Assembly (NCBI GenBank): GCA_964572155.1
Contig: CAZNDZ010000002.1
Coordinates: forward strand, 83,089-147,088
Reading direction: 5' to 3'
Length of the DNA: 64,000 nt
From: an uncultured Planctomycetales bacterium
GTDB lineage: Bacteria; Omnitrophota; Gorgyraeia; Zapsychrales; Fredricksoniimonadaceae
Shown here: positions 1-64,000 of the stretch, piece by piece
Layout of the letters: each line of letters opens with the position of its first letter
How positions within the stretch are numbered: the stretch's first letter is position 1
Program-made: the position numbers and the translations under genes
The notes under the pieces: generated by a model
Databases searched by the model: none
Seen by the model: the letters and a program-made list of their open reading frames with translations, nothing else
What the model was told of the DNA's origin: nothing

Positions 1-275
1 TTTGCAACTGAATATAAGAATATTGATCCCAACAGCACTGATAATCGTCCACGCTTATCTCCTAGAATGCCCCACAAAAACCCTCCAACCAACATGCCAA
101 TCATTTGCATGTTAAGTAGAAGGACGCCGTTGGATAGGAGATCCGCCTCTGAAACGCCAATGCTTTGTAGACTTTTAACGCGAACGATACTAAAGAGGAT
201 TAAATCGTAGATATCGACAAAATATCCAAGGGAAGCAAGAATGACAGCAGCGATGATGTTTTTTCGTGAGCTCAA
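1..275 (-). CDS. MFS transporter (ProP/MHS-like), 3'-truncated by window edge; probable TTG start at 275
   Basis: Minus-strand translation from 275 reads MSSRKNIIAAVILASLGYFVDIYDLILFSIVRVKSLQSIGVSEADLLSNGVLLLNMQMIGMLVGGFLWGILGDKRGRLSVL, a typical MFS N-terminus. An in-frame TAA lies immediately upstream. It is absent from the ORF track because it has no ATG start. Confidence 0.45.
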   Translation of the reverse strand, partial: MSSRKNIIAAVILASLGYFVDIYDLILFSIVRVKSLQSIGVSEADLLSNGVLLLNMQMIGMLVGGFLWGILGDKRGRLSVLLGSIFLYSVA

Positions 276-500
276 TTAACTTATTTTTTTCAAAACAATT
301 TTTTCAGCTTCAATCCAATCTTGTTCTGGATTACCCCATTGGCCACCACGTTGCAAAAATAATTCATACGCCTTCATACGAATTTCATTTTGCAATTCTT
401 CATAGGATAATAAATTTTCAGAATCTTGAGATTTGATTGCTTTTTTTACAGCTCTGCGAGTGGTTGTTTTTTTGATAGCTGTTGTTTTAACGATGCGCAT
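276..500 (-). CDS. DUF2934 family small protein
   Basis: 74 aa. Motif AYELFLQRGGQWGNPEQDWIEAEK matches the DUF2934 signature (AYxxWxxxGxxxGxxxxDWxxAE). Confidence 0.6.
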   Translation of the reverse strand: MRIVKTTAIKKTTTRRAVKKAIKSQDSENLLSYEELQNEIRMKAYELFLQRGGQWGNPEQDWIEAEKIVLKKIS

Positions 501-560
501 AAAGCCCCCCTTGATCTTTTAATGGTTTATTATCTTCCCTAAACCATTATGCGTCAAGCA

Positions 561-1763
561 CTAAAGGCAATTTTTGATACCTGAGTTCTCTACTACATGA
601 CGAGCAAACGGAAATGCACACGTAAATGCCGGCGAGACAGCGTTTAAAATATGAACGCTTCTTCCATCACCTTCCACAACAAAGTCTTGAACCAGAGATA
701 ATTTTTCTTTATCTAAAAGTTGTGCGCGAATGCCTGGGGCTGTCCATTGGGTAAAACCTTTAGGATCAATCGACTCAACCATGGCCACAGCCAGCGACAC
801 GAAATAATCTTGATTATATTTTTGCATCTCTTCATGCGCCAAACTTCTAAAATTAAACGCATTGCTCAAATACAATTTTGATTCATAGAATAAAACCTGC
901 GCCAACTCCTTTAAATCAAATCGTTCCATGGCCTGATAATTCTCACGCCAAAATGCAGGAATCGCCGTTGGGCCAATTTTAATATCACCTGTCACTGTTT
1001 TTGTGTAATGCACACCTAAGAAAGGGTTCTTTAAATTTGGGACAGGATAAATATTGATTTTCACATCCGTCTTATTCTTCGTGTACTTCAAATACAATCC
1101 TTTAAATGGGATCATCGTGTACTTCTGACCAAAACCAAAATCTTGTGCGATCTTATCCGCGTACAGACCACCCGCATTGATAATAACGCCACCTTCGAAT
1201 GCCCCTTGCGTTGTTTCAATAACATTGCCCTGACGGCTCAAATATTTTGTATTGTACGAAAATTCAACGCCTTGTTGCTCAAGATCATTCTTAATCGATA
1301 AACATACTTGCTTAGGATCGACGCTTGCTGTATCCGGAGAATATAAAGCCCGCTTAAATGTTTTTACGTTGGGTTCAATCTCCTTTGCTTGTGCTTCCGT
1401 AATTAAGGAAACATTGGACCCATTGCGTAACCCGCGTTTGAGCAATTCATCTAATTGCCCTAATTCATACTCATTTTGCGCAACAACTAATTTGCCACAT
1501 TCATTAATGGCCAAGCCCTTGGATTTAACATAGGCTTTCATCGCACGACTACCATCTACGGTAAACTTAGCCTTTAAACTATCAGCCGTATAATAAAAAC
1601 CTGCGTGCAACACGCCGCTATTGCGCCCCGAAGCATGCTGCGCTTGAGATTCTTCTTTATCGAGGATTAAAACCGACGCCTTAGGTTTGCGTTCTTTAAT
1701 CGCATACCCCAACGTTAAACCAATGATCCCTGAACCAATAATTACAAAATCAAATTTTTTCAT
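561..1763 (-). CDS. lhgO: L-2-hydroxyglutarate oxidase/dehydrogenase (FAD-dependent)
   Basis: N-terminal FAD Rossmann motif FDFVIIGSGIIGLT followed by GRNSGVLHAGFYY. 400 aa, co-linear with LhgO/YgaF. Confidence 0.75.
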   Translation of the reverse strand: MKKFDFVIIGSGIIGLTLGYAIKERKPKASVLILDKEESQAQHASGRNSGVLHAGFYYTADSLKAKFTVDGSRAMKAYVKSKGLAINECGKLVVAQNEYELGQLDELLKRGLRNGSNVSLITEAQAKEIEPNVKTFKRALYSPDTASVDPKQVCLSIKNDLEQQGVEFSYNTKYLSRQGNVIETTQGAFEGGVIINAGGLYADKIAQDFGFGQKYTMIPFKGLYLKYTKNKTDVKINIYPVPNLKNPFLGVHYTKTVTGDIKIGPTAIPAFWRENYQAMERFDLKELAQVLFYESKLYLSNAFNFRSLAHEEMQKYNQDYFVSLAVAMVESIDPKGFTQWTAPGIRAQLLDKEKLSLVQDFVVEGDGRSVHILNAVSPAFTCAFPFARHVVENSGIKNCL

Positions 1764-1818
1764 GGTTGCAATATATCAAAATAAGTTTTAAGTTAATAGA
1801 AAAAAATAAGGAGATAAT

Positions 1819-2040
1819 ATGAGCCAACAAACCCCCATTCTGATGAAAATGCAACCCGGCAAATACGTTTGGTGCACCTGCGGCCAATCCACCAAACAAC
1901 CCTTCTGCGATGGCAGCCACGGCCCAACCGGCATGCGTCCTATGTTTGTAGAAATTACGGAAGAAAAGACAGTTGCGTGGTGCACCTGCAAAACCAGCAA
2001 CAACAAACCATTCTGCGACGGGTCACATAATAAACGTTAA
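1819..2040 (+). CDS. CDGSH iron-sulfur domain protein (two CDGSH motifs)
   Basis: Two copies of C-x-C-x(5-7)-PFCDGSH in 73 aa. Confidence 0.85.
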   Translation: MSQQTPILMKMQPGKYVWCTCGQSTKQPFCDGSHGPTGMRPMFVEITEEKTVAWCTCKTSNNKPFCDGSHNKR

Positions 2041-5000
2041 TTAACAACACCAAGGAAGGATTTCAAACCACCCACATCACCAACAGGCTTCATATCCAAA
2101 ACCACCGGCTCAAAACCAGCTGCATCACGTAATTGCGCCAACATTTCAGGCGTAACCTTAAAAGCAATCGCCCCCCCTTGATTCTGCAATTCCAAATTCA
2201 ATCGATCCGACTTTAAGTCGATACCGCCCAAATTTGACTGTGCTTTATTGGGCTGAGCCTCCTTCATCGAATTAACTCTTGCATAAATACTATTAGCAAA
2301 CGACATTGCATCCGTAAAACTTCGTTTAACAAAAACATCTTCCAGCGCTTTGACTTTATCTAAAGATTGTCGCACTCGCATTGCTTCTTGTGTTGTTAAA
2401 TTAATTTCACCTAAATAATCACCATTATTGACTGTTAAACGAACAAAATATGGATTTGCCGCTACATCTTTAATAAATATTTGATGATCTTTATTCTTAA
2501 TGGCCTCTACTTCTTGAAAGAAAATGCTCTCTGAAACCCTTAATTGAGGATTAGTAATCATTAAGTTCTTTTCCTTCTTTGATGTCTTTGATAGCCATTC
2601 AATAAAGGTGCTTGGGTCTTCGACTAAACTGTTAAAACTATTTTGAACCAAATCCACTTGCACACTGCTCATTGCTTCATTTGAACGACCAACAACTTTA
2701 CTCACTTCGGCACTGATATCACTCTTTTCAGCAGGCTCTAAATCGTTCCACCTACTTGTAATTAATTTTTGTATTGCGTCAGAACTTACATTCTTATCTT
2801 CAACCTCTATTGTCAAAGGCTGTGTTGCTTCTGTAGATTTTTTAGATGTTAATGGTAATTGCATTTTATAAAGTCTGTGTTTTTCTTGAAACCAAGGGTC
2901 CTTTGTAATTTTCCATAATAATTGTTTTAGGATTTCTGACGATTTCATATTCTTTTTCTCTGTTAACACAGCCAATTTGGCAGCTGTTGCTGTGGCAAAG
3001 AATAATACAGTTGGTTTTTCCGCTAAACGCCATTTGCTGCCGTGATATAACATGTAATTCTGAAAAGAATCAGGAAATGAAACCTCTAATTCCAAGTAAG
3101 AATAGCCAGCGCTCTCAGCTGTGCTTTTAATAACATTACTCATCTTGATGAAAAGCTTACCGAATGCATTTGATCCATATTGTTGGGATGGAAATAATGT
3201 GCGTTCTTTCTCAAATAAACTCATTAATAACGTATCAATGTTAGGATCTCCTGCTTTCAGCCAATCTTGTATAGTGTCTTTAATCTGTTTACGTGTTAAT
3301 CCACGTACAGCCCATGCGAATACGCGCGTTAATGGTTCAATATTCTTTCCTGCAACTTCAAAGTTAGTGTTTCCTTCAGCTTGATTTAATATATCTTTCA
3401 TCTTCTTACTACCTAAAATAGTTGTTAATACTTTCTTACTAGGCTTTGATATTTCAAATGCTCGAGAAAACTTATCATTAAAAGTGCTCGATTGTTCTAG
3501 AAGAAGATTGGCCAACTCTTCATATGCTTCCAATGTTTCATCTGCATAATAGTCTTCGTTAATAACTGGATTAATAACTATAACTTTGCCATCCACATCA
3601 TCAATGTCTCTCAAATATAATCGTCTAATCTTTACGCCGCCTAAACCAGTTGCAACCAGCTCAACTTGCCCGACAGCTTGTTTAACTTGATTTGTTTCTC
3701 GAAACATTTGTAAGACCAAAGAAGGCGCGTCACCAGCTCTATTAACTGTTGCTGCAACCTTAATCAAAGGATCCTTCTTCATGATCATTTCCAACTCTCT
3801 CTTTAAAACTTTTCCAATGCCTTCTAATCGTTCAAGGTCTTGAACAAACATTGTCTGCGATGTTTTAATTTGAACATTAACAGCATCCTTACCGCGCAAC
3901 TTATCTACCAGCCCCTTAATCTGTATACCTGCTGCAACAAAATATGCCGTAGCTACAACTGGCGTGTTACTAAAGAATGTTGGATATTCTTTAACAATTG
4001 TTTCTAGATTCGCAATAGACATTGCGGAATCTGTAAGAACAACCCCACCAGAAAAATATTTCCTCGGTATCGTTTGATTGGTATTAATGTCGATGTCTTC
4101 TTTTACATAGTTATAAACACCTTTTTTGAAGGCTTCGACATAACGATTGTAGATTTCTTGTTTTTGTTGGGGATTATCAATGGATACGCCGGCTATTTTG
4201 TTTTGATCTAGATAGACGGAGCTTAAGATGCCGTCTTTAATTTTTTTCTTGTACCATGCTGCAAGAATGTAGGCGTAATAGACTTGGCGCATTTTGATGA
4301 AATTGGCGCCTTGATTTACTTCTTGGGTTAACATTGGGATAACAATCTCTCGTACAACTTGAGAACCAATGGAATGATTGTCTTTAGACGTTGTATTATT
4401 TTTATCTAAGGCTAAATAATCTTCTTCAAGCATGACCTTTAAACTTGCATCTACAATATAGGCGGTGCCATTTTGAGCGTTTTCGTAAACCACGGCTTTG
4501 TTTGGCACGATCCAAACTTTATTAAAGGTATTCACAGGAATATTGGAGGTTCCAAATTTCTTCTGGGCCTCAGCATAAACACGATCCCAAAATTTCTTAC
4601 CAACTTCTTTTTCAGGGTAAATTAAACTCGCGGTGACTTGTTTTAACAAATAGTCTTGTGCTAAAAGATCGCGTCCCATGGTGGTTTGGCCAAAGCTTTC
4701 TGGGACGATGCGTTCTTTTTCGTAGGGTGACAAGTTAACCCATAAATCTTTTTCTGGGGTTGTCAGGCTTGCTAAAAAGTATTTGATCAAATTCGTGGTT
4801 GTGGCTTTTAATGTTTCATCGGAACTATTGTCTTGTCCACGGTCTAAGATAAAATCGAATTTGAAAGGATTATCAGGGTGAACCTTAATACCTTTAAGCT
4901 TTGCGGCTTTTAGGGCATCACTTAAAGGAACCATGACACCTGGCGCAGGCAAAACTAGCTCGTTTGCCCTAACTTGGGTTATCCCAAGAGAGGTGGCCAG

Positions 5001-5072
5001 AAAAGTCACTGCAACTATCATCGAAAGAAATGGGGTTTTCGTTCTCATACTAAGAGTATGGAACACGTGCAA
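2037..5072 (-). CDS. Large secreted protein of unknown function (1011 aa, N-terminal signal peptide)
   Basis: Long intact ORF with a hydrophobic signal-like N-terminus (LSMIVAVTFLATSLGITQVRA). No recognisable catalytic motif. Confidence 0.55.
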   Translation of the reverse strand: MHVFHTLSMRTKTPFLSMIVAVTFLATSLGITQVRANELVLPAPGVMVPLSDALKAAKLKGIKVHPDNPFKFDFILDRGQDNSSDETLKATTTNLIKYFLASLTTPEKDLWVNLSPYEKERIVPESFGQTTMGRDLLAQDYLLKQVTASLIYPEKEVGKKFWDRVYAEAQKKFGTSNIPVNTFNKVWIVPNKAVVYENAQNGTAYIVDASLKVMLEEDYLALDKNNTTSKDNHSIGSQVVREIVIPMLTQEVNQGANFIKMRQVYYAYILAAWYKKKIKDGILSSVYLDQNKIAGVSIDNPQQKQEIYNRYVEAFKKGVYNYVKEDIDINTNQTIPRKYFSGGVVLTDSAMSIANLETIVKEYPTFFSNTPVVATAYFVAAGIQIKGLVDKLRGKDAVNVQIKTSQTMFVQDLERLEGIGKVLKRELEMIMKKDPLIKVAATVNRAGDAPSLVLQMFRETNQVKQAVGQVELVATGLGGVKIRRLYLRDIDDVDGKVIVINPVINEDYYADETLEAYEELANLLLEQSSTFNDKFSRAFEISKPSKKVLTTILGSKKMKDILNQAEGNTNFEVAGKNIEPLTRVFAWAVRGLTRKQIKDTIQDWLKAGDPNIDTLLMSLFEKERTLFPSQQYGSNAFGKLFIKMSNVIKSTAESAGYSYLELEVSFPDSFQNYMLYHGSKWRLAEKPTVLFFATATAAKLAVLTEKKNMKSSEILKQLLWKITKDPWFQEKHRLYKMQLPLTSKKSTEATQPLTIEVEDKNVSSDAIQKLITSRWNDLEPAEKSDISAEVSKVVGRSNEAMSSVQVDLVQNSFNSLVEDPSTFIEWLSKTSKKEKNLMITNPQLRVSESIFFQEVEAIKNKDHQIFIKDVAANPYFVRLTVNNGDYLGEINLTTQEAMRVRQSLDKVKALEDVFVKRSFTDAMSFANSIYARVNSMKEAQPNKAQSNLGGIDLKSDRLNLELQNQGGAIAFKVTPEMLAQLRDAAGFEPVVLDMKPVGDVGGLKSFLGVVN

Positions 5073-5136
5073 GGGTCAATCAAGGCGAGAAAACGCTAAC
5101 TGGGAAATCGGTTTCTTCGACGAGAATAAAAAGCGG

Positions 5137-5727
5137 TTACTTCTTTATGATAAAAATACAGCTATACGCAAAGAGATTTCTTTTGATAAATACTTCGCTG
5201 TTCGGCCCAAGGGCGCGTTCGCGTTCGATCGTGATGTGACGATCACGGCAGAAATGACGAAAGTCTTTGATGGATAAGAAACGGATATTTGGGGTGTTAT
5301 ACCATTTATAAGGAAGACCTACCGTCACAGGGACTTGACCAAATAGCAGGATTTGTAAACGTGCTGTGATGTTACAGAAGTTTGGGATACCAACAATGAC
5401 CCGTTTGCCTACACGCAAGGCCTCGGCAATAACCTTCTCTGGGCTTAAGATTTCTTGCAAAGACTCATTTAGGATCACATAGTCAAAACGCTTATCGGAA
5501 TAATCTTCTAAACCAGAATCAATGTCCCCATGAGACACGGTGACACCACGTTCAACGCATTTATAGATTTCTTTTTCATCGATCTCAATACCGGTAGCAC
5601 GGCAATTCTTGTGCTTGATTAACAAATCCAAAAGCGTTCCATCCCCGCAGCCTAAGTCTAAGACATTGCTGTTGGGTTCGATCATTTCAATGATGTATTT
5701 ATGGTCTATACGGATATCAGCACTCAT
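5137..5727 (-). CDS. metW: Methionine biosynthesis protein MetW
   Basis: SAM-MTase-like motif VLDLGCGDGTLL. 196 aa. Start overlaps metX stop by 4 nt, the typical metXW arrangement. Confidence 0.8.
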   Translation of the reverse strand: MSADIRIDHKYIIEMIEPNSNVLDLGCGDGTLLDLLIKHKNCRATGIEIDEKEIYKCVERGVTVSHGDIDSGLEDYSDKRFDYVILNESLQEILSPEKVIAEALRVGKRVIVGIPNFCNITARLQILLFGQVPVTVGLPYKWYNTPNIRFLSIKDFRHFCRDRHITIERERALGPNSEVFIKRNLFAYSCIFIIKK

Positions 5728-6836
5728 GTGACATTGTTTAAAAAGTTTCTAACAAGTTTTGATTGGCCATCGATTTCAACTAAGAATGAATCATGACCGT
5801 AATCGGTCTTTATTTCAATAAAAGAAATATCCAAATCATTGGCCTTCATAGCCTTGACCATTTCTTTGCTTTGATACGACGGATAAAGCCAGTCTGATGT
5901 GAAGGTAACAATCAAGAACTTTGATTTTGCCGGCTTAAACGTTTTTTGTAAATCCCCTTCTTCGGATAAATCAAAATAGTCTAACGCCTTTGATAAATAC
6001 AAATAACTATTCGCATCAAAACGGCTGACAAAACTTTCGCCGCGATATTTCAAATAATTTTCGACTTCAAAATCATGAGAAAAATCGTAACCAAGTTTTT
6101 GTTTATCTTTAAGACGACGTCCAAACTTTTCTTCCATGGACTTTTCGCTCATGTAGGTGATATGCCCAATCATGCGCGACACCGACATGCCTTGTGCTGG
6201 CAGAGTTTTATCGTAATAATCACCCTTGTTCCAATTTGGATCGGACATGATGGCTTGACGGGCCACTTCATGCAAAGCAATTTGCTGGGCCGTATGTCGG
6301 TAATTAGTTGCGATTAAAATGCATGACCTTAAGGTGTCTGGGTACAACACCGACCACTTAAGTGCCATCAAACCACCCATGGAGCCACCGCAAGCCGAAT
6401 ATAATTTCTTAATGCCTAAATGATCGATCAAATGTTTTTGGGCAACAACCATGTCTTCAACCGTGATCACAGGAAAGGTCAAACCATATGGCTTGCCTGT
6501 AGCGGGATTGATCGACGACGGACCCGTTGAACCTTTGCAACCGCCAATGACATTGGAACAGATGATAAAATATTTATCCGTGTCAAAAGCTTTGCCGGGC
6601 CCGATCATATCATCCCACCAGCCTGGATGCTTATCCCCTTCACGCCAAAAGGCAGCATGGGCATCGCCTGTTAGGGCATGGAAAATAAGAATGGCATTGC
6701 TGCGATCCGCGTTTAACTTACCGTAAGTCTCGTAAGCCAAGGTGATCGGACCAAATTTAATGCCGCTCTTTAAAACCAATTCATTGGGAGATTCGGCAAA
6801 CTTAAAATATTGTGTTTGAACGTATGTTTTTTCCAT
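5724..6836 (-). CDS. metX: Homoserine O-acetyltransferase MetX
   Basis: Alpha/beta hydrolase with GGSMGG nucleophile elbow. 370 aa. MetX-like throughout. Confidence 0.9.
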   Translation of the reverse strand: MEKTYVQTQYFKFAESPNELVLKSGIKFGPITLAYETYGKLNADRSNAILIFHALTGDAHAAFWREGDKHPGWWDDMIGPGKAFDTDKYFIICSNVIGGCKGSTGPSSINPATGKPYGLTFPVITVEDMVVAQKHLIDHLGIKKLYSACGGSMGGLMALKWSVLYPDTLRSCILIATNYRHTAQQIALHEVARQAIMSDPNWNKGDYYDKTLPAQGMSVSRMIGHITYMSEKSMEEKFGRRLKDKQKLGYDFSHDFEVENYLKYRGESFVSRFDANSYLYLSKALDYFDLSEEGDLQKTFKPAKSKFLIVTFTSDWLYPSYQSKEMVKAMKANDLDISFIEIKTDYGHDSFLVEIDGQSKLVRNFLNNVT

Positions 6837-7864
6837 TAGGTATTTGCGTATTTAAACATGGCTTCTAAAGATTTTAATGCCCTTAAACGAATGTCTTCTG
6901 AAAATTCCACGCGGTCTTTTGGTAACGGATTCTTTAAGACACGTAAGATATCTTCGAGTGTATTGCTCTTCATGTACCGGCACATGGTGCAACTGCCAAC
7001 GAGTTTCTTATCAGAAAATTCAGATTGCAGGCGCGCCGATAAACCACATTCTGTAAGCATCAGAAATTCTTTTGAATCTGTTTGTCGCATATACCCAAGC
7101 ATTTGCTCAGTTGAGCCAACAAAATCGGAATTATCCACAATGGTGGAATTACATTCAGGATGGCTGACGATTTTGGCGTTGGGGTATTCTAAACGTACTT
7201 TTAAAATTTGTTCAATCCCATAATCTTCATGCACGTAACAGGTGCCGTTGAAATATTGAATGTCTTTCTTAACACCTTTGCGTGCTAGAGAGTTCTTTAA
7301 ATTCTCGCCCATCAATTTATCTGGGAGAAAATAGATCTTATCATTAGGGATGGCTTCCGCAATTTTATAAACATTTGCCGATGTTACACAAACATCACAC
7401 TCGGCTTTAACTTCTGCCGTCGTGTTAACATAGCAAATGAATGTATAATCAGGATATTGTTTACGTAATGCACGCACTTGGTTTGCGTCAATGGCATCCG
7501 CTAACGTACATCCATCTAACTTTGCAGGGATTAAAACTTCTTTATCTGGGTTTAAAATCTTTGCCGTCTCCCCCATAAAACGCACCGCTGTAAAAACAAT
7601 CGTCGATGCTTTTGTGTTCATGGCATCACAACTTAACTTATAGGAATCGCCAACAAAGTCGGACACCCCATATATGATTTCAGGCGTAATATAGGAATGG
7701 GCGAGGATAACCGCGTTTTTTTCTTCCTTAAGGTCATTGATTTCATTAATGAGCGGCACCAATTCTTCGCATTTGCGTAGCGAATATTGGCACACGGTCC
7801 CACCAAGCTTAATGTTCTTAAGCTTTGCAAATAAACCTTCGGCTGTGATGTGTGTTTTAATCAT
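6836..7864 (-). CDS. nadA: Quinolinate synthase NadA
   Basis: 342 aa. Conserved NadA blocks (AHSY, cysteine ligands, VHEDYGIE-like region). Confidence 0.9.
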   Translation of the reverse strand: MIKTHITAEGLFAKLKNIKLGGTVCQYSLRKCEELVPLINEINDLKEEKNAVILAHSYITPEIIYGVSDFVGDSYKLSCDAMNTKASTIVFTAVRFMGETAKILNPDKEVLIPAKLDGCTLADAIDANQVRALRKQYPDYTFICYVNTTAEVKAECDVCVTSANVYKIAEAIPNDKIYFLPDKLMGENLKNSLARKGVKKDIQYFNGTCYVHEDYGIEQILKVRLEYPNAKIVSHPECNSTIVDNSDFVGSTEQMLGYMRQTDSKEFLMLTECGLSARLQSEFSDKKLVGSCTMCRYMKSNTLEDILRVLKNPLPKDRVEFSEDIRLRALKSLEAMFKYANT

Positions 7865-7888
7865 AATTAAACGCTTAATATATATCTT

Positions 7889-9289
7889 TTAGGAGTTTGT
7901 GGCAAGAACTTCCGCTTTAAGAACATGCGGTGTGGCGTCTGTGATACGGACCTTTAAAAATGAGCCGACTTCATAATCACCCTCAGGAAAAGTGACCAAT
8001 TTTCCACCATCATTACGGCCAACTTTATCACGCAGACTGCGAGGATTTGTTGGGTTTTCAACCAAAATGGTATGCACTTCACCAATGTGTGCTTTATTTT
8101 TCTTTAAAGTAATTTCCTTTTGAATCTCATTTAAACGCATGATGCGTTCTGTTTTCTTCGCCTCTGTTACATCATCCGGAAATTTCTTCGAAGCAATAGT
8201 CCCTTTTCGTTCGGAATACTTAAACATAAACGCCACATCAAACTCCACCTCTTTGATAACCTTAATGGTGTCTTCAAACTCATCGTCAGTTTCCGTCGGA
8301 AAACCAACAATGATATCGGTGCTTAAGATAACGCCTGGGATACGATCGCGCATTTTTTGAGCTAGACTCAAAAATTCTTCTTTTGTATATGTTCGATTCA
8401 TCACATCTAATATGCGGTTGTTGCCTGCTTGCAATGGCATATGCATTTGTTTACAAATCTTGGGATTGTCACGCATGAGCGCAATAAATTTATCTGGAAA
8501 ATCTTTAGGGTGTGGCGACGTAAAACGAATGCGTTCGATCCCTTTAACACGACTTACCGCATCCATCAAATCCGCAAAATCACCTTCTTCATGACGATAG
8601 GAATTTACATTTTGGCCAAGCAAGGTCACTTGTTTAAACCCTTGAGCCGCGAGCCCTTCAACTTCTTCAATGACATTTGAGATGGACCGACTGCGTTCTC
8701 GCCCACGCGTATACGGCACCACGCAAAACGTACAAAAATTATTACACCCACGCATAACCGCAATCCATGCATTTATCCCATCTTTACGACTAGGCGTCAC
8801 ATCCGAATACGTCTCAAATTCTGACAAGGTCACATCATAAGGCTTCTCACCTTCACCCACAGCCTCCCGAATCAAATCCGGCAACCGCTTATAACTATCC
8901 GGCCCCGCAATAAAATCAATCTTCAAACTACGATCCTCAAAAATCTCCTGCCGCAAATTAGTAGCCATACATCCCAAAATACCAATAAGCACCGGCTTAT
9001 CCCCTCGATCATGCCGTAAATTATGCACCCGCCCATAAACCTTCTGATGCGCCTTCTCCCGAATAGCACACGTATTAAGCATCACAATATCCGCATCCTG
9101 TTCCTTAGACACGAATTCGTAGTTTTCTTTACGCAAAATAGAACGTACGAGCTCTGAATCATACTCGTTCATTTGGCATCCATAGGTCTCCAAAAGCACG
9201 CGCTTTCCAATTGAGGAAGATTGCGGTTTTTGTTCTGGATTTCCGACTGTGTTGCCGTTGTTTGTGGTCTTTTGTTGCTGTTCTTCCAT
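7889..9289 (-). CDS. miaB: tRNA-i6A37 methylthiotransferase MiaB (radical SAM)
   Basis: UPF0004 N-domain TYGCQMNEYDSE, radical-SAM CNNFCTFC and a TRAM C-terminus. The first 30 aa (Q/N/T-rich) overlap the recombinase ORF in another frame. An alternative GTG start at 9199 would give MLLETYGCQM. Confidence 0.85.
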   Translation of the reverse strand: MEEQQQKTTNNGNTVGNPEQKPQSSSIGKRVLLETYGCQMNEYDSELVRSILRKENYEFVSKEQDADIVMLNTCAIREKAHQKVYGRVHNLRHDRGDKPVLIGILGCMATNLRQEIFEDRSLKIDFIAGPDSYKRLPDLIREAVGEGEKPYDVTLSEFETYSDVTPSRKDGINAWIAVMRGCNNFCTFCVVPYTRGRERSRSISNVIEEVEGLAAQGFKQVTLLGQNVNSYRHEEGDFADLMDAVSRVKGIERIRFTSPHPKDFPDKFIALMRDNPKICKQMHMPLQAGNNRILDVMNRTYTKEEFLSLAQKMRDRIPGVILSTDIIVGFPTETDDEFEDTIKVIKEVEFDVAFMFKYSERKGTIASKKFPDDVTEAKKTERIMRLNEIQKEITLKKNKAHIGEVHTILVENPTNPRSLRDKVGRNDGGKLVTFPEGDYEVGSFLKVRITDATPHVLKAEVLATNS

Positions 9290-10920
9290 TTTAGCCCTTC
9301 ATCGTAGCTAGTCTGCCACGGTTCATTTAATTCAACATTAACAATACGCTGATCCTGAATGTAAACCGCCTTAAACACAATCCGCATAAAGGTTTTAATT
9401 AAAAAACTTGTTCCTCCGAAGCCATCATCCGCTATTTCATGGTTTGGCGAAGGAGAATCAGCTTGCTCATTATCCTGAAATTTTCGTAAATGTAAAAGAA
9501 AATCCTCGGTGGCTCGGTTTAAATTAATGGCGTTTCTTTTGTCTAAAATCCTAAGCTGAACACCTTTAATATCCTGCCTTAACTTCTTCTCCTCATTACG
9601 CAAAAGCTCGGCGCGGTCTTTGTAAATCTCCAGATTAATGCTGTCCTGCGTAAAAACTTCAAACAAACCTTTTTGCTTCTCAAGGTTTTTATTAAGAGCC
9701 TTTGTCAATACTTCCAGCTCATCTAAGAACACCTGCTCCGGCTGGGAGGCATTAAGCTTAACCATGTCGCCTAATTCTTCAAGGACATGCAAGTTTTGGC
9801 ATACCACATCAATAATATCCCAGACCTGTACGCTTATCACATCCGCTGACACGCTTGGATTATGGCACGTTAAATACGAAACCCCTTTGGATGAACAGCG
9901 ATACCACGGGCGCTTGACCTTGGTGCGGTGATTGGTAATCGACATGATGCCACGAAAATTACCACCACACTCCTTGCATTTTAGCACACCGGACAAGTGG
10001 TAATTATTGTTCTTAAATTTCACCACCGCATTCTTGCGATTGCGTTTAAGCAAGACCGCGGCTTCATCGAATTGTTTCTGGCTGATGATAGGCTCATGGA
10101 CATTGGGCACTTCAACAATTTTAGAAGTATCATTGGCGATATATTTATAGCCATTACCTTGACCATCTTTTGTTTTTGCTCTTGGATCATAACGATGGCG
10201 GTTCCAAACCAACATCCCTAAATACACCTTGCTCTTTAGAATGGTGCCAATAAATTTCGTGTAGAATCGCCCGCCCTGACGGGATGATGTTCCTAGACGA
10301 TAAAAATGACCGGCAATTTGCGAGGTGCTTTGGCCGTTGATATAACGCTCAAAAATTTCTCTAACAATCTTGGCTTCCTCCTCATAAACCTCCAGCTTCT
10401 TAATGTCTTTATTGTAGCGATAGCCATATGGTGCATAACGCGCCCCCTGCCAATGGCCTTTCTTAACACCCACCAGCATCCCGGGAAAGACACGCTCAAC
10501 CAAACGATTGCGTTCAAACTCCGCGCAAGAGCCCAGCATTTGAATGGCCATCTTGCCAGCACTGGATGTTGTATCAAAAGGTTCAGTCGCTGATTTATAA
10601 CCAACCCCTAAATTATCCAATTCCTCAAGCAAACCCAGAAGGTCTTTGAGCCGACGGCTTAAACGATCTTGTTTATACACCATCACCAAATCAAACTGTT
10701 TATTGCGAGCATCGAACAACAACCTCTGCAAAGCAGGCCTGTCCATATTCCCTCCAGAAAAGCCGTCATCCATGTAAATATCCTTACCCGGCAAGGTGCA
10801 AACAATTGTCCAGCCAAGATTCTGGGCATATTGCACCAAAAACGTGCGTTGCACCTCGAGTGAAAAACCTTCGCGGGCTTGGTCTTCTGTACTGACTCTG
10901 GTATATAAAGCGACTCTCAT
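9169..10920 (-). mobile_element. Large serine recombinase (resolvase/invertase N-domain + recombinase domain + Zn-ribbon/coiled-coil); island integrase
   Basis: MRVALYTRVSTEDQ catalytic Ser motif (start chosen at the internal Met). Recombinase domain and CxxC...C zinc ribbon (CKECGGNF...C) are present. The C-terminal ~90-aa tail may be non-coding read-through into miaB. Confidence 0.85.
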
Positions 10921-10955
10921 GTTCATTTGGCGGGAGTATACCTTGCATTCCCGCA

Positions 10956-11201
10956 TTATTCAAAGCCTTCTTGAGCTTTCTTGGCTAAAAACATTCTAGT
11001 TAATATTTCAATACCATCATCAAACGACTTTCGCGCCTGAGCGATTTCCCCCTGAGACAAACCTTTAGCCTTGAGCTTTATTTCTAAAGCATCCCAGCCA
11101 CGGGGTTTTGATATTGCGTCATTATTTATAATTGAGTCACTATTCATAACAATAAGAAGGTGTGCGGAGGAAGACACAAGGAGGGATCTTCTGTTATGCA
11201 C
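10956..11201 (-). CDS. Small hypothetical protein, possible HTH/excisionase-like regulator
   Basis: Sits immediately upstream of and abutting the recombinase gene. The segment GLSQGEIAQARKSF resembles an HTH turn. Function not supported further. Confidence 0.35.
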   Translation of the reverse strand: MHNRRSLLVSSSAHLLIVMNSDSIINNDAISKPRGWDALEIKLKAKGLSQGEIAQARKSFDDGIEILTRMFLAKKAQEGFE

Positions 11202-11266
11202 CTTTTACCATAACAAAGCCTCAAGATAGGATGGAGACTATCTCAAAGCTCCTCCGCATATCTTGA

Positions 11267-11941
11267 TTAAACCGATTCTTGAAGAACAACGCCCATCTTG
11301 GCACGTTGCCTTTCAAGAAGCCGACTAACTTCATCATCGATCTTTAAACTATTCGTCCAACCGGAATAATTCTGAGCCTGCTGGTATTTGGAATAGTACG
11401 TTGGCTCTTTGACAGATGATTTTATTTTTTCTACTTCTTCCTTCATAATCTGATCAGTTCGGGAATCATCATCGAAAACGCTACTATCTTTTAATCGACT
11501 AATAACACCTGATCCCCACAATTGTTCAGCAATAACTAATACCTTTGCTTTTGCTCGAGCCAATTCTTCCATGAGCCGATCACGCTCTGGTTCTATGGCT
11601 TTCATTTTCTGCCCCGCAACTGTGTTGCCATTTTCAATAATGGCTTCATACGTTTTGCGCAATTTTTCCCCTAAATTGCCAATGCTCTCGGTAACCGCCT
11701 CAAGATCAAGACTTGCGTTTTCAAGCTTGCGGTCTACCTCATTGATTTGATCTTCCGAAACGACCTCCCCGCACAGCTTTTTCTGACGCAATTCCTTTGC
11801 CTGCTGACGTAAGGTATTCAATTGCTTCTCGTACTCCATTTGCTTAAGCTCCAGCCCCACGATTTGCTCGGCGATTTCTTCCGGTGTGTTGTTTTGATTG
11901 TTTAAAACCTTTAAAAAGTTAAGCTTCATATAGCCCTCCAT
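11267..11941 (-). CDS. Coiled-coil hypothetical protein (224 aa)
   Basis: Intact ORF with heptad-rich E/K/Q sequence. No recognisable domain. Confidence 0.5.
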   Translation of the reverse strand: MEGYMKLNFLKVLNNQNNTPEEIAEQIVGLELKQMEYEKQLNTLRQQAKELRQKKLCGEVVSEDQINEVDRKLENASLDLEAVTESIGNLGEKLRKTYEAIIENGNTVAGQKMKAIEPERDRLMEELARAKAKVLVIAEQLWGSGVISRLKDSSVFDDDSRTDQIMKEEVEKIKSSVKEPTYYSKYQQAQNYSGWTNSLKIDDEVSRLLERQRAKMGVVLQESV

Positions 11942-12223
11942 TTTTTGAGCAAGTTTTAAAAATTATGTCACTAAAAACATCAATTTGACCCTCTATAACC
12001 TCCCCAACTGACAGCCCGAATACTCCTATTTATCGACGATAGACCTCCTTTCTTAACCCTTATGCCAAATTCCCACCAAAACTTAAATTGAGTGACATTG
12101 ACATCGATTTTTTGAACCTGTATCACTGACAACCTGCGCCTCGCCCGACCCGCATCCGGCACCCCACCCGGAAGGACCCAAAACCTCCACAAAGCGCAAC
12201 TCAACTACATTTCTTAAACCGTC

Positions 12224-12322
12224 ACACTTCAATAGCTAAAGCGTCCAGCGCCTTTCTTGATCCTCGACACTTCAAATCTTGAAGCGTCCACACAGGACAA
12301 ACTTTAAACCGACGCTTCAAAT
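12224..12322. repeat. Iteron-like direct repeats: two units ACACTTCAA-N6-AAGCGTCCA (12224-12247 and 12267-12290) plus a hybrid third copy GACGCTTCAAAT (12311-12322)
   Basis: Read directly from the sequence. Half-sites occur in both orientations, and CTTCAA-atc-TTGAAG is itself palindromic. The repeats lie in a 410-bp non-coding gap beside the HTH_36 gene. Confidence 0.45.
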
Positions 12323-12351
12323 ACTGAACTCTTATATAGCTTCTACCATGC

Positions 12352-12690
12352 CTATACATAACGAATGGTGTCATGCTTACCCGTTAACTTATAAAGGCAG
12401 TAATACCGATACAACCCGCCATGCTTTGTCTTTTCAACCCATTCCTTACTGATCAATCCTTTAAGAGACTTTGAAAGTGTGGCGGGCGAAAAAATTTTTT
12501 TAAGTTCGGCATACTTCAATGAGATCTGGCCATTGTTACGACCATTGAAATTCTTCTTAATGTAAATGTAGGTGAGCATCTCGGCATGTGACAGCCTTTG
12601 CCATTGCTCGCTTTCCATCATGGAACGCTCAAGCATTACAAAGGGCGGATAACGATGTTTTTTATTCCTGCTAGACATGCCTTTCTCCAC
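12352..12690 (-). CDS. Winged-helix DNA-binding protein, HTH_36-like (phage replication-organiser N-terminal type)
   Basis: Pattern LSHAEMLTYIYIKKNFNGRNNGQISLKYAELKKIFSPATLSKSLKGLISKEWVEKTKHGGLYRYY matches the HTH_36 architecture (helix, NG-rich turn, SxxTLAxxxG, LIxR....G..Y.Y). Confidence 0.5.
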   Translation of the reverse strand: MEKGMSSRNKKHRYPPFVMLERSMMESEQWQRLSHAEMLTYIYIKKNFNGRNNGQISLKYAELKKIFSPATLSKSLKGLISKEWVEKTKHGGLYRYYCLYKLTGKHDTIRYV

Positions 12691-12701
12691 ATTTTAAAGA
12701 C

Positions 12702-12989
12702 CTACGAAACCTTGCCCGCCAACTCTAAATACCTGGCAACCACAGCCCGTTTAATAGATTCCCCCGCATCCCTGCTGATTGGATGAACACAGCTAATCCT
12801 TTTACCATTAGGAAGCACTTTGTCCGGGTAAACCAAACGGAAACCATCCTCCGTTGTAAAAGAAGAATAAACAGCGATGTTGCCTATATAGATTTGATTG
12901 TTGATGACAAAAGAAGCGAAAGCAACAAGCCCATTTTGCGGCTTAACTGGCAGGATATTGATTTCATTAATGTCGAGCGTATTCATCAC
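12702..12989 (-). CDS. SpoVG-like nucleic-acid-binding protein
   Basis: 95 aa, alignable by eye to B. subtilis SpoVG. Shared blocks are I/V-x-V-x-x-x-G-x-x-A-x-AS-x-x-x-x-x-x-x-x-I-x-x-I-x-V, then G-F-x-x-x-P, then HPI-x(4)-R-x-x-I-x-x-AV-x-x-Y-x-x-L. Confidence 0.6.
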   Translation of the reverse strand: MMNTLDINEINILPVKPQNGLVAFASFVINNQIYIGNIAVYSSFTTEDGFRLVYPDKVLPNGKRISCVHPISRDAGESIKRAVVARYLELAGKVS

Positions 12990-13079
12990 TTCGTCCCCTG
13001 AAAATAAAAAATCCCATAACTTTTGGTTACAGGATCAATATAAAACATCAGGTGATGAAGTCACGTACAAATAGACCAC

Positions 13080-13772
13080 CTAGGCTATTTGTTTGAAGCC
13101 ACCCTCGATTAATTCAATGCTGTTTTCTAAATCCCTTTTGGCACGTCTACGCGCATAATGCATGCCATGTGATGAAATATAATGTTTATAAAATTTCTTT
13201 GCCAAATCATCCAAACCCACACCTTCTACGTACTGATCATACACATTCAAATAATGCTTAAACTGCCGGGGAAGCACTCTCGGCGTTACCTTTTGCTTTG
13301 GAAATGTCTTTTCAATTTCCTTCAACCTTTTCTGCCATCGATCCACCATTAAACTGAACTCATCACAAATCTTTTGCTTGGCCAAGCTCATGTTGACCCT
13401 GATCTCAAGAAACCTGCCATTGGTAAAAACATCCCTGTCATTAAGCAAATCCGGATTATCAAAGCAATCAATGGCATTCGCCTCAACCAATAGAGCATCA
13501 ATATAAAGAGTTTTTGTTTTTCGGTCACTCTCAATAAGCTCTTCAAATGACATCGATGGCGGGATAGGGTTTAATAAACCCCATTTGGATAAAATCTTTA
13601 AGGCTTTGTCTTTTTGTGATTCAGGATGAGAATTCTTAATAAGATCAACGATGCGGAGTTTTCGTACGATAAAAATATAATCGTCCATATATTGGACATT
13701 TCGCCTGAGAAATTCCCAGCGATACTTTAAGCAATTTTTCTCACGCTTTGTCAGTAAACCAACTCGCAACAC
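13080..13772 (-). CDS. Hypothetical protein (230 aa)
   Basis: Intact ORF. The N-terminal LTKREKNCLKYRWEFL may be an HTH-like segment. No assignable domain. Confidence 0.45.
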   Translation of the reverse strand: MLRVGLLTKREKNCLKYRWEFLRRNVQYMDDYIFIVRKLRIVDLIKNSHPESQKDKALKILSKWGLLNPIPPSMSFEELIESDRKTKTLYIDALLVEANAIDCFDNPDLLNDRDVFTNGRFLEIRVNMSLAKQKICDEFSLMVDRWQKRLKEIEKTFPKQKVTPRVLPRQFKHYLNVYDQYVEGVGLDDLAKKFYKHYISSHGMHYARRRAKRDLENSIELIEGGFKQIA

Positions 13773-13825
13773 ACCACAATTTCTCCCACATTATCAACAA
13801 TGAATGAAACAACTATAATTGTAAG

Positions 13826-16800
13826 CTATAGAATACTCACAAATTCAGCTACAACACGAAAATCATCACCAGAAACGTTTTCGATCACAATATCTTTAAA
13901 ATCTTTATTATCCGGCGATAGAATGATCCGCTTGTGCCTCCACTGATCATCACCTAAATCTTCCTTCTCGCTGTGATAACGTTTAATGGTATAACTCTTC
14001 TGAGTTTCGGGGTCTTTAACTAATCGAGATTCCACAAGAAAAATACCAATACGTGAACCTCCGCGATCAAAACGGAACAAGCACCAGCTGCCGTCTTTAA
14101 TGGTAGGTTCCATTGATTTTCCAAATACCTGCGCGATGAACATATGCTCACCAATCTTACGCCCATGCATCGGCTTCCACCCGATAATTTCTTGCGTTAA
14201 CTGTTCTCCAAAGTCTGTCGCTACTGCCTGCAAGTCATAAACGGGAAGATACCCCTGTTCAATTGTCGCATCGGGAATCACATCCTTAAAAAACAACGGC
14301 TTATCATCCTCAACCTTTTGAAGGCGTCCATAAACACGCTTTAATAAATAATCTTTTACAACCGCACTAAAGGCTTTATCACCTGTGATCTTATTGAAAA
14401 TATCTTGATTCTGATCCATCCGCTCAACTAACTTATCCATAAACACATCATCAAATCCGTATTTGAAATTATCAATAGAATTGCTCTGGGCTTGCATGCC
14501 AAGGCGCTCATCTAAGACCATTTCCTCCTCAATTTGATCAAAGAAAAGCTTATCTGCTTCCGTAAAATCTGTTCCGAATCGATCATTAAGAAGATTAATT
14601 ATTTCAGATAATTTTGCGTATTCGTCCTTATCCTTCTTCGTGCCCGCCTCAGACAATGGCTTGATTGCCGCTCCTGAATCCTTTTCTAAAGCAATCTTGC
14701 CCTCTGCAACTTTCTGCAAACGGTAATACTGAATAGCAACCTCATCACCCAAATTGTATCTTGGCCCACGATTTGGCCCCGGTAATTTCTTTAAAAGCAA
14801 ACGGCCATAGGCATAAAACTTTTCTAAATCAACATCTTGAAACGGCATAATTTGCGCTAAGAATGCATAAAGCCTGACAAAAACTCCAAGCGTATTAATA
14901 AAATCGTCTTTGTGTTCATCCTTATCAATTGTTTCAAAACGTGTCACTGCCACATCAATTAACGCATTTAACTGGGCATGTTCCTGTTTATTGTGCTGTT
15001 CTTTATTCTTAAAGAATACGGTACAAAATGCATCCACATCTGATGGATAAATGATTTTAAATGAATCAATCTTAGTCTTTAAATCGTAGAGCTTATTGGG
15101 ATCTGTTGTCTCTGTTAATTGCGTTTGTTCATAATATGGTTGGAATGCCGCTAAAATATCCTCCCGGCTATTTACAAAATCTAACACGAAGGTATCTTCC
15201 TTACCCGGACAAGTACGATTCAAACGGCTTAATGTTTGTACAGCCTTAACACCATCAATACGTTTATCTACATACATCGTATGCAACAACGGCTCGTCAT
15301 ATCCTGTCTGATACTTCTCAGCTACTAAAAGAATTTGATACTCTGAAGAAGAAAACTTCTCCGGCAATTCTTTCTCACCAAAACCATTCATCTTGGGCTC
15401 TGTGTATTCAGGCGGTACACCATCCAATAAAACAGTTCCAGAGAAAGCCACCAAAGCCTTGATATCCCGATAACCTTTTTCTTTTAAATAACGATCAAAC
15501 TCTTGCTTATAGCGAACCACGTGCTCACGGGAAGCTGTGACAACCATGGCCTTGGCTTTACCGCCAATCAACTTCATGGTTACCTGCCTAAAGTGCTCGA
15601 TGATAACCTCTGTTTTCTGGGCTAATACATACGGATGCATTGTTGCAAATCTAGCAATAGCGGCCGCGGCTTTCTGCTTATTTAGCTGAGGATCATCTTC
15701 GATCTTTTTGTTTAACTGGTAAAAAGACTGGTAGGTGGTGTAGTTGTCTAATACGTCCAAGATAAAACCCTCTTCAATGGCTTGTCGCATAGAATACAAA
15801 TGAAATGGCACCGGCTTCCCATCCGTACCCTTTTGACCAAAAGTCTCAAGTGTCTTAGCCTTAGGTGTTGCCGTAAAAGCAAAGAAGCTTAAATTCGGCT
15901 GAGGCCCTCTGGCACGCATGACCTCACGCAAACCATCTTCAATATCATCTTCATCGCTGATCAATAAAACCCTTTTCAAATCAGCGGCAGATTCTCCCCC
16001 TTGCGAACTATGTGCTTCATCGACAATAACCGCATAATTACGCTTAGCTAACTTCCCAACTTTCTCAATAACAAAGGGAAACTTCTGTAATGTGGTGATA
16101 ATAATATTTGTGCCGTTGGTCAACGCATTGGCCAACTGCTCAGAATTCTGGTCAATCTTTTCAACCACCCCGCTTCTATGCTCAAACTGATAAATAGTCT
16201 CTTGCAATTGCTGATCAAGCACTAGCCTGTCCGTCACCACAATCACCGTATCGAATATGCGCTTATCCTCTTGATCATGGATCCCCGCCAAACGGTAAGC
16301 AAGCCATGCAATTGAATTACTCTTGCCGCTTCCAGCGCTGTGTTGAATTAAATAATTTCTTCCGGCACCATTAGCCTTGGCATCAACAGCTAATTTCCTC
16401 ACCACATCAAGCTGATGATAACGAGGAAAGATCATGGTCTCTTTACGGACAGTACGATTATCCATGCGGATTTCTTTTGTTTCTAAATGCATGAACCGAC
16501 CCAAGATATCCATCAGACTGTCTTTAATTAAAACCTCTTCCCAAAGATACGCTGTCTTATGCCCACTTGACGGAGGATTTCCTTTGCCCTTGTTATGCCC
16601 TTTATTAAACGGTAAATAATACGTTCGGTTTCCTTGAATACGGGTAGTCATATAAACCTCATCCGTATCAACAGCAAAATGAACCAAAGCACGCTTTTTA
16701 AATTGGAATAACAAATCCCTCTCATCACGGTCATATTTATACTGTCGTTTGGCATTTTCCACATTCTGCCCCGTGAATTGATTCTTAAGCTCTAATGTCA

Positions 16801-17248
16801 CCACCGGCAGACCATTAACCAAAAGGACAATATCAACTGAACGCTCATCTTTTTCACAAAAGTGAACCTGACGGGTAACATTAAGAATATTTTGGTCGTA
16901 TAATTTCTGAGTTGTAGGATTAAGCCCGCTGACAGGCTTAAAGTAGGCAAGGGAGAACTTCTTGCCGTAGTCAGTAATTCCATAACGAAGACAGTCCAGC
17001 ATACCGCGCGTTTCCAACTCCTGATTCAGCCGATAAAGAAACTTCTTCTCTACCTCCGCACCATGAATACCAGCCAAAGCATCCCAAGCATCTTTTTGTG
17101 TCGTTTTAATAAATTTGAATAGCTCCTCTTTATCAATGCACATAAGACGATCGAAATTAGCTGAATCTCCTTTTATGTAACCACCACGGTCGATCAGACT
17201 TTGCTCGATTGCTTCTTCAAATGCTTTTTCATTTGTTATTGATGACAT
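13826..17248 (-). CDS. hsdR: Type I restriction enzyme R subunit HsdR with C-terminal LexA/UmuD-like S24 peptidase domain
   Basis: Motifs: N-terminal nuclease region NGLPVVTLELKN, SF2 helicase motif I GSGKS, DEAH box VIVDEAHSSQG and motif VI QTLSRLNR. The C-terminal ~150 aa carry the S24 signature YLPVYDLQAVATDFGE...GKSMEPTIKDGSWCLF...YTIKRY (Ser/Lys dyad positions conserved). Confidence 0.85.
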   Translation of the reverse strand: MSSITNEKAFEEAIEQSLIDRGGYIKGDSANFDRLMCIDKEELFKFIKTTQKDAWDALAGIHGAEVEKKFLYRLNQELETRGMLDCLRYGITDYGKKFSLAYFKPVSGLNPTTQKLYDQNILNVTRQVHFCEKDERSVDIVLLVNGLPVVTLELKNQFTGQNVENAKRQYKYDRDERDLLFQFKKRALVHFAVDTDEVYMTTRIQGNRTYYLPFNKGHNKGKGNPPSSGHKTAYLWEEVLIKDSLMDILGRFMHLETKEIRMDNRTVRKETMIFPRYHQLDVVRKLAVDAKANGAGRNYLIQHSAGSGKSNSIAWLAYRLAGIHDQEDKRIFDTVIVVTDRLVLDQQLQETIYQFEHRSGVVEKIDQNSEQLANALTNGTNIIITTLQKFPFVIEKVGKLAKRNYAVIVDEAHSSQGGESAADLKRVLLISDEDDIEDGLREVMRARGPQPNLSFFAFTATPKAKTLETFGQKGTDGKPVPFHLYSMRQAIEEGFILDVLDNYTTYQSFYQLNKKIEDDPQLNKQKAAAAIARFATMHPYVLAQKTEVIIEHFRQVTMKLIGGKAKAMVVTASREHVVRYKQEFDRYLKEKGYRDIKALVAFSGTVLLDGVPPEYTEPKMNGFGEKELPEKFSSSEYQILLVAEKYQTGYDEPLLHTMYVDKRIDGVKAVQTLSRLNRTCPGKEDTFVLDFVNSREDILAAFQPYYEQTQLTETTDPNKLYDLKTKIDSFKIIYPSDVDAFCTVFFKNKEQHNKQEHAQLNALIDVAVTRFETIDKDEHKDDFINTLGVFVRLYAFLAQIMPFQDVDLEKFYAYGRLLLKKLPGPNRGPRYNLGDEVAIQYYRLQKVAEGKIALEKDSGAAIKPLSEAGTKKDKDEYAKLSEIINLLNDRFGTDFTEADKLFFDQIEEEMVLDERLGMQAQSNSIDNFKYGFDDVFMDKLVERMDQNQDIFNKITGDKAFSAVVKDYLLKRVYGRLQKVEDDKPLFFKDVIPDATIEQGYLPVYDLQAVATDFGEQLTQEIIGWKPMHGRKIGEHMFIAQVFGKSMEPTIKDGSWCLFRFDRGGSRIGIFLVESRLVKDPETQKSYTIKRYHSEKEDLGDDQWRHKRIILSPDNKDFKDIVIENVSGDDFRVVAEFVSIL

Positions 17249-17257
17249 ATATACCTA

Positions 17258-17989
17258 TCACTGAGATGCGTTCATAATTTCGTTTGAACTTAAATCAAAT
17301 CCTTCTTCTTGCAATCTTTTACAAAGCTTAGGAATTATCTCTCGAATATGAGTGTTATATCCATATCTAATGATGCCTTCCAAATCAGATGGCAACTCTA
17401 AGTGCCCCTTGACTATAATTGCCATGCGATTTCTTGTCAAAGAAGACAACAACATTCCTGTCTCAAGAATTACATTCTGTCGGGTTCGTGGTTCAGCTTT
17501 ATCAGCGCCGTCCTTAAGCGCATATCCTACGTCATCAGGCGTCATTAAAACAATTCCAAAATCTGATGAATAATCCTTCCCAATTCTACCTTCTAAAGCT
17601 TCAATAATAGTTTTACCTCCGCCACTACTATTCATCAAAATAAACGGTTCCAAATTTAACCGATGCAACGCAAGTTCCAACTGATCTCTTGCTTCAACAT
17701 CATGACCATGCACAATAAAAATCTGTTTCTTAGAAGAGCCGCCTTGTGACGTTCCATTCCCAGCAAACAAATCATGCATCCTCTTTTTTGCATCATCATT
17801 TCCTTGAAACTGTATCGTCTTGTTTGATGACCACCAATGAAGGATCCCTCCATCTTTGGCGCGGAATGAATACTTATCTCCTGATTGAGTCCAGGATCCT
17901 TCAATAGTCATAAAGATTGACTTTAATTGATCAATACTACCGTTATATTTATCAGCCATTAACAATCTCCTTTTCAAAACGAACATCAA
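17258..17989 (-). CDS. TIR-like domain protein (Cap12/PycTIR-type, COG4271-like) with ~80-aa N-terminal domain of unknown function
   Basis: KQIFIVHGHDVEARDQLELALHRLNLEPFIL...GKTIIEALEG...DFGIVLMTPDDVG...RTRQNVILETGML...RMAIIVKG...ELPSDLEGIIRYGY matches the conserved blocks of the CBASS/Pycsar-effector TIR-like family. It lies between hsdS and hsdR and overlaps the hsdS stop. Confidence 0.65.
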   Translation of the reverse strand: MMFVLKRRLLMADKYNGSIDQLKSIFMTIEGSWTQSGDKYSFRAKDGGILHWWSSNKTIQFQGNDDAKKRMHDLFAGNGTSQGGSSKKQIFIVHGHDVEARDQLELALHRLNLEPFILMNSSGGGKTIIEALEGRIGKDYSSDFGIVLMTPDDVGYALKDGADKAEPRTRQNVILETGMLLSSLTRNRMAIIVKGHLELPSDLEGIIRYGYNTHIREIIPKLCKRLQEEGFDLSSNEIMNASQ

Positions 17990-19301
17990 TCTTTCCCGTC
18001 ACTGCTTCTGAAATTAACGCAGTGCGGTATTCGTTCAACAGCTCGATAGACCTCTGTTCTAGAACAATCTGCGCATCGATCTGAACAGTTTTTTTATCTA
18101 AAAAAGATGCTATAGCTTCTTGTTCTTTTTTGGGTGGAATTAAACATATAGAATTGCTTAAAGCATAATTGCTCAATCCATATCTTGTAACGCCAGACGC
18201 TTCAATTCTAAACTGATAATTAATACAATCTGCAGACAAGACCCAGAACAGATATTTTCCTTGGATCAATTGTTCTTTGGGGCGCACTTGAGCCAGATGA
18301 TAGCCACATATTAAATTTGGCTCTTCAAAGGACACATACGCAGGAATAGCAATATCGCTCCATTCTTCAGAATCTTTAGTTAGCAAAACATCCCCCACCT
18401 TTAAATGAAACTTTACAATTTCATCTGCTGAAGCTGTAGCATCCATAAAATCTAAATCTGGCGTAATTAAATCGTTATAATAAACATCAACGTAATTACA
18501 AAGTCTTACAGCTATCTCGCCTTCTTCGGATTTCTTGTTAACATTGCTAAACTGAACCTGTGCATTAAATTTCAACTTCTTAATCTCCCAATGCTTCGGA
18601 ACCTTACCTAACCATTCAATACCAGAATCTTTCATCTCAGCTTTGGGATCAATCCCTTTGGTCACTGTTTGATTAATTACTGCCGCACGCTCCTCTTTAA
18701 GAAGCTTAATCATCTGCTCCTTTTTGGTAATCAGGTCGTCAATCTGTGCAGTATTATGATCAAGAAATGCGGAAATACATCTTTGTTCACTTATATCATC
18801 CGGATACCAAATCGCTATATCTGCCAAATCTGAAGAATTAATTGCCGGATAGCTCACACCAACCGATAAGGCGCATATTCGATCAATGATCTTCTCGCTA
18901 CGTAAAATATAATAAATAAATTTTGGTTCAAGCTTTGATCCAGGAGTCACCACAGCAAAACCGGTTGAGACGATAAAATCATTCACGTCCTCTTCGAAAT
19001 GAGCAATGGCTTTTAAATAAGTTCTGACTGTGGAAACAATTGAATCACCTTTTCTTACAATTCTTCTAGCTCGAGAAGGCGCGTTTAGAAAATTAACTTT
19101 CTCCGTAATGCTATAACCCTTCTCAAGATCAACATTTCCTATGTCAATATAGTTAAACTCGTAGCTTCCATCAGTTTCCTCGCCCAAAGCAAGTTGATTG
19201 ACGCGTGAAACATATTTAATCTTTTTTATCTTCCAAATTTCAGGAATATTCCCAATCCATTTAATCCCTGAATCTTTATATGCTGGATAATACTTAAACA
19301 T
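17952..19301 (-). CDS. hsdS: Type I R-M specificity subunit HsdS (two target-recognition domains)
   Basis: 449 aa with duplicated TRD architecture and conserved HsdS repeat regions (e.g. the conserved spacer helix LLKEERAAVINQTVTKGIDP). Confidence 0.8.
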   Translation of the reverse strand: MFKYYPAYKDSGIKWIGNIPEIWKIKKIKYVSRVNQLALGEETDGSYEFNYIDIGNVDLEKGYSITEKVNFLNAPSRARRIVRKGDSIVSTVRTYLKAIAHFEEDVNDFIVSTGFAVVTPGSKLEPKFIYYILRSEKIIDRICALSVGVSYPAINSSDLADIAIWYPDDISEQRCISAFLDHNTAQIDDLITKKEQMIKLLKEERAAVINQTVTKGIDPKAEMKDSGIEWLGKVPKHWEIKKLKFNAQVQFSNVNKKSEEGEIAVRLCNYVDVYYNDLITPDLDFMDATASADEIVKFHLKVGDVLLTKDSEEWSDIAIPAYVSFEEPNLICGYHLAQVRPKEQLIQGKYLFWVLSADCINYQFRIEASGVTRYGLSNYALSNSICLIPPKKEQEAIASFLDKKTVQIDAQIVLEQRSIELLNEYRTALISEAVTGKIDVRFEKEIVNG

Positions 19302-20235
19302 AAGCTAGTCCCAGATCAGATGTATCCTTCTTAAATGGCTTTTGCTGATGAATCAAAACATGCCCATTTTCTAATGGAATTTTAATCTTCCTTAGCTCAA
19401 CGCGCCAATCCTGATATTCCTTAACAATATTCTCGACCCCAGCATGTTCATTAAAAATAACCTTATCTTCAGCAGACTGAACCATCAATCGGTTAAGCAT
19501 TTCAACGCCTTGCGGTTTTATTGCTCCCACACTGTCACTTTGGCGCGGCTCTGTGTCATGTAAAGGATGAATAATTATTGCTAAACGTGGAGTTATGGGG
19601 CAATACAAATCACATTGATTAGCGTTCCAATATTGCAAACAAACTGGATTATCGCTAGTCAAAAATTGAACAGGTGTTTCATTCTTAAATACAATCCATG
19701 GCGATGTAGCTAGGAGATTTTGAACGCCAATCAAAGCATTAATCCCCAATGCCTGTGGAAATGCTTGCTTGATGAGAGCCTTGGTTCCTCCATGCTTACG
19801 AATTGTTTCTATTGCTTCACGATGCTTTGAATTAGGATCTGATAATTCTTTCTCTTCCAATTTATCATACAAATGCTGAACAATATGCGAAAGGCCACCA
19901 ACACCCAACCTCACAGCCGTTGGAGTGCAGGCTCTTAGATAAGCAAGGTACCCAGCTATTAAATGCTTTGTTGTTGCGTCATATATATTCGTAGAAATGC
20001 TATTAACACAATCAGTCCATTTAGGTTCGACGATCTTAAGAAAATCCTCAACAGCTCTTGGATTATCTGGAAAATATTCGTTTGAACTCCAGTCCACTTC
20101 ATAACAGATTGACTTTATTGGAATAGCATTTTGTCGACTTAAGTTGCTTTTTCGAAAAACATTAATAAAATCAGGGTTGCTAGTCAGTCCAAATCCCCTC
20201 AAATATGTTTGAGCGACATAATGATCTTTAGCCAT
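19294..20235 (-). CDS. DUF4238 family protein
   Basis: N-terminal HYVAQTYLRGF matches the DUF4238 signature (HYVPQFYLxxF). The gene sits between hsdM and hsdS. Confidence 0.6.
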   Translation of the reverse strand: MAKDHYVAQTYLRGFGLTSNPDFINVFRKSNLSRQNAIPIKSICYEVDWSSNEYFPDNPRAVEDFLKIVEPKWTDCVNSISTNIYDATTKHLIAGYLAYLRACTPTAVRLGVGGLSHIVQHLYDKLEEKELSDPNSKHREAIETIRKHGGTKALIKQAFPQALGINALIGVQNLLATSPWIVFKNETPVQFLTSDNPVCLQYWNANQCDLYCPITPRLAIIIHPLHDTEPRQSDSVGAIKPQGVEMLNRLMVQSAEDKVIFNEHAGVENIVKEYQDWRVELRKIKIPLENGHVLIHQQKPFKKDTSDLGLAYV

Positions 20236-20833
20236 TTAGAACCTCTGAATTCATCTTCCCGATCCAAGCATGTAACGCGTGTTTTATTTCGTCGGTAGTC
20301 ATACCTTTCATTCGAAATATTTCTTCAATTATATCCTCTGCAACAGTCAAGGTTTCAACCGCCACAGTTTTATCTAATTTCTCATAAGCCGAAATATCTG
20401 GCATGCCTTGAATTTGAATACCAGGTAAATTAATGGTCTGATGGGTGCTTTTAAAATGCATAAGCTTGTTCCTTAAATTCTTTAATTTCATAAACCGCTG
20501 ACCTACCCCCTCACTAAGATCAATCTCCTTATCAAAAAACCTCTTCGGCCATGTTTTAATTTTGCGGTCTAGACTCATATTTTCATCAAGATCTTTAATC
20601 GTTTGATCGCTACAACTTGAGCAGTGAGCCTCTCCAGCCAAAACCCTGAAATACATGTTAAAAAATGTTTCAACAATAGCTACGCTCATAAACACGCAGG
20701 GCAATACTTTTCGTTGAAGATTTGTATCGTCTCGCTCGACCTGAACTTCTTGCACCATTTCGCGCAAGCATCCAAAGTATTCCCAAATCATTTTATTCGG
20801 CGAACCAAAATGTGAATTAGCTGCATTATTCAC
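20228..20833 (-). CDS. Hypothetical protein, candidate HEPN-domain (RNxxxH motif)
   Basis: 201 aa, mostly helical by composition. KNLRNKLMHF contains an R-N-x3-H HEPN-type motif. The assignment is inferential. Confidence 0.4.
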   Translation of the reverse strand: MNNAANSHFGSPNKMIWEYFGCLREMVQEVQVERDDTNLQRKVLPCVFMSVAIVETFFNMYFRVLAGEAHCSSCSDQTIKDLDENMSLDRKIKTWPKRFFDKEIDLSEGVGQRFMKLKNLRNKLMHFKSTHQTINLPGIQIQGMPDISAYEKLDKTVAVETLTVAEDIIEEIFRMKGMTTDEIKHALHAWIGKMNSEVLNG

Positions 20834-22835
20834 CTAAAACTTCTCCCAATAGCCCTTCAGTTTCTTTTTCTAAAGCCAAAATATCTTTGCGTATCTCATC
20901 AAGACTACGTAATGGCTTATATTTATAGAATTCCTTCGTGAAATTGATTTCATACCCGATCTTGTCCTTGCTCCTATCCATCCACGCATCAGGCACATGA
21001 GGCATGACCTCACGCTTAAAATACTCGTCAATATTATCGGACAGCGGAACATTCTCCGCGTCGCGCAATTCCGCATCAGCTTCTGGCTTGCCTTCTTTAT
21101 CCAGACAAATCTCCGCTGTCTCATCCCTCTGGGAAAGAACCTCAAGGATGGATTTCATAACAGGCGCTTTGATCTTCAATCCAGCCTTATCAATGGCCGC
21201 ATCTATGATTGCTATAAATTTTTCTCGGTTATTATAGGTCTTGGCGCTATCCAATCCATTGAGCATTGCTTTAATCGCCTTCTGTAAAGCTTCGCCCTCC
21301 TCAATTTCCTTAATACCTTCCTTGCCCTTCTTCTTGGATTTGGCAAGATTAACAAATCCTGACTGCTGATCCAATAAGGCTATTCTTTCTGGGGATACCT
21401 GAAAACTCAATCGAAGCGGCCGCTCGACTGTCACACGGGTATAACCAAAATATTCATTGGGGAATATCTTGCAATGCTCTCCAGCTTTAAATTGTCCATA
21501 TATCTTTGTGATTGTCCCGATATGATCCTCGGCTATTTCATTACGTTTATTACCGAGGCTTCTGGCCATCTTCTTAAAGAAACCAACCCCATTGATAAGC
21601 TGAATCTTTCCTTTTCGATCTTTAGCTTTACGATTAGTAACAATCCAAATATAAGTTGAAATGCCTGTGTTATAAAAAAGCTGATCCGGCAAAGCAACAA
21701 TTGCCTCTAACATATCATTCTCAATAATCCACCTACGTATCTCACTCTCTCCGCTACCAGCTCCACCAGAAAACAAAGGCGAACCATTAAAAACAATCCC
21801 TAAACGAGCACCACCATTTTCCGGACGCATTTTGGAAATCATGTGTTGAAGAAACAAGAATGATCCATCGCTTATGCGTGGCAATCCAGCACCAAAACGC
21901 CCGGCGTTTCCTAACGTTTCATGCTCCTTCAGAATTTCACCCTCTATCTTCTTCCACTCAACACCAAAGGGAGGGTTGGAAAGCATGTAATCAAACTTCT
22001 CGTCCTTGAGCCCGTCTTGAGTAAAGGAATTACCAAACTTAATTTGATCTGGATTCTGTCCCTTAATAAGCATGTCGGAATTGCATATCGCATATGACTC
22101 TGGGTTAAGCTCTTGTCCAAAAACACGAAGGCTTGCATCAGGATTTAATTCACGCAAATATTCCTCTGCAATGGACAACATCCCACCCGTTCCGCAAGCC
22201 GGATCATAAAGCGTCTTCACAATTCCCTTTTTGGTTAATACTTCCTTGTCATTTAAGAAAAGAATATTAACCATCAGACGAATAACTTCACGCGGGGTAA
22301 AATGCTCCCCTGCCGTTTCATTGGAAAGGTCAGCAAACTTACGGATCAACTCCTCGAAAATGTAACCCATTTCAATATTGGGGACGACTTCAGGATGGAG
22401 ATCAACTTCAGCAAACCGTTTTATGATTAAGAAAAGGAGGTCGGATTTATCAAGCCGTTCAATATGATCTTCAAAATTGAAATGATCAAGAATATCCCTG
22501 GCATTTTTAGAAAAACCAGCAATGTAATTGCGGAGATTAGCGGCAATATCGCTTGGGTCAGCAACAAGCTTCTGGAAGTCAAACTTGCTTTTGTTGTAAA
22601 ATGTTAGTTTTGCCTTCTTTTTTAGAACTGTTTCAATTGCTTCAGGCGATAACCCTTTGGTCTGCGGTAAATATTCCAAGACAGTTAATTTTGTTGGCTC
22701 TAATACGCAATCCAAACGGCGCAACACCGTGAGTGGTAAAATTACCTTCCCATATTCAGATTGTTTATAGTCTCCACGAAGCAAATCCGCGATGCCCCAT
22801 ATAAAATTTGCACGGTCTTTAAAATTATTAGCCAC
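20826..22835 (-). CDS. hsdM: Type I R-M N6-adenine DNA methyltransferase HsdM (long form, 669 aa)
   Basis: HsdM N-terminal domain, AdoMet motif I (DPACGTGG) and catalytic motif NPPFG (LSNPPFGVEW). C-terminal extension present. Confidence 0.9.
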   Translation of the reverse strand: MANNFKDRANFIWGIADLLRGDYKQSEYGKVILPLTVLRRLDCVLEPTKLTVLEYLPQTKGLSPEAIETVLKKKAKLTFYNKSKFDFQKLVADPSDIAANLRNYIAGFSKNARDILDHFNFEDHIERLDKSDLLFLIIKRFAEVDLHPEVVPNIEMGYIFEELIRKFADLSNETAGEHFTPREVIRLMVNILFLNDKEVLTKKGIVKTLYDPACGTGGMLSIAEEYLRELNPDASLRVFGQELNPESYAICNSDMLIKGQNPDQIKFGNSFTQDGLKDEKFDYMLSNPPFGVEWKKIEGEILKEHETLGNAGRFGAGLPRISDGSFLFLQHMISKMRPENGGARLGIVFNGSPLFSGGAGSGESEIRRWIIENDMLEAIVALPDQLFYNTGISTYIWIVTNRKAKDRKGKIQLINGVGFFKKMARSLGNKRNEIAEDHIGTITKIYGQFKAGEHCKIFPNEYFGYTRVTVERPLRLSFQVSPERIALLDQQSGFVNLAKSKKKGKEGIKEIEEGEALQKAIKAMLNGLDSAKTYNNREKFIAIIDAAIDKAGLKIKAPVMKSILEVLSQRDETAEICLDKEGKPEADAELRDAENVPLSDNIDEYFKREVMPHVPDAWMDRSKDKIGYEINFTKEFYKYKPLRSLDEIRKDILALEKETEGLLGEVLGE

Positions 22836-22852
22836 TTATCACTCCCATTCTT

Positions 22853-23536
22853 TTAATCTTCACAAGGCGGATACTGCATCGGCGCTTCCCCAATGCTCTC
22901 CAATACTTTCGGCTTTAAATCCCCTTTGGTGTTGTTGCAAATCTCTAAAAGCTCCACATTAAACTGCCAGCCATCGCCGTAATCAAAAAGCATGATCAAC
23001 TTCTCACCTACGGTATCAAAGGCCTGTGAAATCTTGGTCTTTTTTACACCCTTGGCGCCTGGCCTGCCCTCTTCACCGATATCAACAAAAAGCTCAAAGG
23101 CCTTTCGGCAATTTCGATGATCCTTTAATTGGTCATAGAACCCAAAGCAATGATCAAACTCAAAATCAAATGCCTGCGTTATGACCTTGGCAAAATTATA
23201 AAGTGTTTTGGTTGGGACGATCTGGATCTTGCGAATAATCCTTTTCTCCTTCGTGCAATGTTCATCGCCGTAAAGCCAGACATTGAAAATATAAAGACCG
23301 GACTCGGTCGCCTTAGCTTTCTTCTTTGGAGCCGGAGCCAGATCATCGATAACCCGGGCCACCTTGTGACCGCAGGTACCGCAGAACCCTTGAAGAACCA
23401 CGACCCCGTTCAGTTCCGCGTGATAATCAACAATGGTCACCGACTTTCGGCACTCCCCGCACCAAACGTTACTCAAAAGCATACGCCGGATGTCCAAAGG
23501 AACAGTCTGCCATAGTTTTAATGCTTCATCTGCCAT
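22853..23536 (-). CDS. pRiA4b ORF-3-like protein with N-terminal CxxC...CxxC zinc ribbon
   Basis: LFDYGDGWQFNVELLEI matches the hallmark DxGDxWEH-type motif of the plasmid pRiA4b ORF-3 family. Zinc ribbon is CGEC...CGTC. The gene lies 17 bp upstream of hsdM on the same strand. Confidence 0.5.
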   Translation of the reverse strand: MADEALKLWQTVPLDIRRMLLSNVWCGECRKSVTIVDYHAELNGVVVLQGFCGTCGHKVARVIDDLAPAPKKKAKATESGLYIFNVWLYGDEHCTKEKRIIRKIQIVPTKTLYNFAKVITQAFDFEFDHCFGFYDQLKDHRNCRKAFELFVDIGEEGRPGAKGVKKTKISQAFDTVGEKLIMLFDYGDGWQFNVELLEICNNTKGDLKPKVLESIGEAPMQYPPCED

Positions 23537-23554
23537 CTTAATCCTTTGACCATT

Positions 23555-23570
23555 TCGCTCATGTGAGCGA
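23555..23570. promoter_or_regulatory. Perfect 16-bp palindrome TCGCTCA-TG-TGAGCGA between phosphoesterase and pRiA4b-like genes
   Basis: Read directly. The 2-nt spacer argues for a protein-binding operator rather than an RNA hairpin. Confidence 0.3.
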
Positions 23571-23596
23571 TATGATAATCAATATTTGGCCAATTC

Positions 23597-24220
23597 TTAT
23601 ACGTCAAGAACTACTGGTTTATTCACCAGCTTATAATCCTCATTCAAAACTGAACAGTTGATATACGTCGTATCCTTGGTTTTCTCAACACCATACCCGC
23701 CATGGATATGACCACAAATGACATAAGGAATCTTTAAACTATCAATTTTCTTGAGCAACGTCTTACTGCCTAAATGATCCCCGCCTGGACGGGCTGTGTC
23801 CTGATGGCCAAAGGCCGGGCCGTGGGTCAAAAGAATGTCTGTTTTCTTTTGAATCTTGCTCCAATGGTACCGATCAAGGTTCTCCTCTGATTCCATGAAT
23901 GCCCAATTCAAGAATATCGGCGTCATGGGTGAACCCCAGATGGTCATGCCATTGGGTAAAACATATGGCTCGTCCTTTAAGTACACCGCTTTCGTTAAAT
24001 AATTCTTAACCTGTTTTGGAAACTGCTCACAATAAAAATCATGGTTACCTGCTATCGCAATAATATGCTCAAATTTAAGACCCAATAACCAATCGTTAAA
24101 ATGAATAACATCCATCACATGACGAAACTCGCCGTCACCCGCGAAAATAAGCACATCACCTTCCGGAAGCTTTACATTGTGATGCTGTGTATGTGTGTCG
24201 GCAAAGGCAACTATTCTCAT
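23597..24220 (-). CDS. Calcineurin-like metallophosphoesterase
   Basis: MPE motifs present: AFADTH, GDGE, GNHD, THGP, GHIHGG. 207 aa. First gene of the co-directional block that continues into hsdM. Confidence 0.8.
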   Translation of the reverse strand: MRIVAFADTHTQHHNVKLPEGDVLIFAGDGEFRHVMDVIHFNDWLLGLKFEHIIAIAGNHDFYCEQFPKQVKNYLTKAVYLKDEPYVLPNGMTIWGSPMTPIFLNWAFMESEENLDRYHWSKIQKKTDILLTHGPAFGHQDTARPGGDHLGSKTLLKKIDSLKIPYVICGHIHGGYGVEKTKDTTYINCSVLNEDYKLVNKPVVLDV

Positions 24221-24342
24221 CTGTGTCCCAATGATCTGGCCAACACACTGTTGGCAAATTACTTACGAGGCACCTCATATAAAATAAAAACCTTAACTGC
24301 TAAATTGCCATATAGTTACATTAAAATCATATAATCATTCTT

Positions 24343-24370
24343 GTCACAAAAAATACATAGTTTTTGTGAC
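24343..24370. promoter_or_regulatory. 10/11-bp inverted repeat GTCACAAAAA(A)-N7-TTTTTGTGAC upstream of the phosphoesterase gene
   Basis: Read directly. It lies in the 236-bp gap between the hipT stop and the phosphoesterase start. Candidate operator for the R-M super-operon, or a hipBST terminator. Confidence 0.3.
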
Positions 24371-24456
24371 AGCGCTTAGTTCCCATCACTCCATAATTAT
24401 GTCTTTTAATGGCAACTAGGTTACTCACCAAATAACCTACGACGTCTTTTTATACA

Positions 24457-25332
24457 TCAAGCCAATTCAAGTCGCTGGAACCGTTCGATTAAAAGTTTAT
24501 CAAAATCTTGAGCAAGACCTTTAGGAAGCAAAGACTCCGCAAGTTTTGAACGAAGCATTTCTTTCTGCCCAATGAACTTCGCGAATCGAATCTTTTCTGG
24601 AATGCCTAAATACTCAGCGAGAAGGTCCATGTCCTTCCTTTTGAGCCGACTCTTTTTCCCCTTAATAGTCAATGCGGATTCGTCTGCCTCTTCTGGAATC
24701 ACAATCCTTGAGCAAACCAAATCGTAAGCAGGCGCAAGGCGTACCAATCCTTCTTCATTATAAATAACTGAATAATTCTTCATATGCGCATCACCATTAC
24801 CAATCAAGAAATTAAAAATAACGCGTTCAAAGAAAAGCTGGACGTCAAGCCCGGGAACCTCGGATGCTTCCTTTAACTTTCGGCCAATCTCCTCGACAGA
24901 GCCGTTATATTTATCTTTTTTCTCAAGGATTTGGGCAAAGTCTTCTTGATGAATCTTGCGACGCCCCTCGCGGTCAAAACGCTTGACCACATAAGCTAAA
25001 CTTTTATCTTTCAAATGCACCAGACAATGCGGTGGAACATCGATACCTAAATCTTGGGCAAACGTCATGCAAAGATCTTCATTTTCAGGCAAGTTCGCAA
25101 ATGCCTGCACCTGTGGTTTTAAAATATATTGTCCACCTTCACCGGTGACTTCTAAACGAGGCTCATTATCTTTATCAGCAAGTCGCACAGAAAGTTTTGG
25201 CTGAACGCCTGAAATAGACATTTTACCAACCATCTCTTGTGCTTTAAGAGAAACGCCAGCCAAGGTCAGATCAATAAAAGGCTCTTTATCAATGCCAAAA
25301 ACTTTACGCCATGACGCTTGTTGGTTTTTCAT
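24457..25332 (-). CDS. hipT: HipT-like Ser/Thr kinase toxin (HipA kinase core without N-subdomain)
   Basis: Gly-rich loop MSISGVQPKLSV carries the S-I-S autophosphorylation motif. Catalytic region GNGDAHMKNYSVIY is present. 291 aa. Confidence 0.8.
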   Translation of the reverse strand: MKNQQASWRKVFGIDKEPFIDLTLAGVSLKAQEMVGKMSISGVQPKLSVRLADKDNEPRLEVTGEGGQYILKPQVQAFANLPENEDLCMTFAQDLGIDVPPHCLVHLKDKSLAYVVKRFDREGRRKIHQEDFAQILEKKDKYNGSVEEIGRKLKEASEVPGLDVQLFFERVIFNFLIGNGDAHMKNYSVIYNEEGLVRLAPAYDLVCSRIVIPEEADESALTIKGKKSRLKRKDMDLLAEYLGIPEKIRFAKFIGQKEMLRSKLAESLLPKGLAQDFDKLLIERFQRLELA

Positions 25333-25673
25333 GTTGCACCACTTTCCCTCACCGTAACCGCACCAATGGTGTTTTCACCGGTCACGAGCAAAATTCCAAA
25401 ATCATCCCTACTGTCAATCTTTCTTGTTGCACAAACAATATCCCGATACCAGCCTTCAGAATTTAGGCCCGCAAAGAATGGAAAAAGTACCGCTGATTCA
25501 AAAGGCTCTGATTGTAATGGCAAGGAAAGTGATATAGATTTGCCCGTCTTTAAGAAATCAGGATCATAAGTAAATTTAAAACCCGCATCCATTTCTTCCA
25601 GAACACCAGCCAAACGCTCATGATAGAAAACATCTGCTTTGCGTTTATGATCTGCCATTACGTACCACCTCAA
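25329..25673 (-). CDS. hipS: HipS-like protein (HipA N-terminal subdomain encoded as separate gene)
   Basis: 114 aa matching the HipA N-terminal domain. Overlaps the hipT start by 4 nt and the hipB stop by 29 nt. Confidence 0.7.
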   Translation of the reverse strand: MRWYVMADHKRKADVFYHERLAGVLEEMDAGFKFTYDPDFLKTGKSISLSLPLQSEPFESAVLFPFFAGLNSEGWYRDIVCATRKIDSRDDFGILLVTGENTIGAVTVRESGAT

Positions 25674-25848
25674 GATGATGACCTAAAAATTCAAGGACCT
25701 GATTAAGTTTATCTAAGCGCACGGTAGTTTTGCCCTGCTCCAGCTCTCTGACAAAACGAAGACCAACGCCAGCACGCTTGGCAAATTCGATCTGATCGAT
25801 CCCTGCTTTTTTACGAAGCTCCTGTATTTGTTTGCCAATCATATTCAT
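25645..25848 (-). CDS. hipB: HipB-like XRE-family HTH regulator
   Basis: 67 aa with HTH motif IDQIEFAKRAGVGLRFVRELEQG. First gene of the hipB-hipS-hipT order. Confidence 0.7.
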   Translation of the reverse strand: MNMIGKQIQELRKKAGIDQIEFAKRAGVGLRFVRELEQGKTTVRLDKLNQVLEFLGHHLEVVRNGRS

Positions 25849-25857
25849 GCTTCAAAT

Positions 25858-25953
25858 ATACACCCTAAAGGGTATAAAATCAAGATAATTTACAATATTT
25901 TGCAGATTTATTTGGTAGGAAAACCTCAATTACACCCTATAGGGTATTATAAA
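25858..25953. promoter_or_regulatory. Two palindromic operator-like sites: ATACACCCTAAAGGGTATAAAA (25858-25879) and TACACCCTATAGGGTATTATAAA (25931-25953), upstream of hipB
   Basis: Read directly. Each holds an ACCCT-N2-AGGGT palindrome flanked by TATA-like A/T. Centres are ~72 bp apart, 10-100 bp upstream of the hipB start. Confidence 0.5.
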
Positions 25954-26088
25954 TATACTTATTTTGATGCTTAAGCTCCAGCGACCGCCCCAACAACCTC
26001 TTCCATCATGCGTCTATACCGTGGCCAATGGCCAGCCGTAGGTTTCTAAAAATATTTTTTTCATATTTCTAATATATCCAACGATTTC

Positions 26089-26688
26089 TTAACGCATCAA
26101 CTTAATTGTTTTTATAATCTTGTCTTCTAATTCGGTATTACCATCTAGAGTATAAATCTTTATATCGTAAAGATATTTCTTAGTGTAACAAGAAATAAAG
26201 TCAATAAATCCCCCACCATTTGATTTAAGGTCGTGATAAACTTGAATTCTATAAGCAGGAAGTCCATCTAAAATAAATTTTGTCTGAGTAATTAATTTAA
26301 CTTGACCACCCCTGACGAGATTTTGATAATATGCCATGTCCCTTTGATATGATTTTTCAAGCAAGACATCTTCTTTTTCGTCACTTTTATAGACTACTCC
26401 ATCTATAATAAAGCCTTGTCCTTCTTCTCTTTTATAAGCATTAATCGAGATGTTGGCACCAAGTTTGGCATTTTTTAAAAAATCAGTAACACCATTCACA
26501 CCATTAACATCTGTTATCCACCCTTCAGGCAAATCAATTGAAAATGGACTTTGGTTTCTCTCTAAATGTAAAACCTTAACACCAGAAAGACACACTTCAG
26601 AAATATATTCTTTAGCCAAAGAAATATTGAATGTTGCAAAGATTAAGAATAAATAATATAAAAAAAGTAATGGTCTATTAAAATTCAT
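26089..26688 (-). CDS. Secreted hypothetical protein (199 aa, signal peptide)
   Basis: N-terminal LLFLYYLFLIFATFNISLA signal-like segment. No known domain. Confidence 0.5.
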   Translation of the reverse strand: MNFNRPLLFLYYLFLIFATFNISLAKEYISEVCLSGVKVLHLERNQSPFSIDLPEGWITDVNGVNGVTDFLKNAKLGANISINAYKREEGQGFIIDGVVYKSDEKEDVLLEKSYQRDMAYYQNLVRGGQVKLITQTKFILDGLPAYRIQVYHDLKSNGGGFIDFISCYTKKYLYDIKIYTLDGNTELEDKIIKTIKLMR

Positions 26689-26998
26689 AAAAAACTTTTC
26701 TTTTTCCAGTTAATAAGCTGCAGCTTTTTCTAATTCAATTTATTAATCAAATTTACCACCAAAGCCACAATAACACTTTTTTTGAGCCTACTTCTCTGCA
26801 ACAGTTGCAAATCTTGCAACAGTTCAATTAGTTTCAGCATAAAACATACTAATTAAACTCCCAAACCTTCTTAATCTCCTGTTCGCTAGGAATAACCCCT
26901 TTTAACTGTGCTGGCAACTTGTTTGTTAAACGGTATTCCCCAACGCCAACAGGACGTATAACGCTTTAATTATTAGTGCCTGGTACTATTTTTTAATT

Positions 26999-27412
26999 TT
27001 ATAATTTAGTAACGTTGCTTGCATTTTCTGTAGCAACATATTCTCCAGCAGATGTTTTACCCGCTTTAATCATTAATTTTCTTCCGACTCTGAATATGAA
27101 TGTGGATAGCACTGGTGTATCTTCGAATAATAGAGAGCTCGAGACTAATGGGTAAAAAACTATAATTTCATTTTCTGTAATAGGTCCTTCCAGGATTTTT
27201 GTAATTTTAAACCGAACCCCTTGATATGTAGCAAAACTGCCACACCAAATACCAGCTGAAGGAAGTCTCTCTAAAACAACTCCTTGAAACTTAACTTCTT
27301 GACAGTTTTCAACGCATGAATGATGAGGATAAGGTATCGCAGACTTATTGTCGGCAAAACTTAAACCATTCATGAAGCAAAAAATTATTAGGAAGACTAC
27401 TATTTTTATCAT
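26999..27412 (-). CDS. Small secreted hypothetical protein (~137 aa)
   Basis: Start chosen at the internal Met (MIKIVVFLIIFCFMNGLSFA signal peptide). The longer ORF-track N-terminus overlaps the upstream gene. Confidence 0.4.
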   Translation of the reverse strand: MIKIVVFLIIFCFMNGLSFADNKSAIPYPHHSCVENCQEVKFQGVVLERLPSAGIWCGSFATYQGVRFKITKILEGPITENEIIVFYPLVSSSLLFEDTPVLSTFIFRVGRKLMIKAGKTSAGEYVATENASNVTKL

Positions 27413-27425
27413 AATGAATGATTCA

Positions 27426-27932
27426 TTATTTCTTAGCACTCTTTTTCTTTGCTTTCTTAACCACAGCTTTCTTGACGACTGTCTTTTTAGCGACTGGTGC
27501 TTTCTTCTTACCCTTAACAGTTGGTTTAACAACATTAACTTCAACTGGCGGTTGAACTGCTTCAGGAAGTTTAACCTCATTATTTATTTTAGGTGCATTG
27601 CCTGACTTGCGTGCAGCGAAGCATTCTGGACAGTATACAGGTCGACCTGCTGTTGGTTTAAAGGGAAGTTCGCTATCTTTTCCACATTGGAAACATACAA
27701 TTGCAAACTTTGGTCTCGTATTCTGATGTTGTGGTGGTCGTATGGGTGCTGGAGACGCTGTCGGTACTGGACGTGGCGCGGCGGCAGCTTTTTGCATGGC
27801 TAAGGTCTGCGCTAAATCGGTTAATGATTTATTGATAAAATCATCAAATTTATTGTTAAGCACAGCTAATTGTTCTTGAATCTGGATCAGGACTTCTGTA
27901 GAATCGACATTTTTGGACGATTTTTTCTTCAT
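27426..27932 (-). CDS. Zn-ribbon protein with Ala/Pro-rich linker and lysine-rich histone-H1-like C-terminal tail
   Basis: CFQCG...17 aa...CPEC zinc ribbon. C-terminal KGKKKAPVAKKTVVKKAVVKKAKKKSAKK. Confidence 0.5.
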   Translation of the reverse strand: MKKKSSKNVDSTEVLIQIQEQLAVLNNKFDDFINKSLTDLAQTLAMQKAAAAPRPVPTASPAPIRPPQHQNTRPKFAIVCFQCGKDSELPFKPTAGRPVYCPECFAARKSGNAPKINNEVKLPEAVQPPVEVNVVKPTVKGKKKAPVAKKTVVKKAVVKKAKKKSAKK

Positions 27933-28029
27933 ATTATTCCTTTAAAATATGTACGGCATCAATATGGATTAACGGGAGATTATACAATCTTTGACGGGGA
28001 AAAGCAAAATTAATTAGGGCGATACACTA

Positions 28030-28347
28030 TTAATGAGTTGGCTGTAAACGGTAGTGTATATTTTCTTTTTTCTCTAATGCACAAATCACATCAAATAAGT
28101 TTGACGCTGTTGGGTTGCCGTTTGGGCTCAGCATGCGCATTAAACTTTTAGCATCTTTCTTTGTTAGTTTTGCTAGCTTATTAAACCCAACGATGGCATT
28201 AATATAATCTCTTAAGAGTGCTTTACCTGTTTGAAGGTCACCTGCGAGCATGCTTTCAATGCTTTCACGGAGCATACCTTCACGAAATTTAGGATCTCTT
28301 AATGCTCTTGCTTGTATCGTCTCTTTAAAATCTCGGGTTATGGCCAT
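28030..28347 (-). CDS. higA: Addiction-module antidote protein (HigA-like, TIGR02684-type)
   Basis: LRDYINAIVGFNKLAKLTKKDAKSLMRMLSPNGNPTASNLFDVICAL fits the antidote family pattern (GmxxlAkxtGlsRxSLyxxLSxxGNPxxxTL). Overlaps the toxin gene by 23 nt. Confidence 0.65.
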   Translation of the reverse strand: MAITRDFKETIQARALRDPKFREGMLRESIESMLAGDLQTGKALLRDYINAIVGFNKLAKLTKKDAKSLMRMLSPNGNPTASNLFDVICALEKKENIHYRLQPTH

Positions 28348-28675
28348 CGTTTAGATCCTTCTTCCTTTGTTTATATTCTTCCCAATACTCAATTGCTCGA
28401 TCAATGTCTTTATGTTGTCTTTGTTTTGTTCCGCCACCTAACAGGATGATTAACGTATTCCCGTCTTTTCCTACATAAACCCTGTACCCTGGACCCCAAT
28501 CAATGCGTATCTCTTGAAATGCACCCTTTATGGGTTTTAGACTTGAAATGTTTCCTGATGCAATACGATTTAAACTCGTATGTACTTTATTAGCCGCTTG
28601 CACGTCTAAACTGTTAAACCAGTCTGCAAAAGGACTCTTTCCATCCTCTGTAATGTACTCATCAATTCTAATCAT
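28325..28675 (-). CDS. higB: Addiction-module killer protein (HigB/RelE-superfamily toxin, TIGR02683-type)
   Basis: 116 aa. IRIDWGPGYRVYVGKDGNTLIILLGGGTKQRQHKDIDRAIEYW matches the toxin family. The toxin gene precedes the antitoxin gene (hig order). Confidence 0.7.
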   Translation of the reverse strand: MIRIDEYITEDGKSPFADWFNSLDVQAANKVHTSLNRIASGNISSLKPIKGAFQEIRIDWGPGYRVYVGKDGNTLIILLGGGTKQRQHKDIDRAIEYWEEYKQRKKDLNDGHNPRF

Positions 28676-28833
28676 AAGGTACCATTTATGTTACCAATTT
28701 GCAAGGAGTTAATTTCTGATAATGATTTGGGGGAATTATTAAATGCGTGCTGATTGGGGGAACCAGCAGTATTTAGATATTAATAGCTGAAATAAATTTT
28801 GTCAAATAATGAGTAAAAGCTAGACGTTAAAAC

Positions 28834-29193
28834 TTAAAACTGAGCTGTCCGTAGCAACACCAACGTACACGCTTCTAGCACAATGATGTCTTTATCTTTA
28901 GCTTGTTGGGCTAGATGTGGGTTTTCGGCGCCTGGGTTGAAGATGATTCTTCTGGGGTTGCACTTTAAGATGTCTTTTATTAGTCCGTCAGAAATGTCGG
29001 CTGACACGTACATGGTTATAGTGTCAATGCGTTCTGGAATGTCTGCAATATTTGCAAAAACATGGGTGCCTTCAATCGTCTTAATACGTTGATGGACTGG
29101 GAAGACATGATGCCCCTTCTCTTGTAATAGCTTTACAGCTTGATATGAATATCGATCCGGCTTATCAGACGCACCAATGACAGCAACGTTCAT
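28834..29193 (-). CDS. CoA-binding domain protein (YccU-like)
   Basis: MNVAVIGASDKPDRYSYQAVKLLQEKGHHVFPV matches the CoA-binding Rossmann-like signature. Confidence 0.7.
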   Translation of the reverse strand: MNVAVIGASDKPDRYSYQAVKLLQEKGHHVFPVHQRIKTIEGTHVFANIADIPERIDTITMYVSADISDGLIKDILKCNPRRIIFNPGAENPHLAQQAKDKDIIVLEACTLVLLRTAQF

Positions 29194-29222
29194 ATGTACC
29201 CTTTCTATATTCTTCGCCCTGC

Positions 29223-29696
29223 TTATTTTATTTCTGCAAGCAAGGCATTAAGATCAAGCGACTTAGTATACATGTATACATTTCCTTTATCATCACGCGG
29301 CCATTCTGATTGAGGGCGATCTCGGTATATTTCTATGCCGTTCTGATCTGGGTCATTTAAATAAATCGCTTCGCTCACACCATGATCCGCAGCACCCTCG
29401 ATTGGCCATTGATGATCTATTAAACGTTTGAATGAACGGGCTAATTCTATGCGATCTGGGACGAGGATTGCAAAATGATATAAGCCGGTGGTGTTTGGCG
29501 CAGGTGCACTGCCATCCTTGCTCTCCCATGTGTTTAAACCAATATGGTGATGATACCCACCTGCTGATAAAAATGCAGCCTGCTTGCCTAAACGCGTCAC
29601 AACATCAAAACCAATAACATCTTTATAGAAAGTTATCGCTCTTTCTAAGTCAGAAACTTTTAAGTGAACATGACCTATTTGTGTTTTTGAATGCAT
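29223..29696 (-). CDS. VOC family protein (glyoxalase/bleomycin resistance/extradiol dioxygenase fold)
   Basis: Pattern HVHLKVSDLERAITFYKDVIGF...YHHHIGLN is typical of the VOC superfamily. Confidence 0.7.
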   Translation of the reverse strand: MHSKTQIGHVHLKVSDLERAITFYKDVIGFDVVTRLGKQAAFLSAGGYHHHIGLNTWESKDGSAPAPNTTGLYHFAILVPDRIELARSFKRLIDHQWPIEGAADHGVSEAIYLNDPDQNGIEIYRDRPQSEWPRDDKGNVYMYTKSLDLNALLAEIK

Positions 29697-29720
29697 ATAT
29701 TTAAAATTATTCCTACTTTT

Positions 29721-30473
29721 CTATCGAATAACAACTTTTGTCCCTATAGGTATTATATCGTACAACTCTTCAACATCACGATTTTTCATCCGCACACAGC
29801 CACCTGATACGCTTTGACCTATAAGTTCTGGGTAAATGGTGCCATGAATGCCATATTTCTCTTTATTGAAACCAAGCCATCGTGTTCCTAAGAAATTCTC
29901 AGGACTTCCTGCCGGAACAATAACCCCTCGATGAAACCAAATGGGATTAGGATAACGGTCCTTAATCACAAATTCACCTATAGGCGTTGTGGTTTCAGAC
30001 TTACCTGTCGAGACAGCATATGTTTTAAGCGTCTTATTGTTTAAGAATAGTTTCAAACGATTTGTTGTCTTATCGACTTCTACCCTAAATGGCGCTGTCC
30101 ACAATGAAAGCTTCTGACCAACTATGATGGTATCACCTTTTAACTTATTTCTTTTTTGAATAAGCTCAACCGTTGTACTAAATTCTTTTGCAATCTTACC
30201 TAATGTATCGCCAGTTTTGACAACATATAATTGAGCCTCAGGCGTATTGATGTTTGAATGGATAATTTCAAACATCACATGCTCCCACTCTTTAACAAAT
30301 GTCTCAAATTCAGCCACCTCTGATGGATTGCTTAAGATCTGTTCCAGAATGCGACGCTCTTCGATCAAATTTTTAGATTGATGCGCGACGATTAACTTTG
30401 CGTGTAACGAGGATTCTTGTGCGTATAAATGGGTGGCATTAAAAATTAATATCAAAAAGATAATTAATTTCAT
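29721..30473 (-). CDS. LysM domain-containing L,D-transpeptidase (YkuD family)
   Basis: LysM (YVVKTGDTLGKIAKEF...IVGQKLSL) plus catalytic YGIHGT...SGGCVRM motif. Signal peptide present. Confidence 0.8.
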   Translation of the reverse strand: MKLIIFLILIFNATHLYAQESSLHAKLIVAHQSKNLIEERRILEQILSNPSEVAEFETFVKEWEHVMFEIIHSNINTPEAQLYVVKTGDTLGKIAKEFSTTVELIQKRNKLKGDTIIVGQKLSLWTAPFRVEVDKTTNRLKLFLNNKTLKTYAVSTGKSETTTPIGEFVIKDRYPNPIWFHRGVIVPAGSPENFLGTRWLGFNKEKYGIHGTIYPELIGQSVSGGCVRMKNRDVEELYDIIPIGTKVVIR

Positions 30474-30916
30474 TGTTTCTGTCTTTGATAATAGGCATCC
30501 GATAGAAACTTGGCTTTTTCAAAACGGTTAATGATGCGAAATGTGATGAAGTAAAACAATGGTTTGATCGGATTAGTAAATTGATCACACAGTAAATGTA
30601 CGGACAAACCAACGGCGAAGCCCAATGCAATCGGACCTAACTGAAAATACCAGATTGCTAACCACAAGATAACTAAATACTCATAGGCGTGAAAATACAA
30701 ATACAATTTCTTCGCTTTACTAAATTCACAGAAATCTAATAAATCGCGATATCGAAAAGGAAATTTTTTCTCAATGATGTAGTATTCAAGATAATGATCA
30801 ATGTCTATTAAGACGCCACTAAAAAAACAACATGCGGCACCTGTCCATGAATGCGTTACAGTTTGAAATCCCGCTGCCAAACCTGCTGATACCATCACAT
30901 GATAACTAGCTTTCAT
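30470..30916 (-). CDS. Membrane-bound metal-dependent hydrolase (YdjM/DUF457-like)
   Basis: Multi-TM protein with DIDH and HLLCD His/Asp clusters. Confidence 0.45.
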   Translation of the reverse strand: MKASYHVMVSAGLAAGFQTVTHSWTGAACCFFSGVLIDIDHYLEYYIIEKKFPFRYRDLLDFCEFSKAKKLYLYFHAYEYLVILWLAIWYFQLGPIALGFAVGLSVHLLCDQFTNPIKPLFYFITFRIINRFEKAKFLSDAYYQRQKQ

Positions 30917-31172
30917 AAGCGTTGATTAACTCTTCTTTTTTTTGGCGCGTTAATTGTTTAATTTTTATTTCTGCCTTAAGTGCTGCACTTAAAGATCGTA
31001 ATCTTTTTAAATACACCAGCGTAACTGGGCCCTTACCTCTTAAATATTTTGCACCTTTGCCACTATTATGCTCTTCTAATCTTTTTTTGATGTCGACAGT
31101 GTAGCCCGTATAATACGTGCCTAATCGACATTGCACTATATAGACCACATACTTGGCAGAAGATTGCTTCAT
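30906..31172 (-). CDS. GIY-YIG nuclease family protein (YhbQ/UPF0213-like)
   Basis: YVVYIVQCRLGTYYTGYT...RLEEHN is a GIY-YIG motif. 88 aa. Confidence 0.7.
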   Translation of the reverse strand: MKQSSAKYVVYIVQCRLGTYYTGYTVDIKKRLEEHNSGKGAKYLRGKGPVTLVYLKRLRSLSAALKAEIKIKQLTRQKKEELINAYES

Positions 31173-32740
31173 TTAAGGATGCTATTTAAAAGACCTTTGA
31201 TGGTTTCTTTTGAAGAATCCCCTAAGATATTGCCGAGTTCTGGATTCTTTTCAATAACCTTATCCAGCTGTTCACCCAAGGCATTGGTTGCTTCGCTGGT
31301 CGCTACTTTCTTAGCAATGTCATTTACATCCGCACTAAAGCCAACTTTAGGGACGATGCCTGAAATGCGCCCTGAAATTTGTATCGATCCATTATCATTC
31401 AACAAGCCTTCTATTTGCTTTACAGATTTAATTAATTTAGATGAGAGCTCTTTTTCAATCATGGCTTTAACAGGGATATCCACTTGCATATTAGCCAAAG
31501 CAACCGCACCTTGCGCCTCAAGAGAAACTTGATCCATACTAAGAGTAAATTTTTGAATCTTATAATTTCCTTTTGCAATGGTGCTCTTTAATTCAGACCC
31601 ATTGATGATTGTTTTATTGGACATTTGCAGATCAGGCAAATTACCTTTGGTCGCTTCAAGCAAGACGGGCCCAACAACAGGGACAGCACTTAATTGATTT
31701 AAAAGAGCTTTGGTTACATTAAAATCTTTAATCTCTCCTTCTAAAACAAGGGCATCAACCCTTCCTGATAAATCGGGTTTGGATAAATCCATCTCAATTT
31801 CACTATAAATGGAATTAAGACCAATCGTAATATCAGCTTCTTTAAAACTTAACTGCTGTAATCTTACCTTAGCATTCACACCACTTAAACCTTTTGCAGA
31901 CACATTGATCGGTTCTAGCGTTGCACTCAAGGCCCCTGCAACGTTTGAAGGCCATGGCATTTGAGCGAGCGATGGCAACGCCACTTTAACGTGTTGCATA
32001 TTAAGCAAGGCCAAATCGCTGTTAACGCTCAAATCTTTAACTTGAGCTGACTGTTTAAGAGCATCAATAGACACTTTGGCTTTAACAAAAAAATTAACAG
32101 TTTGTGATAAAACAGCAGCTTGCAGTGCAATAGGAAAATCTTGTGTTAATGAGAAATCGTCGATATTAACATTGACCTTATCAACAATGATACGCATCGG
32201 CATATCTGGCGCTTTATCCGTGTAATCGACAACGCCGTTAATGATCGAAATACGGCGAACAATAAAATCTGGGATTGTTGGACTCGAAGATGTTGCAACA
32301 TTTGTCGTCGATGTTGATGATGATTCTGTTGACTTAGGTCCAATGGCTGCGGCATTGATCATTCCTTTTTCATCACGAATAATATTCACATGAAGATTAG
32401 ACAATTGCATGGATGTAATAACAATACCATGTTTAAAGATAAGCTCATTAAGATCTAAGGTTGCATCAATTTGTCCTATCTTCAAAAATGCTTCTGGACC
32501 AAAACGCGCATCTTCAGCAACAAGGACATTAATAATGTTTAAATCAACACCTTTCGAAAGACTTAAACTTAACTTTGCTTTTTCTATCAAAACTTGACGA
32601 CCTAAGGCGTTTGACGCTTGAGTGGTAATTGGCCCTAAATATTTATTCAAATCAAATGTGCTAATAAAAATGAAGACGGCCACAATCAATACAACGATTA
32701 AGGCTACAATTCCTAATAAAACGTTCTTTAAGATTTTCAT
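31169..32740 (-). CDS. asmA: AsmA family outer-membrane assembly protein
   Basis: N-terminal TM anchor, then long beta-rich region. AsmA-like N-terminus (KILKNVLLGIVALIVVLIVAVFIF). Confidence 0.65.
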   Translation of the reverse strand: MKILKNVLLGIVALIVVLIVAVFIFISTFDLNKYLGPITTQASNALGRQVLIEKAKLSLSLSKGVDLNIINVLVAEDARFGPEAFLKIGQIDATLDLNELIFKHGIVITSMQLSNLHVNIIRDEKGMINAAAIGPKSTESSSTSTTNVATSSSPTIPDFIVRRISIINGVVDYTDKAPDMPMRIIVDKVNVNIDDFSLTQDFPIALQAAVLSQTVNFFVKAKVSIDALKQSAQVKDLSVNSDLALLNMQHVKVALPSLAQMPWPSNVAGALSATLEPINVSAKGLSGVNAKVRLQQLSFKEADITIGLNSIYSEIEMDLSKPDLSGRVDALVLEGEIKDFNVTKALLNQLSAVPVVGPVLLEATKGNLPDLQMSNKTIINGSELKSTIAKGNYKIQKFTLSMDQVSLEAQGAVALANMQVDIPVKAMIEKELSSKLIKSVKQIEGLLNDNGSIQISGRISGIVPKVGFSADVNDIAKKVATSEATNALGEQLDKVIEKNPELGNILGDSSKETIKGLLNSILK

Positions 32741-33222
32741 CGCTTATTCTTCTTTCTTAATTTGGGCCAATGTTCTTCCCCTAAGATATACCCAACACAT
32801 CGATGTGTATTACAATGGCATTTATGATCTTCATAGCTATCAATGCCATATCCATAATTATAGAAAATCTCTTCGCCCTTGCGTATGTCTTTGACCGCAA
32901 TGATCCAGATTTTTCCACGAATGATTTCAGGCATGGCATTTGGATCACAGGAATGATTGATATATCGGGCTTTATTATAGGGCACATTGCCGTCGATATC
33001 ATGGCGTTTATTTAACTCAAAAATATAGACAGCACCTAGCGTTGTATTCTCCTTATGCAAACTAACACGTTTTTCACCGCGAATCTCAGCTTCTGCTTTT
33101 GTGATGCGTTCGCCAACATATTCAATGATACGTGTGCCTTTAGGAATATCTTTCTTTGCAAAAACACCACGCCCATGAATCGCTGAATTACGCACAGTAA
33201 TATAAGGATTGATCGTACTCAT
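32737..33222 (-). CDS. SET domain protein-lysine methyltransferase (small bacterial SET)
   Basis: YINHSCDPNA, EEIFYNYGY and post-SET CHCNTHRC motifs. Confidence 0.75.
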   Translation of the reverse strand: MSTINPYITVRNSAIHGRGVFAKKDIPKGTRIIEYVGERITKAEAEIRGEKRVSLHKENTTLGAVYIFELNKRHDIDGNVPYNKARYINHSCDPNAMPEIIRGKIWIIAVKDIRKGEEIFYNYGYGIDSYEDHKCHCNTHRCVGYILGEEHWPKLRKKNKR

Positions 33223-34088
33223 GTTGCCTTCACTCCTGATTTATCATGAATATGTAACATTGATGCACCAAAAATAATAAGACCTATACTGCAAAGTCTC
33301 CAGATTGAAATTTGCTCTGCAAAGATAAATGCCCCTGCGACAACCGTCATCCCATTGACGACAGCTAATTGTACAGGGATAATTACAGATGCTCTGCCGC
33401 GTTGAAATGCAACCTGTAAAATCACAATACCTGCGGCATTGGCTGCGATCATAAAAGGCAAAATTGGGTTTATGATCATGGCCGATGACGCTAAGTGTTG
33501 ACCTTGCATATAAATGTAGCTGGTCATCGCTTTGGTTAACACTGCCCCTACACCAAAACCAATCCCGACGATGATTGCCAACGGCACTTCTTGACGCTGA
33601 GTTCGGCTCGCTAACAATTTAAAAACAAACCAAGCCAATACAGCAAACGTTAAGAAAACAAAAAGCCTAGGCCAATCAAGCCCGATCGGCAAAACAACTT
33701 TGGCTTCAACGGATAACATCATGGCACCAATAACTGTAATACCTAAACCAAATCCCTCCATCAACCTTAGGCGTTCTTTTAAAAAAACCAAGGCTAATAA
33801 AACCAAGAATAAATCGCCAATCGACATTAACGGTTGAACGATGCTTATATCGCCTATATCTGCAGCTTTAATAAACAGAACCCAACCAACAACGGTTAAG
33901 ATGAATCCCGACATCCATTTTACTGATGTCAAAAATCCTATGATCACAACCAATGGCTTAGCTTTTCCGATGATGGGCAATTCATCTGCAGCAATCTTCC
34001 AAAGAAAATAACCCACTTGAATGGCAAGTGTGGCTAGTAATGCAAAAACGACGACTTTCAAATTTTCTCCGATACAGGCTTCATCCAA
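33219..34088 (-). CDS. DMT/EamA family transporter
   Basis: 289 aa, ~10 TM. Duplicated EamA-like halves. Confidence 0.55.
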   Translation of the reverse strand: MDEACIGENLKVVVFALLATLAIQVGYFLWKIAADELPIIGKAKPLVVIIGFLTSVKWMSGFILTVVGWVLFIKAADIGDISIVQPLMSIGDLFLVLLALVFLKERLRLMEGFGLGITVIGAMMLSVEAKVVLPIGLDWPRLFVFLTFAVLAWFVFKLLASRTQRQEVPLAIIVGIGFGVGAVLTKAMTSYIYMQGQHLASSAMIINPILPFMIAANAAGIVILQVAFQRGRASVIIPVQLAVVNGMTVVAGAFIFAEQISIWRLCSIGLIIFGASMLHIHDKSGVKAT

Positions 34089-35296
34089 TGACGCCCATTA
34101 ACCACACGCGAAACCAGCATCCCACAAACATTATCACCAATGACATTCACCATGGTTGCTGGTGGATCAACCAAAGTTCCCAACATGGTGATGATGGGCA
34201 TAGCTTCCATCGGAAATCCAAAGATAGTGATGATCAATATTTCTCCAAGCATGCCTCCCGACGGGATCCCACTGATAACTGTTCCGCATAATAACGCAAC
34301 TCCTATAACCGCCGCAAATGTGCCTATGCCTTCAAAAGGCATATTAAAAATACCAAACAAGAGTGCGATTTTAATAACAGCTGCCAAACACGAACCATCG
34401 CTATGAACAGAGGCGCCAATGTTAACAACCATTTCACGCACATCTTCTGGCATACCAATGCGCTTAGCCGCTTGCAAATTAAGTGGTAATGTGGCCAAAC
34501 CACTCCCTGTTCCCCACGCTGTTAATGCTGGTGGTAAAATATTACTCCAAAAGACTTTTATGCCTTTAAATCCACCTGAAAGCCAGGTATAAAGTGTAAA
34601 CATAACTGCACAATAAACAAACGCTAAGGGATAATACAATGATACAGCTCTTAAATACGTTCCAAACAATTGCGTTCCAAATGTTCCAACCAAATAGGCA
34701 AAATATGCACCTAGTCCAATGGGCGCATATAACATCACATAACCAATAACCTTTGTCATCACTTCATTACCGGCTGATAAAAAACGCGCAACCATTTTTC
34801 CCCGTACGCCGGCGGCACTCGTCGCCAAACCCACCATAAATGAGAAAAGAATCAACGCTAACATGTTATTTTTAGAAAATAATTCTTTAAAATCAGGAAC
34901 AGTCAAGGTGCGAACCAACTGCTGACCCAAATCAATGTGCTCAGGTTTTACAGGTTGAGCCATATTGATTTGAACACCTAATGCAGGCGGATAAAGTACA
35001 ACGCCAATGAGCATGACAATCGATGCTATGATGCCCGTCACAACAAAAACAATCAACATAACCCCAGATATCTTGCCCAAACGTCGCACATCTTTAACAT
35101 TAGCAACCGTCGATGATATCGAAAAGAATACCAAAGGCACCACAACCGTAAAAAGTAAATTAAGGAAAATATCACCGAAAGGTTTTAATACCACCGCATT
35201 TTCTTTGGCTGCTAGCCCAAGCAAAGAACCAATGAGAATGGCTAAGATCAACAGGAATGAAAAACCATATGCTTTGATAAAAGATTGTTTCTTCAT
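34058..35296 (-). CDS. Dicarboxylate/amino acid:cation symporter (DAACS/GltP family)
   Basis: 412 aa with the polytopic pattern typical of GltP/SstT family transporters. Confidence 0.7.
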   Translation of the reverse strand: MKKQSFIKAYGFSFLLILAILIGSLLGLAAKENAVVLKPFGDIFLNLLFTVVVPLVFFSISSTVANVKDVRRLGKISGVMLIVFVVTGIIASIVMLIGVVLYPPALGVQINMAQPVKPEHIDLGQQLVRTLTVPDFKELFSKNNMLALILFSFMVGLATSAAGVRGKMVARFLSAGNEVMTKVIGYVMLYAPIGLGAYFAYLVGTFGTQLFGTYLRAVSLYYPLAFVYCAVMFTLYTWLSGGFKGIKVFWSNILPPALTAWGTGSGLATLPLNLQAAKRIGMPEDVREMVVNIGASVHSDGSCLAAVIKIALLFGIFNMPFEGIGTFAAVIGVALLCGTVISGIPSGGMLGEILIITIFGFPMEAMPIITMLGTLVDPPATMVNVIGDNVCGMLVSRVVNGRHWMKPVSEKI

Positions 35297-35865
35297 TGAA
35301 GATTTTTCTCAATACGTTTATCTGGAACCAACCATATCAATGCCACAAGCACATAGAACATGCTTGAAAATAATGTATTTATGAATGTTGCTAATATGCC
35401 CAACACATAAAACACAATAGATAACTTTCCTTTGAAGTCTTTCCCCAAAGCTTTCGCAAGCAATGAATCTTTGCCATCCGCATGAATTAAAACCTTAGTC
35501 AGAATAAAATACGCACATGCAGCAAAAAATAACACTAGTCCATAAACAGCGACAGGCAGTGGCGCAAAGTTGTTCTCTCCCATCCAGCCCGTGGTAAACG
35601 GAATCAATGACAACCAAAACAATAAATGCAAGTTTGCCCACAACACAGCACCATTGATATGACGCACCGCATGAAACAAATGATGATGATTATTCCAATA
35701 AATTCCTAAATAAATAAAACTCAATATATAGCAAAAGAAAACAGGCAACATTCGCCGCAGGGCATGAAAATCAGCCCCATGGGGAACCTTCATCTCTAAA
35801 ACCATAATGGTGATGATGATCGCGATCACGCCATCGCTAAATGCTTCAAGTCTAGATTTCGTCAA
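35293..35865 (-). CDS. TMEM175/DUF1211 family potassium-channel homologue
   Basis: RLEAFSDGVIAIIITIMVLE is the signature TM1 (FSDGV) of the TMEM175 family. Confidence 0.65.
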   Translation of the reverse strand: MTKSRLEAFSDGVIAIIITIMVLEMKVPHGADFHALRRMLPVFFCYILSFIYLGIYWNNHHHLFHAVRHINGAVLWANLHLLFWLSLIPFTTGWMGENNFAPLPVAVYGLVLFFAACAYFILTKVLIHADGKDSLLAKALGKDFKGKLSIVFYVLGILATFINTLFSSMFYVLVALIWLVPDKRIEKNLQ

Positions 35866-36262
35866 AGTGCATCCCCTCCTCTGATTCTACAACGGCATGT
35901 TTCTTTAAATCTGCTATCTTAACAACTTCTAAGGTTGCAATATGTGTCGATGAAAGAACAACATTGGGCGCAGCATCATGCTCAAAAGCTTCTTGCCAAC
36001 GCAACGCACATAAACACCATTGATCGCCCGCAATTAACCCAGGAAAATCATACTCTGGCATCGGTGTGGATAAATCATTGCCCGCTCTTTTTGAAAATGC
36101 TAGAAATGCGTCCGTAACGCGAATGCAAACAGTATGCATCCCCGCATCATCAGGCCCGGTATTACAAGACCCATCGCGATAAAAACCTGTCATCGGAAAT
36201 TTACAACAAGGGTTTAATTTACCACCCAACACATTGATTGATTCATACATGCACAACCTCAC
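35852..36262 (-). CDS. DUF2237 family protein
   Basis: NVLGGKLNPCC...GFYRDGSC...AGMHTVC...WCLCALRW Cys pattern typical of DUF2237. Confidence 0.55.
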   Translation of the reverse strand: MRLCMYESINVLGGKLNPCCKFPMTGFYRDGSCNTGPDDAGMHTVCIRVTDAFLAFSKRAGNDLSTPMPEYDFPGLIAGDQWCLCALRWQEAFEHDAAPNVVLSSTHIATLEVVKIADLKKHAVVESEEGMHFDEI

Positions 36263-37179
36263 AGTTTCTTAAAGAAGCCAATCACCAACAAGATAGCCAC
36301 AGATATGGCTGATAAGCTTAACACGGTCCAAAATGGCAACAATGTACCGTCGTGCGGCAAAGGCAAGGTTACATTCATTGAGAATAAACTAACAACAAAT
36401 GTAGGCGTCATGATACAAATTGAAACGACCGTCAACCGTTTTAAACGGATGTTTAAATTATTATTAATGATGGATGCTAACGCATCGGTCATGTCTGACA
36501 AAACCGCTGTATATGACTCTGCTTGTTTTAAACACTGACTGCATTCAATGATCAAATCATCTAAGAATTCAACCATTTCTTCCGTGATGGCATATTTTGC
36601 TGCGTGAATTTTTAAACGTTCAATCACCTTAGCGTTGGAATTGATGGCATCGAGATAATAAACTAAGCCTTTGCTTAATTTAAACATATGCAAAAGATCT
36701 TTATTTGTCACCGCTTGATTGATTTCAGCTTCCAACTCTTCTGAAATCTTGCGAATAACTTTTAAGTGATCTTCGAAATGAACAATGTAATGATAAACAA
36801 TGCGCAATAAGATCTCACGCGTAGAACCGATTTTCGAAAAAACCTTAGACTCCCATTGAATCTCATCATCCGGTAAAATCACCACTAACTTATCTTGAAA
36901 TAAGAATAAACCCGTCGAAGAAACCTTAAAAACAAAATTATCATTGGCGCAGTATTTCTTAGGTCTTTTGACAATGAGCGCTAAATGATCACTCTCCGCT
37001 TCTAAACGCCCCAATTCATCAGGGTCAAAGGAAGAGTTCAAGGTGTGTTCATCAATATGCAAATCGTGAATTAAATACTGTTTCTCTTTCTCGTCTAAAT
37101 TGGTATAAACTAATAACTGTGGATTCGCATCTTGAGTTTCGACGAGCTTTCCTGACTGAAGTGCATATTGCTTTAGCAT
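36259..37179 (-). CDS. CorA-family divalent-cation transporter (variant SMN instead of GMN)
   Basis: Cytoplasmic domain plus two C-terminal TM helices with FSMNV at the pore loop. Confidence 0.55.
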   Translation of the reverse strand: MLKQYALQSGKLVETQDANPQLLVYTNLDEKEKQYLIHDLHIDEHTLNSSFDPDELGRLEAESDHLALIVKRPKKYCANDNFVFKVSSTGLFLFQDKLVVILPDDEIQWESKVFSKIGSTREILLRIVYHYIVHFEDHLKVIRKISEELEAEINQAVTNKDLLHMFKLSKGLVYYLDAINSNAKVIERLKIHAAKYAITEEMVEFLDDLIIECSQCLKQAESYTAVLSDMTDALASIINNNLNIRLKRLTVVSICIMTPTFVVSLFSMNVTLPLPHDGTLLPFWTVLSLSAISVAILLVIGFFKKL

Positions 37180-38990
37180 GATGTGTCTTTCTTTAAAAAT
37201 ACTTTATCAATAACGATTGGATCCCAGCCATGTTTGAGCAAATTGGCTTTAAGCTGTGACAACTCTTCATCTTTTTTTAATTTCACCAGCTCTAACAATA
37301 ACTGGTAATTAAAGTGCTGTTGATCATTAAAACGATGTTCCCACTGCCGCTCTTGTGTTGAATGATTTAACACTAAAGCGATGGCAGCAACCAATAATGG
37401 TAGCAATAAAATAAACAATGATGAAAAGAAATCTACGCCAAATTTTGGTATCAATAAATATGGCATGGATGATAAAAATGCATCCATCAAATAGTGTGCT
37501 GTTATGACTGCAACCAAACCAAAACGCAAATATGCAAAACCTAAGATAATACCAAGGCACGCAACCTCCAAACCTCTAAACCACATGGGATAGATCGGAT
37601 AAGCCGTATGACCAACCCCCCACATAATGGCAGACAAGAATACTGCCACAACACCCAAACCATAGCGCTTAAAGAAATTAATCCCAAATAAACGAAACAT
37701 GGTTTCTTCTGAAAATGATGCTTGCACTCCAATGAGCATCGCGGTGATAGCAGGAAATGTCGACGAAGATGCTTTTGTTAACCACGATAATTCTTCCCAT
37801 ACCCCACAATAATGATAACCCAAATCATAAATAAAAGCTTGAGCCCCTAAAACAAACGCACAAATCGCATACCCAATTACAATGGATTGTGCTGTTATTG
37901 ACGTAAAAAAAGATGACAGGATTGGGCTTAAGAATCCTTGTGCCTTTGTATTTTGATCCACTTCAAAACGCAAAGACTCTCCTGCTAAGCCTGGTAAAAT
38001 GAATGCCAACACAATAAACAATGGATTAACTAAATTCTCAATGATGCGACGCATAACATATTCACCAAAAGCTTGTGTTGTAGAATATTCATAAAGAAAA
38101 TACTGGTAGGAGTTCAACACTTCTAAGAACAACAAGAAATAGATAAAGATGCCAACTTTCACATAAAAAGATTTAACAATGCGTGGGATAAAATGATTCT
38201 TGCGATTAACGACAAGCATGATGGCAAACGTTAACAAACATAAATAAAAAATGCGAAATACCAACGTTAGGTTTGTCCCAGTCTGCTTTAAATTATCCAC
38301 ATATCGATGAAAACCATCGGGTATATCAAAATTAGCTTTTGAAAACGATAAGATGTCTTTTCCAGAAACTGTGATCATGGTGATTAGTTTTGCACTGCCG
38401 CCGCCAAGATCTTTATTCCATGGAATGTCCACATATTTAGATTCCCAAGTAAACTTATAGTCAATGCGATTAGGCTGTTTCTGTGAGTTATCACTCGCAA
38501 GTATGTAATCATCAATATTAAAGCCAAACTTATTCTTTAGAAAACTTATCGCCAGAACCTTAGAAGTCTCTTTGTCTAATAGTGGCCGTGGCGCCGTATC
38601 TTCAATGGCATGGTTAAAACCAACAACTTCGCCGGTTTTTGAACTTACAAAGACAATGAATTCTTCTTTTTGTTTTTCTTTAAAAAATCTAACAGCCCAA
38701 CCAAAGAGATCATAATTAAGCTTCTTAACCAATTGCTGACTTTGATGTATCCCAATGGTCTTCTGTAAATAACGGTCCGTGGCATCATCAGCATCAAAAA
38801 TTGCCGCAATTTTATAATCTTGGTAATTTATTTTTTGATTTGAAAGAAAATCTTTTGCGATCGATATGGCTTTATCTTGCTTGATAGATAGGTCAATGTA
38901 TTGATAGCGCGGCAAGGCAAATTGCACCCACCAAAAGACACCAATCGTTGCTAGTAAGACTAAAATGAGTGGCGTAATAAACTTTTTCAA
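37173..38990 (-). CDS. CPBP (CAAX/Abi) family intramembrane metalloprotease with large N-terminal domain
   Basis: C-terminal SEETMFR (EExxxR) and GVGHTAY (H motif) are characteristic of CPBP glutamic endopeptidases. Polytopic. Confidence 0.55.
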   Translation of the reverse strand: MKKFITPLILVLLATIGVFWWVQFALPRYQYIDLSIKQDKAISIAKDFLSNQKINYQDYKIAAIFDADDATDRYLQKTIGIHQSQQLVKKLNYDLFGWAVRFFKEKQKEEFIVFVSSKTGEVVGFNHAIEDTAPRPLLDKETSKVLAISFLKNKFGFNIDDYILASDNSQKQPNRIDYKFTWESKYVDIPWNKDLGGGSAKLITMITVSGKDILSFSKANFDIPDGFHRYVDNLKQTGTNLTLVFRIFYLCLLTFAIMLVVNRKNHFIPRIVKSFYVKVGIFIYFLLFLEVLNSYQYFLYEYSTTQAFGEYVMRRIIENLVNPLFIVLAFILPGLAGESLRFEVDQNTKAQGFLSPILSSFFTSITAQSIVIGYAICAFVLGAQAFIYDLGYHYCGVWEELSWLTKASSSTFPAITAMLIGVQASFSEETMFRLFGINFFKRYGLGVVAVFLSAIMWGVGHTAYPIYPMWFRGLEVACLGIILGFAYLRFGLVAVITAHYLMDAFLSSMPYLLIPKFGVDFFSSLFILLLPLLVAAIALVLNHSTQERQWEHRFNDQQHFNYQLLLELVKLKKDEELSQLKANLLKHGWDPIVIDKVFLKKDTSC

Positions 38991-40267
38991 ATCAATGCTC
39001 CTACAATGGCTTGACCATCGACAGATTGCAAACGAACGTTATGCATTTGATTCATGAAATCACCATCCACTTTTACTTTAACCCTAGCATAGTTATCCGT
39101 CACCCCATCCCAATACCCATTCGCATAACCTTCAAATAATACAGGCATTGTCTTTCCAAGCAATAATTCATGGAATATGCGGCGCTTGCGTTCAGATAAC
39201 TCGCGCAATATTTGACTGCGTTTGGTAACAATGGATTGCGGCATGGTTTTAATCAAACGGCTCTTAGCCATTTGTCGCGGCGAATAACTAAAGACGTGGA
39301 AATAATCAATGGGCGATTCCCTTAAAAAATCAACGGTATGATCAAAATGATCAGACGTCTCCCCTGGAAATCCCACAATAACATCTGTACCAATGCATAT
39401 ATCATCCACAGTTTTATGTGCATCATTAATAAAAGTTGAAAATTCTTCTAAGGTGTATTTACGCGCCATGTCTTTTAAAATATCATTATGCCCGCTTTGT
39501 AATGGGATATGCAAATAGCGACAAAGCTTGCCTTCGTTCATGCGTTCAAAAAATGTTTCAGGGATAGTTGTTGGTTCAATGGAAGAAATGCGAATTCGAA
39601 CCAAACGTTTAATCTTCTCAAGCGATAATACAACATCATGGATGGTCTTGTTATCATAAGCATATGTGCCCACATTGATGCCTGTTAAAATTAACTCTTG
39701 ATGTCCCGCATCAACCAAGGCATTGGCTTCTTTCATAATATCTTCAAAAATGCGACTACGCGCACGACCACGGGCATATGGAATCTCACAAAATGAACAA
39801 AAGAAGTCGCAACCATCTTGGATTTTTAAACTTGCACGTTTATGTTGGCGATCGATTGCTGGAACAGATAATGTAAATGGAGTTCTGTTGATCGTCGGTG
39901 TGATGACAGCCGTGGTCGATGGGTTTGGATGTTCGTTAAACACATTAACCAAGTCCATCTTGCGTTCATTACCAACCACCCATGACACATTCGGCAAAAC
40001 CGCTAACTGCTCTTTTTGCACTTGTGCTTGGCAACCAACCAAAGCAATGCGGGCTTTGGGGTGCATGCGATTCACCTTATGCACCATGCGTCGTGTATCA
40101 GCATCACCACCTTGTGTTACCGTACAGGTGTTAATGACAACAATATCACTAGGCGCTTTTATGTCGACGACCTCATAACCTTGATGGGTAAAGGTGTTTC
40201 CAAGTGACGCTGTCTCTGATTGGTTTAGACGACAGCCAAAGGTATAAAAAGATACGCGTGTGCTCAT
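38987..40267 (-). CDS. Radical-SAM methylthiotransferase, MtaB-like (second MTTase paralogue)
   Basis: FYTFGCRLNQSETASL N-domain, radical-SAM CDFFCSFC and TRAM C-terminus. 426 aa. Confidence 0.8.
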   Translation of the reverse strand: MSTRVSFYTFGCRLNQSETASLGNTFTHQGYEVVDIKAPSDIVVINTCTVTQGGDADTRRMVHKVNRMHPKARIALVGCQAQVQKEQLAVLPNVSWVVGNERKMDLVNVFNEHPNPSTTAVITPTINRTPFTLSVPAIDRQHKRASLKIQDGCDFFCSFCEIPYARGRARSRIFEDIMKEANALVDAGHQELILTGINVGTYAYDNKTIHDVVLSLEKIKRLVRIRISSIEPTTIPETFFERMNEGKLCRYLHIPLQSGHNDILKDMARKYTLEEFSTFINDAHKTVDDICIGTDVIVGFPGETSDHFDHTVDFLRESPIDYFHVFSYSPRQMAKSRLIKTMPQSIVTKRSQILRELSERKRRIFHELLLGKTMPVLFEGYANGYWDGVTDNYARVKVKVDGDFMNQMHNVRLQSVDGQAIVGALI

Positions 40268-41232
40268 GCCGCCTTAAGATCGGATAAATGTTTGATGCGT
40301 TTTAACATATTAGGATGCGTGCTTAAGAATTCCATCATCTTTTCTGTTCCTGACAATGTGACATATTTATTTCGAATCAATAATAATTCTGCACCGTCGA
40401 TCGTCCCACTATTATCTCGATCCAATTGCTTTAGATCACGAATCTCATTTAAAGCTCGAGAAGGATCATTAATAAAGAAAGCCTTCATGCCTTCAACTTC
40501 TTTCATATCTCTAGAATCACTAAACTTCGCCGTACCGTAAACCAATTTAAACAAAGCCGTGGCCAAATGTTCTGGTTTATTACCAAGCTCAACAGATCCT
40601 TTATCAGCATAATATTCACGAATGCGTGAACCATATAAAACTAGCAAGTTGGTGATGAAATAAAACAAGAACGCTGCAAGTCCAATGAAAATAGTATTCC
40701 CCCCGCTGCGATTATCTCGCCTACCACCATAAAACATAAAATGCCATGCAATGCGGTACATGATCATGGGCACGACAGACAGCAAGGTGATGGTTAAAAC
40801 ATCACGATTTTTTATATGCGATAATTCATGCCCAATAACCGCTTTTAATTCATCATCTGAAAGTAAGCGCATGATGCCCGCTGAAACACAGACACGGCCA
40901 TCATTGATCCCTCGTCCAAAAGCAAAAGCATTAGGGACATCTGATGCAGACACACAAACACGTGGCATGGGAATATTGGCTTTGCGCGCTTGAGACTCAA
41001 CCATATCCCAAATTTTTGGCAAATCTTCTCGTTTGATATAACGTAATTGCATGGTCCACTCAATGATCTTGGGACCAATCATATATTGCACCACCATTAA
41101 CCCAACAGAGATCAATAAATAAAATCCAAAATTATAAACTCCCATAGACGTGCTAATAAGCACGATGGTCATATAAATGATGGAGAATAAAGCAGCAATT
41201 AATAAGTACATCTTAATTTGAAGCGGAACCAT
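40264..41232 (-). CDS. htpX: M48 zinc metalloprotease HtpX with C-terminal EF-hand-like Ca-binding loop
   Basis: HELSH zinc motif and HtpX TM topology. C-terminal DRDNSGTIDGAE is a canonical 12-residue EF-hand loop. Confidence 0.8.
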   Translation of the reverse strand: MVPLQIKMYLLIAALFSIIYMTIVLISTSMGVYNFGFYLLISVGLMVVQYMIGPKIIEWTMQLRYIKREDLPKIWDMVESQARKANIPMPRVCVSASDVPNAFAFGRGINDGRVCVSAGIMRLLSDDELKAVIGHELSHIKNRDVLTITLLSVVPMIMYRIAWHFMFYGGRRDNRSGGNTIFIGLAAFLFYFITNLLVLYGSRIREYYADKGSVELGNKPEHLATALFKLVYGTAKFSDSRDMKEVEGMKAFFINDPSRALNEIRDLKQLDRDNSGTIDGAELLLIRNKYVTLSGTEKMMEFLSTHPNMLKRIKHLSDLKAA

Positions 41233-41248
41233 GACAACATCTCCTTTC

Positions 41249-41605
41249 TTAATGCTTAAGACTTAATAACAGTGCCCATCCAATTAAAAAAGATACACCG
41301 CCCAATGGGGTGATTGCACCCAACCATTTGATCGCCGTGACACTTAACAAATAAAGACTGCCGGAAAATAGCACAATGCCCGCTAATAAAAAATAGCCTG
41401 CTAAATTTACCTTACTATCTGCTGTTGTCGTCGATAACCACGCAATAACAAATAAACCCAGCGCGTGAATCATATGATACAACACAGCTGTTTTGTAAAC
41501 TTCCATGTAATGATCACTCAACTTTGCACGTAATGCATGTGCCCCAAAAGCCCCTAACATCACAGCTAAAAACATCAACCCTGCACCCACCTTAGCCCAA
41601 ATCAT
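41249..41605 (-). CDS. DUF423 family membrane protein (YgdD-like)
   Basis: 118 aa, 4 TM. AFGAH...YHMIHALGL pattern. Confidence 0.5.
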   Translation of the reverse strand: MIWAKVGAGLMFLAVMLGAFGAHALRAKLSDHYMEVYKTAVLYHMIHALGLFVIAWLSTTTADSKVNLAGYFLLAGIVLFSGSLYLLSVTAIKWLGAITPLGGVSFLIGWALLLSLKH

Positions 41606-42836
41606 GTATTTGTCCTTTTAGATAATCAAGCCCCAATTTAAAGGCATGTTGTGTTGCCTTGACCCGCGCATCAAACCATTTGTCGCCGGTTTTACCATGT
41701 TTAACATAGTTTCTAATTAATTGCGCATTATCATTTGCTGTTAAATGCTCCCGTTGCTCTTCTGTCGCAGGTGTTATTTTCAAGAAATCTTCAACATCAA
41801 AATTGATTTCATGACGCTGATAACTGCCATCGCGCTGTTTAACGCTTAATAAGATTTTAGCAGGACGTTTTAATGGCATGCCACAACTTCCTTCGATGCC
41901 ATTGCGAATAACCATGGCTCCTTTAAATCCTGCGCGTTCTGAAATCGTTAACATCTTCTCACCATACGGTGGATGAAATGCTGATGTCACAATGATATCC
42001 GCTTGCGCAGGCTTTATAAATTTCTCTAACGTTGACAAAAATGGACGCTTGATGGTTTGTCGACGCACATTGACCCATCGATCCAGCGCTTTAGAAACAG
42101 CTGCCTGTTCATAAAACCAACCAAATGATGGCTTATGCTTAGCTAAATCTTGATTGCATGTGGCGTATGTCACACCCAAATCATTGACGACATCAAACAA
42201 ATTAAATACCAATTTTGGGCCGCTATTGCGACCAACCATATGGATGACACGATACCCTAAAGATTGTACATAGTCACCGACAAGCGGTGTTACTAAATAG
42301 GAATGATCATTGCCATCGAAGGGTTCTGCGATTTGGACAATGGGTTCACCTTTGGGTGTTGCGTCACAAAATGCAGGTTCAATGGTTTCCTGCATGGCTT
42401 GCCATATGCCTTCATATTCATCGTCAGTCTCATATCGGACACGTAAATATGATGCAATCAAACCCCGCGCGCCATCACCTGTATGGGGCGAGAATAAAAA
42501 TTTTCCTAAATCATAGGCCGTTGCTTTATCTAAGGTTTTGCCTAGAACCAATTGCCGACAAACCCATTGCACAAAAACAGGTGCATCTGCCGTGATGGCA
42601 TCAACCATTAAAGCAGGATCTGGCACCAAAACAGACTCAACAGGATCTGGGCCTTTAGCGAGTAAGCCTGCGAAAAAAGCACCCTTGGCAGCATCACTCA
42701 CCTTACCTGCATCTAAGTCTGCTTTTATTTCCGCAGTCAGTTGTGGGCTTAATGAGCGACTACCTTTTTTACCCACACCCACGGTCTTAATCCCACGGAC
42801 AATGGCAGAGTCGTTTGGTTTAAAAATGATCGGCAT
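41592..42836 (-). CDS. Hypothetical protein with TrpD/thymidine-phosphorylase-like (glycosyl transferase family 3) fold
   Basis: HMVGRNSGPKLVFNLFDVVNDLGV resembles the KHGNRxxSSKSGSADVLEALG block of family-3 glycosyl transferases. Weak. Confidence 0.3.
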   Translation of the reverse strand: MPIIFKPNDSAIVRGIKTVGVGKKGSRSLSPQLTAEIKADLDAGKVSDAAKGAFFAGLLAKGPDPVESVLVPDPALMVDAITADAPVFVQWVCRQLVLGKTLDKATAYDLGKFLFSPHTGDGARGLIASYLRVRYETDDEYEGIWQAMQETIEPAFCDATPKGEPIVQIAEPFDGNDHSYLVTPLVGDYVQSLGYRVIHMVGRNSGPKLVFNLFDVVNDLGVTYATCNQDLAKHKPSFGWFYEQAAVSKALDRWVNVRRQTIKRPFLSTLEKFIKPAQADIIVTSAFHPPYGEKMLTISERAGFKGAMVIRNGIEGSCGMPLKRPAKILLSVKQRDGSYQRHEINFDVEDFLKITPATEEQREHLTANDNAQLIRNYVKHGKTGDKWFDARVKATQHAFKLGLDYLKGQIHDLG

Positions 42837-42894
42837 AAGGCGTTTATTATACTAAATTTGCATAAAAAGTAAATTCAGATATAATAACCGCCTT

Positions 42895-43866
42895 ATGCAA
42901 ATTGGATCCGTCAATATTGATAAACCGCTCTGCCTAGCACCCATGGAAGATGTCACCGAACTTCCCTTTCGCATCATCTGTAAAAGGCTTGGCGCCGACA
43001 TTGTTTATACCGAATTCACCTCATCTGAAGGCCTTATCCGCGAGATCCCTCGCATCATGGAAAAAGTAGCCATTTGCGACGAGGAACGCCCTGTTTCCAT
43101 TCAAATTTTTGGCGGTCGCCCCGATGCCATGGGTGGCGCTGCCCAAGTTATTGAAAAATTAAATCCTGATTTTATTGATATTAATTGTGGTTGCTGGGTT
43201 AAGAATCATGTGGCTCGCAATGAAGGTGCTGGTTTATTACGCGATCTCCCCTTATTTGAATCGATCGTCAAAGCAACAGTCAAAGGCACGAAATTACCTG
43301 TCACGGTTAAAACCCGCCTTGGTTGGGATGAAAATAGCATTGTAATCACGGACGTCGCACGGATGGTTGAAGCGGCTGGGGCGAAAGCTTTAACCTTGCA
43401 TTGCCGCACCCGTTCACAAGCCCATAGTGGTTTTGCAGATTGGAATTGGCTAGAAAAAATTAAGAAAGTCATTCAAATCCCTTTGATAGGAAATGGCGAT
43501 GTTACGACCCCCGAAGATGTGAAGGCCATGTTTGAAACTGGCTGTGATGGGGTGATGATTGGACGCGGGGCCATTGCAAATCCTTGGATTTTTGCCCAAG
43601 CCAAACATTACCTTAAGACGGGAAGCTTGCTTGCAGAACCCACGATCGAAGAAAAAATAAAAATGTGTATTGAACATTTAAAATTAAATGTGCAATATAA
43701 AGGTGAACATTATGGCGTTCAAACTTTTCGCAAACATTATGTCGGTTATTTAAAAGGTTTGCCTAACATCACGCCCATTAGAACACAATTGATGAGTTTT
43801 ACAGAAATGTCCCAAGTCATTGAATGTTTAACCCAATATTTGCATAAAGCCCATGAAAAAGTTTGA
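42895..43866 (+). CDS. dus: tRNA-dihydrouridine synthase (Dus/NifR3 family)
   Basis: LAPMEDVTELPFR and IDINCGCWVK (TIM-barrel FMN site). 323 aa. Confidence 0.85.
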   Translation: MQIGSVNIDKPLCLAPMEDVTELPFRIICKRLGADIVYTEFTSSEGLIREIPRIMEKVAICDEERPVSIQIFGGRPDAMGGAAQVIEKLNPDFIDINCGCWVKNHVARNEGAGLLRDLPLFESIVKATVKGTKLPVTVKTRLGWDENSIVITDVARMVEAAGAKALTLHCRTRSQAHSGFADWNWLEKIKKVIQIPLIGNGDVTTPEDVKAMFETGCDGVMIGRGAIANPWIFAQAKHYLKTGSLLAEPTIEEKIKMCIEHLKLNVQYKGEHYGVQTFRKHYVGYLKGLPNITPIRTQLMSFTEMSQVIECLTQYLHKAHEKV

Positions 43867-45244
43867 TATCATTGTGATTGGTTCCGGCGGTGGCGCTAAG
43901 ATCACTTCGCCCGCCGCAAGCCAAGGCCTTAAAGTTGCTGTCATTGAAAAAGACAAACTCGGCGGCACCTGTTTGAATCGTGGTTGCATTCCCTCAAAAA
44001 TGCTCATCCATCCAGCAGATGTGGCTCATACGATTAAAGATGCTCATCGTTTTGATATCATTCATAACCCACAATTTTCTGTCGATTTTGCCAAACTAGT
44101 CAATCGCATTTCAGCTACCGTTGACGGTGATTCCGCTAAAATTGAAAATAGCTACACAAAGCACCCCAACATTGCTTACCATCATGGCACTGCCCGATTC
44201 ATCGATAATTACACGGTTGAAATCAATGGCGAAGAAATCACGGCAGACAAAATCTTTATCGCCGTTGGAACGCGCCCAAGCATTCCCAATATTGAAGGCC
44301 TTGCAGGTACACCGTACATGACATCAACCGAAGCCTTGCGCAACACCAAGTTGCCAAGCTCGATGATCGTCATTGGCGGCGGTTACATTGCTTGTGAAAT
44401 TGGTTATGCCTATGGTGCCCTTGGCACTAAAACACATTTTTTGGTACGTTCAACCATGTTGCGTAACGAAGATGGTGAAATAGCGGCGGAGTTTAATAAA
44501 TCATTCGCACGACACCATGATGTTCATTTTGGCAGCACCCCAACTAAAGTTGAATTCAAGAATCACACCTTCACCGTTACTTATGAACAAAAAGGTGTGC
44601 AACATACTTTAAGTGCTGAGAGCTTGCTCGTTGCAACCGGTATCACCTCCAACGTCGACACCTTGGACATCATCAATACCGATATTGAATTAATGTCAGG
44701 CAATTTTATCAAGACCAATGATCATTTAGAAACCAACGTCAAAGGCATTTATGCCTTAGGCGATTGCATTGGCAAATATTTCTTCCGTCATAGCGTAAAC
44801 TTTGAAGGCGAATATCTTTTTGATCAAGTCTTTAACAATGCGCCTCGCGCACCCATTGTGTATCCCCCTGTACCACACGCGGTTTTTACCAACCCACAAG
44901 TAGCCGGCGTTGGTAAAACTGAGGAACAGTTAATTCAAGATGGGACACCTTACATCATTGGGCTTAACCCTTACAAAAGCTCCGCCATGGGTATGGCCCT
45001 TTTGTCTGAATCAGGATTTTGTAAGATTTTATTCTGTAAAAAAACACGACGAATTTTAGGTGCGCATATCATTGGCGAGGAAGCGTCCGACATGATCCAT
45101 ATGCTCATTGCCATGATGTACAAGCAAGGGACTTTGGATGATTTACTTAAAATGATTTATATTCACCCTGCATTACCAGAAATTGTGCGTAATGCCGCGC
45201 GTAAGGCTAAGACTGCGTTTGACAATAATTTAATTCGAGCTTAA
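43853..45244 (+). CDS. Class-I pyridine nucleotide-disulfide oxidoreductase (dihydrolipoyl dehydrogenase / glutathione reductase family)
   Basis: FAD motif IVIGSGGG, redox-active GGTCLNRGCIPSK, NAD(P) motif, C-terminal HP dyad region (IYIHPALPE). Confidence 0.75.
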   Translation: MKKFDIIVIGSGGGAKITSPAASQGLKVAVIEKDKLGGTCLNRGCIPSKMLIHPADVAHTIKDAHRFDIIHNPQFSVDFAKLVNRISATVDGDSAKIENSYTKHPNIAYHHGTARFIDNYTVEINGEEITADKIFIAVGTRPSIPNIEGLAGTPYMTSTEALRNTKLPSSMIVIGGGYIACEIGYAYGALGTKTHFLVRSTMLRNEDGEIAAEFNKSFARHHDVHFGSTPTKVEFKNHTFTVTYEQKGVQHTLSAESLLVATGITSNVDTLDIINTDIELMSGNFIKTNDHLETNVKGIYALGDCIGKYFFRHSVNFEGEYLFDQVFNNAPRAPIVYPPVPHAVFTNPQVAGVGKTEEQLIQDGTPYIIGLNPYKSSAMGMALLSESGFCKILFCKKTRRILGAHIIGEEASDMIHMLIAMMYKQGTLDDLLKMIYIHPALPEIVRNAARKAKTAFDNNLIRA

Positions 45245-45254
45245 ATTATCGCTT

Positions 45255-45983
45255 ATGCGTAAATCTGACGTTGCCATTTCAATCAAATCCTTAAACAAAT
45301 TCTACGGAAAACTACAAGCGCTGGATAACGTATCCTTTGAAGTTAAACGCGGCGACTTCTTTGCTTTCTTGGGCCCCAATGGCGCTGGCAAAACAACCAC
45401 CATCAATGTCTTAACAGGTTTATCCAATTATCAAAATGGCGACGTGCAGGTTTTTGGTCATGATGTGACCAGCGACTACCTCAATTCTCGTCGACTCATT
45501 GGCCTCTGCGCCCAAGAATTTAACTTCGATCCCTTTTTAACCATTTACCAATTGCTCGTCTATCAAGCCCAATATTTTGGAATTCCCCCGTGGCAAGCCA
45601 AGACGCGCGCACAACAACTATTAGACCGCTTTGGCCTTTCGGATAAACGCAATCAAAAGCACCGCGCCTTGTCTGGTGGTATGAAAAAAAGATTACTCTT
45701 ATGCCGCGCCTTAATTCATGACCCTGAAATCTTAATCCTCGATGAGCCTACAGCCGGCTGTGACTTGGAATTAAAATTCTTAATATGGGATTATTTGACG
45801 CAGTTAAATAAAGAAGGTAAAACCATATTCTTAACCACCCATTACATGCAGGAAGCAGAAAAACTGTGTAAGACCATTGGCATTATTAATCATGGGCGCA
45901 TGGTGCGCATTGGCGAGAAAAAAGAAATACTTCAAGATAAATCATTGGAAGATGTTTTCCTAGAATTAACAGGATCGGAATAA
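45255..45983 (+). CDS. ABC transporter ATP-binding protein
   Basis: Walker A GPNGAGKTT, signature LSGGMKKRL, Walker B ILILDEPT. Confidence 0.8.
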   Translation: MRKSDVAISIKSLNKFYGKLQALDNVSFEVKRGDFFAFLGPNGAGKTTTINVLTGLSNYQNGDVQVFGHDVTSDYLNSRRLIGLCAQEFNFDPFLTIYQLLVYQAQYFGIPPWQAKTRAQQLLDRFGLSDKRNQKHRALSGGMKKRLLLCRALIHDPEILILDEPTAGCDLELKFLIWDYLTQLNKEGKTIFLTTHYMQEAEKLCKTIGIINHGRMVRIGEKKEILQDKSLEDVFLELTGSE

Positions 45984-46765
45984 TGCTACATTTAATTTCA
46001 AACCCCATTGGCGTACTCGCTTTATCCAAACGTGAAATCCATCGTTTCTTTTCAGTTGCCAATCAAACCATCTTTCCACCGCTGGTGTCTTCTGCGCTTT
46101 TTATGTATATTTTTGGGATTGCTTTAGGCGGTCGCATTGATTTTGTAGCCGCAACAGGTTTAAGCTATTTAAACTTTATCGTCCCTGGGCTTATGGCCAT
46201 GCACTTGATATCAAGCTCCTATGAAAACACTTCATCGTCGCTATTTATTGGACGCTGGCATAATCATATCCAAGAAGTTTTACTCTCACCGCTATCGTAT
46301 ATTGAAATGGTTTTGGGATTACTCGCCGGTGGTGTTGCGCGTGGCTTAGTTGTTTGTTACGGTGTGTGGACGATCAGCCAATTCTTTGCGCCTAGCATGA
46401 TCTTACATCCCTTTGCCTTAATCTATTTTATGCTCATGATTGCCATCATCTTCTCATGTGCCGGCATGATGGGTGCCTTGTGGGCGGAAGATTTCGGAAT
46501 GCTGTCCATGTGGAACATTTATGTGATTGTGCCCCTCGCACTACTTGGCGGCGTCTTTCATCCCCTAACCATGCTCCCCAAACCCATCCTCATCTTAAGC
46601 CACTTCAACCCTCTAACCTATTTAATCAACGGCATCAGATTTAGCATGACAGGTGTGAGCGACGTCTCCATCTGGATCTGCGCAGGTATCGCATTTCTCA
46701 TGGCGGGTACATTCTTTTTAACGACGGTGTATTTGTTCAAAGTGGGCTATAAACTTCGCAGTTAA
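45983..46765 (+). CDS. ABC-2 type transporter permease
   Basis: 260 aa, 6 TM. Start overlaps the ATPase stop (ATGA). Confidence 0.65.
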   Translation: MLHLISNPIGVLALSKREIHRFFSVANQTIFPPLVSSALFMYIFGIALGGRIDFVAATGLSYLNFIVPGLMAMHLISSSYENTSSSLFIGRWHNHIQEVLLSPLSYIEMVLGLLAGGVARGLVVCYGVWTISQFFAPSMILHPFALIYFMLMIAIIFSCAGMMGALWAEDFGMLSMWNIYVIVPLALLGGVFHPLTMLPKPILILSHFNPLTYLINGIRFSMTGVSDVSIWICAGIAFLMAGTFFLTTVYLFKVGYKLRS

Positions 46766-46840
46766 TTGACATAATCTAAAATTATGTTATATTTATATTA
46801 CTTCAAATGCGGGCGTTGACTGTGTCGATAGCTCGCATTT

Positions 46841-47557
46841 TTATGTCTTCAACTCAAATACATTCAACATATTACTTTCAAAATCTCTGGCCAAATCCTC
46901 CATCCCAATCTTCTTCATTAAATGGTTACAAACACTTGATTTAACAGCATCAAACCTTCTTTCAGGTTGTCTTTGTCGTTTAAAATCAAACACAACACAT
47001 CCAAGCAAAACATCTACCAATTGAATATATAATGACGCATGTGATTCTAACACTGTAGCATTATATACTTGAGGCAACATCCTCATTTCGGGCTCATAAA
47101 ATTTCTCACTTAATTTAGGTCTCCCCATATAATCTGCAATAATACAAATTTTTTCTCCTCCTACAACATTGAGAGCAATCAATCGTTTAGAGTATTCAAT
47201 ATATGCTTCCCATGAATTCTGAAATATATCTACTGGCACATTATCCTTATCGATAACAAAACAAGAAAGCTTCATCTCTTGAAATTTAAGAAATGTATCA
47301 ATCAATTCCAAATACGAATTACCTGTTCCTTTAGTTATATTAGCAAATTTGAATTCAAAACTCTTAGCCTTATTACCAATACCTTTTTGCTTGCTTTCTA
47401 TGTCTAACATAGCTTCAACTTTGGTTTTTAATATGTGCATTCTTTCATAAAGGGCTGTCGTATCTTCACATTTTAATAAACCTATACCAAAGAAACGCTG
47501 ATCTAAATCATGAGAAAGTACCCCCGTTTCATCAATAAAACCAAAACATCTTTTCAT
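46841..47557 (-). CDS. DUF3800 family protein
   Basis: CFGFIDETG near the N-terminus matches the DUF3800 hallmark (aYiDESG). Start chosen at the internal Met MKRCFGF. Confidence 0.5.
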   Translation of the reverse strand: MKRCFGFIDETGVLSHDLDQRFFGIGLLKCEDTTALYERMHILKTKVEAMLDIESKQKGIGNKAKSFEFKFANITKGTGNSYLELIDTFLKFQEMKLSCFVIDKDNVPVDIFQNSWEAYIEYSKRLIALNVVGGEKICIIADYMGRPKLSEKFYEPEMRMLPQVYNATVLESHASLYIQLVDVLLGCVVFDFKRQRQPERRFDAVKSSVCNHLMKKIGMEDLARDFESNMLNVFELKT

Positions 47558-47747
47558 TTTTCCTCCAGAAGAAATGATTATTAAGAAGCCAAATTGGCAT
47601 CTTAAAGAATTGGGAACCATTTCGGGGGATTTGAACATCAAAACAACAACTACCGATTGGGGGAAATCGGGTAATAACTTTTTTGAACAAGCTTTATATT
47701 AATATTTTTTCCAATGACGTCAAACAAAATTTATACTGCACTCAATC

Positions 47748-48527
47748 TCACTGATTAATCCTCGCATTACGAATCACCGCATTCTTAATCACCGTCCCAC
47801 TCTTATACAAATCCGCAGCTTCTTGCGCCGTTAACACCCGATTATAAATCCGAACATCATCAATCATGCCACTTGCCCAATCATCCGTATAATCATCACC
47901 AATCCGCCAATCTACATTTGGTTTTATCGTTGTTGACAACGTATTAAGATACGTAGACAATGCCAAACTTGTTCCATTCTTATAAATTTTTGTACCTGCA
48001 GCCGTTGAACTACCACTATAGGTAACCAAGACATGTACCCATTCTTTTGACATAACACTATTTGTTGCAGTATAAACATGCATAACTGTCGTAGTGCCCC
48101 AGAGACCAAATCCAACACTATTTGAATTGCAAATGACCGATCCAGTATTGCACCAAATGAAAAATGTACCTTTACTTCCACCTGAAGATCTTCCAATAAT
48201 CGATGAAGATCCTCCACTAGGACTTACTGCATTCATGTTTATCCACGCTGATATGCTAAACGCATCGGTGCGTTCAAAATTTAAATTTGTATAAGGTATA
48301 CTTACGTAGTCGCTACTACCATTAAATCTGCGACATCCTTTTCTTTTACAATTTGTCACAATCGTCGTACCCGAAGGTGTACCTGTAATTCTCTGATTAC
48401 TCGAATCAATGGCACTGCCGCTAGTCTCATCAAACTTCCACCATCCAACAAGGCCGTTACGTAAATCGGCATTACAGATATTAGAAAATTGAAATAAGAA
48501 AAATAAAAATAGGAAACACTTACGCAT
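47748..48527 (-). CDS. Secreted LamG/concanavalin-A-like jelly-roll domain protein
   Basis: Signal peptide followed by LVGWWKFDETSGS..AIDSS...DYVSIP...FSISAWIN...DDVRIYNRVLTAQEAADLY, the classic LamG_3 pattern. Confidence 0.55.
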   Translation of the reverse strand: MRKCFLFLFFLFQFSNICNADLRNGLVGWWKFDETSGSAIDSSNQRITGTPSGTTIVTNCKRKGCRRFNGSSDYVSIPYTNLNFERTDAFSISAWINMNAVSPSGGSSSIIGRSSGGSKGTFFIWCNTGSVICNSNSVGFGLWGTTTVMHVYTATNSVMSKEWVHVLVTYSGSSTAAGTKIYKNGTSLALSTYLNTLSTTIKPNVDWRIGDDYTDDWASGMIDDVRIYNRVLTAQEAADLYKSGTVIKNAVIRNARINQ

Positions 48528-48771
48528 TTTTTATAACCTTTATGGCTAGTGCATGAATCGAATCCTTGATGGGAGCAACGGCGGCATAAACCATGCGATG
48601 CGCTTCGATGGGTTTTTTACCATCAAAAGCAGCGCTTGCGATCTCAACGTTAAAATGCCCACCCTGTTTAGCACCTGCATGACCTGCATGTTTGGCGCTG
48701 TCATCAATGACATTGAGGTAGGTTGGGTTGAAAGCTGATTTTAAGAGGGATTCAATGTTTGCTTTGCTCAT
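48520..48771 (-). CDS. bolA: BolA family protein
   Basis: MSKANIESLLKSAF...VIDDSAKHAGHAG...GGHFNVEIASAAFDGK...HRMVY is a BolA signature. Start chosen at the internal Met. Confidence 0.65.
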   Translation of the reverse strand: MSKANIESLLKSAFNPTYLNVIDDSAKHAGHAGAKQGGHFNVEIASAAFDGKKPIEAHRMVYAAVAPIKDSIHALAIKVIKNA

Positions 48772-48799
48772 ATGTGAAAAATATTGTACCATATGCCAT

Positions 48800-50092
48800 A
48801 TGAATAAGACACTGACCATCAATAATTTTTCCGGCAATATGTGCGTTGCCTGCATCCAGTCCAAGCTAGACCAAGTTAATCAATGGTTGCTTAACTACGA
48901 ACACCTCGCCACCCCCTTATACACGTCTGTGGATGTGCGGGATGCTGGCTTTAAGATTGCAGTTGTCGACACCAATTTATTTCCCGCAGGCTTCAATAAT
49001 CTCTGCGAACATGGCCTTGAAGACGCCATTAATCTCATGAAAATAGCCATCAAGAAACGCGTGCCAGATGCGAAGCATATCTTGATCGTGGCTGAAGAAC
49101 ATACGCGCAATACATGGTATTTAGAAAATATCCGCATCCTGCAAGAAATCATCACCAATGCAGGGTTCACAGCGACTATCGCTACCTTCTTTACTGAGCA
49201 ACCAAAATTTTGTGATCAAGCAGCACATGCCATGGAATTTGAAACAGCAACGGGTAAGACCGTCAAATTACATTGCTTCAATAATATTATCAATAAGCTA
49301 AATACCAAGAATCTTAAAGTTGACTTAATCGTCATGAATAATGATTTAACCGGCGGCATTCCCGATGCCCTGCGAGATGCTGGTATCCCAACGTTCCCCT
49401 CGATCCATGCTGGCTGGCATGCCCGTCATAAATCACAACATTTCAAACACACCAATGCATTGATTGAAGAATTCGCCAAGATTGTTGGCATTGATCCTTG
49501 GCAATTCTTATGCCTTTATGAATTGGTTGAAAATGTGAACACTTCAAATGAAGCTGATTTAAAGCGACTGTATGAAGCGGGTGTTAAATTATTTTCGGAT
49601 ATCGAAAAGAAATATAAAGAACACGGCATTCCTGATAAACCGTTTATCTTCATTAAATCTGATTCAGGAACGTACGGCTTAGGCGTTATCCCCATCGAGG
49701 ACCCTAAGCAAATTTTGGAACTCAATAGCCGTAAACGCAAAGACTTGGCCCGCGGTAAAGGCGGTGATGTGGTCGACCGTTTTCTACTCCAAGAAGGTGT
49801 TCCAACGATCCAAAAGATTGAAGGTGTCCCAACCGAAGCTTGTCTTTACCACATTGACAACGATTTTATCGGTGGGTTTTATCGCACCCACAACAACAAA
49901 AATTCTCGTGAAAGTTTGAATTCCCCAGGCGGCATGGCCTTTCAAAAAATGTGCCCCCATCTGACAAAATACGGTCAAGATTGCGGCATTGAACACAATT
50001 TAAATATCTTTGACATTTACCGCATCTTAGGACGCATTGCTGGCATCGCTGCTGGTCGTGAGATCTTAGAATTGGAAGGAAAACTCAAATGA
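48800..50092 (+). CDS. gshA: Glutamate-cysteine ligase (GshA, short proteobacterial form)
   Basis: Immediately precedes and overlaps gshB. ~430 aa. Start codon uncertain (48728/48755/48800/48839 all possible). Confidence 0.55.
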   Translation: MNKTLTINNFSGNMCVACIQSKLDQVNQWLLNYEHLATPLYTSVDVRDAGFKIAVVDTNLFPAGFNNLCEHGLEDAINLMKIAIKKRVPDAKHILIVAEEHTRNTWYLENIRILQEIITNAGFTATIATFFTEQPKFCDQAAHAMEFETATGKTVKLHCFNNIINKLNTKNLKVDLIVMNNDLTGGIPDALRDAGIPTFPSIHAGWHARHKSQHFKHTNALIEEFAKIVGIDPWQFLCLYELVENVNTSNEADLKRLYEAGVKLFSDIEKKYKEHGIPDKPFIFIKSDSGTYGLGVIPIEDPKQILELNSRKRKDLARGKGGDVVDRFLLQEGVPTIQKIEGVPTEACLYHIDNDFIGGFYRTHNNKNSRESLNSPGGMAFQKMCPHLTKYGQDCGIEHNLNIFDIYRILGRIAGIAAGREILELEGKLK

Positions 50093-51024
50093 AATTCTTA
50101 TTCTTAATGGATCCGCTAGAAACTGTCATCTTTGAAAAAGACACCACCTTCATGCTCATGTTAGGTGCCCATGAAAAAAAACATGACGTCTATTTTCTGC
50201 CTAAGGACGGCATTAGCTTGATTGAGGGAAAACTATTCTTCAATGTGATCAAAGTAACGCCTCAGCGCATTGCCCATGAGCCCTTTATTGAAGGCCAATC
50301 TTTTCTATTAAGCCAAGAAGAGATCGATGCTGTTTTCGTTCGTCCTGACCCACCATTTGATGATAAATATGTGCTCAACACGTGGTTGCTCGACCATTTG
50401 CCAAAACGTGTTGCTGTGATCAATCATCCAAATGGCATCCGCACCGTTAATGAAAAGATTTGGTCATCACAATTCACATCCCTTGTGCCACCAACCATCA
50501 TTTCATCAACGAAATCAGATTTATTAGCTTTTATTAAAAAGCATAAGAATATCATCGCCAAACCAACCAATGCCTTTGGTGGTCAGTCGGTGTTTCACAT
50601 TGAATATGGGCATACCAACACCAATGTTATCTTAGAGACATTGAGCAAATCTTATGACCAAGCCATCATCTTACAGAAATATATCCCTGAATCTAAAAAT
50701 GGTGATAAACGTATCCTTTTATTAAACGGTGAAATCCTTGGTGCTGTTTTGCGTGTCCATGGGCAAGGCGAACACCGCAATAATTTTTATGCTGGCGGAA
50801 AAGCCAAAGCAACAACGATAACCGCCAGAGATAAAAAAATTGTGGCTGAGTTAAAACCACATTTAAAAGCATTAGGCTTGTATTTTGTCGGCATTGATAT
50901 TTTGGGTGACTACTTGATTGAAGTCAATGTAACCTCCCCCACCTGTTTACAAGAAATGAACAATCTTTATAACCAACAGTTAGAACAAAAAGTCATTGCT
51001 TTTGTAGAAAAATTGGTAAAATAG
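50089..51024 (+). CDS. gshB: Glutathione synthetase (ATP-grasp)
   Basis: N-terminal MDPLETVIFEKDTTFMLM and ATP-grasp C-terminal half co-linear with prokaryotic GshB. 311 aa. Confidence 0.8.
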   Translation: MKFLFLMDPLETVIFEKDTTFMLMLGAHEKKHDVYFLPKDGISLIEGKLFFNVIKVTPQRIAHEPFIEGQSFLLSQEEIDAVFVRPDPPFDDKYVLNTWLLDHLPKRVAVINHPNGIRTVNEKIWSSQFTSLVPPTIISSTKSDLLAFIKKHKNIIAKPTNAFGGQSVFHIEYGHTNTNVILETLSKSYDQAIILQKYIPESKNGDKRILLLNGEILGAVLRVHGQGEHRNNFYAGGKAKATTITARDKKIVAELKPHLKALGLYFVGIDILGDYLIEVNVTSPTCLQEMNNLYNQQLEQKVIAFVEKLVK

Positions 51025-51030
51025 TCCTTC

Positions 51031-51267
51031 ATGAAAATCACGTTATATCATTTTGAATCTTGCCCTTATTGTCGACGTGTACGTGACTTCATTGCTGCAC
51101 AAGGATTAAATGTGCCCATGAAAGATACACACAAGGATCCTACAGCCAAGGATGAACTTTTAAAAATTGGCGGCAAGACTCAAGTGCCTTGCCTTGTGAT
51201 CGATGGCAAAGCCTTATATGAATCTCTTGATATCATTGAATGGTTAAGAAAGAATTACGCAAAATGA
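51031..51267 (+). CDS. Glutaredoxin (dithiol CPYC)
   Basis: 78 aa with CPYC active site. Confidence 0.75.
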   Translation: MKITLYHFESCPYCRRVRDFIAAQGLNVPMKDTHKDPTAKDELLKIGGKTQVPCLVIDGKALYESLDIIEWLRKNYAK

Positions 51268-51521
51268 CATTAGCTGAAATCCAACAACGCATTGAACAAA
51301 CAGTGCCTAACGCCACCGTTTATGTGCTTGACCCCATGCAAGATGGCCAACATTTACAGGCCCTCGTGATTTCACCTGCATTTGAAGGTATGCCTGTTTT
51401 CAAGCAACAGCAGATGGTCATGACGGGGATCAAAGATATTTTTCAAATCGTCCACGCCCTCGGGCTTAAAACATTCACGCCAGCAAAATGGCAGGAGGTT
51501 AAAGCAACGTATGTTAACTGA
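51240..51521 (+). CDS. ibaG: BolA-like protein (IbaG/YrbA type)
   Basis: HLQALVISPAFEGMPVFKQQQMVMTGIKDIFQIVHALGLKTFTPAKWQ matches the IbaG pattern. Confidence 0.6.
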   Translation: MVKKELRKMTLAEIQQRIEQTVPNATVYVLDPMQDGQHLQALVISPAFEGMPVFKQQQMVMTGIKDIFQIVHALGLKTFTPAKWQEVKATYVN

Positions 51522-51825
51522 TCAATTACGCTCCCAAATCGAAAACGACATTAAATCAACAAAAGTCGTTATTTATATGAAAGGCACACAACAACAACCC
51601 ATGTGTGGCTTCTCTGGTCGTGCCATCCAAATCCTTCAATCTTATGGCCAACCGATTAAGGATTTTAATATCTTGGCTGATGAAAGTTTGCGTCAAGGGA
51701 TCAAGGAATTTACCAATTGGCCAACCATCCCTCAAATCTTCGTCAATGGTGAATTCATCGGTGGCTGTGATATCATCACTGAAATGCACGAAAATGGCGA
51801 ATTAGCGACCCTGCTAAAGCAATAA
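51511..51825 (+). CDS. grxD: Monothiol glutaredoxin Grx4/GrxD (CGFS)
   Basis: 104 aa with CGFS active site and WPTIPQIFVNGEFIGGCDI. Confidence 0.85.
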   Translation: MLTDQLRSQIENDIKSTKVVIYMKGTQQQPMCGFSGRAIQILQSYGQPIKDFNILADESLRQGIKEFTNWPTIPQIFVNGEFIGGCDIITEMHENGELATLLKQ

Positions 51826-51920
51826 AACCACATTGATGTGTCGCATTTAAATCCTTGGCATTGATGCCCTGTTTATGGTAATATACGGGCTTTATTGCCA
51901 AAAATTTAAGAGGATTTTAT

Positions 51921-53639
51921 ATGAAAACGAAACAACCATTAAACGGCGCTCAAGCCTTAGTGAAGTGCCTTGAAAACTTTGGCGTGGAATATATTTGGGG
52001 CCTCTCCGGCGGCGCTGCGATCCCCATCTTTGATGCCTTGGTCGGTTCCAAAATCAAATTGATTTTAACCCGCCATGAACAAGGTGCAACGCATATTGCT
52101 GACGGTTATGCCCGCGTGACCGGCAAACCTGGTGTGGTGCTGGTGACCTCTGGTCCTGGTGCTACCAATACAGTCACAGGTATCATGACTGCGATGATGG
52201 ATTCCGTGCCCATGATCGTCTTAACAGGTCAAACGATCACCGCCATGCTTGGCAAAGATGCTTTCCAAGAATCTGACATTGTGGGTATCACCATGCCCGT
52301 CGTTAAACATAGCTATTTGGTTAAAAATACCAATGACATCCCTCGCGTCATCAAAGAAGCTTGGGAAATTTGTCAAACTGGTCGACCAGGCCCTGTGCTC
52401 ATTGATTTGCCTAAAGATATCACCTCGGCAGCGTTTACCGGCGATACCTTAAATCCACCAACAGATATCCCAGGATTTAAAGCTCCTGCAAAAGCTAATA
52501 AAGCAGATATTGTTAAAATGGCCAAAATGTTTAAAGGTTCTAAGAAGCCTTTATTGCTCATTGGTCACGGCGCTGTGCTCGCTAAAGCTGGTGATGCGAT
52601 CCATAAACTCGCTCAAAAATTACGGGCCCCTGTTACCAATACCTTGCTTGGCAAAGGCGAATTTCCTGAAACCGATCCTCTCTCTTTAGGGATGCTTGGT
52701 ATGCACGGAACCGCCTATGCTAATAAAGCCTTGGTTAATTGTGATTTAATTTTATCCATCGGTTCTCGTTGGGATGACCGCATCAATGGTAACAACAATG
52801 AATTTTGTGTGAACGCTAAAAAGCTTCACATCGACATTGATTTTGCTGAAATCAACAAGATCGTTAAACCAGATGCTTGGGTTGTTGGTAATGCCAAAGA
52901 AGTCGTTGAGGAATTAGTCAAATTGGTTGAACCCCTTGATACAGCGGATTGGCTCAAAGAATTAGATTATTATAAGAAGCAGTTTCCTTTGAAATATGCA
53001 ACCAATAAAGGTTTAACCGCGCAACAAGTCATTGATAGCTGCTATAAAGAAAGCAAAGGCCGCGCGATTGTTACAACTGACGTGGGTCAACATCAAATGT
53101 GGGCGGCTCAATTCTATTTGTCTGACAAAGGTAATTACTGGTTATCGTCCGGCGGTGCTGGGACCATGGGTTATGGCTTCCCTGCTGCGTTAGGCGCTCA
53201 ATTCGCTGATCCCAAAGCCTTGGTTGTGGCGATTGTCGGCGACGGTGGTTTCCAAATGACCTTATCAGAATTATCAACCATGTTCATCCACAAATTACCC
53301 GTCAAGGTTCTGATCGTGGATAATAAATATTTAGGCATGGTGCGCCAATGGCAAGAATTGTTCTTCGATAACCGCCTCTCTGGTGTGGACTTAGAAGGCA
53401 ATCCTGATTTCATTAAATTAGCAGAAGCTTACGGCATCAAAGGTTTTCATATTGATAAAGTGGAAAATTGTTCCGCGGTGATGCGTGAAGCCATGAATTA
53501 CCCCGGCCCTTGCGTCATCCATGCAGAAGTTATTAAAGAAGATAATGTGTTCCCCATGATCCCTGCTGGTAAATCAGCGCATCATATGATCGTTGAAAAA
53601 CCAACAGAAAAAATGGAAAAACCAAGTGGTTCTACCTAA
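51921..53639 (+). CDS. ilvB: Acetolactate synthase large subunit
   Basis: ThDP-enzyme N-terminal, FAD-binding central and ThDP-binding GDGGFQM domains. 572 aa. Confidence 0.9.
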   Translation: MKTKQPLNGAQALVKCLENFGVEYIWGLSGGAAIPIFDALVGSKIKLILTRHEQGATHIADGYARVTGKPGVVLVTSGPGATNTVTGIMTAMMDSVPMIVLTGQTITAMLGKDAFQESDIVGITMPVVKHSYLVKNTNDIPRVIKEAWEICQTGRPGPVLIDLPKDITSAAFTGDTLNPPTDIPGFKAPAKANKADIVKMAKMFKGSKKPLLLIGHGAVLAKAGDAIHKLAQKLRAPVTNTLLGKGEFPETDPLSLGMLGMHGTAYANKALVNCDLILSIGSRWDDRINGNNNEFCVNAKKLHIDIDFAEINKIVKPDAWVVGNAKEVVEELVKLVEPLDTADWLKELDYYKKQFPLKYATNKGLTAQQVIDSCYKESKGRAIVTTDVGQHQMWAAQFYLSDKGNYWLSSGGAGTMGYGFPAALGAQFADPKALVVAIVGDGGFQMTLSELSTMFIHKLPVKVLIVDNKYLGMVRQWQELFFDNRLSGVDLEGNPDFIKLAEAYGIKGFHIDKVENCSAVMREAMNYPGPCVIHAEVIKEDNVFPMIPAGKSAHHMIVEKPTEKMEKPSGST

Positions 53640-53648
53640 AGGCACAAT

Positions 53649-54149
53649 ATGACAACAGCTAAAATACCTACACATACAATCAGCGTTCTGGTGGCTAACA
53701 AACCCGGCGTCCTTGTGCGCATTGCTCTGGTCTTTGCCCGTCGTGGTTATAATATTGACTCCTTGGTTGTTTCTCCGACCATCAATCCAAAATTCTCACG
53801 TATGACGATCACTGCTAAAGGTGACTTAGAAACTTTAGATCAAATCATCAAGAACGTGAGCAAATTGATTGATGTTATCCATTGCGGTGAACATGATGCG
53901 ACACATTCGATCGAGAAAGAATTGGCTTTGCTTAAAGTAAAAGCCACACCAAGTGTGATAACCTTTATTAGTAAATATGCCCGTAAATTCCGCATTAAGG
54001 TTGACGACACATCGGAAGGGTTTTATGTGGTCGAACAAACTGGCACCACAGCCGAGTTAGATGAATTCGAAGCAATCATGAAGAAACACACCGTTGAAAT
54101 GGTTCGCACCGGTAAAGTCCTCATCGCCAAGGGTAAAGAAAAAACTTAA
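53649..54149 (+). CDS. ilvN: Acetolactate synthase small (regulatory) subunit
   Basis: N-terminal ACT domain HTISVLVANKPGVLVRIALVFARRGYNIDSLVV. 166 aa, directly downstream of ilvB. Confidence 0.8.
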   Translation: MTTAKIPTHTISVLVANKPGVLVRIALVFARRGYNIDSLVVSPTINPKFSRMTITAKGDLETLDQIIKNVSKLIDVIHCGEHDATHSIEKELALLKVKATPSVITFISKYARKFRIKVDDTSEGFYVVEQTGTTAELDEFEAIMKKHTVEMVRTGKVLIAKGKEKT

Positions 54150-54151
54150 AA

Positions 54152-54571
54152 CTATTCTCGATCTTTTAAGCTACAGGGTAGGATTTTAGGTAGTTCTTTG
54201 GGTGGTAAAATCACTTGGGCAATTTCAATATAATCGCCATTGTGTTCTATCGATGATATCTGGCAACGTTCTGCGTCGATCGATGGATGATCAATCCCTA
54301 AATATTGTGCAATCCCTGCTTTTAAGGCATCTAATTCTAAATACATGATAAACGCAGCTTCTTCATCAGCATTTAGATTAAGCACAGTGCGCAACATATA
54401 AAAGTCTAACTCAAGAATGTCTTCAAGACTTTTACCATGACAATACGCCGACAAACCTGTCCCGCCGCCAATCTCACTTGAACACGTGATCTTAGCAAAT
54501 TTAAAGCTATCTAAGCATTCATTGGCATCAAGCCTTATATTAAGTCCTGACGAACTATCGCTACACGGCAT
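54152..54571 (-). CDS. Degenerate NifU/IscU-like protein
   Basis: CSSEIGGG...CHGKSLEDI...ALKAGIAQY parallels the IscU blocks CGSAIASS...VKGKSLDEA...AIKAAIADY. The N-terminal Cys ligands are only partly conserved. Confidence 0.35.
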   Translation of the reverse strand: MPCSDSSSGLNIRLDANECLDSFKFAKITCSSEIGGGTGLSAYCHGKSLEDILELDFYMLRTVLNLNADEEAAFIMYLELDALKAGIAQYLGIDHPSIDAERCQISSIEHNGDYIEIAQVILPPKELPKILPCSLKDRE

Positions 54572-54580
54572 ATGTCACCA

Positions 54581-55486
54581 TTACTTATTCATCCGATCTT
54601 TAAGCGCCTGCTGCATGTCTTTGGCACGTTCGCGTGCATCGCGGGCTTTTTCCTTTGCATCCTGCATCTTGTCTCGAACATCTGCCATCCTATCTTTCAT
54701 TTGTTCAACCATGGCAGCAACACGTTCCTTCGAACTCTCTAATTGCTCAAGATTTTGTTTACGCACCTCATTTAAACTGGCTTCCTGCTCTTTAACGTGA
54801 CTAAGCATATCATCTTGTCTGCTAATTGTATCATTGATCTTTTCTTGGAGCACGGCACTACGATCTGTCTTTAGGGCTGCAATATTTTGTGACTGCTCCT
54901 TTAATTTTGCTTTCATATCCATAATTGATTCTTTAGCTCGCTCATTATAGTTCCTAGACTTTTCAATGATCTCACGCTGCAATTCTACTAATTTCGCAGT
55001 TTGAATGCGCATGGCATTTAAGCCATTTTCTACTTCATGTTTTGGGCGCAATAATTGAGCAATATCTACTTTACGAACTTGTTTGTCTAATGCCGCTATC
55101 CCGTCGCGCAATTGATCATTGAATTGAATCAGTGCATTTTGATCACTCGCCAAGTCTAAGGCTTGTTGATTAAAATCGTTAATGGATGCTTTTAATTTAA
55201 CCAAATCCATGTCTTCGAATTGATTATTGCTAACTTGCTCATAGAGCTTGCTTGCATTGGTGCTTTCTTCAATAAGATCGTTCTTTTGGGCTACCAATGA
55301 ACCCGCTAGTAAATCTTGCTGAATCTTGACCATTTGCAACGTACCCTTGATATCTTCAATGGCTTGGCTTGCTGATATATTTTTACCTTGATTATTCATG
55401 GTGACTGGTCGGTAAAATGCTAGATAACCAGCAAACAAGAAACCTATGATGGCAATAACTGGTGATAAATAGAGAAGTCTGATCAT
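54581..55486 (-). CDS. Membrane-anchored coiled-coil protein (N-terminal TM, ~270-aa coiled coil)
   Basis: Single N-terminal TM ([17 protein letters not shown]) then continuous heptad-rich Q/E/K/L sequence. Overlaps the yyaL stop by 4 nt. Confidence 0.5.
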
Positions 55487-57474
55487 ATCAACTGTCTTTC
55501 AATCATTTTCATATCGGTAATGGGTAACCCACAAACGCCTTGTTTACAAATTTGAACGGACCAAGGATCCATGCTTGGCTCACGTTTAATGCTCAAATTT
55601 GGCTTGAAGCATTTATACACTATATTTTGAATAGAGACAAGTTCTTGAGGTGCAACCTTCCCTCGTATGGTTACTTGCAATGGACCTGCAACATGCATCT
55701 GTAAGGCTTGTAGGAAATAGGTATATCCTTGTGGTGCTTTTAGGACAGTAGGTAAGAATCGTTTGAAAGTCTTTATAGCCACATCTTGATAGGTTGTCTT
55801 ATCGGTTAAAAAGAATAATTTCATCAAAACAACAGCTGCCACTGAATTTCCAGAAGGCATGGCTCCATCGTAAATCTCAACTGGACGCACAATTAAATCA
55901 TTGTTTTCTGGTGACATAAAAAATCCACCGTGCTGATCTTCAAAATGCTGCACCATATAGTCGGTTAGCACTTCTGCTTGTTGCAGGTATTTTTGATCAA
56001 AGGTGGCTTCATAGAGATGCACTAGCCCTAAAGCAAGATATGCATAATCATCCAACATAGCTGTGATACCTGCCACATTTTCATGCCAACGGTGCTGTAA
56101 CATACCATTTTTATACATATTGTCTAAAATATAATCAGCAGCTTTGGTAGCATGATCTATATAGCGTCTATCATTTAGCACCAACCCACCAAATGCGAGT
56201 GCCGCGATCATTAAGCCATTCCAGTCGGTTAAGACTTTGTCATCAAGGTGCAAGGCCATGCGACCGCGTCTAAAGGATAATAATTTTGCTTTAGCCTGAT
56301 CCATCATAACCTGATGCATTGGATCAAGAGGCCTTGTTTGAAATAAAATGTTTTGACCTTGAAACTCACCGTGGGGGTCATGATCAACATTACCTTGTGG
56401 TTGCACGCCATAATACATAGCAAAAACATCGGCGGTGGCTTTGTCTAATTGATCGTAAATTTCCTTATGCGTAAAAACATAATACGCCCCTTCTTGGCCC
56501 TCTGCATCGGCATCGTAAGCACAATAGAAAACACCTTCTTTGCTCGTCATATCAGATAAGACATAATCCATGATTGATCGACATACGCGGGCATATAATG
56601 GATCTTGAGTTATTTGAAAACATTGGGCATAAGCAAAAACAAGCAGGGCTTGATCATAAAGCATTTTTTCAAAGTGTGGGATTTGCCACGCCGCATCGGT
56701 TGCATAGCGATGAAACCCTGAAGCAATTTGGTCATGTATCCCACGAGCTGACATGATGGTTAGTGTCTGTTCTACCTGTGGCAAGGTGGGCTTATCTGAC
56801 CCGTGCATGGATAATAAAAATGATAGTGTGTGCCCCATAGGAAACTTAGGCGCATGTGAGAATCCACCATTTTGTTGATCAAATTGTGAGGCAAGATTTG
56901 TGACAGCGACAGTTAATGCTTTTGAATCAATGACAGCGATTGGCGATGATGCCGCCATGGATTGTTGCAAAATCAAGAGCAATTCTTGAGAAGATGTGGT
57001 GATCCCCGCCTGATTATGATCCCATGCATCGCGCATCGATAAGAGCACATCATTAAATGCCGGTGAACCCCATTTTGCTATTGGGGGGAAATATGTGCCT
57101 CCATAAAAAGGCTGACCATCTGGTTTTAAGAAAACAGATAAAGGCCAACCACCTTGACCGGCAATAGCAATCACCGCATTCATATAAATGTGGTCAATAT
57201 CTGGCCGCTCTTCACGATCAACTTTAATGGCAATAAAATACTGGTTTAAAATATCTGCGGTTGATTGATTCTCAAAACTTTCATGTGCCATGACATGACA
57301 CCAATGGCATGTGGAATAACCAATCGAAAGAAAGATTGGTTTTTGTTCTTTAACAGCCTTCTCAAAGGCTAATGGGCCCCAAGGAAACCAATGGACAGGA
57401 TTTTGAGCATGCTGTCTTAAATAAGGACTATTCTCTGCAGCTAGATGATTAATTGCCATTCGAAGGTAAATCAA
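55483..57474 (-). CDS. Thioredoxin-domain protein YyaL (DUF255 + six-hairpin glycosidase-like domain)
   Basis: N-terminal thioredoxin-like [16 protein letters not shown], conserved [10 protein letters not shown] and C-terminal (alpha/alpha)6 region. 663 aa. Confidence 0.8.
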
Positions 57475-60400
57475 AAACTTCTAAGGTCTTTTTAATGGCT
57501 TGTTCACGATCAACAGGCGCTGGCGTGTCTTGTGAAGCGACGCTTGACTGTTTCGACGTCGTTGGTTGTGATGTTGTTGCATTAACTGCAACAGGTGCGG
57601 GTTGGTTTAAAAACATTTGTGCTTGAGTCATGTACTTTTGGGTTTGTTTAAAGTCAGGCAAAACGTCTTGTAGATCTTTAAATTTATTGTAAGCCGCTTG
57701 ATAGTTTGCTTGTGCGTACAAGCGCATGGCTTCATCATAAATGGCAGAAGCACTGTCATTTAACTTTTGTTGGATCACACGGCGTTCTTCATCCAATTGC
57801 TTTTGATGTTCACGTGCTTGACGCTCTAACTCTTCACGACGTTGACGTTCTTTCAGTGCTTCTTCTTGTTGACGTTTGATTTCATCCTTACGGCGTTGTT
57901 CTTCTAGCTTTTCTTGTTGTTGACGTTCTTTATCTTTTAAGATTTGAGCCCTACGTTGTTCGTCACGTTTTTGGCGATCTTCCAATTCTTTCTTCTTGCG
58001 TTCTAATTCTGCTAAGCGTTCTTGTTCTTGTTTCTTTTTACGATCAACGAGTTCTTGTTTCTTGCGTTCAACTTCTTTTGCGCGATCTTCAATGGCCTTT
58101 TTCTTATCTTCTTCAGCTTTTTTCTTTTGTTCTTCTAATTCTTTTTTGCGTTTTTCAATAGCTTCTTTTGCAGCCAACTTCTTTGCTTCTTCCGCTTTGG
58201 CCTTTTCTTCTTTAGATTGCTGCTCTTCAAAATATTTCTTACGTTTATCAGAAAATTCTTTTTGTTTCTGACGATCATCTTGAGTCACAACCTCAGCCTT
58301 TTGCACAACAGCTTCAACAACAGGCGTCGTAACAACAGCTTCTTGTTTTGGTTCTGGAACTTCCATTGTAATTGGTTCAATAGGCTTTACTGGTTCTTCT
58401 TTTACAGCTGGTTCTTGACGTATTGCTGCAGGTATTTTTCTAAATTGTAAATCTTCTTCTTCTTTTTTACGTTTAGCTTGTTCTTTCAAGCGTTGACGTT
58501 GTATGCGTTCACGTTCACGTTCTTTTAACTTCATGCTTTCAATCTGAATGCGTTGCTTTTGTTCTGCTTCTTGGGCTAATCGACGCTGACGTTCTAACTG
58601 AGCGGTTAATTCTCTTTGATGTGCGCGTTCCTTCTGTGCTAAAACATTCGCCATCTTTTGTTTTCTAATCTGCTCTCCAATAAATTCACTACGCTCTTTC
58701 TCACTGGCAGCGTCAGACCTTGCTGCAGCTTTTTCATAATATTTATCAATATTCTTGATATAGGCTTTTGCCCCTGGGTAATTTTGTAAAGCTAAATCAT
58801 CAAAAATGACTTTCGCAGCGGTGAATTTTCTTTGTTTGTACAGAGAAACTGCGTGATCGAAAACTTCTTCTTTTTGTCGCTTTGCAGCATCTTGGGCGTA
58901 ATCTTGCTCTTCACGCTTTGCACGCTCCTCAGCTAAACGTTGAGCACGATTGCGGCGTTCTTGATCTTCGTATTCTTTCTTCTTAGCTTTAATTTCAGCA
59001 AGCTTTTCTTTGCGTTGATCAACAACCATGGCCTCTGATTTTGTTTGTGCTTTAATGCGTCTGGCTAAAAGTTGCTCTTCCACATCAACAGATGGTTTGA
59101 TCTTTTTGATTTCTTTGACAACTTTAACATCTTTGATGACTTTAATTTCTTTAGTCGGTTTTGGTTCTTTTGTTTCTTTTATTTCTTTAACAACCTTGAT
59201 GACTTTGATTTGGCTCTCTTGTTCTTGAACATCTTCCATGGCCATGGTTCTCTTTAATGCTTCTAAGGTTTCCAAAACTTTTTCTAATTCTGTAAACTTA
59301 GCCTTAGCCATTTGGAAATCTTTACGACGAGAAACTTCTAAGATCTCATCATTTAAGTTAACAGCTTTGTCAGCCAATGCTTGAACTTCCGATTCTTGAG
59401 CAACACGCAATTGACGTCTACGCTCTGCTTCTGCCTTGCGGCGTTCTTGTTCCGCAACTCTCTGAGCCATGAGTTCACGTTCACGCTTTGCTTCCAATTC
59501 TTTAATGCGATCTTCTTCTTTATGTGTTCGCTCTAAAACAGCTTGACGTTCTGCTTGAGCTGCATCTTCTTTAATATGAGCTAAGAACCAACGTGTCATC
59601 TTGTAATTAGGCATGTCATTTTCAATTCTCACAAAAATGGGCATGGCGCTTTCATAGTTTTGATTGCGCAATAACATGATGGCTTCATCATAATCATCTT
59701 TAACTGCAGCTAATCTTTGTTCACGTTCAATCTTTAATTGACGTTGACGTTCAGCTTCTTCTTGGGCACGCAATTCACGTAAGATGCTTTCCTTTTGCAT
59801 CTTAATACGATTAAGCGCATCATCGACTTTAACCATGGTTCGCTTAACTGGGGCCATGCGTTTGTCTTCTGCCAATGCATTGATTTTTGCCATGACGCTA
59901 GCACTTTGCTTTGATAATGCTTCAATCAATTTTGCTTCATCAATTTCTTCTTCTTTGGTCTTTGGTGCAGATGGGACAACGCTTTGAGAACTAATTTGTT
60001 CTTTCATTGCCTTGTCTTGAATCTCACGTTTTACTTGTGAGTCTCTTGATTTTTGTTCTTGAGCTTTAATGCGCTCTTCTTCGAGAGCTTTACGGCGTGC
60101 TTCTTGAGCAACAATTTGTTCTTTCTGTTGTTTTTCTTTTTCCTTAATATAGGTGATCTTGGCAATAAATGCCTTTGTTGATTTATAACCTGACAAGGTT
60201 TTTTCAATATCGTTGAATTTTTCTAATGCTTCATCGTAAGATTTTTTATCAAATAAGTTAACAGCGGCTTGATATACAAAGCTTACTTGATCTTCTAATT
60301 GTTTAATGCGTTGTTTCTCTTTTTCTTCTGCTTCTTTTTTCTCTAAAGCTTCTTTCTTGCGACGAGCAACTTCTTCTTCCCATTGTTGCATGGCAAGTTC

Positions 60401-61414
60401 TTTGGCCTTGATTTGATCAATGCGTGCTTGCTCTGCAGCCATATCTTTATCTGCACGGGCTAAATAATCGCGTGTTGCCTTATAATCTGGGACAACCCAT
60501 TCTACTTCACCAAATTTCTTTTTTGCTTCCATGAACTTCTTATTCTTATAAAGTGTCACGGCTTCTGCATAAACACTATCTGCTTGAGCGTTGATCTGAG
60601 TCTTACGATCTTTTTCTTTCTTTTCAATTTCTTTTCGCCATGTTTCTTTTTCTCGTTCTCTTGCTTTTTCAGCTTCAGCTTGTTGACGCTGAACTTCTTT
60701 CGAATTTTGTTTTGATGAAGTGGCTTCGCTTTCTAAAATATTTTGATCAATGATCCTAAGATAGCTTTGCGTTCCCTTATAGTTTTCTGACAATTCTTGC
60801 ACATGGTTAAACATGTCTTTTGCTTCTTTAAATTTCTTTTCCTTAAAATAGGCAACAGCCTGATTGTATGCTGTGGCGGCATCTAACAACTTGGCTTGTT
60901 TCTCTTGGGATTCAATGCGCATTTGTTGTTTTTCTTGAGAACGTAAAGCAGCTTCTTGGGCTTTTAATTTCGTTGCGCTTTGATCAATGTACTTAAGCAT
61001 TTCCGGGTGATCTGTAATCGCGATGGCTTTTTCAAAATATTCACGTGCTTCGTTAAATTTGCCTTCATCTTGCAATTGAAGGCCATGTTCATAATATTCA
61101 CGCGCACGTTCTTCACGTTTTTGATTACGCTTGATAACTGTTTGTTCTTTAATTTTTTCGTTAACGCGCTTGATATTTTCGCGGGATTTGATGATGAGCT
61201 TTTTTAAATCGTAGACATAACTTGCTGCTGTTTCATCTGATGCGTCTTGTGTTACAGAAGCTTCTTCATCTTCAAGTTTAGATGATGGGGGCTCTGGAGA
61301 AATTGCTGAAGCGGCGGTATCGACAGATGGTTCTTTATCTAGACCGCTGGATGGCTGACCAGCAAAACAAGGATTCGCAACGAACAAAAATAAATATATA
61401 AAAATATAAAACAT
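57449..61414 (-). CDS. Giant secreted coiled-coil protein (~1320 aa) with dispersed TPR-like modules
   Basis: Start set at [19 protein letters not shown] (signal peptide), 5 nt downstream of the OMP stop. At least 8 copies of a ~45-aa module (Y..A..LY...KF.EA...F......P.YK.T..YL) are separated by E/K/R/Q-rich coiled-coil segments. Confidence 0.7.
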
Positions 61415-61419
61415 AATCG

Positions 61420-64000
61420 TTATTGTATCACACCCTTTTGTGCATCGGCTACTATTTTCTCCCATAATTTTCTTGCCTTGAGATATTCGCCGGAACGATA
61501 GTAATCTTCTGCGGTCTTATTGTATTGTTGCAACTTTTCTTCATAAGCAATTTGTGTGCGGATAAATTCTGACGCTTCATCAAACATCATTTGACCAGCC
61601 ATGATGATGTCTTTATAAATTTGTTGTGCTTCTGCTAGCTTCTTTTGTTTTTGAGCAGCCGAGGCAACAGCAAACATATGATTTAAATCTGCCACAACTT
61701 TACTATCAGGCTTTTGTAATTCTTTGGACACCATGGCCCATGCCCATTCACTGACTTTATTATCCAACCATTTTTCTCTAGCGCGTTGCTTTTCTGCCGG
61801 AGAGCGATCATATAATTTTCCAGACATGCGGACAAACGGACCTTGCGACGTGTAGTTCAAATTGGTCAAATCATCATTAAACTGTGTGAAATTCCAGCCC
61901 AACCCTAATTGCGCGTTATCGTTGATATTACGTGTTGCTTCAAGCAATACGCCTTGCTTACTATCTTTTGCTTCCACTTGAGTTAAATTACGTAATTCTG
62001 AACTTAACGTCCAATCGCGATCTAACTTGTAATTGATGCGATGAATCATCAACCATGTGTGCGTGCGATTAAATGCAAAGCCTGTAACTTTCTCGTCGTT
62101 AATACGAATTGCAAACTTTTCTGCTAATTGCCAACTTTCATTGACATCATACACACCTTCAAGTCCAAAGACTTGAGCAACATTTCGCTCTACATCCAAG
62201 GCTGTGCCCGCTGATTGTCCAATCGGACCAGCGTTCTGCGTATATGCGTATTGGGCAATTAAGTTTAAGCGATCAAAATTAACAGGTCGATACGCAGCAC
62301 CTAAGATAATTTGTTGATGACGTTGTTCAATGGTGTTGGTCGTTACATTTTCTGTCCTAGAAAATTCCACTTTTGCAGACACCGACATGTTATCCGTGAC
62401 TTTTCCTTCTAATGCATTATAGAAGACGAATTGACGTTTATTCTCATTGCCATTATCAAAACGAAATTCAATTTTTGCTGAATCTTTTAAACGTTCGATG
62501 GCAAGCTCAGGATCTTTCCAAACATAACCAGCACCCATGGTAATCGCGGTGCGGTCTGTCCTACTGCCATCAAGATTCTGAACACTGCCCTTTTCTAAAC
62601 TTCCTTGTAAAGCCAACTTATCGTTAACATCACCTGTTAAACCAAAGATATTAGATTGTGTGACGGCACCACTCTTATCGTCACCCAAAGTGCGTGTCAC
62701 AGATGCTTCCAAAGCTTTTCCATCTTGATTGCGGGTTAAGCCATACTTGGTATTGGTTGTTGACCCGTCGGGATTGATCGTAAAGGCTTTTTCGCTAACC
62801 GCTTGCAAACGTTCACTGATCTTCGCTTGATCGGTCATGGCGATCGTCGTGGTCTTGCCACCCTGAGCATTCTCATCCACCTTAAGACTCGATGTTGTGG
62901 TTAAATTATCATTAATATGTTTGGTGGCATCAATGGCCATGGTTTTTGTTTGCCCACCACCATTAGCTAGATCAACGGCTAAAGCTGTCTTGATCGTCGC
63001 ATCTTTATCTAAACCTAAAGCGGTTGTCCCTGTCACTGCTGCTGTGGTAAATTGTCGCCCCATCATATCGGCAGTCTTACCAACCACCGCTTCAAGCTCG
63101 GTACCTTCATTAAGCTTAACTTTCGCCTTTGTGCCCACCGTTCCGCTGGTTGTCTTTGTTCCCGTCGAAGAATCCGTCATGGTAACACCCGCATTGGCTG
63201 TGATGTTTTCATTGAACTTTTGTTCAGCGCCAAACGTTGTGGTCTTGTCCATTTGACCTGTTTTGAATTGAGCCATGGTATACGACGTATTAAAGGCTAA
63301 TTTATCGGTCACATTTTGTGTAGCTCCAACCGTTGTTGCCGTACCCTCTTGGCTAAATGATTCTTGAGCGCTAACCTTTAATCGATCCGTAACCCGACCT
63401 TCAGCTCCAATGGTCGTAACGTTCTTTGTTGGATCATTGATATCAAATTGTTGGCCTGCGGTTACGGTAACACGACCATTGAGCGCGTATTCTGCTTTAC
63501 CCGCCAAGGCTTTTGTGACTTGATTTGTTTGCGTCACAATGTCGCCAATCTTATCCTTAACTTCTTGGATTTGATATGCGCCTGTCAACTTTAAGCGTTC
63601 TGTTTCATGCACAACCTGAACAAGCGTCGTACTTGTCTCACTGGCACCAACTTGAGCAACCGTTTGTAAATTACCGTTATTAATCAATTTTTGTATATCT
63701 GTTTTTGCGGTCAAGCGTGTGACGGGCGTTAAATCAAATGTTAATGCTAAGCCCAGCATTTCTTTGCCTTGTTGTGACGAGGCCTGAACAGACGTAAATG
63801 AATCTTCTATCCATTTATAATACGTGCTGACACCCAAGCGGTTAAACAAGCGCGCATCACCCCTGATACCAAAAGCTTCACCTGTTGACGCATCACCTGA
63901 TTGCAATTGGGTGAAGGTAATACCACCGTCGGTTGAAACATATGAACTAATGCCTGTGGACTGTGTTTTAGCAAATTCTGCTTTCACCGTTGCATCAGGA
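61420..64000 (-). CDS. Large outer-membrane beta-barrel-like protein with C-terminal ~120-aa helical TPR-like extension; 5' end outside window
   Basis: Thr/Gly/Asn-rich alternating-hydrophobic (amphipathic beta-strand) composition over ~700 aa, ending in a GLGWNFTQF...GPFVRMSGKLY barrel-closing-like strand. Then comes a helical tail containing the YYRSGEYLKARKLWEKI module. The frame stays open to the window edge, and the putative start at 63987 is GTG. Confidence 0.5.
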   Translation of the reverse strand, partial: PDATVKAEFAKTQSTGISSYVSTDGGITFTQLQSGDASTGEAFGIRGDARLFNRLGVSTYYKWIEDSFTSVQASSQQGKEMLGLALTFDLTPVTRLTAKTDIQKLINNGNLQTVAQVGASETSTTLVQVVHETERLKLTGAYQIQEVKDKIGDIVTQTNQVTKALAGKAEYALNGRVTVTAGQQFDINDPTKNVTTIGAEGRVTDRLKVSAQESFSQEGTATTVGATQNVTDKLAFNTSYTMAQFKTGQMDKTTTFGAEQKFNENITANAGVTMTDSSTGTKTTSGTVGTKAKVKLNEGTELEAVVGKTADMMGRQFTTAAVTGTTALGLDKDATIKTALAVDLANGGGQTKTMAIDATKHINDNLTTTSSLKVDENAQGGKTTTIAMTDQAKISERLQAVSEKAFTINPDGSTTNTKYGLTRNQDGKALEASVTRTLGDDKSGAVTQSNIFGLTGDVNDKLALQGSLEKGSVQNLDGSRTDRTAITMGAGYVWKDPELAIERLKDSAKIEFRFDNGNENKRQFVFYNALEGKVTDNMSVSAKVEFSRTENVTTNTIEQRHQQIILGAAYRPVNFDRLNLIAQYAYTQNAGPIGQSAGTALDVERNVAQVFGLEGVYDVNESWQLAEKFAIRINDEKVTGFAFNRTHTWLMIHRINYKLDRDWTLSSELRNLTQVEAKDSKQGVLLEATRNINDNAQLGLGWNFTQFNDDLTNLNYTSQGPFVRMSGKLYDRSPAEKQRAREKWLDNKVSEWAWAMVSKELQKPDSKVVADLNHMFAVASAAQKQKKLAEAQQIYKDIIMAGQMMFDEASEFIRTQIAYEEKLQQYNKTAEDYYRSGEYLKARKLWEKIVADAQKGVIQ

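Follow-up and report, generated by a model that had tools for sequence, protein, structure and literature searches.

The window analysed here is a 64,000-nucleotide stretch of a Candidatus Omnitrophota contig, in which the gene of a large serine recombinase (LSR) runs into the 5' end of miaB. The features delimited in and around this overlap, all on the minus strand, are as follows.

7889..9289, minus strand: chimeric miaB, 466 aa, with UPF0004, Radical_SAM, and TRAM domains
9147..9208, minus strand: LSR-proximal junction P-O-B' (attR by convention), central TG at 9178-9177
9169..10920, minus strand: LSR gene, with Pfam Resolvase, Recombinase, and Zn_ribbon_recom domains and a match to PHROG integrase phrog_95
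9172..9306, minus strand: dual-coding stretch, LSR and miaB frames both open
9178..26033, minus strand: whole integrative island, 16,856 bp with one copy of the TG crossover counted, bounded by two junctions
10956..11147, minus strand: small conserved ORF, 63 aa from M19, directly upstream of the LSR gene
11267..13772, minus strand: backbone genes (a 224-aa ORF, a 112-aa winged-helix-like ORF, a SpoVG-like ORF, and a 230-aa ORF)
13826..22835, minus strand: defence cargo block, type I restriction-modification (R-M) genes and interleaved genes
13826-17248, minus strand: HsdR (type I R-M)
17258-17989, minus strand: TIR protein among the R-M genes, PADLOC family PDC-S35
17952-19301, minus strand: HsdS (type I R-M)
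20826-22835, minus strand: HsdM (type I R-M)
within 13826..22835, minus strand: DUF4238 protein and 201-aa ORF, interleaved with the R-M genes
22853..25848, minus strand: far-end cargo block, including a PRiA4_ORF3-like gene
23597-24220, minus strand: metallophosphoesterase, PADLOC family PDC-S10
24457-25848, minus strand: HipT/HipS/HipB-like genes
26004..26064, minus strand: far junction B-O-P' (attL), central TG at 26034-26033
26014..26064, minus strand: displaced native miaB 5' end, a 16-codon mini-ORF (MKKIFLETYG-WPLATV, then stop), found by motif search

The LSR ORF (9169..10956, minus strand) is open from 10956 and comprises 595 codons (595 aa), with its start likely at M13 (10920), which matches the coordinates of an earlier note on this DNA. 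Pfam analysis revealed Resolvase (PF00239, aa 15-168, E 4e-34), Recombinase (PF07508, aa 192-306), and Zn_ribbon_recom (PF13408, aa 321-380) domains, and the YTRVSTEDQ motif (aa 18-26) carries the nucleophilic serine S22; together with the family alignment, these results bear out the note's identification of the enzyme from its catalytic serine, recombinase domain, and zinc ribbon. R20 and the zinc-ribbon residues Cys327, Cys330, Cys354, and Cys364 are invariant across the family alignment, and every family-invariant residue is present in the window LSR. In the AlphaFold model of the homologue P0067, long paired helices (397-483) are followed by a beta-hairpin, and this region is alignable in the window LSR, suggesting a predicted coiled-coil motif inserted in its zinc-ribbon domain. 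As conservation extends through the coiled coil and the final beta-hairpin to YDEGLKW (aa 551-557), the unstructured tail is ~40 codons long, and not the ~90 open codons beyond the conserved domains that had been noted. In addition, a 17-aa insertion (aa 501-517) is unique to the window LSR, being absent from all homologues, and could impair the enzyme; judging from its sequence, the LSR is nevertheless probably capable of recombination. Serine integrases recombine attP with attB and require a directionality factor for excision. The small ORF at 10956..11147 is a candidate for this factor: homologues with 49-62% identity occupy the same position in L001, L002-4, L085-88, L096, L122, and L134, and a Pfam and PHROG search returned no match or known domain for it.

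The LSR ORF ends at a TGA (9171-9169) contributed by the host miaB codons M40-N41 (A-TGA-AC), that is, within the CQMN codons as had been proposed, and its overlap with miaB in another frame measures 121 nt (9169-9289), one more than previously given. In the dual-coding stretch the LSR frame reads YDEGLKW...ACFWRPMDAK, and the miaB frame presents a Shine-Dalgarno-like GAAGGG (9300-9295), an ATG (9289-9287), a 30-aa hydrophilic extension, and KRVLLETYG. With 479 bits, the miaB ORF exceeds the cut-off (355) of the NCBIfam MiaB equivalog. Its codons 1-37 are element-derived and those from Cys38 onward host-derived, with the junction in frame, and the N-terminus encoded by the P arm mimics the native one (RVLLETYG vs KIFLETYG) in frame with CQMN. 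Public gene callers begin miaB at M40, giving a 427-aa product that would lack Cys38, and the GTG suggested earlier as an alternative start is indeed present at 9199-9197; the start codon in use and the site of miaB transcription start are inferences from sequence. No RNA structure was detected around the miaB start (z = -0.2). A promoter scan returned one 10/12 site at 9496-9469, with site counts equal to those of shuffled sequence. The proposal that the element supplies both the upstream sequence and the promoter of miaB is thus supported for the sequence and not for the promoter, promoter-like sites being no commoner than in shuffles.

Both ends of the inserted DNA were located. On the minus strand, attR reads ...GCGTGCTTTTGGAGACCTATGGA-TG-CCAAATGAACGAGTATGA..., its left half fitting the family P arm (consensus ..cgtgTg.tt.T.cg.ACCTTCGGa) and its right half the miaB B' arm (YCARATGAAYGA). 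The att site of the other end, which the earlier note had left unidentified, lies at 26033/26034 and is joined to the displaced miaB start. This attL reads ATGAAAAAAATATTTTTAGAAACCTACGGC-TG-GCCATTGGCCACGGTATAGACG, with a B arm near-identical to the native miaB starts of relatives L008 and L005 and a P' arm fitting the family P' consensus.CCG.TGG....TATRGAC. A second miaB fragment, reported absent before, is therefore present: MKKIFLETYG is encoded at 26064-26035, after which the sequence diverges into island DNA. Joining the left half of the far junction to the right half of the LSR junction yields MKKIFLETYG-CQMNEYD, the native start of empty-site relatives (L005, MKRVFLETYGCQMNEYD; L008, MKKVFLETYGCQMNEYD). 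Crossover took place at the TG of the Cys codon in TYG-CQMN. It can be narrowed to these two bases because TG is preceded by the native GGC at the far junction but by the element's GGA at the LSR junction, and immediately past TG the two junctions differ once more. Insertion at the 5' end of miaB is accordingly upheld, with its position shifted from upstream of the coding sequence to this Cys codon. The reconstructed attB is TTTTTAGAAACCTACGGCTGCCAAATGAACGAGTATG and the reconstructed attP GTGCTTTTGGAGACCTATGGATGGCCATTGGCCACGGTATAGACG; the core of the latter forms a dyad around TG (CCTATGGA-TG-GCCATTGG), and the family attP consensus is ACCTTCGG-N-TG-N-CCGNTGG. As reconstructed, these are short sites with an imperfect dyad and a 2-bp crossover, consistent with serine-integrase att sites, and the identity between P and B arms is above that usual for LSRs because the P arm mimics miaB coding sequence.

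With the second junction found, the island measures 16,856 bp instead of the ~19 kb first estimated. Its flanks keep the gene order of relatives, with miaB-nadA-metX downstream and higBA upstream, and in the empty-site relative L006 higBA lies immediately upstream of miaB. The genes between 26.1 and 28.7 kb belong to the host, and so of the cargo listed previously the R-M and hipBST-like genes are inside the island and higBA (28030-28675) is external to it. The 230-aa backbone ORF showed weak matches to regulator domains, and SpoVG-like genes recur in the related elements L096, L134, and L175. Phage identity was rejected, as no PHROG structural match was obtained for seven backbone proteins and no phage structural or conjugation Pfam domain for the remaining ORFs of 110 aa or more, in line with the initial reading that phage structural genes are absent.

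Comparison with the miaB loci of relatives, which had been recommended as a check, revealed empty sites in related species and none in the same species. No LSR lies upstream of miaB in 78 of 80 loci from GTDB species representatives, and the site is uninterrupted in related species of Omnitrophota (MKR/KVFLETYGCQMNEYD), the empty loci being L005-L009, L011-L013, L016, L020, L047, and L048. Look-ups with host flank proteins for an empty site or circle of the same species gave occupied contigs only, those from five sequencing runs all being occupied, and the reconstructed native MiaB was absent from the protein collection. Scanning viral contigs for the island's attP found nothing; the generic attP core gave 22 matches, which are attributed to chance because none adjoins an LSR.

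About 900 LSR homologues were detected, and the tails of the 120 closest were classified. A tail mapping codon for codon onto the miaB motif was found in 101 of these and an attP-type tail in 13. The tail (xFCxPSDAR or ACFWRPMDAK, then stop) is retained down to 42% identity, and its variable residues (K/R, A/V, D/A/G, M/S/T, P/H) fall on synonymous sites of T-[YF]-G-C-Q-M-N. Moreover, the LSR stop lies inside a miaB in 20 independent metagenome loci, and the MiaB equivalog cut-off was passed by each of the five targets examined; recurrence in these 20 loci and 101/120 homologues indicates that the overlap is not due to chance. In the loci analysed, the miaB frame is open 21-64 codons upstream of the CQMN methionine (18/18), with an in-frame ATG 12-39 codons upstream of it and within the last 30-40 codons of the LSR (17/18), and in most of these 17 a GAAGAGGGG/GAGGAGG-like (Shine-Dalgarno-like) run precedes the ATG. 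Stops occur in the miaB frame at 9.1% per codon within the LSR body and in the third reading frame of the tail at 4.3% per codon, and with third-frame stops this scarce, an open miaB frame carries less evidential weight (about 0.25 per locus) than the LSR-body rate implies.

The attP-type arrangement occurs in sister elements. In such copies, among them the IMG/VR contig L180, the LSR tail departs from the integrated form directly after the D/A codon, at the crossover. In L001, the LSR and an attP-type core are followed by homologues (68-88% identity) of the window island's far-end cargo, the order that circular permutation predicts, and the integrated L087 and the attP-type L088 share 83% identity as far as the crossover, where they diverge. 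Some attP-type loci run into chromosomal-looking genes, and L095, where 6.2 kb separate an attP-type LSR from an intact miaB downstream, is unexplained by the simple scheme. Within the 10-kb flanks of the family loci no second locus with both junctions was found, and no miaB fragment was found upstream of the apparently small element L175. In the decayed element L010, only the last 123 LSR codons are left before an otherwise intact miaB, and this remnant is exactly the part of the LSR that supplies the new miaB start.

Taken together, these data suggest, with a probability of roughly 0.85, that a 16,856-bp defence island of Candidatus Omnitrophota was inserted by its own LSR into the Cys codon of miaB, with the miaB start restored. 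Site-specific insertion, as first proposed, is supported by both junctions, the empty sites of relatives, the family-wide pattern, and the attP-type sister elements. In the proposed mechanism, the 3' end of the LSR gene contains the island's attP. In the integrated state the LSR ORF crosses the P-O-B' junction and closes two codons on, where the Met-Asn codons that are invariant in the host gene (ATGAAY) create a TGA. With a shift of one base, the P-arm DNA also encodes a stand-in MiaB N-terminus (...KRVLLETYG) in frame with host CQMN..., and the LSR's conserved YDEGLKW codons hold both the ATG (9289) and the Shine-Dalgarno-like GAAGGG. The miaB gene is thus left intact, yet would rely on the element for its start. 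Stranded at the far junction, where they face the hipBST-like genes, are the native promoter and the ATG with the ten initial codons (MKKIFLETYG). That the rebuilt miaB may be expressed and functional is suggested by the ATG in an open frame in 17/18 loci, usually after a Shine-Dalgarno-like run, and by the L010 relic.

Origin by integration is shared by a second explanation, which competes with current activity of the island and not with that origin. It holds that the island arrived by LSR integration and is now immobile, the overlap persisting because miaB needs the LSR 3' end. This is possible, if on balance unlikely: occupancy in all five sequencing runs of the species, the unique 17-aa insertion, and the proof from L010 that such relics exist are consistent with it, whereas the full-length LSR ORF with every family-invariant residue, the P and P' arms that still match the family consensus (TATAGAC motif included), and the intact small ORF beside the LSR speak against it. 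LSR elements that disrupt genes, such as those in comK, sigK, and spsM, are the better-known case, and the island might similarly inactivate miaB until excision restores it. A 427-aa product without Cys38, as called from M40, and the hydrophilic 30-aa extension, atypical for MiaB, would agree with such a switch; however, it is rendered highly improbable by a P arm that encodes a close, in-frame mimic of the native N-terminus, by the frame open back to the ATG in nearly all loci, mostly after a Shine-Dalgarno-like run, and by the retention in L010 of just the start-supplying segment. That the conserved C-terminal motif belongs to the recombinase protein itself, with the miaB overlap secondary or coincidental, is extremely improbable despite conservation across about 900 homologues and an LSR frame open to the end in every case, as tail variation follows the synonymous positions of miaB codons, attP-type tails change exactly at the crossover, and the tail has pLDDT <55 in AlphaFold.

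Under the preferred reading of an island integrated by its own LSR, two forms of the enzyme would exist. In a circular copy the LSR ORF would run on into the P' arm, giving ...RPMD-GHWPRYRRMMEEVVGAVAGA, so that the free form would end in ...RPMDGHWPRYRRMMEEVVGAVAGA and the integrated form in ...RPMDAK. The free element's LSR would thus bear a 10-45-residue, partly hydrophobic tail (x-R-W-x-x-Y-R/G-x-x-I/L-I/L...), which integration would swap for two residues and a host stop, and LSR stability or directionality would depend on the state; the two C-terminal forms may therefore each have a role. When docking of the tail was checked in an AlphaFold model of an attP-type LSR, the tail pLDDT was <55, too low to be informative on this point. 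Beyond the att half-site, codon-position identity among ten attP-type tails was 0.33/0.48/0.28, which with ten sequences is only suggestive of a possible protein-level constraint. Furthermore, the conserved YEEGxKW codons of the LSR would have been recruited to serve the host miaB as its ribosome-binding site and start codon, and an addiction-like hold, with miaB needing element DNA, would explain relics such as L010. As a joint proposal, attP within the LSR gene as a regulatory device, co-option of YEEGxKW for the miaB start, and the addiction-like hold are rather doubtful.

Replacement of a target gene's 5' end is a strategy known from dusA islands, and the miaB/LSR form is a new variant of it. 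Islands and prophages in dusA use a tyrosine integrase and a 21-bp-type core, some carry type I R-M cargo, and they replace the 5' end of dusA, restoring its first beta-strand and leaving the old 5' end at the far junction (Farrugia et al. 2015, PMC4482086). The miaB island likewise enters the 5' end of a tRNA-modification gene, substitutes element sequence, and strands the old 5' end, as evidenced by its two junctions, the displaced MKKIFLETYG (26064-26035), and the in-frame chimeric miaB (9289-7889). Unlike the dusA islands, it uses an LSR with a 2-bp crossover, targets miaB in Omnitrophota, and has its own recombinase gene encode the replacement 5' sequence in a second frame. With a serine recombinase and a miaB target, it is an analogue and not a member of the dusA-specific integrase family.

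The enzyme shares its architecture, short att sites, and central dinucleotide with the LSRs of phiC31, Bxb1, A118, and SPbeta. LSR clades aimed at one conserved coding-sequence site have been described, with the target genes called disrupted (Durrant et al. 2022, PMC10083194). The present family is similarly a diverse clade with one conserved site in a conserved gene, but differs from described LSR cases, in which the target is disrupted or occupied without restoration, in that miaB is rebuilt by the element. A literature search for an LSR with miaB, an LSR in Omnitrophota, or attP inside an integrase or LSR gene found no earlier description. In the integration-dependent immunity of mycobacteriophages BPs and Brujita, attP lies in the repressor gene, a tyrosine integrase is used, and the consequence has been demonstrated (PMC4557955). 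The miaB island resembles these phages in having attP in an element ORF and a protein C-terminus that differs between integrated and free forms, whereas here it is the recombinase that is split, with functional consequences proposed from the reading frames. The island falls outside that class: its attP is within the recombinase gene, a repressor plays no part, and the attP-type tails showed no ssrA-like end. Genomic islands at the 3' ends of tRNA and tmRNA genes carry a copy of the displaced target part, and the gene stays functional. The miaB island also brings the displaced portion of its target; unlike the RNA genes restored at the 3' end by those islands, its target is a protein gene rebuilt at the 5' end, where a start codon and a ribosome-binding site are needed as well.

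Omnitrophota are a phylum without cultured genetics. The present study describes in them a large element family, not described before, of mobile defence islands with about 900 recombinase clusters, and the attB, attP, and crossover of this family are given at base resolution. As the target gene is near-universal and the site lies in one of its most conserved parts, these LSRs could serve for site-specific integration in many bacteria. One 40-codon stretch would act as recombinase tail, as replacement MiaB N-terminus with start signals, and as putative recombinase binding site. For annotation, a recurring error in public assemblies is that, where the site is occupied, miaB either begins at M40, with loss of an Fe-S cysteine, or receives an odd extension, and the length of the recombinase differs by integration state.

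In the window, the reading frames of the large serine recombinase (LSR) gene and miaB overlap, as follows:

9169..10956, minus strand: LSR ORF, 595 aa, with Resolvase, Recombinase and Zn_ribbon_recom domains (YTRVSTEDQ at aa 18-26)
7889..9289, minus strand: miaB ORF, 466 aa, the next ORF downstream of the LSR, with UPF0004, Radical_SAM and TRAM domains (NCBIfam MiaB equivalog score 479 bits, cut-off 355)

The two ORFs share 121 nt in different frames, and the LSR stop TGA (9171-9169) falls in A-TGA-AC, the codons of miaB Met40-Asn41 within CQMN, so that the earlier note was correct on the ORFs, domains, overlap and frames, as well as on the presence of a GTG at 9199-9197. Its ~90 open codons past the conserved LSR domains were reduced to a tail of only ~40, because homologue alignment and the AlphaFold model revealed that conservation runs on via a coiled coil and a terminal beta-hairpin up to YDEGLKW (aa 551-557). 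After the coiled coil and ahead of the last beta-hairpin, the window LSR carries a unique 17-aa insertion, SPSPNHEIADDGFGGTS (aa 501-517, 9456-9406), present in all contigs of the window species and in 0/33 aligned homologues. In public assemblies (loci L170-L174, window 7889-9172), miaB is called from Met40 (427 aa) via an ATGA overlap with the LSR stop; this start leaves out Cys38, which belongs to the N-terminal motif for the Fe-S cluster, and occupied sites are probably mis-annotated systematically in this way.

The far junction was sought by scanning minus-strand frames for miaB N-terminal motifs, which revealed ATG AAA AAA ATA TTT TTA GAA ACC TAC GGC at 26064-26035 (minus strand), encoding MKKIFLETYG and followed directly by unrelated sequence (WPLATV, then a stop). 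On the minus strand, the proximal junction (the LSR/miaB end) reads ...GCGTGCTTTTGGAGACCTATGGA-TG-CCAAATGAACGAG... and the far junction reads ATGAAAAAAATATTTTTAGAAACCTACGGC-TG-GCCATTGGCCACGGTATAGACG.... Joining the far-left and proximal-right halves restores MKKIFLETYG-CQMNEYDSE, the native miaB start of relatives with an uninterrupted gene (L005, MKRVFLETYGCQMNEYD; L008, MKKVFLETYGCQMNEYD). The codon before TG is the native GGC at the far junction versus GGA at the proximal one, and the first base 3' of TG differs as well; therefore, the exchange maps strictly to TG in the Cys codon (9178-9177, 26034-26033). Thus, insertion of the LSR element into the 5' end of miaB is supported at base resolution, with the island boundaries corrected: the two junctions give 16,856 bp instead of ~19 kb, and the right-hand att site and second miaB fragment previously reported as absent were both found. 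In addition, higBA, formerly counted as cargo, belongs to the host DNA at 26.1-28.7 kb, since the higB/higA-like pair (28030-28675) has a counterpart (68-73% identity) directly upstream of miaB at the empty site of the relative L006. The downstream order miaB-nadA-metX is conserved. No empty site was detected in the window species, all contigs of which are occupied. The interval separating the hipB-like gene from the far junction contains a perfect 12-bp palindrome, ACCCTATAGGGT (25934-25945), which may serve HipB as an operator and toward which the native promoter of miaB, now stranded, would point.

The element arm at the proximal junction (P arm) encodes, in frame with the host CQMN, [K/R]-x-R-V-L-L-[E/R]-T-[Y/F]-G, which closely mimics the native first beta-strand K-I/V-F-L-E-T-Y-G. 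In each of the 18 integrated loci analysed, the miaB frame stays open over 21-64 codons ahead of the CQMN methionine; in 17 of them this stretch has an ATG, 12-39 codons before that methionine, and most of these ATGs come after a purine run (GAAGAGGGG, GAGGAGG or similar). Both signals are made up of the Y-E-E-G-x-K-W codons that the LSR itself conserves, the window having its GAAGGG at 9300-9295 and its ATG at 9289. More distant members retain the Y-E-E-derived purine run but draw the ATG from another codon pair. The stop rate per codon is 9.1% for the miaB frame in the LSR body and 4.3% for the tail's third frame, so an open miaB frame is only mildly improbable per locus, and the argument rests on its recurrence in diverged lineages. 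In several lineages, the junction lacks a nearby GTG or TTG, leaving the upstream ATG as the sole candidate start there. The region around the miaB start is predicted to be unstructured, and a promoter scan gave one good promoter-like site (9496-9469), the number of sites being no higher than chance. Moreover, the GTDB Omnitrophota representative L010 retains only the last 123 LSR codons (9663-10034), the remainder of the element being gone, directly before an intact miaB that starts inside this relic (MDQHNENN...KLRVLLETYGCQMN); this natural deletion suggests that the retained LSR segment is needed.

About 900 LSR homologues were detectable, nearly all in Candidatus Omnitrophota MAGs and metagenomes. 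The C-terminal tail RSYVxFCxPSDAR-stop (ACFWRPMDAK-stop in the window) is kept down to 42% identity, and its variable residues are those that the synonymous sites of ACN-TWY-GGN-TGY-CAR-ATG-A yield in a frame shifted by one base:

Variable tail residues and their source codons
K/R: CAA/CAG
A/V: TGC/TGT
D/A/G: GGN
M/S/T: Tyr/Phe codons
P/H: Thr codons

Among the best 120 of the ~900 homologues, 101 had the miaB-type tail, 13 the attP-type (the LSR gene running on into the element's P' arm instead of miaB) and 6 another. At 20 metagenome loci, the LSR stop fell within the T[YF]GCQMN codons of a methylthiotransferase gene located downstream, and the MiaB equivalog threshold was passed by 5/5 target genes tested, shorter TRAM-less paralogues included. 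Short MiaB-like targets without TRAM (~360-370 aa, CQMNVRDSE), above this cut-off, were seen at L086 (3043-4160) and L096 (11671-12750). Among GTDB species representatives, 2/80 miaB loci are occupied, namely the L010 relic and L019, a contig beginning within the LSR tail. The peptide DSRFRGND recurs in the variable linker of the tail (homologues P0001, P0020 and P0024; L010 at ~9870-9900) and looks like a translated short interspersed repeat, inserted with the LSR frame (in L010, also the miaB frame) unbroken.

Joining the proximal-left and far-right halves gives attP, ...CTTTTGGAGACCTATGGA-TG-GCCATTGGCCACGGTATAGACG, which forms an imperfect dyad (CCTATGGA / CCAATGGC) around TG. An intact attP-type site ends the LSR gene at nine loci (L001, L002, L088, L095, L097, L100, L101, L124 and L180), with the consensus ACCTTCGG-N-TG-N-CCGNTGG and an extra TATRGAC motif ~15 nt out on the P' side. 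Past this site, L001 carries homologues (68-88% identity) of the window island's far-end cargo (metallophosphoesterase, HipB/S/T-like and PRiA4-like genes), the order expected from a copy that is circular or unintegrated in some other way. Furthermore, the miaB-integrated L087 and attP-type L088 share 83% identity until the crossover and then diverge.

Because attP lies inside the LSR gene, the LSR would have two C-termini: the integrated form ends ...RPMD-AK with a stop from the host, and the free copy would end ...RPMD-GHWPRYRRMMEEVVGAVAGA and then a stop. The attP-type tails of relatives (4 to ~45 residues) share x-[R/D/E]-W-x-x-[Y/W]-[R/G]-x-x-[I/L/M]-[I/L/M]. Their first ~8 codons overlap the P' half-site, so DNA-level constraint suffices to explain them; past it, identity per codon position (0.33/0.48/0.28, ten sequences) hints at protein-level constraint on the hydrophobic residues. 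AlphaFold gave low confidence for this tail, and an integration-dependent functional isoform switch is possible.

An integrated/excised scheme does not account for L095 (9481-18696), where an attP-type LSR is followed by a gene for an 1865-aa Ig-like surface protein and then an intact native miaB, 6.2 kb downstream in the same orientation, an arrangement that an active LSR should collapse. Chromosomal-looking genes also lie past the P' arm in L002-4 and L088; in L088, they precede a LexA-like gene that has a relative among the cargo of L176, an integrated element.

The island carries the following cargo and small conserved ORF:

Type I R-M genes: HsdR, HsdS and HsdM, enclosing genes for a PDC-S35 TIR protein and a DUF4238 protein
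PDC-S10 metallophosphoesterase
HipBST-like module
10956-11147: small conserved ORF, 63 aa from M19, beside the LSR in many relatives

The 63-aa ORF is an obvious candidate for a directionality factor. Consistent with the earlier note, no phage structural match was obtained for seven backbone proteins (PHROGs), nor any phage structural or conjugation domain in the remaining island ORFs of at least 110 aa (Pfam); related elements carry primase-helicase genes. At its C-terminus (aa 1031-1135), HsdR (13826-17248) has a match, slightly under the Pfam cut-off, to the S24 (LexA-like) peptidase domain, a fusion unusual in a restriction subunit.

The nearest known strategy is that of dusA-specific integrase islands, which likewise substitute their own sequence for the 5' end of a tRNA-modification gene, restoring the first beta-strand (PMC4482086), but use tyrosine integrases and place the replacement outside the integrase gene, whereas the miaB island uses an LSR and places it inside the LSR gene. 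LSR clades with one conserved coding-sequence site are known, their targets being described as disrupted (PMC10083194), whereas the miaB reading frame is rebuilt here. In mycobacteriophage BPs, attP in the repressor ORF alters the protein C-terminus (PMC4557955), as attP within the LSR gene would do here. Literature text searches turned up neither an LSR with miaB as its target, nor LSR elements in Omnitrophota, nor attP within an LSR gene. The general principles, site-specific integration and target-gene restoration, are already established; the island adds a tidy, fairly surprising case of overlapping coding in a large undescribed element family.

Among neighbouring genes, a 193-aa ORF (26999-27580), the upstream portion of which may not be real, shares ~150 nt on the same strand with the gene for a treble-clef zinc-finger protein whose tail is lysine-rich (27426-27932). 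Host genes at 32737-33222 and 35293-35865 encode a SET-domain protein and a TMEM175-type potassium channel homologue, respectively, both types being better known in eukaryotes.

Follow-up and report, generated by a model that had tools for sequence, protein, structure and literature searches.

A Type I restriction-modification operon as a scaffold for exchangeable candidate defence cassettes, with a proposed LexA-like S24 switch on HsdR

PrrC, the anticodon nuclease embedded in the Type IC restriction-modification (R-M) system EcoprrI, has a nuclease domain of the HEPN type. The C-terminal domains of LexA and CI are dimerisation domains; cleavage of LexA is blocked by substitutions of the glycine at the site, and it exposes a C-terminus ending in VAA, which is a signal for ClpX. 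In a 2025 review of RM systems, PrrC is referred to as an RM guardian. The embedding of additional genes in Type I loci has already been published in a guilt-by-embedding study, which is the source of the PDC-S10 and PDC-S35 models; seven embedded systems were validated there, and the embedded genes were argued to be mostly neither mobilome nor housekeeping genes (Payne et al. 2024, bioRxiv 10.1101/2024.01.29.577857). One member of the DUF4238 family, encoded at a P2 hotspot, gives E. coli protection from phage T7 (Rousset et al., bioRxiv 10.1101/2021.01.21.427644). Finally, in the restriction alleviation of EcoKI-type enzymes, HsdR in stalled translocating complexes is subject to an external protease, ClpXP (PMC4231737, PMC11109961).

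The locus described here lies in a stretch of 64,000 nucleotides, hereafter the window. As a whole, it is best explained, at a probability of roughly three in four, by a Type I scaffold with exchangeable defence cassettes, carried on an island, whose HsdR bears an S24 module that would serve as an autoproteolytic switch. The order of its eight minus-strand genes is phosphoesterase, PRiA4_ORF3 protein, hsdM, orf201, DUF4238, hsdS, TIR and hsdR::S24; a preliminary description had reported these reading frames, and their coordinates and domain assignments were all borne out with Pfam and PADLOC. hsdM (20826..22835, GTG start, 669 aa) exhibits HsdM_N (7e-28) and N6_Mtase (8e-61) domains, a full-length match to PADLOC MTase_I (2e-292) and an NPPF motif at aa 287. 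hsdS (17952..19301, 449 aa) encodes two target-recognition domains, with Methylase_S matching in two stretches and PADLOC Specificity_I over the full length (5e-113). The product of hsdR (13826..17248, 1140 aa) shows HSDR_N, SWI2_SNF2, ResIII, T1R_D3-like and Peptidase_S24 matches (TIGR00348, 4e-62), its parts being a PD-(D/E)xK nuclease, an SF2 motor, a helical C-domain and the added S24 module; it carries ELK at 153, GSGKS at 306 and DEAH at 410, and is a distant relative of EcoR124I HsdR (1e-14). Catalytic motifs are complete in all three of hsdM, hsdS and hsdR, and the genes form a genuine, intact-looking Type I R-M operon of a distinct clade.

Between hsdM and hsdS lie two further genes. 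The 201-aa protein encoded by orf201 (20228..20833) had no match in the databases searched and no PADLOC model; its predicted structure and a conserved RNKLMH (Rx4H) motif (aa 121-126, nt 20456-20473) suggest that it is HEPN-like. Its family comprises about 17 unannotated clusters, and nearly all copies follow the hsdM of this clade; one divergent homologue adjoins a trypsin-like gene outside any R-M locus. The DUF4238 protein (19294..20235, 313 aa) matches PF14022 over positions 1-279 of 281 (3e-27) and nothing in PADLOC. Between hsdS and hsdR, a TIR-like protein (17258..17959, 233 aa from Met11) begins with a conserved domain of some 80 aa, which is followed by a TIR domain of the CAP12/Pycsar type (PF10137, 3e-30; PADLOC PDC-S35, 2e-86). 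Its putative catalytic residue, Glu166 in NVILE (nt 17462-17464), aligns with the FEFG glutamate of the Cap12 structure 9lmq, and full-length homologues of the protein make up at least 2,740 clusters. This gene had been drawn at 17258-17989; the gene itself was confirmed, but its start is most likely Met11 (17959), as used by gene callers, and public assemblies call it as 233 aa. At the head of the locus are a 207-aa calcineurin-like metallophosphoesterase (23597..24220; Pfam Metallophos, 6e-12; PADLOC PDC-S10 over the full length, 6e-69), with the metal-ligand motifs DxH (8), GD (28), GNHD (58), H (133) and GHIHG (170), and a 227-aa PRiA4_ORF3-domain protein (22853..23536; PF07929, 3e-14, aa 97-220), whose N-terminus holds CGEC (26-29) and CGTC (52-55) in a CxxC...CxxC element resembling a zinc ribbon. 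The PDC-S10 and PDC-S35 proteins are candidates for defence only.

Gaps of 60 and 17 nt separate the first three genes; four overlaps of 8 nt follow and, before hsdR, a gap of 9 nt. orf201 overlaps hsdM by 8 nt, the DUF4238 gene shares 8 nt with orf201 and another 8 nt with hsdS, and the start of the TIR gene at Met11 yields the fourth such overlap; 8-nt overlaps are also found at equivalent junctions in six other loci (L019, L084, L091, L094, L097 and L099). Given that the minus strand holds nearly every ORF of at least 100 aa between 0.5 and 42.8 kb, the shared direction of the eight genes says little. A scan for consensus promoters and terminators gave chance-level results (40 against 38.9 expected; 11 against 10.1 expected), so it is the gene overlaps that point to a single transcript. 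Of the sigma-70-like matches in the region, the best (TTGACA-17-TATAGT; 17412..17440, minus strand, 11/12) falls within the TIR gene, some 165 nt ahead of hsdR. It may give hsdR a promoter of its own, which is only a lead as the scan as a whole was at chance level. In the 236-nt region between HipT and the phosphoesterase, a perfect inverted repeat, TGTCACAAAAA-N8-TTTTTGTGACA (24342..24371), occurs once in the window, with 0 matches expected from 100 shuffles; it could be an operator of the operon or a terminator hairpin of the upstream hipBST genes. These HipBST-like toxin-antitoxin genes (HTH, HipS-like and HipT-like; 24457..25848, minus strand; HTH_3 1e-9, Couple_hipA 1.5e-24, HipA_C 8e-50) are context and lie outside the operon. 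At the other side, a large serine recombinase (9169..10956, minus strand; Resolvase, Recombinase and Zn_ribbon_recom) adjoins a MiaB/RimO-like gene and marks the edge of the island bearing the operon; the match to the housekeeping genes of locus L095 picks up again at about 9190. The operon is carried on a mobile serine-recombinase island.

With regard to the accessory genes, the anatomy reported in the preliminary description and its general idea of a defence locus hold, but the combination is not unusual: within this HsdR clade, 11 of 12 loci have a filled hsdM/hsdS slot, and 14 of 15 a filled hsdS/hsdR slot. The interchangeable cassettes include KAP NTPase, Fic, RhuM, FRG, DUF3644, DUF3800, M78+DUF4411 and SLFN_AlbA_2. 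Parts of the layout recur elsewhere. The series hsdM-orf201-DUF4238-hsdS is also present in L094 and L105, orf201 together with TIR and HsdR::S24 in L091 and L104, DUF4238 directly upstream of hsdS in L019, L084, L094 and L105, and the TIR gene immediately behind hsdS, which it again overlaps by 8 nt, in L091, L097, L099 and L104. Each of the five distinct contexts covered for the 240-aa TIR family has it immediately behind hsdS or, where the locus is decayed, behind what is presumed to be an hsdS remnant; these contexts span two HsdR clades and include Type I loci without S24. DUF4238, TIR and orf201 vary independently among loci, the cassettes being exchanged one by one. The window layout is therefore not unique, and the operon of this clade appears to be a scaffold for exchangeable candidate defence cassettes, a known pattern. 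The two genes that had been regarded as leaders of the hsd unit do not belong to it. In L095, from a related genome, the MiaB-NadA locus is likewise occupied by an island, but a different one without hsd genes; it contains the same phosphoesterase (86% nucleotide identity), followed by a 174-nt PRiA4 remnant; PRiA4 genes are also found downstream of hsdR::S24 in L090 and L017. The pair is a separate cassette that is not tied to hsd.

The S24 extension of HsdR, which the preliminary description had given as a mere detail, stands out as the most interesting part of the locus. The reported protease-type domain was corroborated by Pfam matches of homologues and by a fold search, which identified a LexA-like S24 serine-peptidase module at aa 983-1140 (13829..14302). 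The C-terminus of HsdR has a LexA fold with an intact Ser/Lys dyad: Ser1045 in GKSME (nt 14114-14116) and Lys1089 in TIKRY (nt 13982-13984). Among 283 aligned modules, the serine is present in 280 of 281 and the lysine in 281 of 281 of those with a residue at the position. The cleavage-site dipeptide varies, Ala-Gly or Cys-Gly being retained in most relatives (Ala-Gly 111, Cys-Gly 33, Ala-Thr 111, Ala-Ser 17); in the window, the region reads AVATDF (aa 1008-1013, nt 14210-14227) and the predicted site is Ala-Thr, with Thr rather than Gly at P1'. The Pfam score is 22.9 bits, just below the gathering score of 23.3, which homologues exceed. This marginally sub-threshold score and the Thr at P1' count against self-cleavage in the window. 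The module was found in 2,059 cluster representatives (50% identity) at E<=1e-3 and in 1,341 at E<=1e-10; with few exceptions, the 150 matches listed end at the C-terminus or close to it. The enzymes that it terminates fall into at least seven restriction or defence classes, Type I, ISP, IIG, III and Nhi-like enzymes among them, with ResIII, SLFN-g3 helicase, Type_ISP_C, Eco57I, AlwI, LlaJI, HNH and GIY-YIG as partner domains and REase_III, REase_MTase_IIG, DrmMI-like and Nhi/AbiO-like as partners by PADLOC. The module has moved between classes: for 29 of 64 modules, the nearest relative is on a different enzyme class. It is also optional within the HsdR clade, as sister HsdRs that are 75-80% identical lack it in otherwise normal loci. 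No description of an S24 module on restriction enzymes was found in the literature, and neither S24 nor DUF4238 is mentioned in the text of Payne et al. 2024 or in those of its supplements that were covered.

We propose that the S24 module is an autoproteolytic switch on restriction activity. It would cut HsdR just upstream of itself, in the window after Ala1010, freeing about 130 aa, and this cleavage would switch restriction activity or HsdR stability when the cell gives a signal; the most plausible one is RecA-ssDNA, to which LexA responds. The favoured direction is down-regulation, which would amount to a built-in restriction alleviation. A cut upstream of a C-terminal module takes off that module alone, so an effect on HsdR would need an additional step, possibly an exposed degron or lost dimerisation. 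It is rather unlikely that the module does not cleave itself in the window lineage and serves for dimerisation or docking, or cleaves some other protein in trans. In the window and its closest relatives, Ala-Thr or Ala-Ser (128 of the 283 modules) takes the place of the canonical Ala-Gly or Cys-Gly, the cleavage loop is modelled with low confidence (pLDDT <50, module residues 29-33), and LexA and CI offer precedents for dimerisation. Nevertheless, Ser and Lys are still invariant in the Ala-Thr lineage, which argues that catalysis is under selection, and the A-x-A-T-x-F strand is invariant or nearly so, as expected of a substrate strand. We consider it distinctly unlikely that the module is a zymogen-type activator, auto-inhibiting the nuclease or motor until its removal, upon RecA-ssDNA or a phage cue, licenses cutting. 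The strict conservation of the dyad would fit, and S24 also ends Nhi/AbiO-like SLFN-g3 helicases (21 of 80 genome loci) and a TnsA-like nuclease, for which neither a methyltransferase domain nor a methyltransferase partner was detected and which damage-triggered activation would suit. However, the S24-less sisters in normal loci imply that the enzyme requires no activation step, and activation of methylation-guided enzymes by damage to host DNA would increase the risk of self-restriction.

As to the embedded genes, we favour cassettes (orf201, DUF4238 and TIR) that would be co-transcribed and translationally coupled with hsdM and hsdS and would act as second-line effectors of the abortive-infection type, including an RNase and an NADase. 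Given their positional ties to hsdM or hsdS, orf201 and the 240-aa TIR family may rely physically or functionally on the R-M complex; they are candidates for PrrC-like coupling, on synteny that is circumstantial and concerns only these two. A tighter arrangement, in which the assembled R-M complex keeps the HEPN-like, DUF4238 and TIR proteins latent and they fire when a phage inhibits restriction, is the model of the preliminary description, patterned on EcoprrI/PrrC, and a less likely possibility. The TIR gene occupies the prrC position (hsdS/hsdR), its 240-aa family comes behind hsdS or the presumed remnant in all five contexts, orf201 belongs to a tiny family behind the hsdM of the clade in all but one context, and PrrC has a HEPN nuclease domain and is termed a guardian. 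Against this, Pfam and PADLOC profile searches detected no PrrC homologue in the locus and no ABC-ATPase regulatory domain in orf201, the three genes do not co-vary between loci but are swapped individually, the divergent orf201 homologue beside the trypsin-like gene is outside R-M, embedding may serve only expression or co-transfer, and the phosphoesterase-PRiA4 pair is clearly independent. It is improbable that the inserted genes merely use a permissive, well-expressed site, be it as selfish or mobilome passengers or for functions other than defence. The island that bears the locus is indeed mobile and has recombinases, neither PRiA4_ORF3 nor the phosphoesterase has a demonstrated role in defence, and a literature search on PRiA4_ORF3 yielded nothing functional. 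In contrast, the cassettes of the clade are mostly KAP NTPase, Fic, SLFN_AlbA_2, M78+DUF4411, TIR, HEPN-like and DUF4238 families, which we take to be defence- or toxin-associated, and the seven validated systems and the argument of Payne et al. 2024 also speak against passengers.

Compared with the guilt-by-embedding loci (Type I R-M, BREX, DISARM and Hma; Payne et al. 2024), the window likewise has genes nested among hsdM, hsdS and hsdR, and two of them match PDC-S10 and PDC-S35, whereas orf201 has no PADLOC model; it differs in that several cassettes are stacked in a single putative operon with uniform 8-nt overlaps. With EcoprrI-PrrC, it shares an effector gene between hsdS and hsdR, a HEPN-type protein embedded in a Type I locus (here the HEPN-like orf201) and, in idea, a second line of defence guarding restriction. 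However, the gene between hsdS and hsdR encodes a TIR protein instead of PrrC, orf201, with its 201 aa, is HEPN-only, lacks an ABC-ATPase domain and lies between hsdM and hsdS, and HsdR is no more than a distant relative of the Type IC subunit. The DUF4238 protein resembles Rst_DUF4238, the single-gene anti-T7 system, in full-length Pfam membership, a kinship at family level only, and is embedded upstream of hsdS instead of in a prophage hotspot. Cap12 and PycTIR have the TIR family (PF10137) and the position of the catalytic glutamate in common with the window TIR, which in contrast possesses the N-terminal domain and the location after hsdS and has no detected cyclase (CD-NTase or Pycsar) or cyclic-nucleotide sensor domain. 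In LexA, UmuD and lambda CI (MEROPS S24), the peptidase is attached to a DNA-binding or mutagenesis domain, whereas the module found here sits at the C-terminus of restriction and defence enzymes, and its site reads Ala-Thr in the window lineage. Cleavage would leave a C-terminus ending in AVA or AAA, which resembles the VAA of LexA. ClpXP-dependent alleviation and the proposed S24 switch would both be proteolytic control aimed at HsdR to avoid self-restriction; the protease is external in the former, whereas in the window HsdR carries a protease domain of its own.

This analysis revealed that the LexA-like serine-peptidase (S24) module at the C-terminus of the window's HsdR matters more than the stacking of gene cassettes in the operon. 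It is found at the end of approximately 2,000 clusters (proteins grouped at 50% identity) from restriction enzymes that are otherwise unrelated, and most of its members keep a canonical LexA/UmuD dipeptide. As it is widespread, its dyad is intact and its cleavage dipeptide is mostly canonical, it offers a directly testable hypothesis for the post-translational control of restriction.

The module comprises residues 983-1140 of HsdR, and close HsdR relatives with 64-82% identity, in approximately 55 clusters, carry it too. It is optional, since sister HsdRs with 75-80% identity stop approximately 140 residues earlier, one of them in a normal locus that lacks a separate S24 gene. A fold search found the LexA C-terminal-domain beta fold in the module. 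PF00717 reaches 22.9 bits on the window's module, against a gathering score of 23.3, and 24.8-42.8 bits on relatives with the same module; it matches 64 of 66 module representatives at E<=1e-4. The module alignment contains GKSMEP and TIKRY, together with an upstream invariant, substrate-like A-x-A-T-x-F strand, and the catalytic dyad of the window's HsdR is Ser1045 and Lys1089. Across 283 aligned modules, two of which have no residue at the catalytic columns, the serine is present in 280/281 and the lysine in 281/281. The predicted scissile dipeptide is Ala-Gly, the classical LexA/CI site, in 111 of the 283 modules, and Cys-Gly, the classical UmuD site, in 33. A further 111 modules, including those of the window's lineage, show Ala-Thr, and 17 show Ala-Ser; the position in the window is Ala1010-Thr1011 (AVATDF), not Ala-Gly or Cys-Gly.

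With one genome scanned per species, at least 524 stretches were found to encode the S24 module, and most of the 80 loci that were fetched have something other than the window's HsdR as the N-terminal part. These loci were sorted to a carrier class by similarity to representatives, whose identities were confirmed by Pfam and PADLOC. The carriers are SLFN-g3/Nhi-AbiO-like helicases (21/80), HindI-like HsdRs, which belong to a different Type I family (20/80), HsdRs of the window's clade (12/80), Type III Res-like enzymes (5/80), Type ISP or IIG enzymes (5/80), other enzymes (9/80) and truncated carriers (8/80). An exhaustive profile search for the module returned 2,059 cluster representatives at E<=1e-3 and 1,341 at E<=1e-10; among the 150 matches listed, the S24 match reaches the C-terminus, or nearly so, in all but a few. 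The partner domains in 66 longer representatives include ResIII, SLFN-g3 helicase, Type_ISP_C, Eco57I, MmeI, AlwI, LlaJI, HNH and GIY-YIG. In Omnitrophota and Planctomycetes MAGs, HindI-like HsdRs and a Type III-like enzyme carry modules with 70-78% identity to that of the window, and identity is only 46-49% for the modules on orthologous HsdRs from other phyla. The nearest relative sits on a different enzyme class for 29 of 64 modules, and module similarity does not track the carrier enzyme. The S24 module is a portable unit on the polypeptide that carries restriction activity. It is rare on viral contigs, the only match being on a Type III Res-like enzyme beside a serine recombinase (IMG/VR UViG_3300035537_000177).

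Our hypothesis is that the module acts as a switch on HsdR. It would cut HsdR after Ala1010 and release approximately 130 residues, and in the favoured reading this cleavage would lower restriction activity at times of danger to the host's own DNA. In LexA, cleavage uncovers a C-terminal ...VAA, which is a ClpX signal, and the corresponding cleavage of HsdR would leave an ...AVA or ...AAA C-terminus. Removal of HsdR by proteolysis is the known route of restriction alleviation in EcoKI-type systems (PMC4231737, PMC11109961), and RecA-ssDNA is the classical trigger of LexA-family cleavage (PMC3834820, PMC13148647). The EcoKI-type precedent, the RecA-ssDNA trigger and the ...VAA-like new end together point to down-regulation; in a rival reading, cleavage would activate HsdR instead of switching it off. 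The threonine at P1' in the window's lineage, as predicted from the alignment, is a real objection to self-cleavage. Two other rivals are that the module serves for docking or dimerisation, or that it cleaves another protein in trans. The conservation of the serine and the lysine is unbroken in the Ala-Thr lineage, which argues that catalysis still matters there.

In its wider form, the down-regulation reading sees the S24 module as a portable self-cleaving "fuse" on many restriction and defence enzymes, whose carriers would include Type I HsdRs of two families, Type ISP, IIG and III enzymes, and Nhi-like helicase-nucleases. The fuse would tie the stability or activity of its carrier to RecA-ssDNA or another damage signal, would provide built-in alleviation without ClpXP having to sense stalled complexes, and would co-evolve with the host and not with the carrier. 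We consider this tentative, with a probability of roughly one in four. To our knowledge, how restriction enzymes beyond the EcoKI type avoid self-killing after DNA damage or upon entry into a new host is poorly understood. A search of open-access papers and bioRxiv found no paper that mentions restriction enzymes with S24 or LexA-like domains, and a 2025 R-M review of 270,000 characters does not use the terms peptidase, LexA, autoproteolysis or self-cleavage.

With regard to the operon itself, an ORF listing returned the eight consecutive minus-strand ORFs at exactly the coordinates of the preliminary description, and profile searches (Pfam, PADLOC and NCBIfam) bore out its assignments gene by gene. 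A calcineurin-like metallophosphoesterase (23597-24220) matches the PADLOC defence candidate model PDC-S10 (6e-69, profile positions 10-215 of 223), and is followed by a protein (22853-23536) that matches the PRiA4_ORF3 profile and has two N-terminal CxxC pairs; the literature on PRiA4_ORF3 yielded no functional information. The hsdM gene (20826-22835) encodes HsdM_N and a gamma-class N6-adenine methyltransferase domain with NPPF at residue 287. It is followed by orf201 (20228-20833), encoding 201 residues without a database match, and by a DUF4238 gene (19294-20235; PF14022, 96 bits against a cut-off of 27, positions 1-279 of 281). The product of hsdS (17952-19301) exhibits two Methylase_S stretches, corresponding to two target-recognition domains, and matches PADLOC Specificity_I over its full length (5e-113), while the CAP12/Pycsar-type TIR protein (17258-17989) matches the candidate model PDC-S35 (2e-86, positions 3-245 of 245). 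The HsdR, of 1140 residues, comprises HSDR_N and SWI2_SNF2, matches TIGR00348 (4e-62), and displays the motifs of an N-terminal PD-(D/E)xK nuclease and SF2 motor (ELK 153, GSGKS 306, DEAH 410); its last ~110 residues match Peptidase_S24. The window holds an intact-looking Type I R-M system, with predicted ATP-dependent restriction of unmethylated DNA.

The start of the TIR gene is better placed at Met11 (17959), which matches public gene calls. With this start, the junctions are, in order, a 60-nt gap, a 17-nt gap, four 8-nt overlaps and a 9-nt gap. The four overlaps share one format, ATG-n-n-stop, in which the stop belongs to the upstream gene. The sequence AATGGCT(A/G)A is common to two of the window's junctions, and the same overlap format connects cassettes with hsdM or hsdS at numerous unrelated loci (L019, L084, L091, L094, L097, L099 and L100). 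The recurrence of this format points to translational coupling, and may also reflect an exchange of cassettes through recombination at gene ends. A single transcript, as proposed in the preliminary description, is a reasonable inference from the gene overlaps. The co-directionality of the operon is not special, because almost every gene between 0.5 and 42.8 kb lies on the minus strand. A promoter and terminator consensus scan over 12.8-26.9 kb gave counts equal to chance and therefore cannot define transcription units. The strongest sigma-70-like match of the region (17412-17440, minus strand, 11 of 12) lies inside the TIR gene, approximately 165 nt upstream of hsdR, and a separate promoter for hsdR, familiar from classical Type I systems, is possible. 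Within the 60 nt that separate the phosphoesterase gene from the PRiA4 gene (23537-23596) lies a 7-bp hairpin, TCGCTCA-CA-TGAGCGA, which is not followed by a T-run. A perfect 11-bp inverted repeat, TGTCACAAAAA-N8-TTTTTGTGACA, is located at 24342-24371, which places it 121-150 nt upstream of the start of the phosphoesterase gene; it occurs only once in the window, with 0 expected by chance, and could be an operator or a hipBST terminator. Rfam returned no family for 9-28 kb.

The window's exact HsdR was found only in assemblies of the same organism, and its clade is large, the closest relatives being Omnitrophota MAGs. In the neighbourhoods of relatives, the slot between hsdM and hsdS is filled in 11 of the 12 clade loci where it is visible, with contents that vary by locus (KAP NTPase, Fic, RhuM, FRG, DUF4238 or the orf201 family). 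The slot between hsdS and hsdR is filled in 14 of 15, with TIR, DUF3644, DUF3800 plus a small ORF, ImmA-like M78 plus DUF4411, SLFN_AlbA_2/HATPase_c_4, or unknown ORFs. The order hsdM-orf201-DUF4238-hsdS recurs with the same three 8-nt overlaps in GCA_001458795.1 (L094), and with closely abutting genes, according to tblastn matches only, in L105; an orf201-family gene, TIR and an HsdR with the S24 module occur together in L091 and L104. The combination had been described as unusual, and the full eight-gene set was indeed not seen elsewhere among the neighbourhoods read; nevertheless, the slots are nearly always filled in this clade and parts of the layout recur. These patterns fit cassettes that would be exchanged independently of each other. 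That Type I, BREX, DISARM and Hma loci harbour additional, embedded genes has been reported by Payne et al. (bioRxiv 10.1101/2024.01.29.577857), who derived from it 145 "phage defence candidates" that were added to PADLOC, and who give PrrC as an example of a gene that is embedded almost nowhere but in Type I loci. PDC-S10 and PDC-S35 originate from that work and are candidate predictions, not validated systems; a search of the preprint text and supplements found neither model named, nor DUF4238 (bioRxiv 10.1101/2024.01.29.577857). Two of the cassettes, like the pattern of embedding itself, have been catalogued before; the window is a well-stacked member of a known pattern, and its operon clearly exemplifies how Type I loci serve as docking sites for other defence genes.

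The orf201 family, which is absent from Pfam, NCBIfam and PADLOC, comprises 17 clusters in 5.8 billion proteins. Its Rx4-6H motif is R121-N-K-L-M-H126, with R121 and H126 invariant and N122 conserved in at least 90% of 15 sequences; the AlphaFold model has a pLDDT of 88, and HEPN_Apea gives sub-threshold matches in 3 of 15 members. The label "HEPN-like" is probable. In a small sample, all contexts but one place the gene in the window's R-M clade, directly after hsdM or after one intervening cassette, the exception being a 44%-identical homologue beside a trypsin-like gene. An obligate pairing with DUF4238 was ruled out by loci with orf201 alone (L090, L091/L104) and with DUF4238 alone (L019, L084), and the small ORF preceding DUF4238 in L084, orf157, has no similarity to orf201 and is not a homologue. 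The TIR protein belongs to a tightly conserved family of ~240 residues with at least 2,740 clusters, whose N-terminal domain of ~80 residues has no assigned function; PF10137 scores 105 bits against a cut-off of 24.7, and Glu166 aligns with the catalytic glutamate of Cap12. In the small sample of five distinct contexts read, the gene always directly follows hsdS, or a presumed hsdS remnant, with an 8-nt overlap; the presumed remnant is a short unannotated ORF in the decayed locus L100. The family also follows hsdS in Type I loci whose HsdR has no S24 module (L097, L099). One DUF4238 family member protects E. coli from T7 (bioRxiv 10.1101/2021.01.21.427644), and PADLOC has no match for the window's DUF4238 protein. 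A DUF4238 domain is also part of one TIR system of E. coli (PMC11350192); that DUF4238 and TIR form a split version of it is unsupported, as the two genes do not co-vary across the clade. Given the strict placement of the orf201 and TIR families, their functional coupling to the R-M complex is plausible, and we nominate both as candidate effectors dependent on such a complex. The cassettes would be co-expressed with hsdM and hsdS and would serve as second-line effectors of the abortive-infection type (RNase, NADase).

The operon sits on an island, where a large serine recombinase gene (9169-10956) abuts a MiaB/RimO-like gene on one side, ending 4 bp inside it (~9172-9190). Directly upstream of the operon lies a HipBST-like tripartite toxin-antitoxin module (24457-25848, minus strand), comprising an HTH gene (25645-25848), a HipS-like Couple_hipA gene (25329-25673) and a HipT-like HipA_C kinase gene (24457-25332), the last of which also weakly matches the PADLOC candidate PDC-M03A. 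The related genome GCA_900218045.1 (locus L095) holds a different island at the same MiaB-NadA-hydrolase locus, with Fic, AbiEii and DUF4379 and no hsd genes, which identifies the site as a variable defence hotspot. This island contains the window's phosphoesterase (86% nucleotide identity) followed by a 174-nt PRiA4 gene remnant. The proposal that the pair leads the hsd operon is not borne out, as the pair, with PRiA4 as a remnant, occurs there without hsd and is a cassette of its own in the hotspot. A repeat search for island-end or cassette-flanking repeats gave only chance-level short matches.

Several further features of the surroundings were observed. Upstream of the HTH gene, 75 nt of non-coding sequence (25978-26052) are 80% identical to positions 8069-8143 of L095, an intergenic stretch at the edge of its unrelated island, and could be an island-boundary or regulatory element. 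Beside its HsdR with the S24 module, L088 contains a second Type I system (17341-23516), preceded by AbiEi_2, NTP_transf_8, a Metallophos gene and a 143-residue ORF directly upstream of hsdM, the last two of which echo the window's phosphoesterase and small-protein pair. The genes just 3' of hsdR with the S24 module often encode SEC-C-motif proteins (L084, L087) or PRiA4_ORF3 proteins (L090, L017), a possible recurring link with Zn-binding or PRiA4 proteins, and in L094 a DarT-DarG (Macro) toxin-antitoxin pair follows immediately downstream (17256-18965). In the window, a 230-residue ORF (13080-13772, minus strand) is separated from the upstream hsdR by 53 nt, and its sole match, to a "Proteobacterial transcriptional regulator-like domain", is sub-threshold; it is followed by a SpoVG-like and other small island ORFs. 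A 1011-residue ORF (2037-5072, minus strand) has no Pfam or PADLOC match.

In comparison with known systems, the window's module shares the LexA fold and the Ser/Lys dyad with the S24 peptidases LexA, UmuD and CI, from which it differs by the Ala-Thr at the predicted scissile bond. The TIR protein resembles CBASS and Pycsar TIR effectors in its PF10137 domain with the catalytic glutamate. In contrast to these, it has neither a cognate cyclase nor a nucleotide-sensing domain, and its scores with the NCBIfam Cap12 models, 31-33 bits, fall below their cut-off of 450; as no cyclase is found among its neighbouring genes in the window, it is not regarded as a CBASS or Pycsar effector. The preliminary description had compared the operon to EcoprrI, in which R-M activity gates PrrC. 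None of the eight proteins matches PrrC or RloC (ABC-ATPase plus HEPN anticodon nuclease) in PADLOC, Pfam or NCBIfam, and the window differs from PrrC-type guards in this respect, whereas its TIR and orf201 families resemble them in that, within small samples, they are mostly or only found embedded in Type I loci.

Follow-up and report, generated by a model that had tools for sequence, protein, structure and literature searches.

The HsdR subunit of a Type I restriction system, encoded in the 64,000-nucleotide stretch of DNA analysed here (the window), ends in a domain of about 165 residues that is, on the evidence of profile matches and a predicted fold, a complete LexA-type (S24) module; that the module cuts itself is an inference. 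The module also caps many other classes of restriction enzyme, and its portability suggests an undescribed proteolytic switch controlling DNA-cutting defence enzymes. An earlier note on this DNA had described an HsdR-S24 fusion. The fusion is real, but it is not limited to HsdR. Full-text literature searches found no description of fusions between S24 domains and restriction enzymes, which agrees with the note's impression that such a fusion is uncharacterised. A paper on His-Me finger enzymes was considered as a prior description and rejected, as its only reference to S24 concerns neighbouring signal peptidases.

The C-terminal module of HsdR

The complete hsdR-S24 open reading frame (1140 aa plus stop codon, from the ORF list and its translation) lies at 13826–17248 on the minus strand. 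The accessory module occupies residues 976–1140 at its C-terminal end (13829–14323, minus strand) and comprises a linker, a cleavage-site region and the catalytic core, as assigned with PF00717, hhalign, AlphaFold2 (AF2) and Foldseek. The earlier note had placed an S24 domain at 13826–14296, a span that encodes residues 985–1140 and the stop codon. The translation contains the C-terminal sequence that it quoted, and the PF00717 match, the alignment with LexA, the AF2 model and the Foldseek search all support this assignment. The PF00717 match that it had proposed to look for in the C-terminal domain was obtained with an isolated 174-aa segment (29.1 bits, E 8.5e-7) and exceeds the gathering score of 23.3; the whole protein scored 22.9 bits, slightly under that threshold. 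The same profile matched 64 of 66 representatives of the module family.

The divergence of the family defeats plain sequence searches, and hhalign and a fold search were needed. A phmmer search with the 174 aa gave no match among PDB sequences, and a profile of close relatives reached LexA only marginally (E 0.99). With hhalign, a family profile of 192 modules aligned to residues 74–181 of E. coli LexA (probability 95%, E 4e-8). The AF2 model of the module, built from a 75-sequence alignment (pLDDT 91.0, pTM 0.84), supersedes a poor model made from 32 close relatives (pLDDT 63.6). When this model was compared with the PDB in Foldseek, ranks 1–39 were all LexA, lambda cI or UmuD (probability 0.99–1.00, target-normalised TM up to 0.69), and the top matches included the cleavable form of LexA (1JHE) and LexA bound to the RecA filament (8TRG). 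NCBIfam and PADLOC contain no model for the module. The upstream 975 residues gave no Pfam match to the winged helix LexA_DNA_bind, and the protein is therefore an S24 domain protein and not a LexA orthologue.

The HsdR core (residues 1–975; 14324–17248, minus strand) was delimited by Pfam, TIGR00348 and PADLOC matches and by the end point of unfused orthologues. It consists of a PD-(D/E)xK nuclease (D...ELK), an SF2 motor (GSGKS, DEAH) and a C-terminal helical domain, with Pfam matches to HSDR_N (4e-16), SWI2_SNF2 (7e-26), ResIII and T1R_D3-like and a match to PADLOC REase_I at 1.6e-41. TIGR00348 is matched at 4e-62, and since its score (210.7 bits) falls below the curated cut-off of 284.55, this HsdR represents a divergent subfamily. 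The first gene of the operon is hsdM (669 aa; 20826–22835, minus strand; N6_Mtase 8e-61, HsdM_N 7e-28). It is followed on the same strand by hsdS (449 aa; 17952–19301, minus strand; Pfam Methylase_S in two stretches) and by hsdR, with three extra genes interleaved. Its domain set and the co-encoded hsdM and hsdS qualify the protein as a Type I R subunit. The system sits on a mobile island adjoining a large serine recombinase.

A read-through, an assembly chimera or a decaying, functionless fusion was considered as a rival, and in the NCBI annotation of some MAGs the module does appear as a small 'S24 family peptidase' in its own right. Such entries are nonetheless in-frame parts of uninterrupted HsdR ORFs, as was found for two of them. 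Seven contigs, drawn from three independent data sets (NCBI and two Logan runs), encode the identical 1140-aa protein (P0121), and related fusions with intact ORFs are present at more than 500 genome loci; the fusion is therefore not a product of chance. We regard an artefactual origin as refuted.

Catalytic dyad and cleavage-site region

The predicted nucleophile Ser1045 (GKSMEP; 14114–14116, minus strand) aligns with LexA S119 and UmuD S60, and the predicted general base Lys1089 (YTIKRY; 13982–13984, minus strand) with LexA K156 and UmuD K97. The Ser/Lys dyad that the earlier note had inferred is thus matched to that of LexA by hhalign, and the motifs it had named can all be located: the upstream strand, which reads LPVYDLQAVATDFG, the nucleophile motif G1043-K-S1045-M-E-P1048, the turn D1052-G-S and the lysine motif T-I-K1089-R-Y. 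The spacing from Ser to Lys is 44, close to the 43 of cI. Lys1089 is conserved in 99% of the 192 aligned modules. The Ser1045 column is 100% conserved in the same set, a figure biased by the extraction of these modules through the motif G.SM.P, which fixes the serine; without this bias, Ser is lost in 2 of the 142 representatives inspected. Because the dyad is conserved, we reject the reading of the module as a dead pseudo-protease.

E. coli LexA (MEROPS S24, PF00717) and the module share the fold, the dyad, the cleavage-site loop and the motifs L-x-P-x-N and R-N-G, at a sequence identity of about 20–25%. Unlike LexA, the module has no winged helix, and a 975-residue restriction nuclease-motor stands upstream of it. 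It forms the extreme C-terminus of an enzyme, whereas in LexA it is the C-terminal half of a repressor, and it carries two conserved insertions (DPET, and WxH around residues 1096–1105). The C-terminal domains of UmuD and lambda cI also have the S24 fold and the dyad; neither protein is fused to an enzyme, cI being a repressor and UmuD being activated by a cleavage that removes a short N-terminal arm.

The cleavage-site region (Y1000-LPVYDLQAVA↓TDFG-1014, the arrow marking the predicted cut; 14207–14251, minus strand) aligns to LexA 75–88, and as in LexA an L-P-hydrophobic strand precedes the site. The predicted scissile bond joins Ala1010 and Thr1011 (codons GCG ACA; 14216–14221, minus strand), and its P1' residue lies 34 residues before Ser1045, which is the distance from G85 to S119 in LexA. 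The consensus over the 192 modules is LPVYSLKAAA↓GAFG. At P1, 88% of the modules have Ala and 10% have Cys, the very alternation seen in LexA and UmuD, the latter being cut between Cys24 and Gly25; at P1', Gly (63%) is the commonest residue, followed by Thr (26%) and Ser (9%). Set against the S24 internal-site pattern, in which Ala or Cys is followed by Gly some 34–38 residues ahead of the Ser, the HsdR of the window keeps the P1 Ala and has Thr at P1' where LexA has Gly. This Ala-Thr pair is a trait of its clade and departs from the family consensus of Ala or Cys before Gly. Thr at P1' in this protein, and Thr or Ser there in about 35% of the family, count against the autocleavage model that we tentatively prefer below. 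The G85D change renders LexA non-cleavable, and with Thr at P1' this clade may therefore cleave slowly or need another trigger. The linker motif PLFFKDVIPD (residues 984–993; 14270–14299, minus strand) is also clade-specific: it reads LFFSDVIPD in close relatives, regardless of fusion partner, and is not conserved family-wide.

A role without proteolysis has to be weighed against these data. The module might only dimerise or bind the RecA filament, thereby pairing two motor nucleases for cutting; in LexA and cI the S24 domain is established as a dimerisation domain, and most partners of the module (Type I, ISP, III, IIS and IIG) require two molecules, or collisions, for cleavage. Pure scaffolds normally lose their catalytic residues, but here about 99% of members retain Ser, Lys and the Ala or Cys at P1, and the cleavage-site region is conserved as strongly as the catalytic core. 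We consider a purely structural role very unlikely.

Distribution and enzyme partners

A survey of HsdR orthologues, which the earlier note had proposed, finds the fusion to be recurrent. Orthologues of 74–80% identity occur both with the module (1140–1180 aa) and without it (990–1010 aa). The unfused P0132, P0145 and P0146 stop at the end of the core (residue 975), where the sequence reads ...KDYLLKKVYGRL.... Since such unfused orthologues exist, the core HsdR is complete without the module. On this survey the module is an optional accessory cap, which closely related HsdR proteins appear to have gained and lost.

The module is found at no fewer than 532 species-genome loci, mostly in Omnitrophota, and its hosts are hundreds of mostly uncultured bacteria. 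The restriction enzymes that bear it are of Types I, ISP, III and IIG; further partners are SLFN-type/DUF2075 helicases, MZB-helicases, and AlwI, LlaJI, HNH and PLD nucleases. It stands at the extreme C-terminus in 120 of 130 representatives. In several genomes two different enzymes are tagged, and a Type I and a Type ISP enzyme carry near-identical modules (about 90%). The host, as opposed to the partner, accounts only in part for the similarity between modules, which mostly tracks partner class, with clear swaps between classes besides. Many short database matches raised the possibility of a stand-alone S24 gene family, which we largely reject, because genomic copies of the module nearly always form the end of a large ORF. 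A scan of 2.9 million viral contigs yielded only 2 loci with the module, which is thus essentially cellular, and on this count we reject a phage origin.

Conservation of the module is unusually high (55–77% identity across phyla and partners). Near-invariant positions include W1024, the DPET insertion (1079–1082), KRYxSEK (Y1091/S1093/K1095) and the W1103/H1105 insertion, none of which has a counterpart in LexA or UmuD. On sequence grounds alone, these family-specific residues could form a receptor for some signal other than RecA*. Restriction would then be under the same proteolytic switch, and the conserved surface would sense a phage protein, a nucleotide, pH or stress, or the stalling of the enzyme itself. 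RecA-independent LexA-like proteins do exist, IrvR of Streptococcus mutans being a precedent (PMC7101444). On the other hand, no candidate ligand or partner has been identified, and RecA-bound LexA is among the best fold matches, although this does not discriminate between triggers. We view a trigger other than RecA* as possible but unlikely.

Models for the control of restriction

The model we tentatively prefer, which may be correct but to which we would not yet commit, is that signal-triggered autocleavage, probably dependent on RecA*, sheds the module and lowers restriction. Cleavage, trigger and outcome are all inferred, and no experiment supports them; the functional ideas of the earlier note (self-processing triggered by RecA* or another signal, with restriction alleviation or activation as its result) are likewise inference. 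The module would initially be carried by an otherwise complete HsdR. A cellular signal, most probably RecA-ssDNA filaments during damage or repair of the host chromosome, would move the loop that holds the cleavage site into the active site formed by Ser1045 and Lys1089, and the chain would be cut between Ala1010 and Thr1011. The 130-residue S24 fragment would depart and leave an HsdR ending in ...LPVYDLQAVA-COOH, a small hydrophobic C-terminus like that of LexA 1–84, which ends VAA, and of the type that becomes a ClpXP degron after cleavage of LexA and IrvR. The cut HsdR would be degraded and/or deprived of an S24-mediated dimer contact, and restriction would be transiently lowered while unmodified host sites exist, amounting to built-in restriction alleviation. 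The RecA* and ClpXP steps are inferred without data on RecA or ClpXP in the host genomes.

Precedents exist for parts of this scheme. During restriction alleviation, EcoKI HsdR is removed by ClpXP (PMC11109961), and the ClpXP-dependent alleviation of EcoKI and EcoAI (Types IA and IB), in which proteolysis of HsdR protects the chromosome once unmodified sites appear, serves as an analogy for the role proposed for the module (PMC11109961). In contrast to the module-bearing HsdR, where the switch would be part of the enzyme itself, EcoKI HsdR has no protease domain, ClpXP recognises the translocating subunit, and the process does not depend on LexA cleavage. Alleviation of EcoKI is also independent of the SOS response (PMC11109961), and the link to RecA* is therefore not required by precedent. 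LexA-like proteins carry ClpXP C-degrons that adjoin the autocleavage site and are active only after cleavage (PMC5742171, citing Neher 2003 and Niu 2010); in IrvR/HdiR of S. mutans, autocleavage exposes such a degron and the upstream fragment passes to ClpXP (PMC5742171). These proteins are transcription factors, not enzymes, and are not known to be linked to restriction-modification. Because cleavage at any LexA-like site automatically produces a hydrophobic tail, the one predicted here does not count as independent support for a degron. The diversity of partners and the C-terminal position fit a partner-independent mechanism, of which exposure of a C-terminal degron is an example.

Self-cleavage might instead switch the nuclease on. 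The module would hold the enzyme inactive as a zymogen or timer until a slow spontaneous, infection-triggered or damage-triggered cut activated it, as in the conversion of UmuD to UmuD', and restriction would be delayed after entry into a new host or armed only on infection. The intact protease features are equally compatible with this proposal, HsdR after cleavage would resemble its unfused, presumably active orthologues, the non-canonical Ala-Thr site could set a slow rate, and a delay in establishment would be useful on a mobile island beside a large serine recombinase. There are no data on contacts between module and core, however, and an inhibitory domain in a flexible C-terminal position would have to block Type I, ISP, III, IIG, IIS, HNH and PLD enzymes. 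The need to block such different enzymes makes a zymogen less parsimonious than a partner-independent degron, and we think it improbable. A broader version, in which protease-gated restriction enzymes use a dedicated S24 subfamily, by way of its conserved surface not shared with LexA, UmuD or cI, as a receiver for infection or for a trigger other than RecA* and thereby turn the nuclease on (as a zymogen) or off, seems to us similarly doubtful.

Unmodified host sites arise through DNA repair, through recombination or on transfer into a new cell. To our knowledge, how restriction enzymes spare their host when such sites appear has been worked out only in a small number of E. coli Type I systems, in which ClpXP degrades HsdR. 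The occurrence of the module on Type I, ISP, III, IIG and IIS enzymes and on helicase-nucleases points to a general, enzyme-independent form of self-protection, and control through the module would couple restriction directly to a cellular signal. If true, it would also explain a widespread mis-annotated domain that current records separate out as a small 'S24 family peptidase'. The fusions also show that a LexA-type autoprotease module, its cleavage still inferred, has been taken up by proteins other than transcription factors and UmuD, and the module could supply a compact natural tag for inducible degradation or activation. Should protease gating prove true, it would constitute a new regulatory layer of prokaryotic immunity, built on a portable 'cleave-and-degrade/activate' tag.

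The C-terminal domain and its predicted cleavage site

The hsdR-S24 ORF (13826-17248, − strand, from the ORF list and its translation) encodes a protein of 1140 residues. Its first 975 residues make up the R subunit of a Type I restriction enzyme (Pfam: HSDR_N, SWI2_SNF2/ResIII/DEAD and T1R_D3-like), in which the nuclease D...ELK, GSGKS and DEAH motifs are legible. PADLOC matches this protein to REase_I at 1.6e-41; its TIGR00348 hsdR match (4e-62) lies under the curated cut-off and it therefore belongs to a divergent HsdR subfamily. The proposal in the earlier note that HsdR ends in an S24 domain, with a Ser/Lys dyad alignable to LexA and UmuD, is borne out. PF00717 scored 29.1 bits on the isolated last 174 residues (threshold 23.3, E 8.5e-7) and 22.9 bits in the whole protein. 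Plain sequence searches of the module (residues 976-1140) against PDB chains were unsuccessful. A profile of 192 family modules matched E. coli LexA 74-181 (probability 95%, E 4e-8) and UmuD 50-124 (E 1e-6); the residue numbering of these two comparison sequences agrees with literature positions. An AlphaFold2 model of the module, computed with 75 diverse relatives, had a pLDDT of 91.0 and a pTM of 0.84. The best 39 Foldseek matches to it in the PDB were all LexA, lambda cI or UmuD, led by 1JHE (LexA, cleavable conformation) and 8TRG (RecA-filament-bound LexA). Profile, dyad and modelled fold place the domain in peptidase family S24, its proteolytic activity being inferred. Without a DNA-binding domain, the protein does not qualify as a LexA orthologue.

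The family alignment predicts Ser1045 in G-K-S-M-E-P (14114-14116, − strand) as the nucleophile and Lys1089 in Y-T-I-K-R-Y (13982-13984, − strand; 99% conserved) as the general base. Serine occupies the nucleophile column in 192/192 aligned modules, but these were selected by that very motif, so the independent check is the representative set (n = 142), where it is absent from only two. This conservation of the dyad disfavours a purely structural role for the domain, which we consider improbable. The predicted cleavage-site region reads L1001-P-V-Y-D-L-Q-A-V-A1010/T1011-D-F-G (family consensus LPVYSLKAAA/GAFG; the slash marks the scissile bond). At P1, 88% of the family has Ala and 10% has Cys, the same two residues as in LexA/cI and UmuD, and P1' is Gly (63%), Thr (26%) or Ser (9%). 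The distance from P1' to the serine, 34 residues, is identical to that from G85 to S119 in LexA. With dyad, P1 residue, spacing and fold in place, the sequence and structural requirements for LexA-type self-cleavage are present as far as alignment and model can tell; the caveat is that the clade of the window protein has Ala/Thr at the predicted site instead of Ala/Gly, and cleavage itself is inferred. Two conserved insertions set the family apart from LexA, one being D1079-P-E-T and the other a stretch holding W1103 and H1105; W1024, Y1091, S1093 and K1095 are also near-invariant. Two proteins, P0355 and P0289, join an HsdS-like or Zn-ribbon N-terminus straight to the second S24 half without the Ser region; recombination scars or chimeric calls are the likely origin of both.

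Fused and unfused HsdR and their genomic setting

We surveyed the 120 closest homologues of residues 1-966 (63-85% identity). The fusion recurs in about 50 of them, which are 1140-1180 residues long and carry PF00717; the others have 990-1010 residues and no PF00717. Fused and unfused proteins are interleaved at 74-80% identity, and the unfused ones end at ...KDYLLKKVYGRL plus a few residues, the exact point where the window protein enters the module. Judged from these alignments, the module is an accessory part of HsdR. A cleaved HsdR would thus resemble a normal, complete orthologue, with a predicted 35-residue tail ending ...LQAVA.

The hsdR gene is the last of a co-oriented operon (all − strand) that begins with hsdM (20826-22835). 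Interleaved between hsdM and hsdS (17952-19301), with overlapping start and stop codons (19294-20833), are genes for a 201-aa protein without a family match (20228-20833) and a DUF4238 protein (19294-20235; 2.9e-27), a family that has been reported among the anti-phage genes of P2/P4 hotspots. A CAP12/Pycsar-type TIR protein gene (17258-17989; PF10137 2.8e-30, PADLOC PDC-S35 2e-86) lies between hsdS, whose end it overlaps, and hsdR, so the Type I operon has an embedded candidate abortive-infection effector. Upstream are further defence or toxin genes, a PDC-S10 candidate-system metallophosphoesterase (23597-24220, −; PADLOC, 6e-69) and a HipA_C kinase-domain protein (24457-25332, −; 7.6e-50). 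Directly downstream of hsdR are genes for a 230-aa protein (13080-13772, −), whose weak matches are RovC-like or 'proteobacterial transcriptional regulator-like', and a SpoVG-like protein of 95 aa (12702-12989, −); both are kept beside hsdR in the other contigs carrying the same hsdR. Then come a large serine recombinase (Resolvase, Recombinase and Zn_ribbon_recom; 9169-10956, −) and chromosomal genes, a MiaB/RimO-like radical-SAM methylthiotransferase (7889-9289, −) and NadA; from this arrangement we place the R-M system on an integrated mobile defence island. The recombinase ORF overlaps the start of the methylthiotransferase gene by 120 nt, probably the integration boundary of an island of ~9.2-25.3 kb. 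Such mobility bears on the possibility, to which we give limited credence, that cleavage activates the enzyme or acts as a slow maturation timer, which would benefit an island newly arrived in a host. Elsewhere, the AT skew of 57449-63987 (−) is strong (−0.28 to −0.34, taken on the + strand), and the same stretch holds two very large ORFs (1338 and 855 aa) whose only family match is a weak TPR.

Distribution of the module

At least 532 module loci came to light when one genome per species was scanned. Of the best 80, 32 are from Omnitrophota; the remainder are from Planctomycetota, Bacillota, Nitrospirota, Elusimicrobiota, Desulfobacterota, Acidobacteriota, Actinomycetota and one archaeal MAG. 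Viral contigs nearly lack the module (2 loci). Among the matches listed, almost all complete loci have it at the far C-terminal end of a large ORF, and several genomes have two tagged enzymes. Partners, assigned by clustering and Pfam scans of the parts upstream of the module, comprised, among the same matches, 34 HsdR, 18 SLFN-group-3/DUF2075 helicases, 6 + 2 Type III Res-like proteins, 5 Type ISP enzymes (Mrr nuclease, helicase, coupler, methyltransferase, specificity domain), one Eco57I/MmeI-like enzyme and one MZB-helicase with a DUF559 nuclease. Searched exhaustively with an HMM, 1.84 billion cluster representatives gave 1957 matches at E ≤ 1e-3, 1296 at ≤ 1e-10 and 347 at ≤ 1e-30. Partners in 66 longer representatives were ResIII (18), SLFN helicase (14), Type ISP (11), Eco57I (5), MZB (4), AlwI (2), HNH (2), LlaJI, PLD and one HsdS. 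The module stands at the very end in 120 of 130 representatives, and a few proteins have an extra domain of ~190 aa after it; in the proteins P0300, P0301, P0321 and P0276, exceptions to the C-terminal rule, this domain is conserved and has repeated ...RDxAIRELAxxLGYxRTG... motifs. Module similarity mainly tracks partner class, with clear swaps, for example ~90%-identical modules on a Type I and a Type ISP enzyme.

Annotation pipelines often separate the module as a small 'S24 family peptidase' despite a continuous ORF. Two such NCBI entries, P0012 (140 aa; locus L006, 6001-6555) and P0067 (122 aa; locus L014, 6001-6555), are in-frame C-terminal pieces of uninterrupted HsdR ORFs of 1161 and 1176 aa, so that mis-annotation of the fusion in MAGs is systematic. 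That the fusion is an artefact is scarcely conceivable, being refuted by these uninterrupted ORFs, by the large ORFs ending in the module and by the same hsdR on other contigs. The S24-HsdR fusion of the earlier note is thus real, but its scope was drawn too narrowly: many restriction-enzyme classes carry the module, and the case is broader and better supported than could then be known. By its sequence, the module is an optional C-terminal cap, an intact LexA-type autoprotease (activity inferred) with its own substrate loop, on architecturally unrelated restriction nucleases.

A possible restriction-alleviation switch

The strict C-terminal position and indifference to partner argue for a mechanism without specific enzyme contacts. 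Driven by a signal, the cleavage-site loop would enter the active site; a cut between Ala1010 and Thr1011 would follow, and the S24 fragment would depart. The new C-terminus, ...AVA (...AAA or ...AAC in relatives), would be of the LexA-like C-degron type. In LexA and LexA-like regulators, according to PMC5742171, which credits Neher 2003 and Niu 2010, cleavage bares a ClpXP C-degron directly upstream of the scissile bond. Restriction alleviation of EcoKI rests on removal of HsdR by ClpXP proteolysis (PMC11109961). On these precedents we favour, with slightly less than even confidence, a built-in restriction-alleviation switch, most likely answering RecA filaments; cleavage, trigger and outcome are all inferred. 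If a dimer contact made by the S24 domain were lost as well, this could add to the alleviation. The same switch might answer a non-RecA trigger read by a family-specific surface, which we think unlikely. As a restriction-alleviation switch, the module would be like LexA and IrvR in its inferred chemistry and would fill the role that ClpXP holds for EcoKI.

The functional reading of the earlier note, self-processing of a restriction enzyme, is plausible, with activity inferred. Its belief that the fusion was uncharacterised agrees with our full-text search, which found no paper describing S24-restriction enzyme fusions; prior mention is possible, as many subscription papers lay outside its coverage. 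The module brings known parts together in a new, recurrent combination and implies a new regulatory principle.
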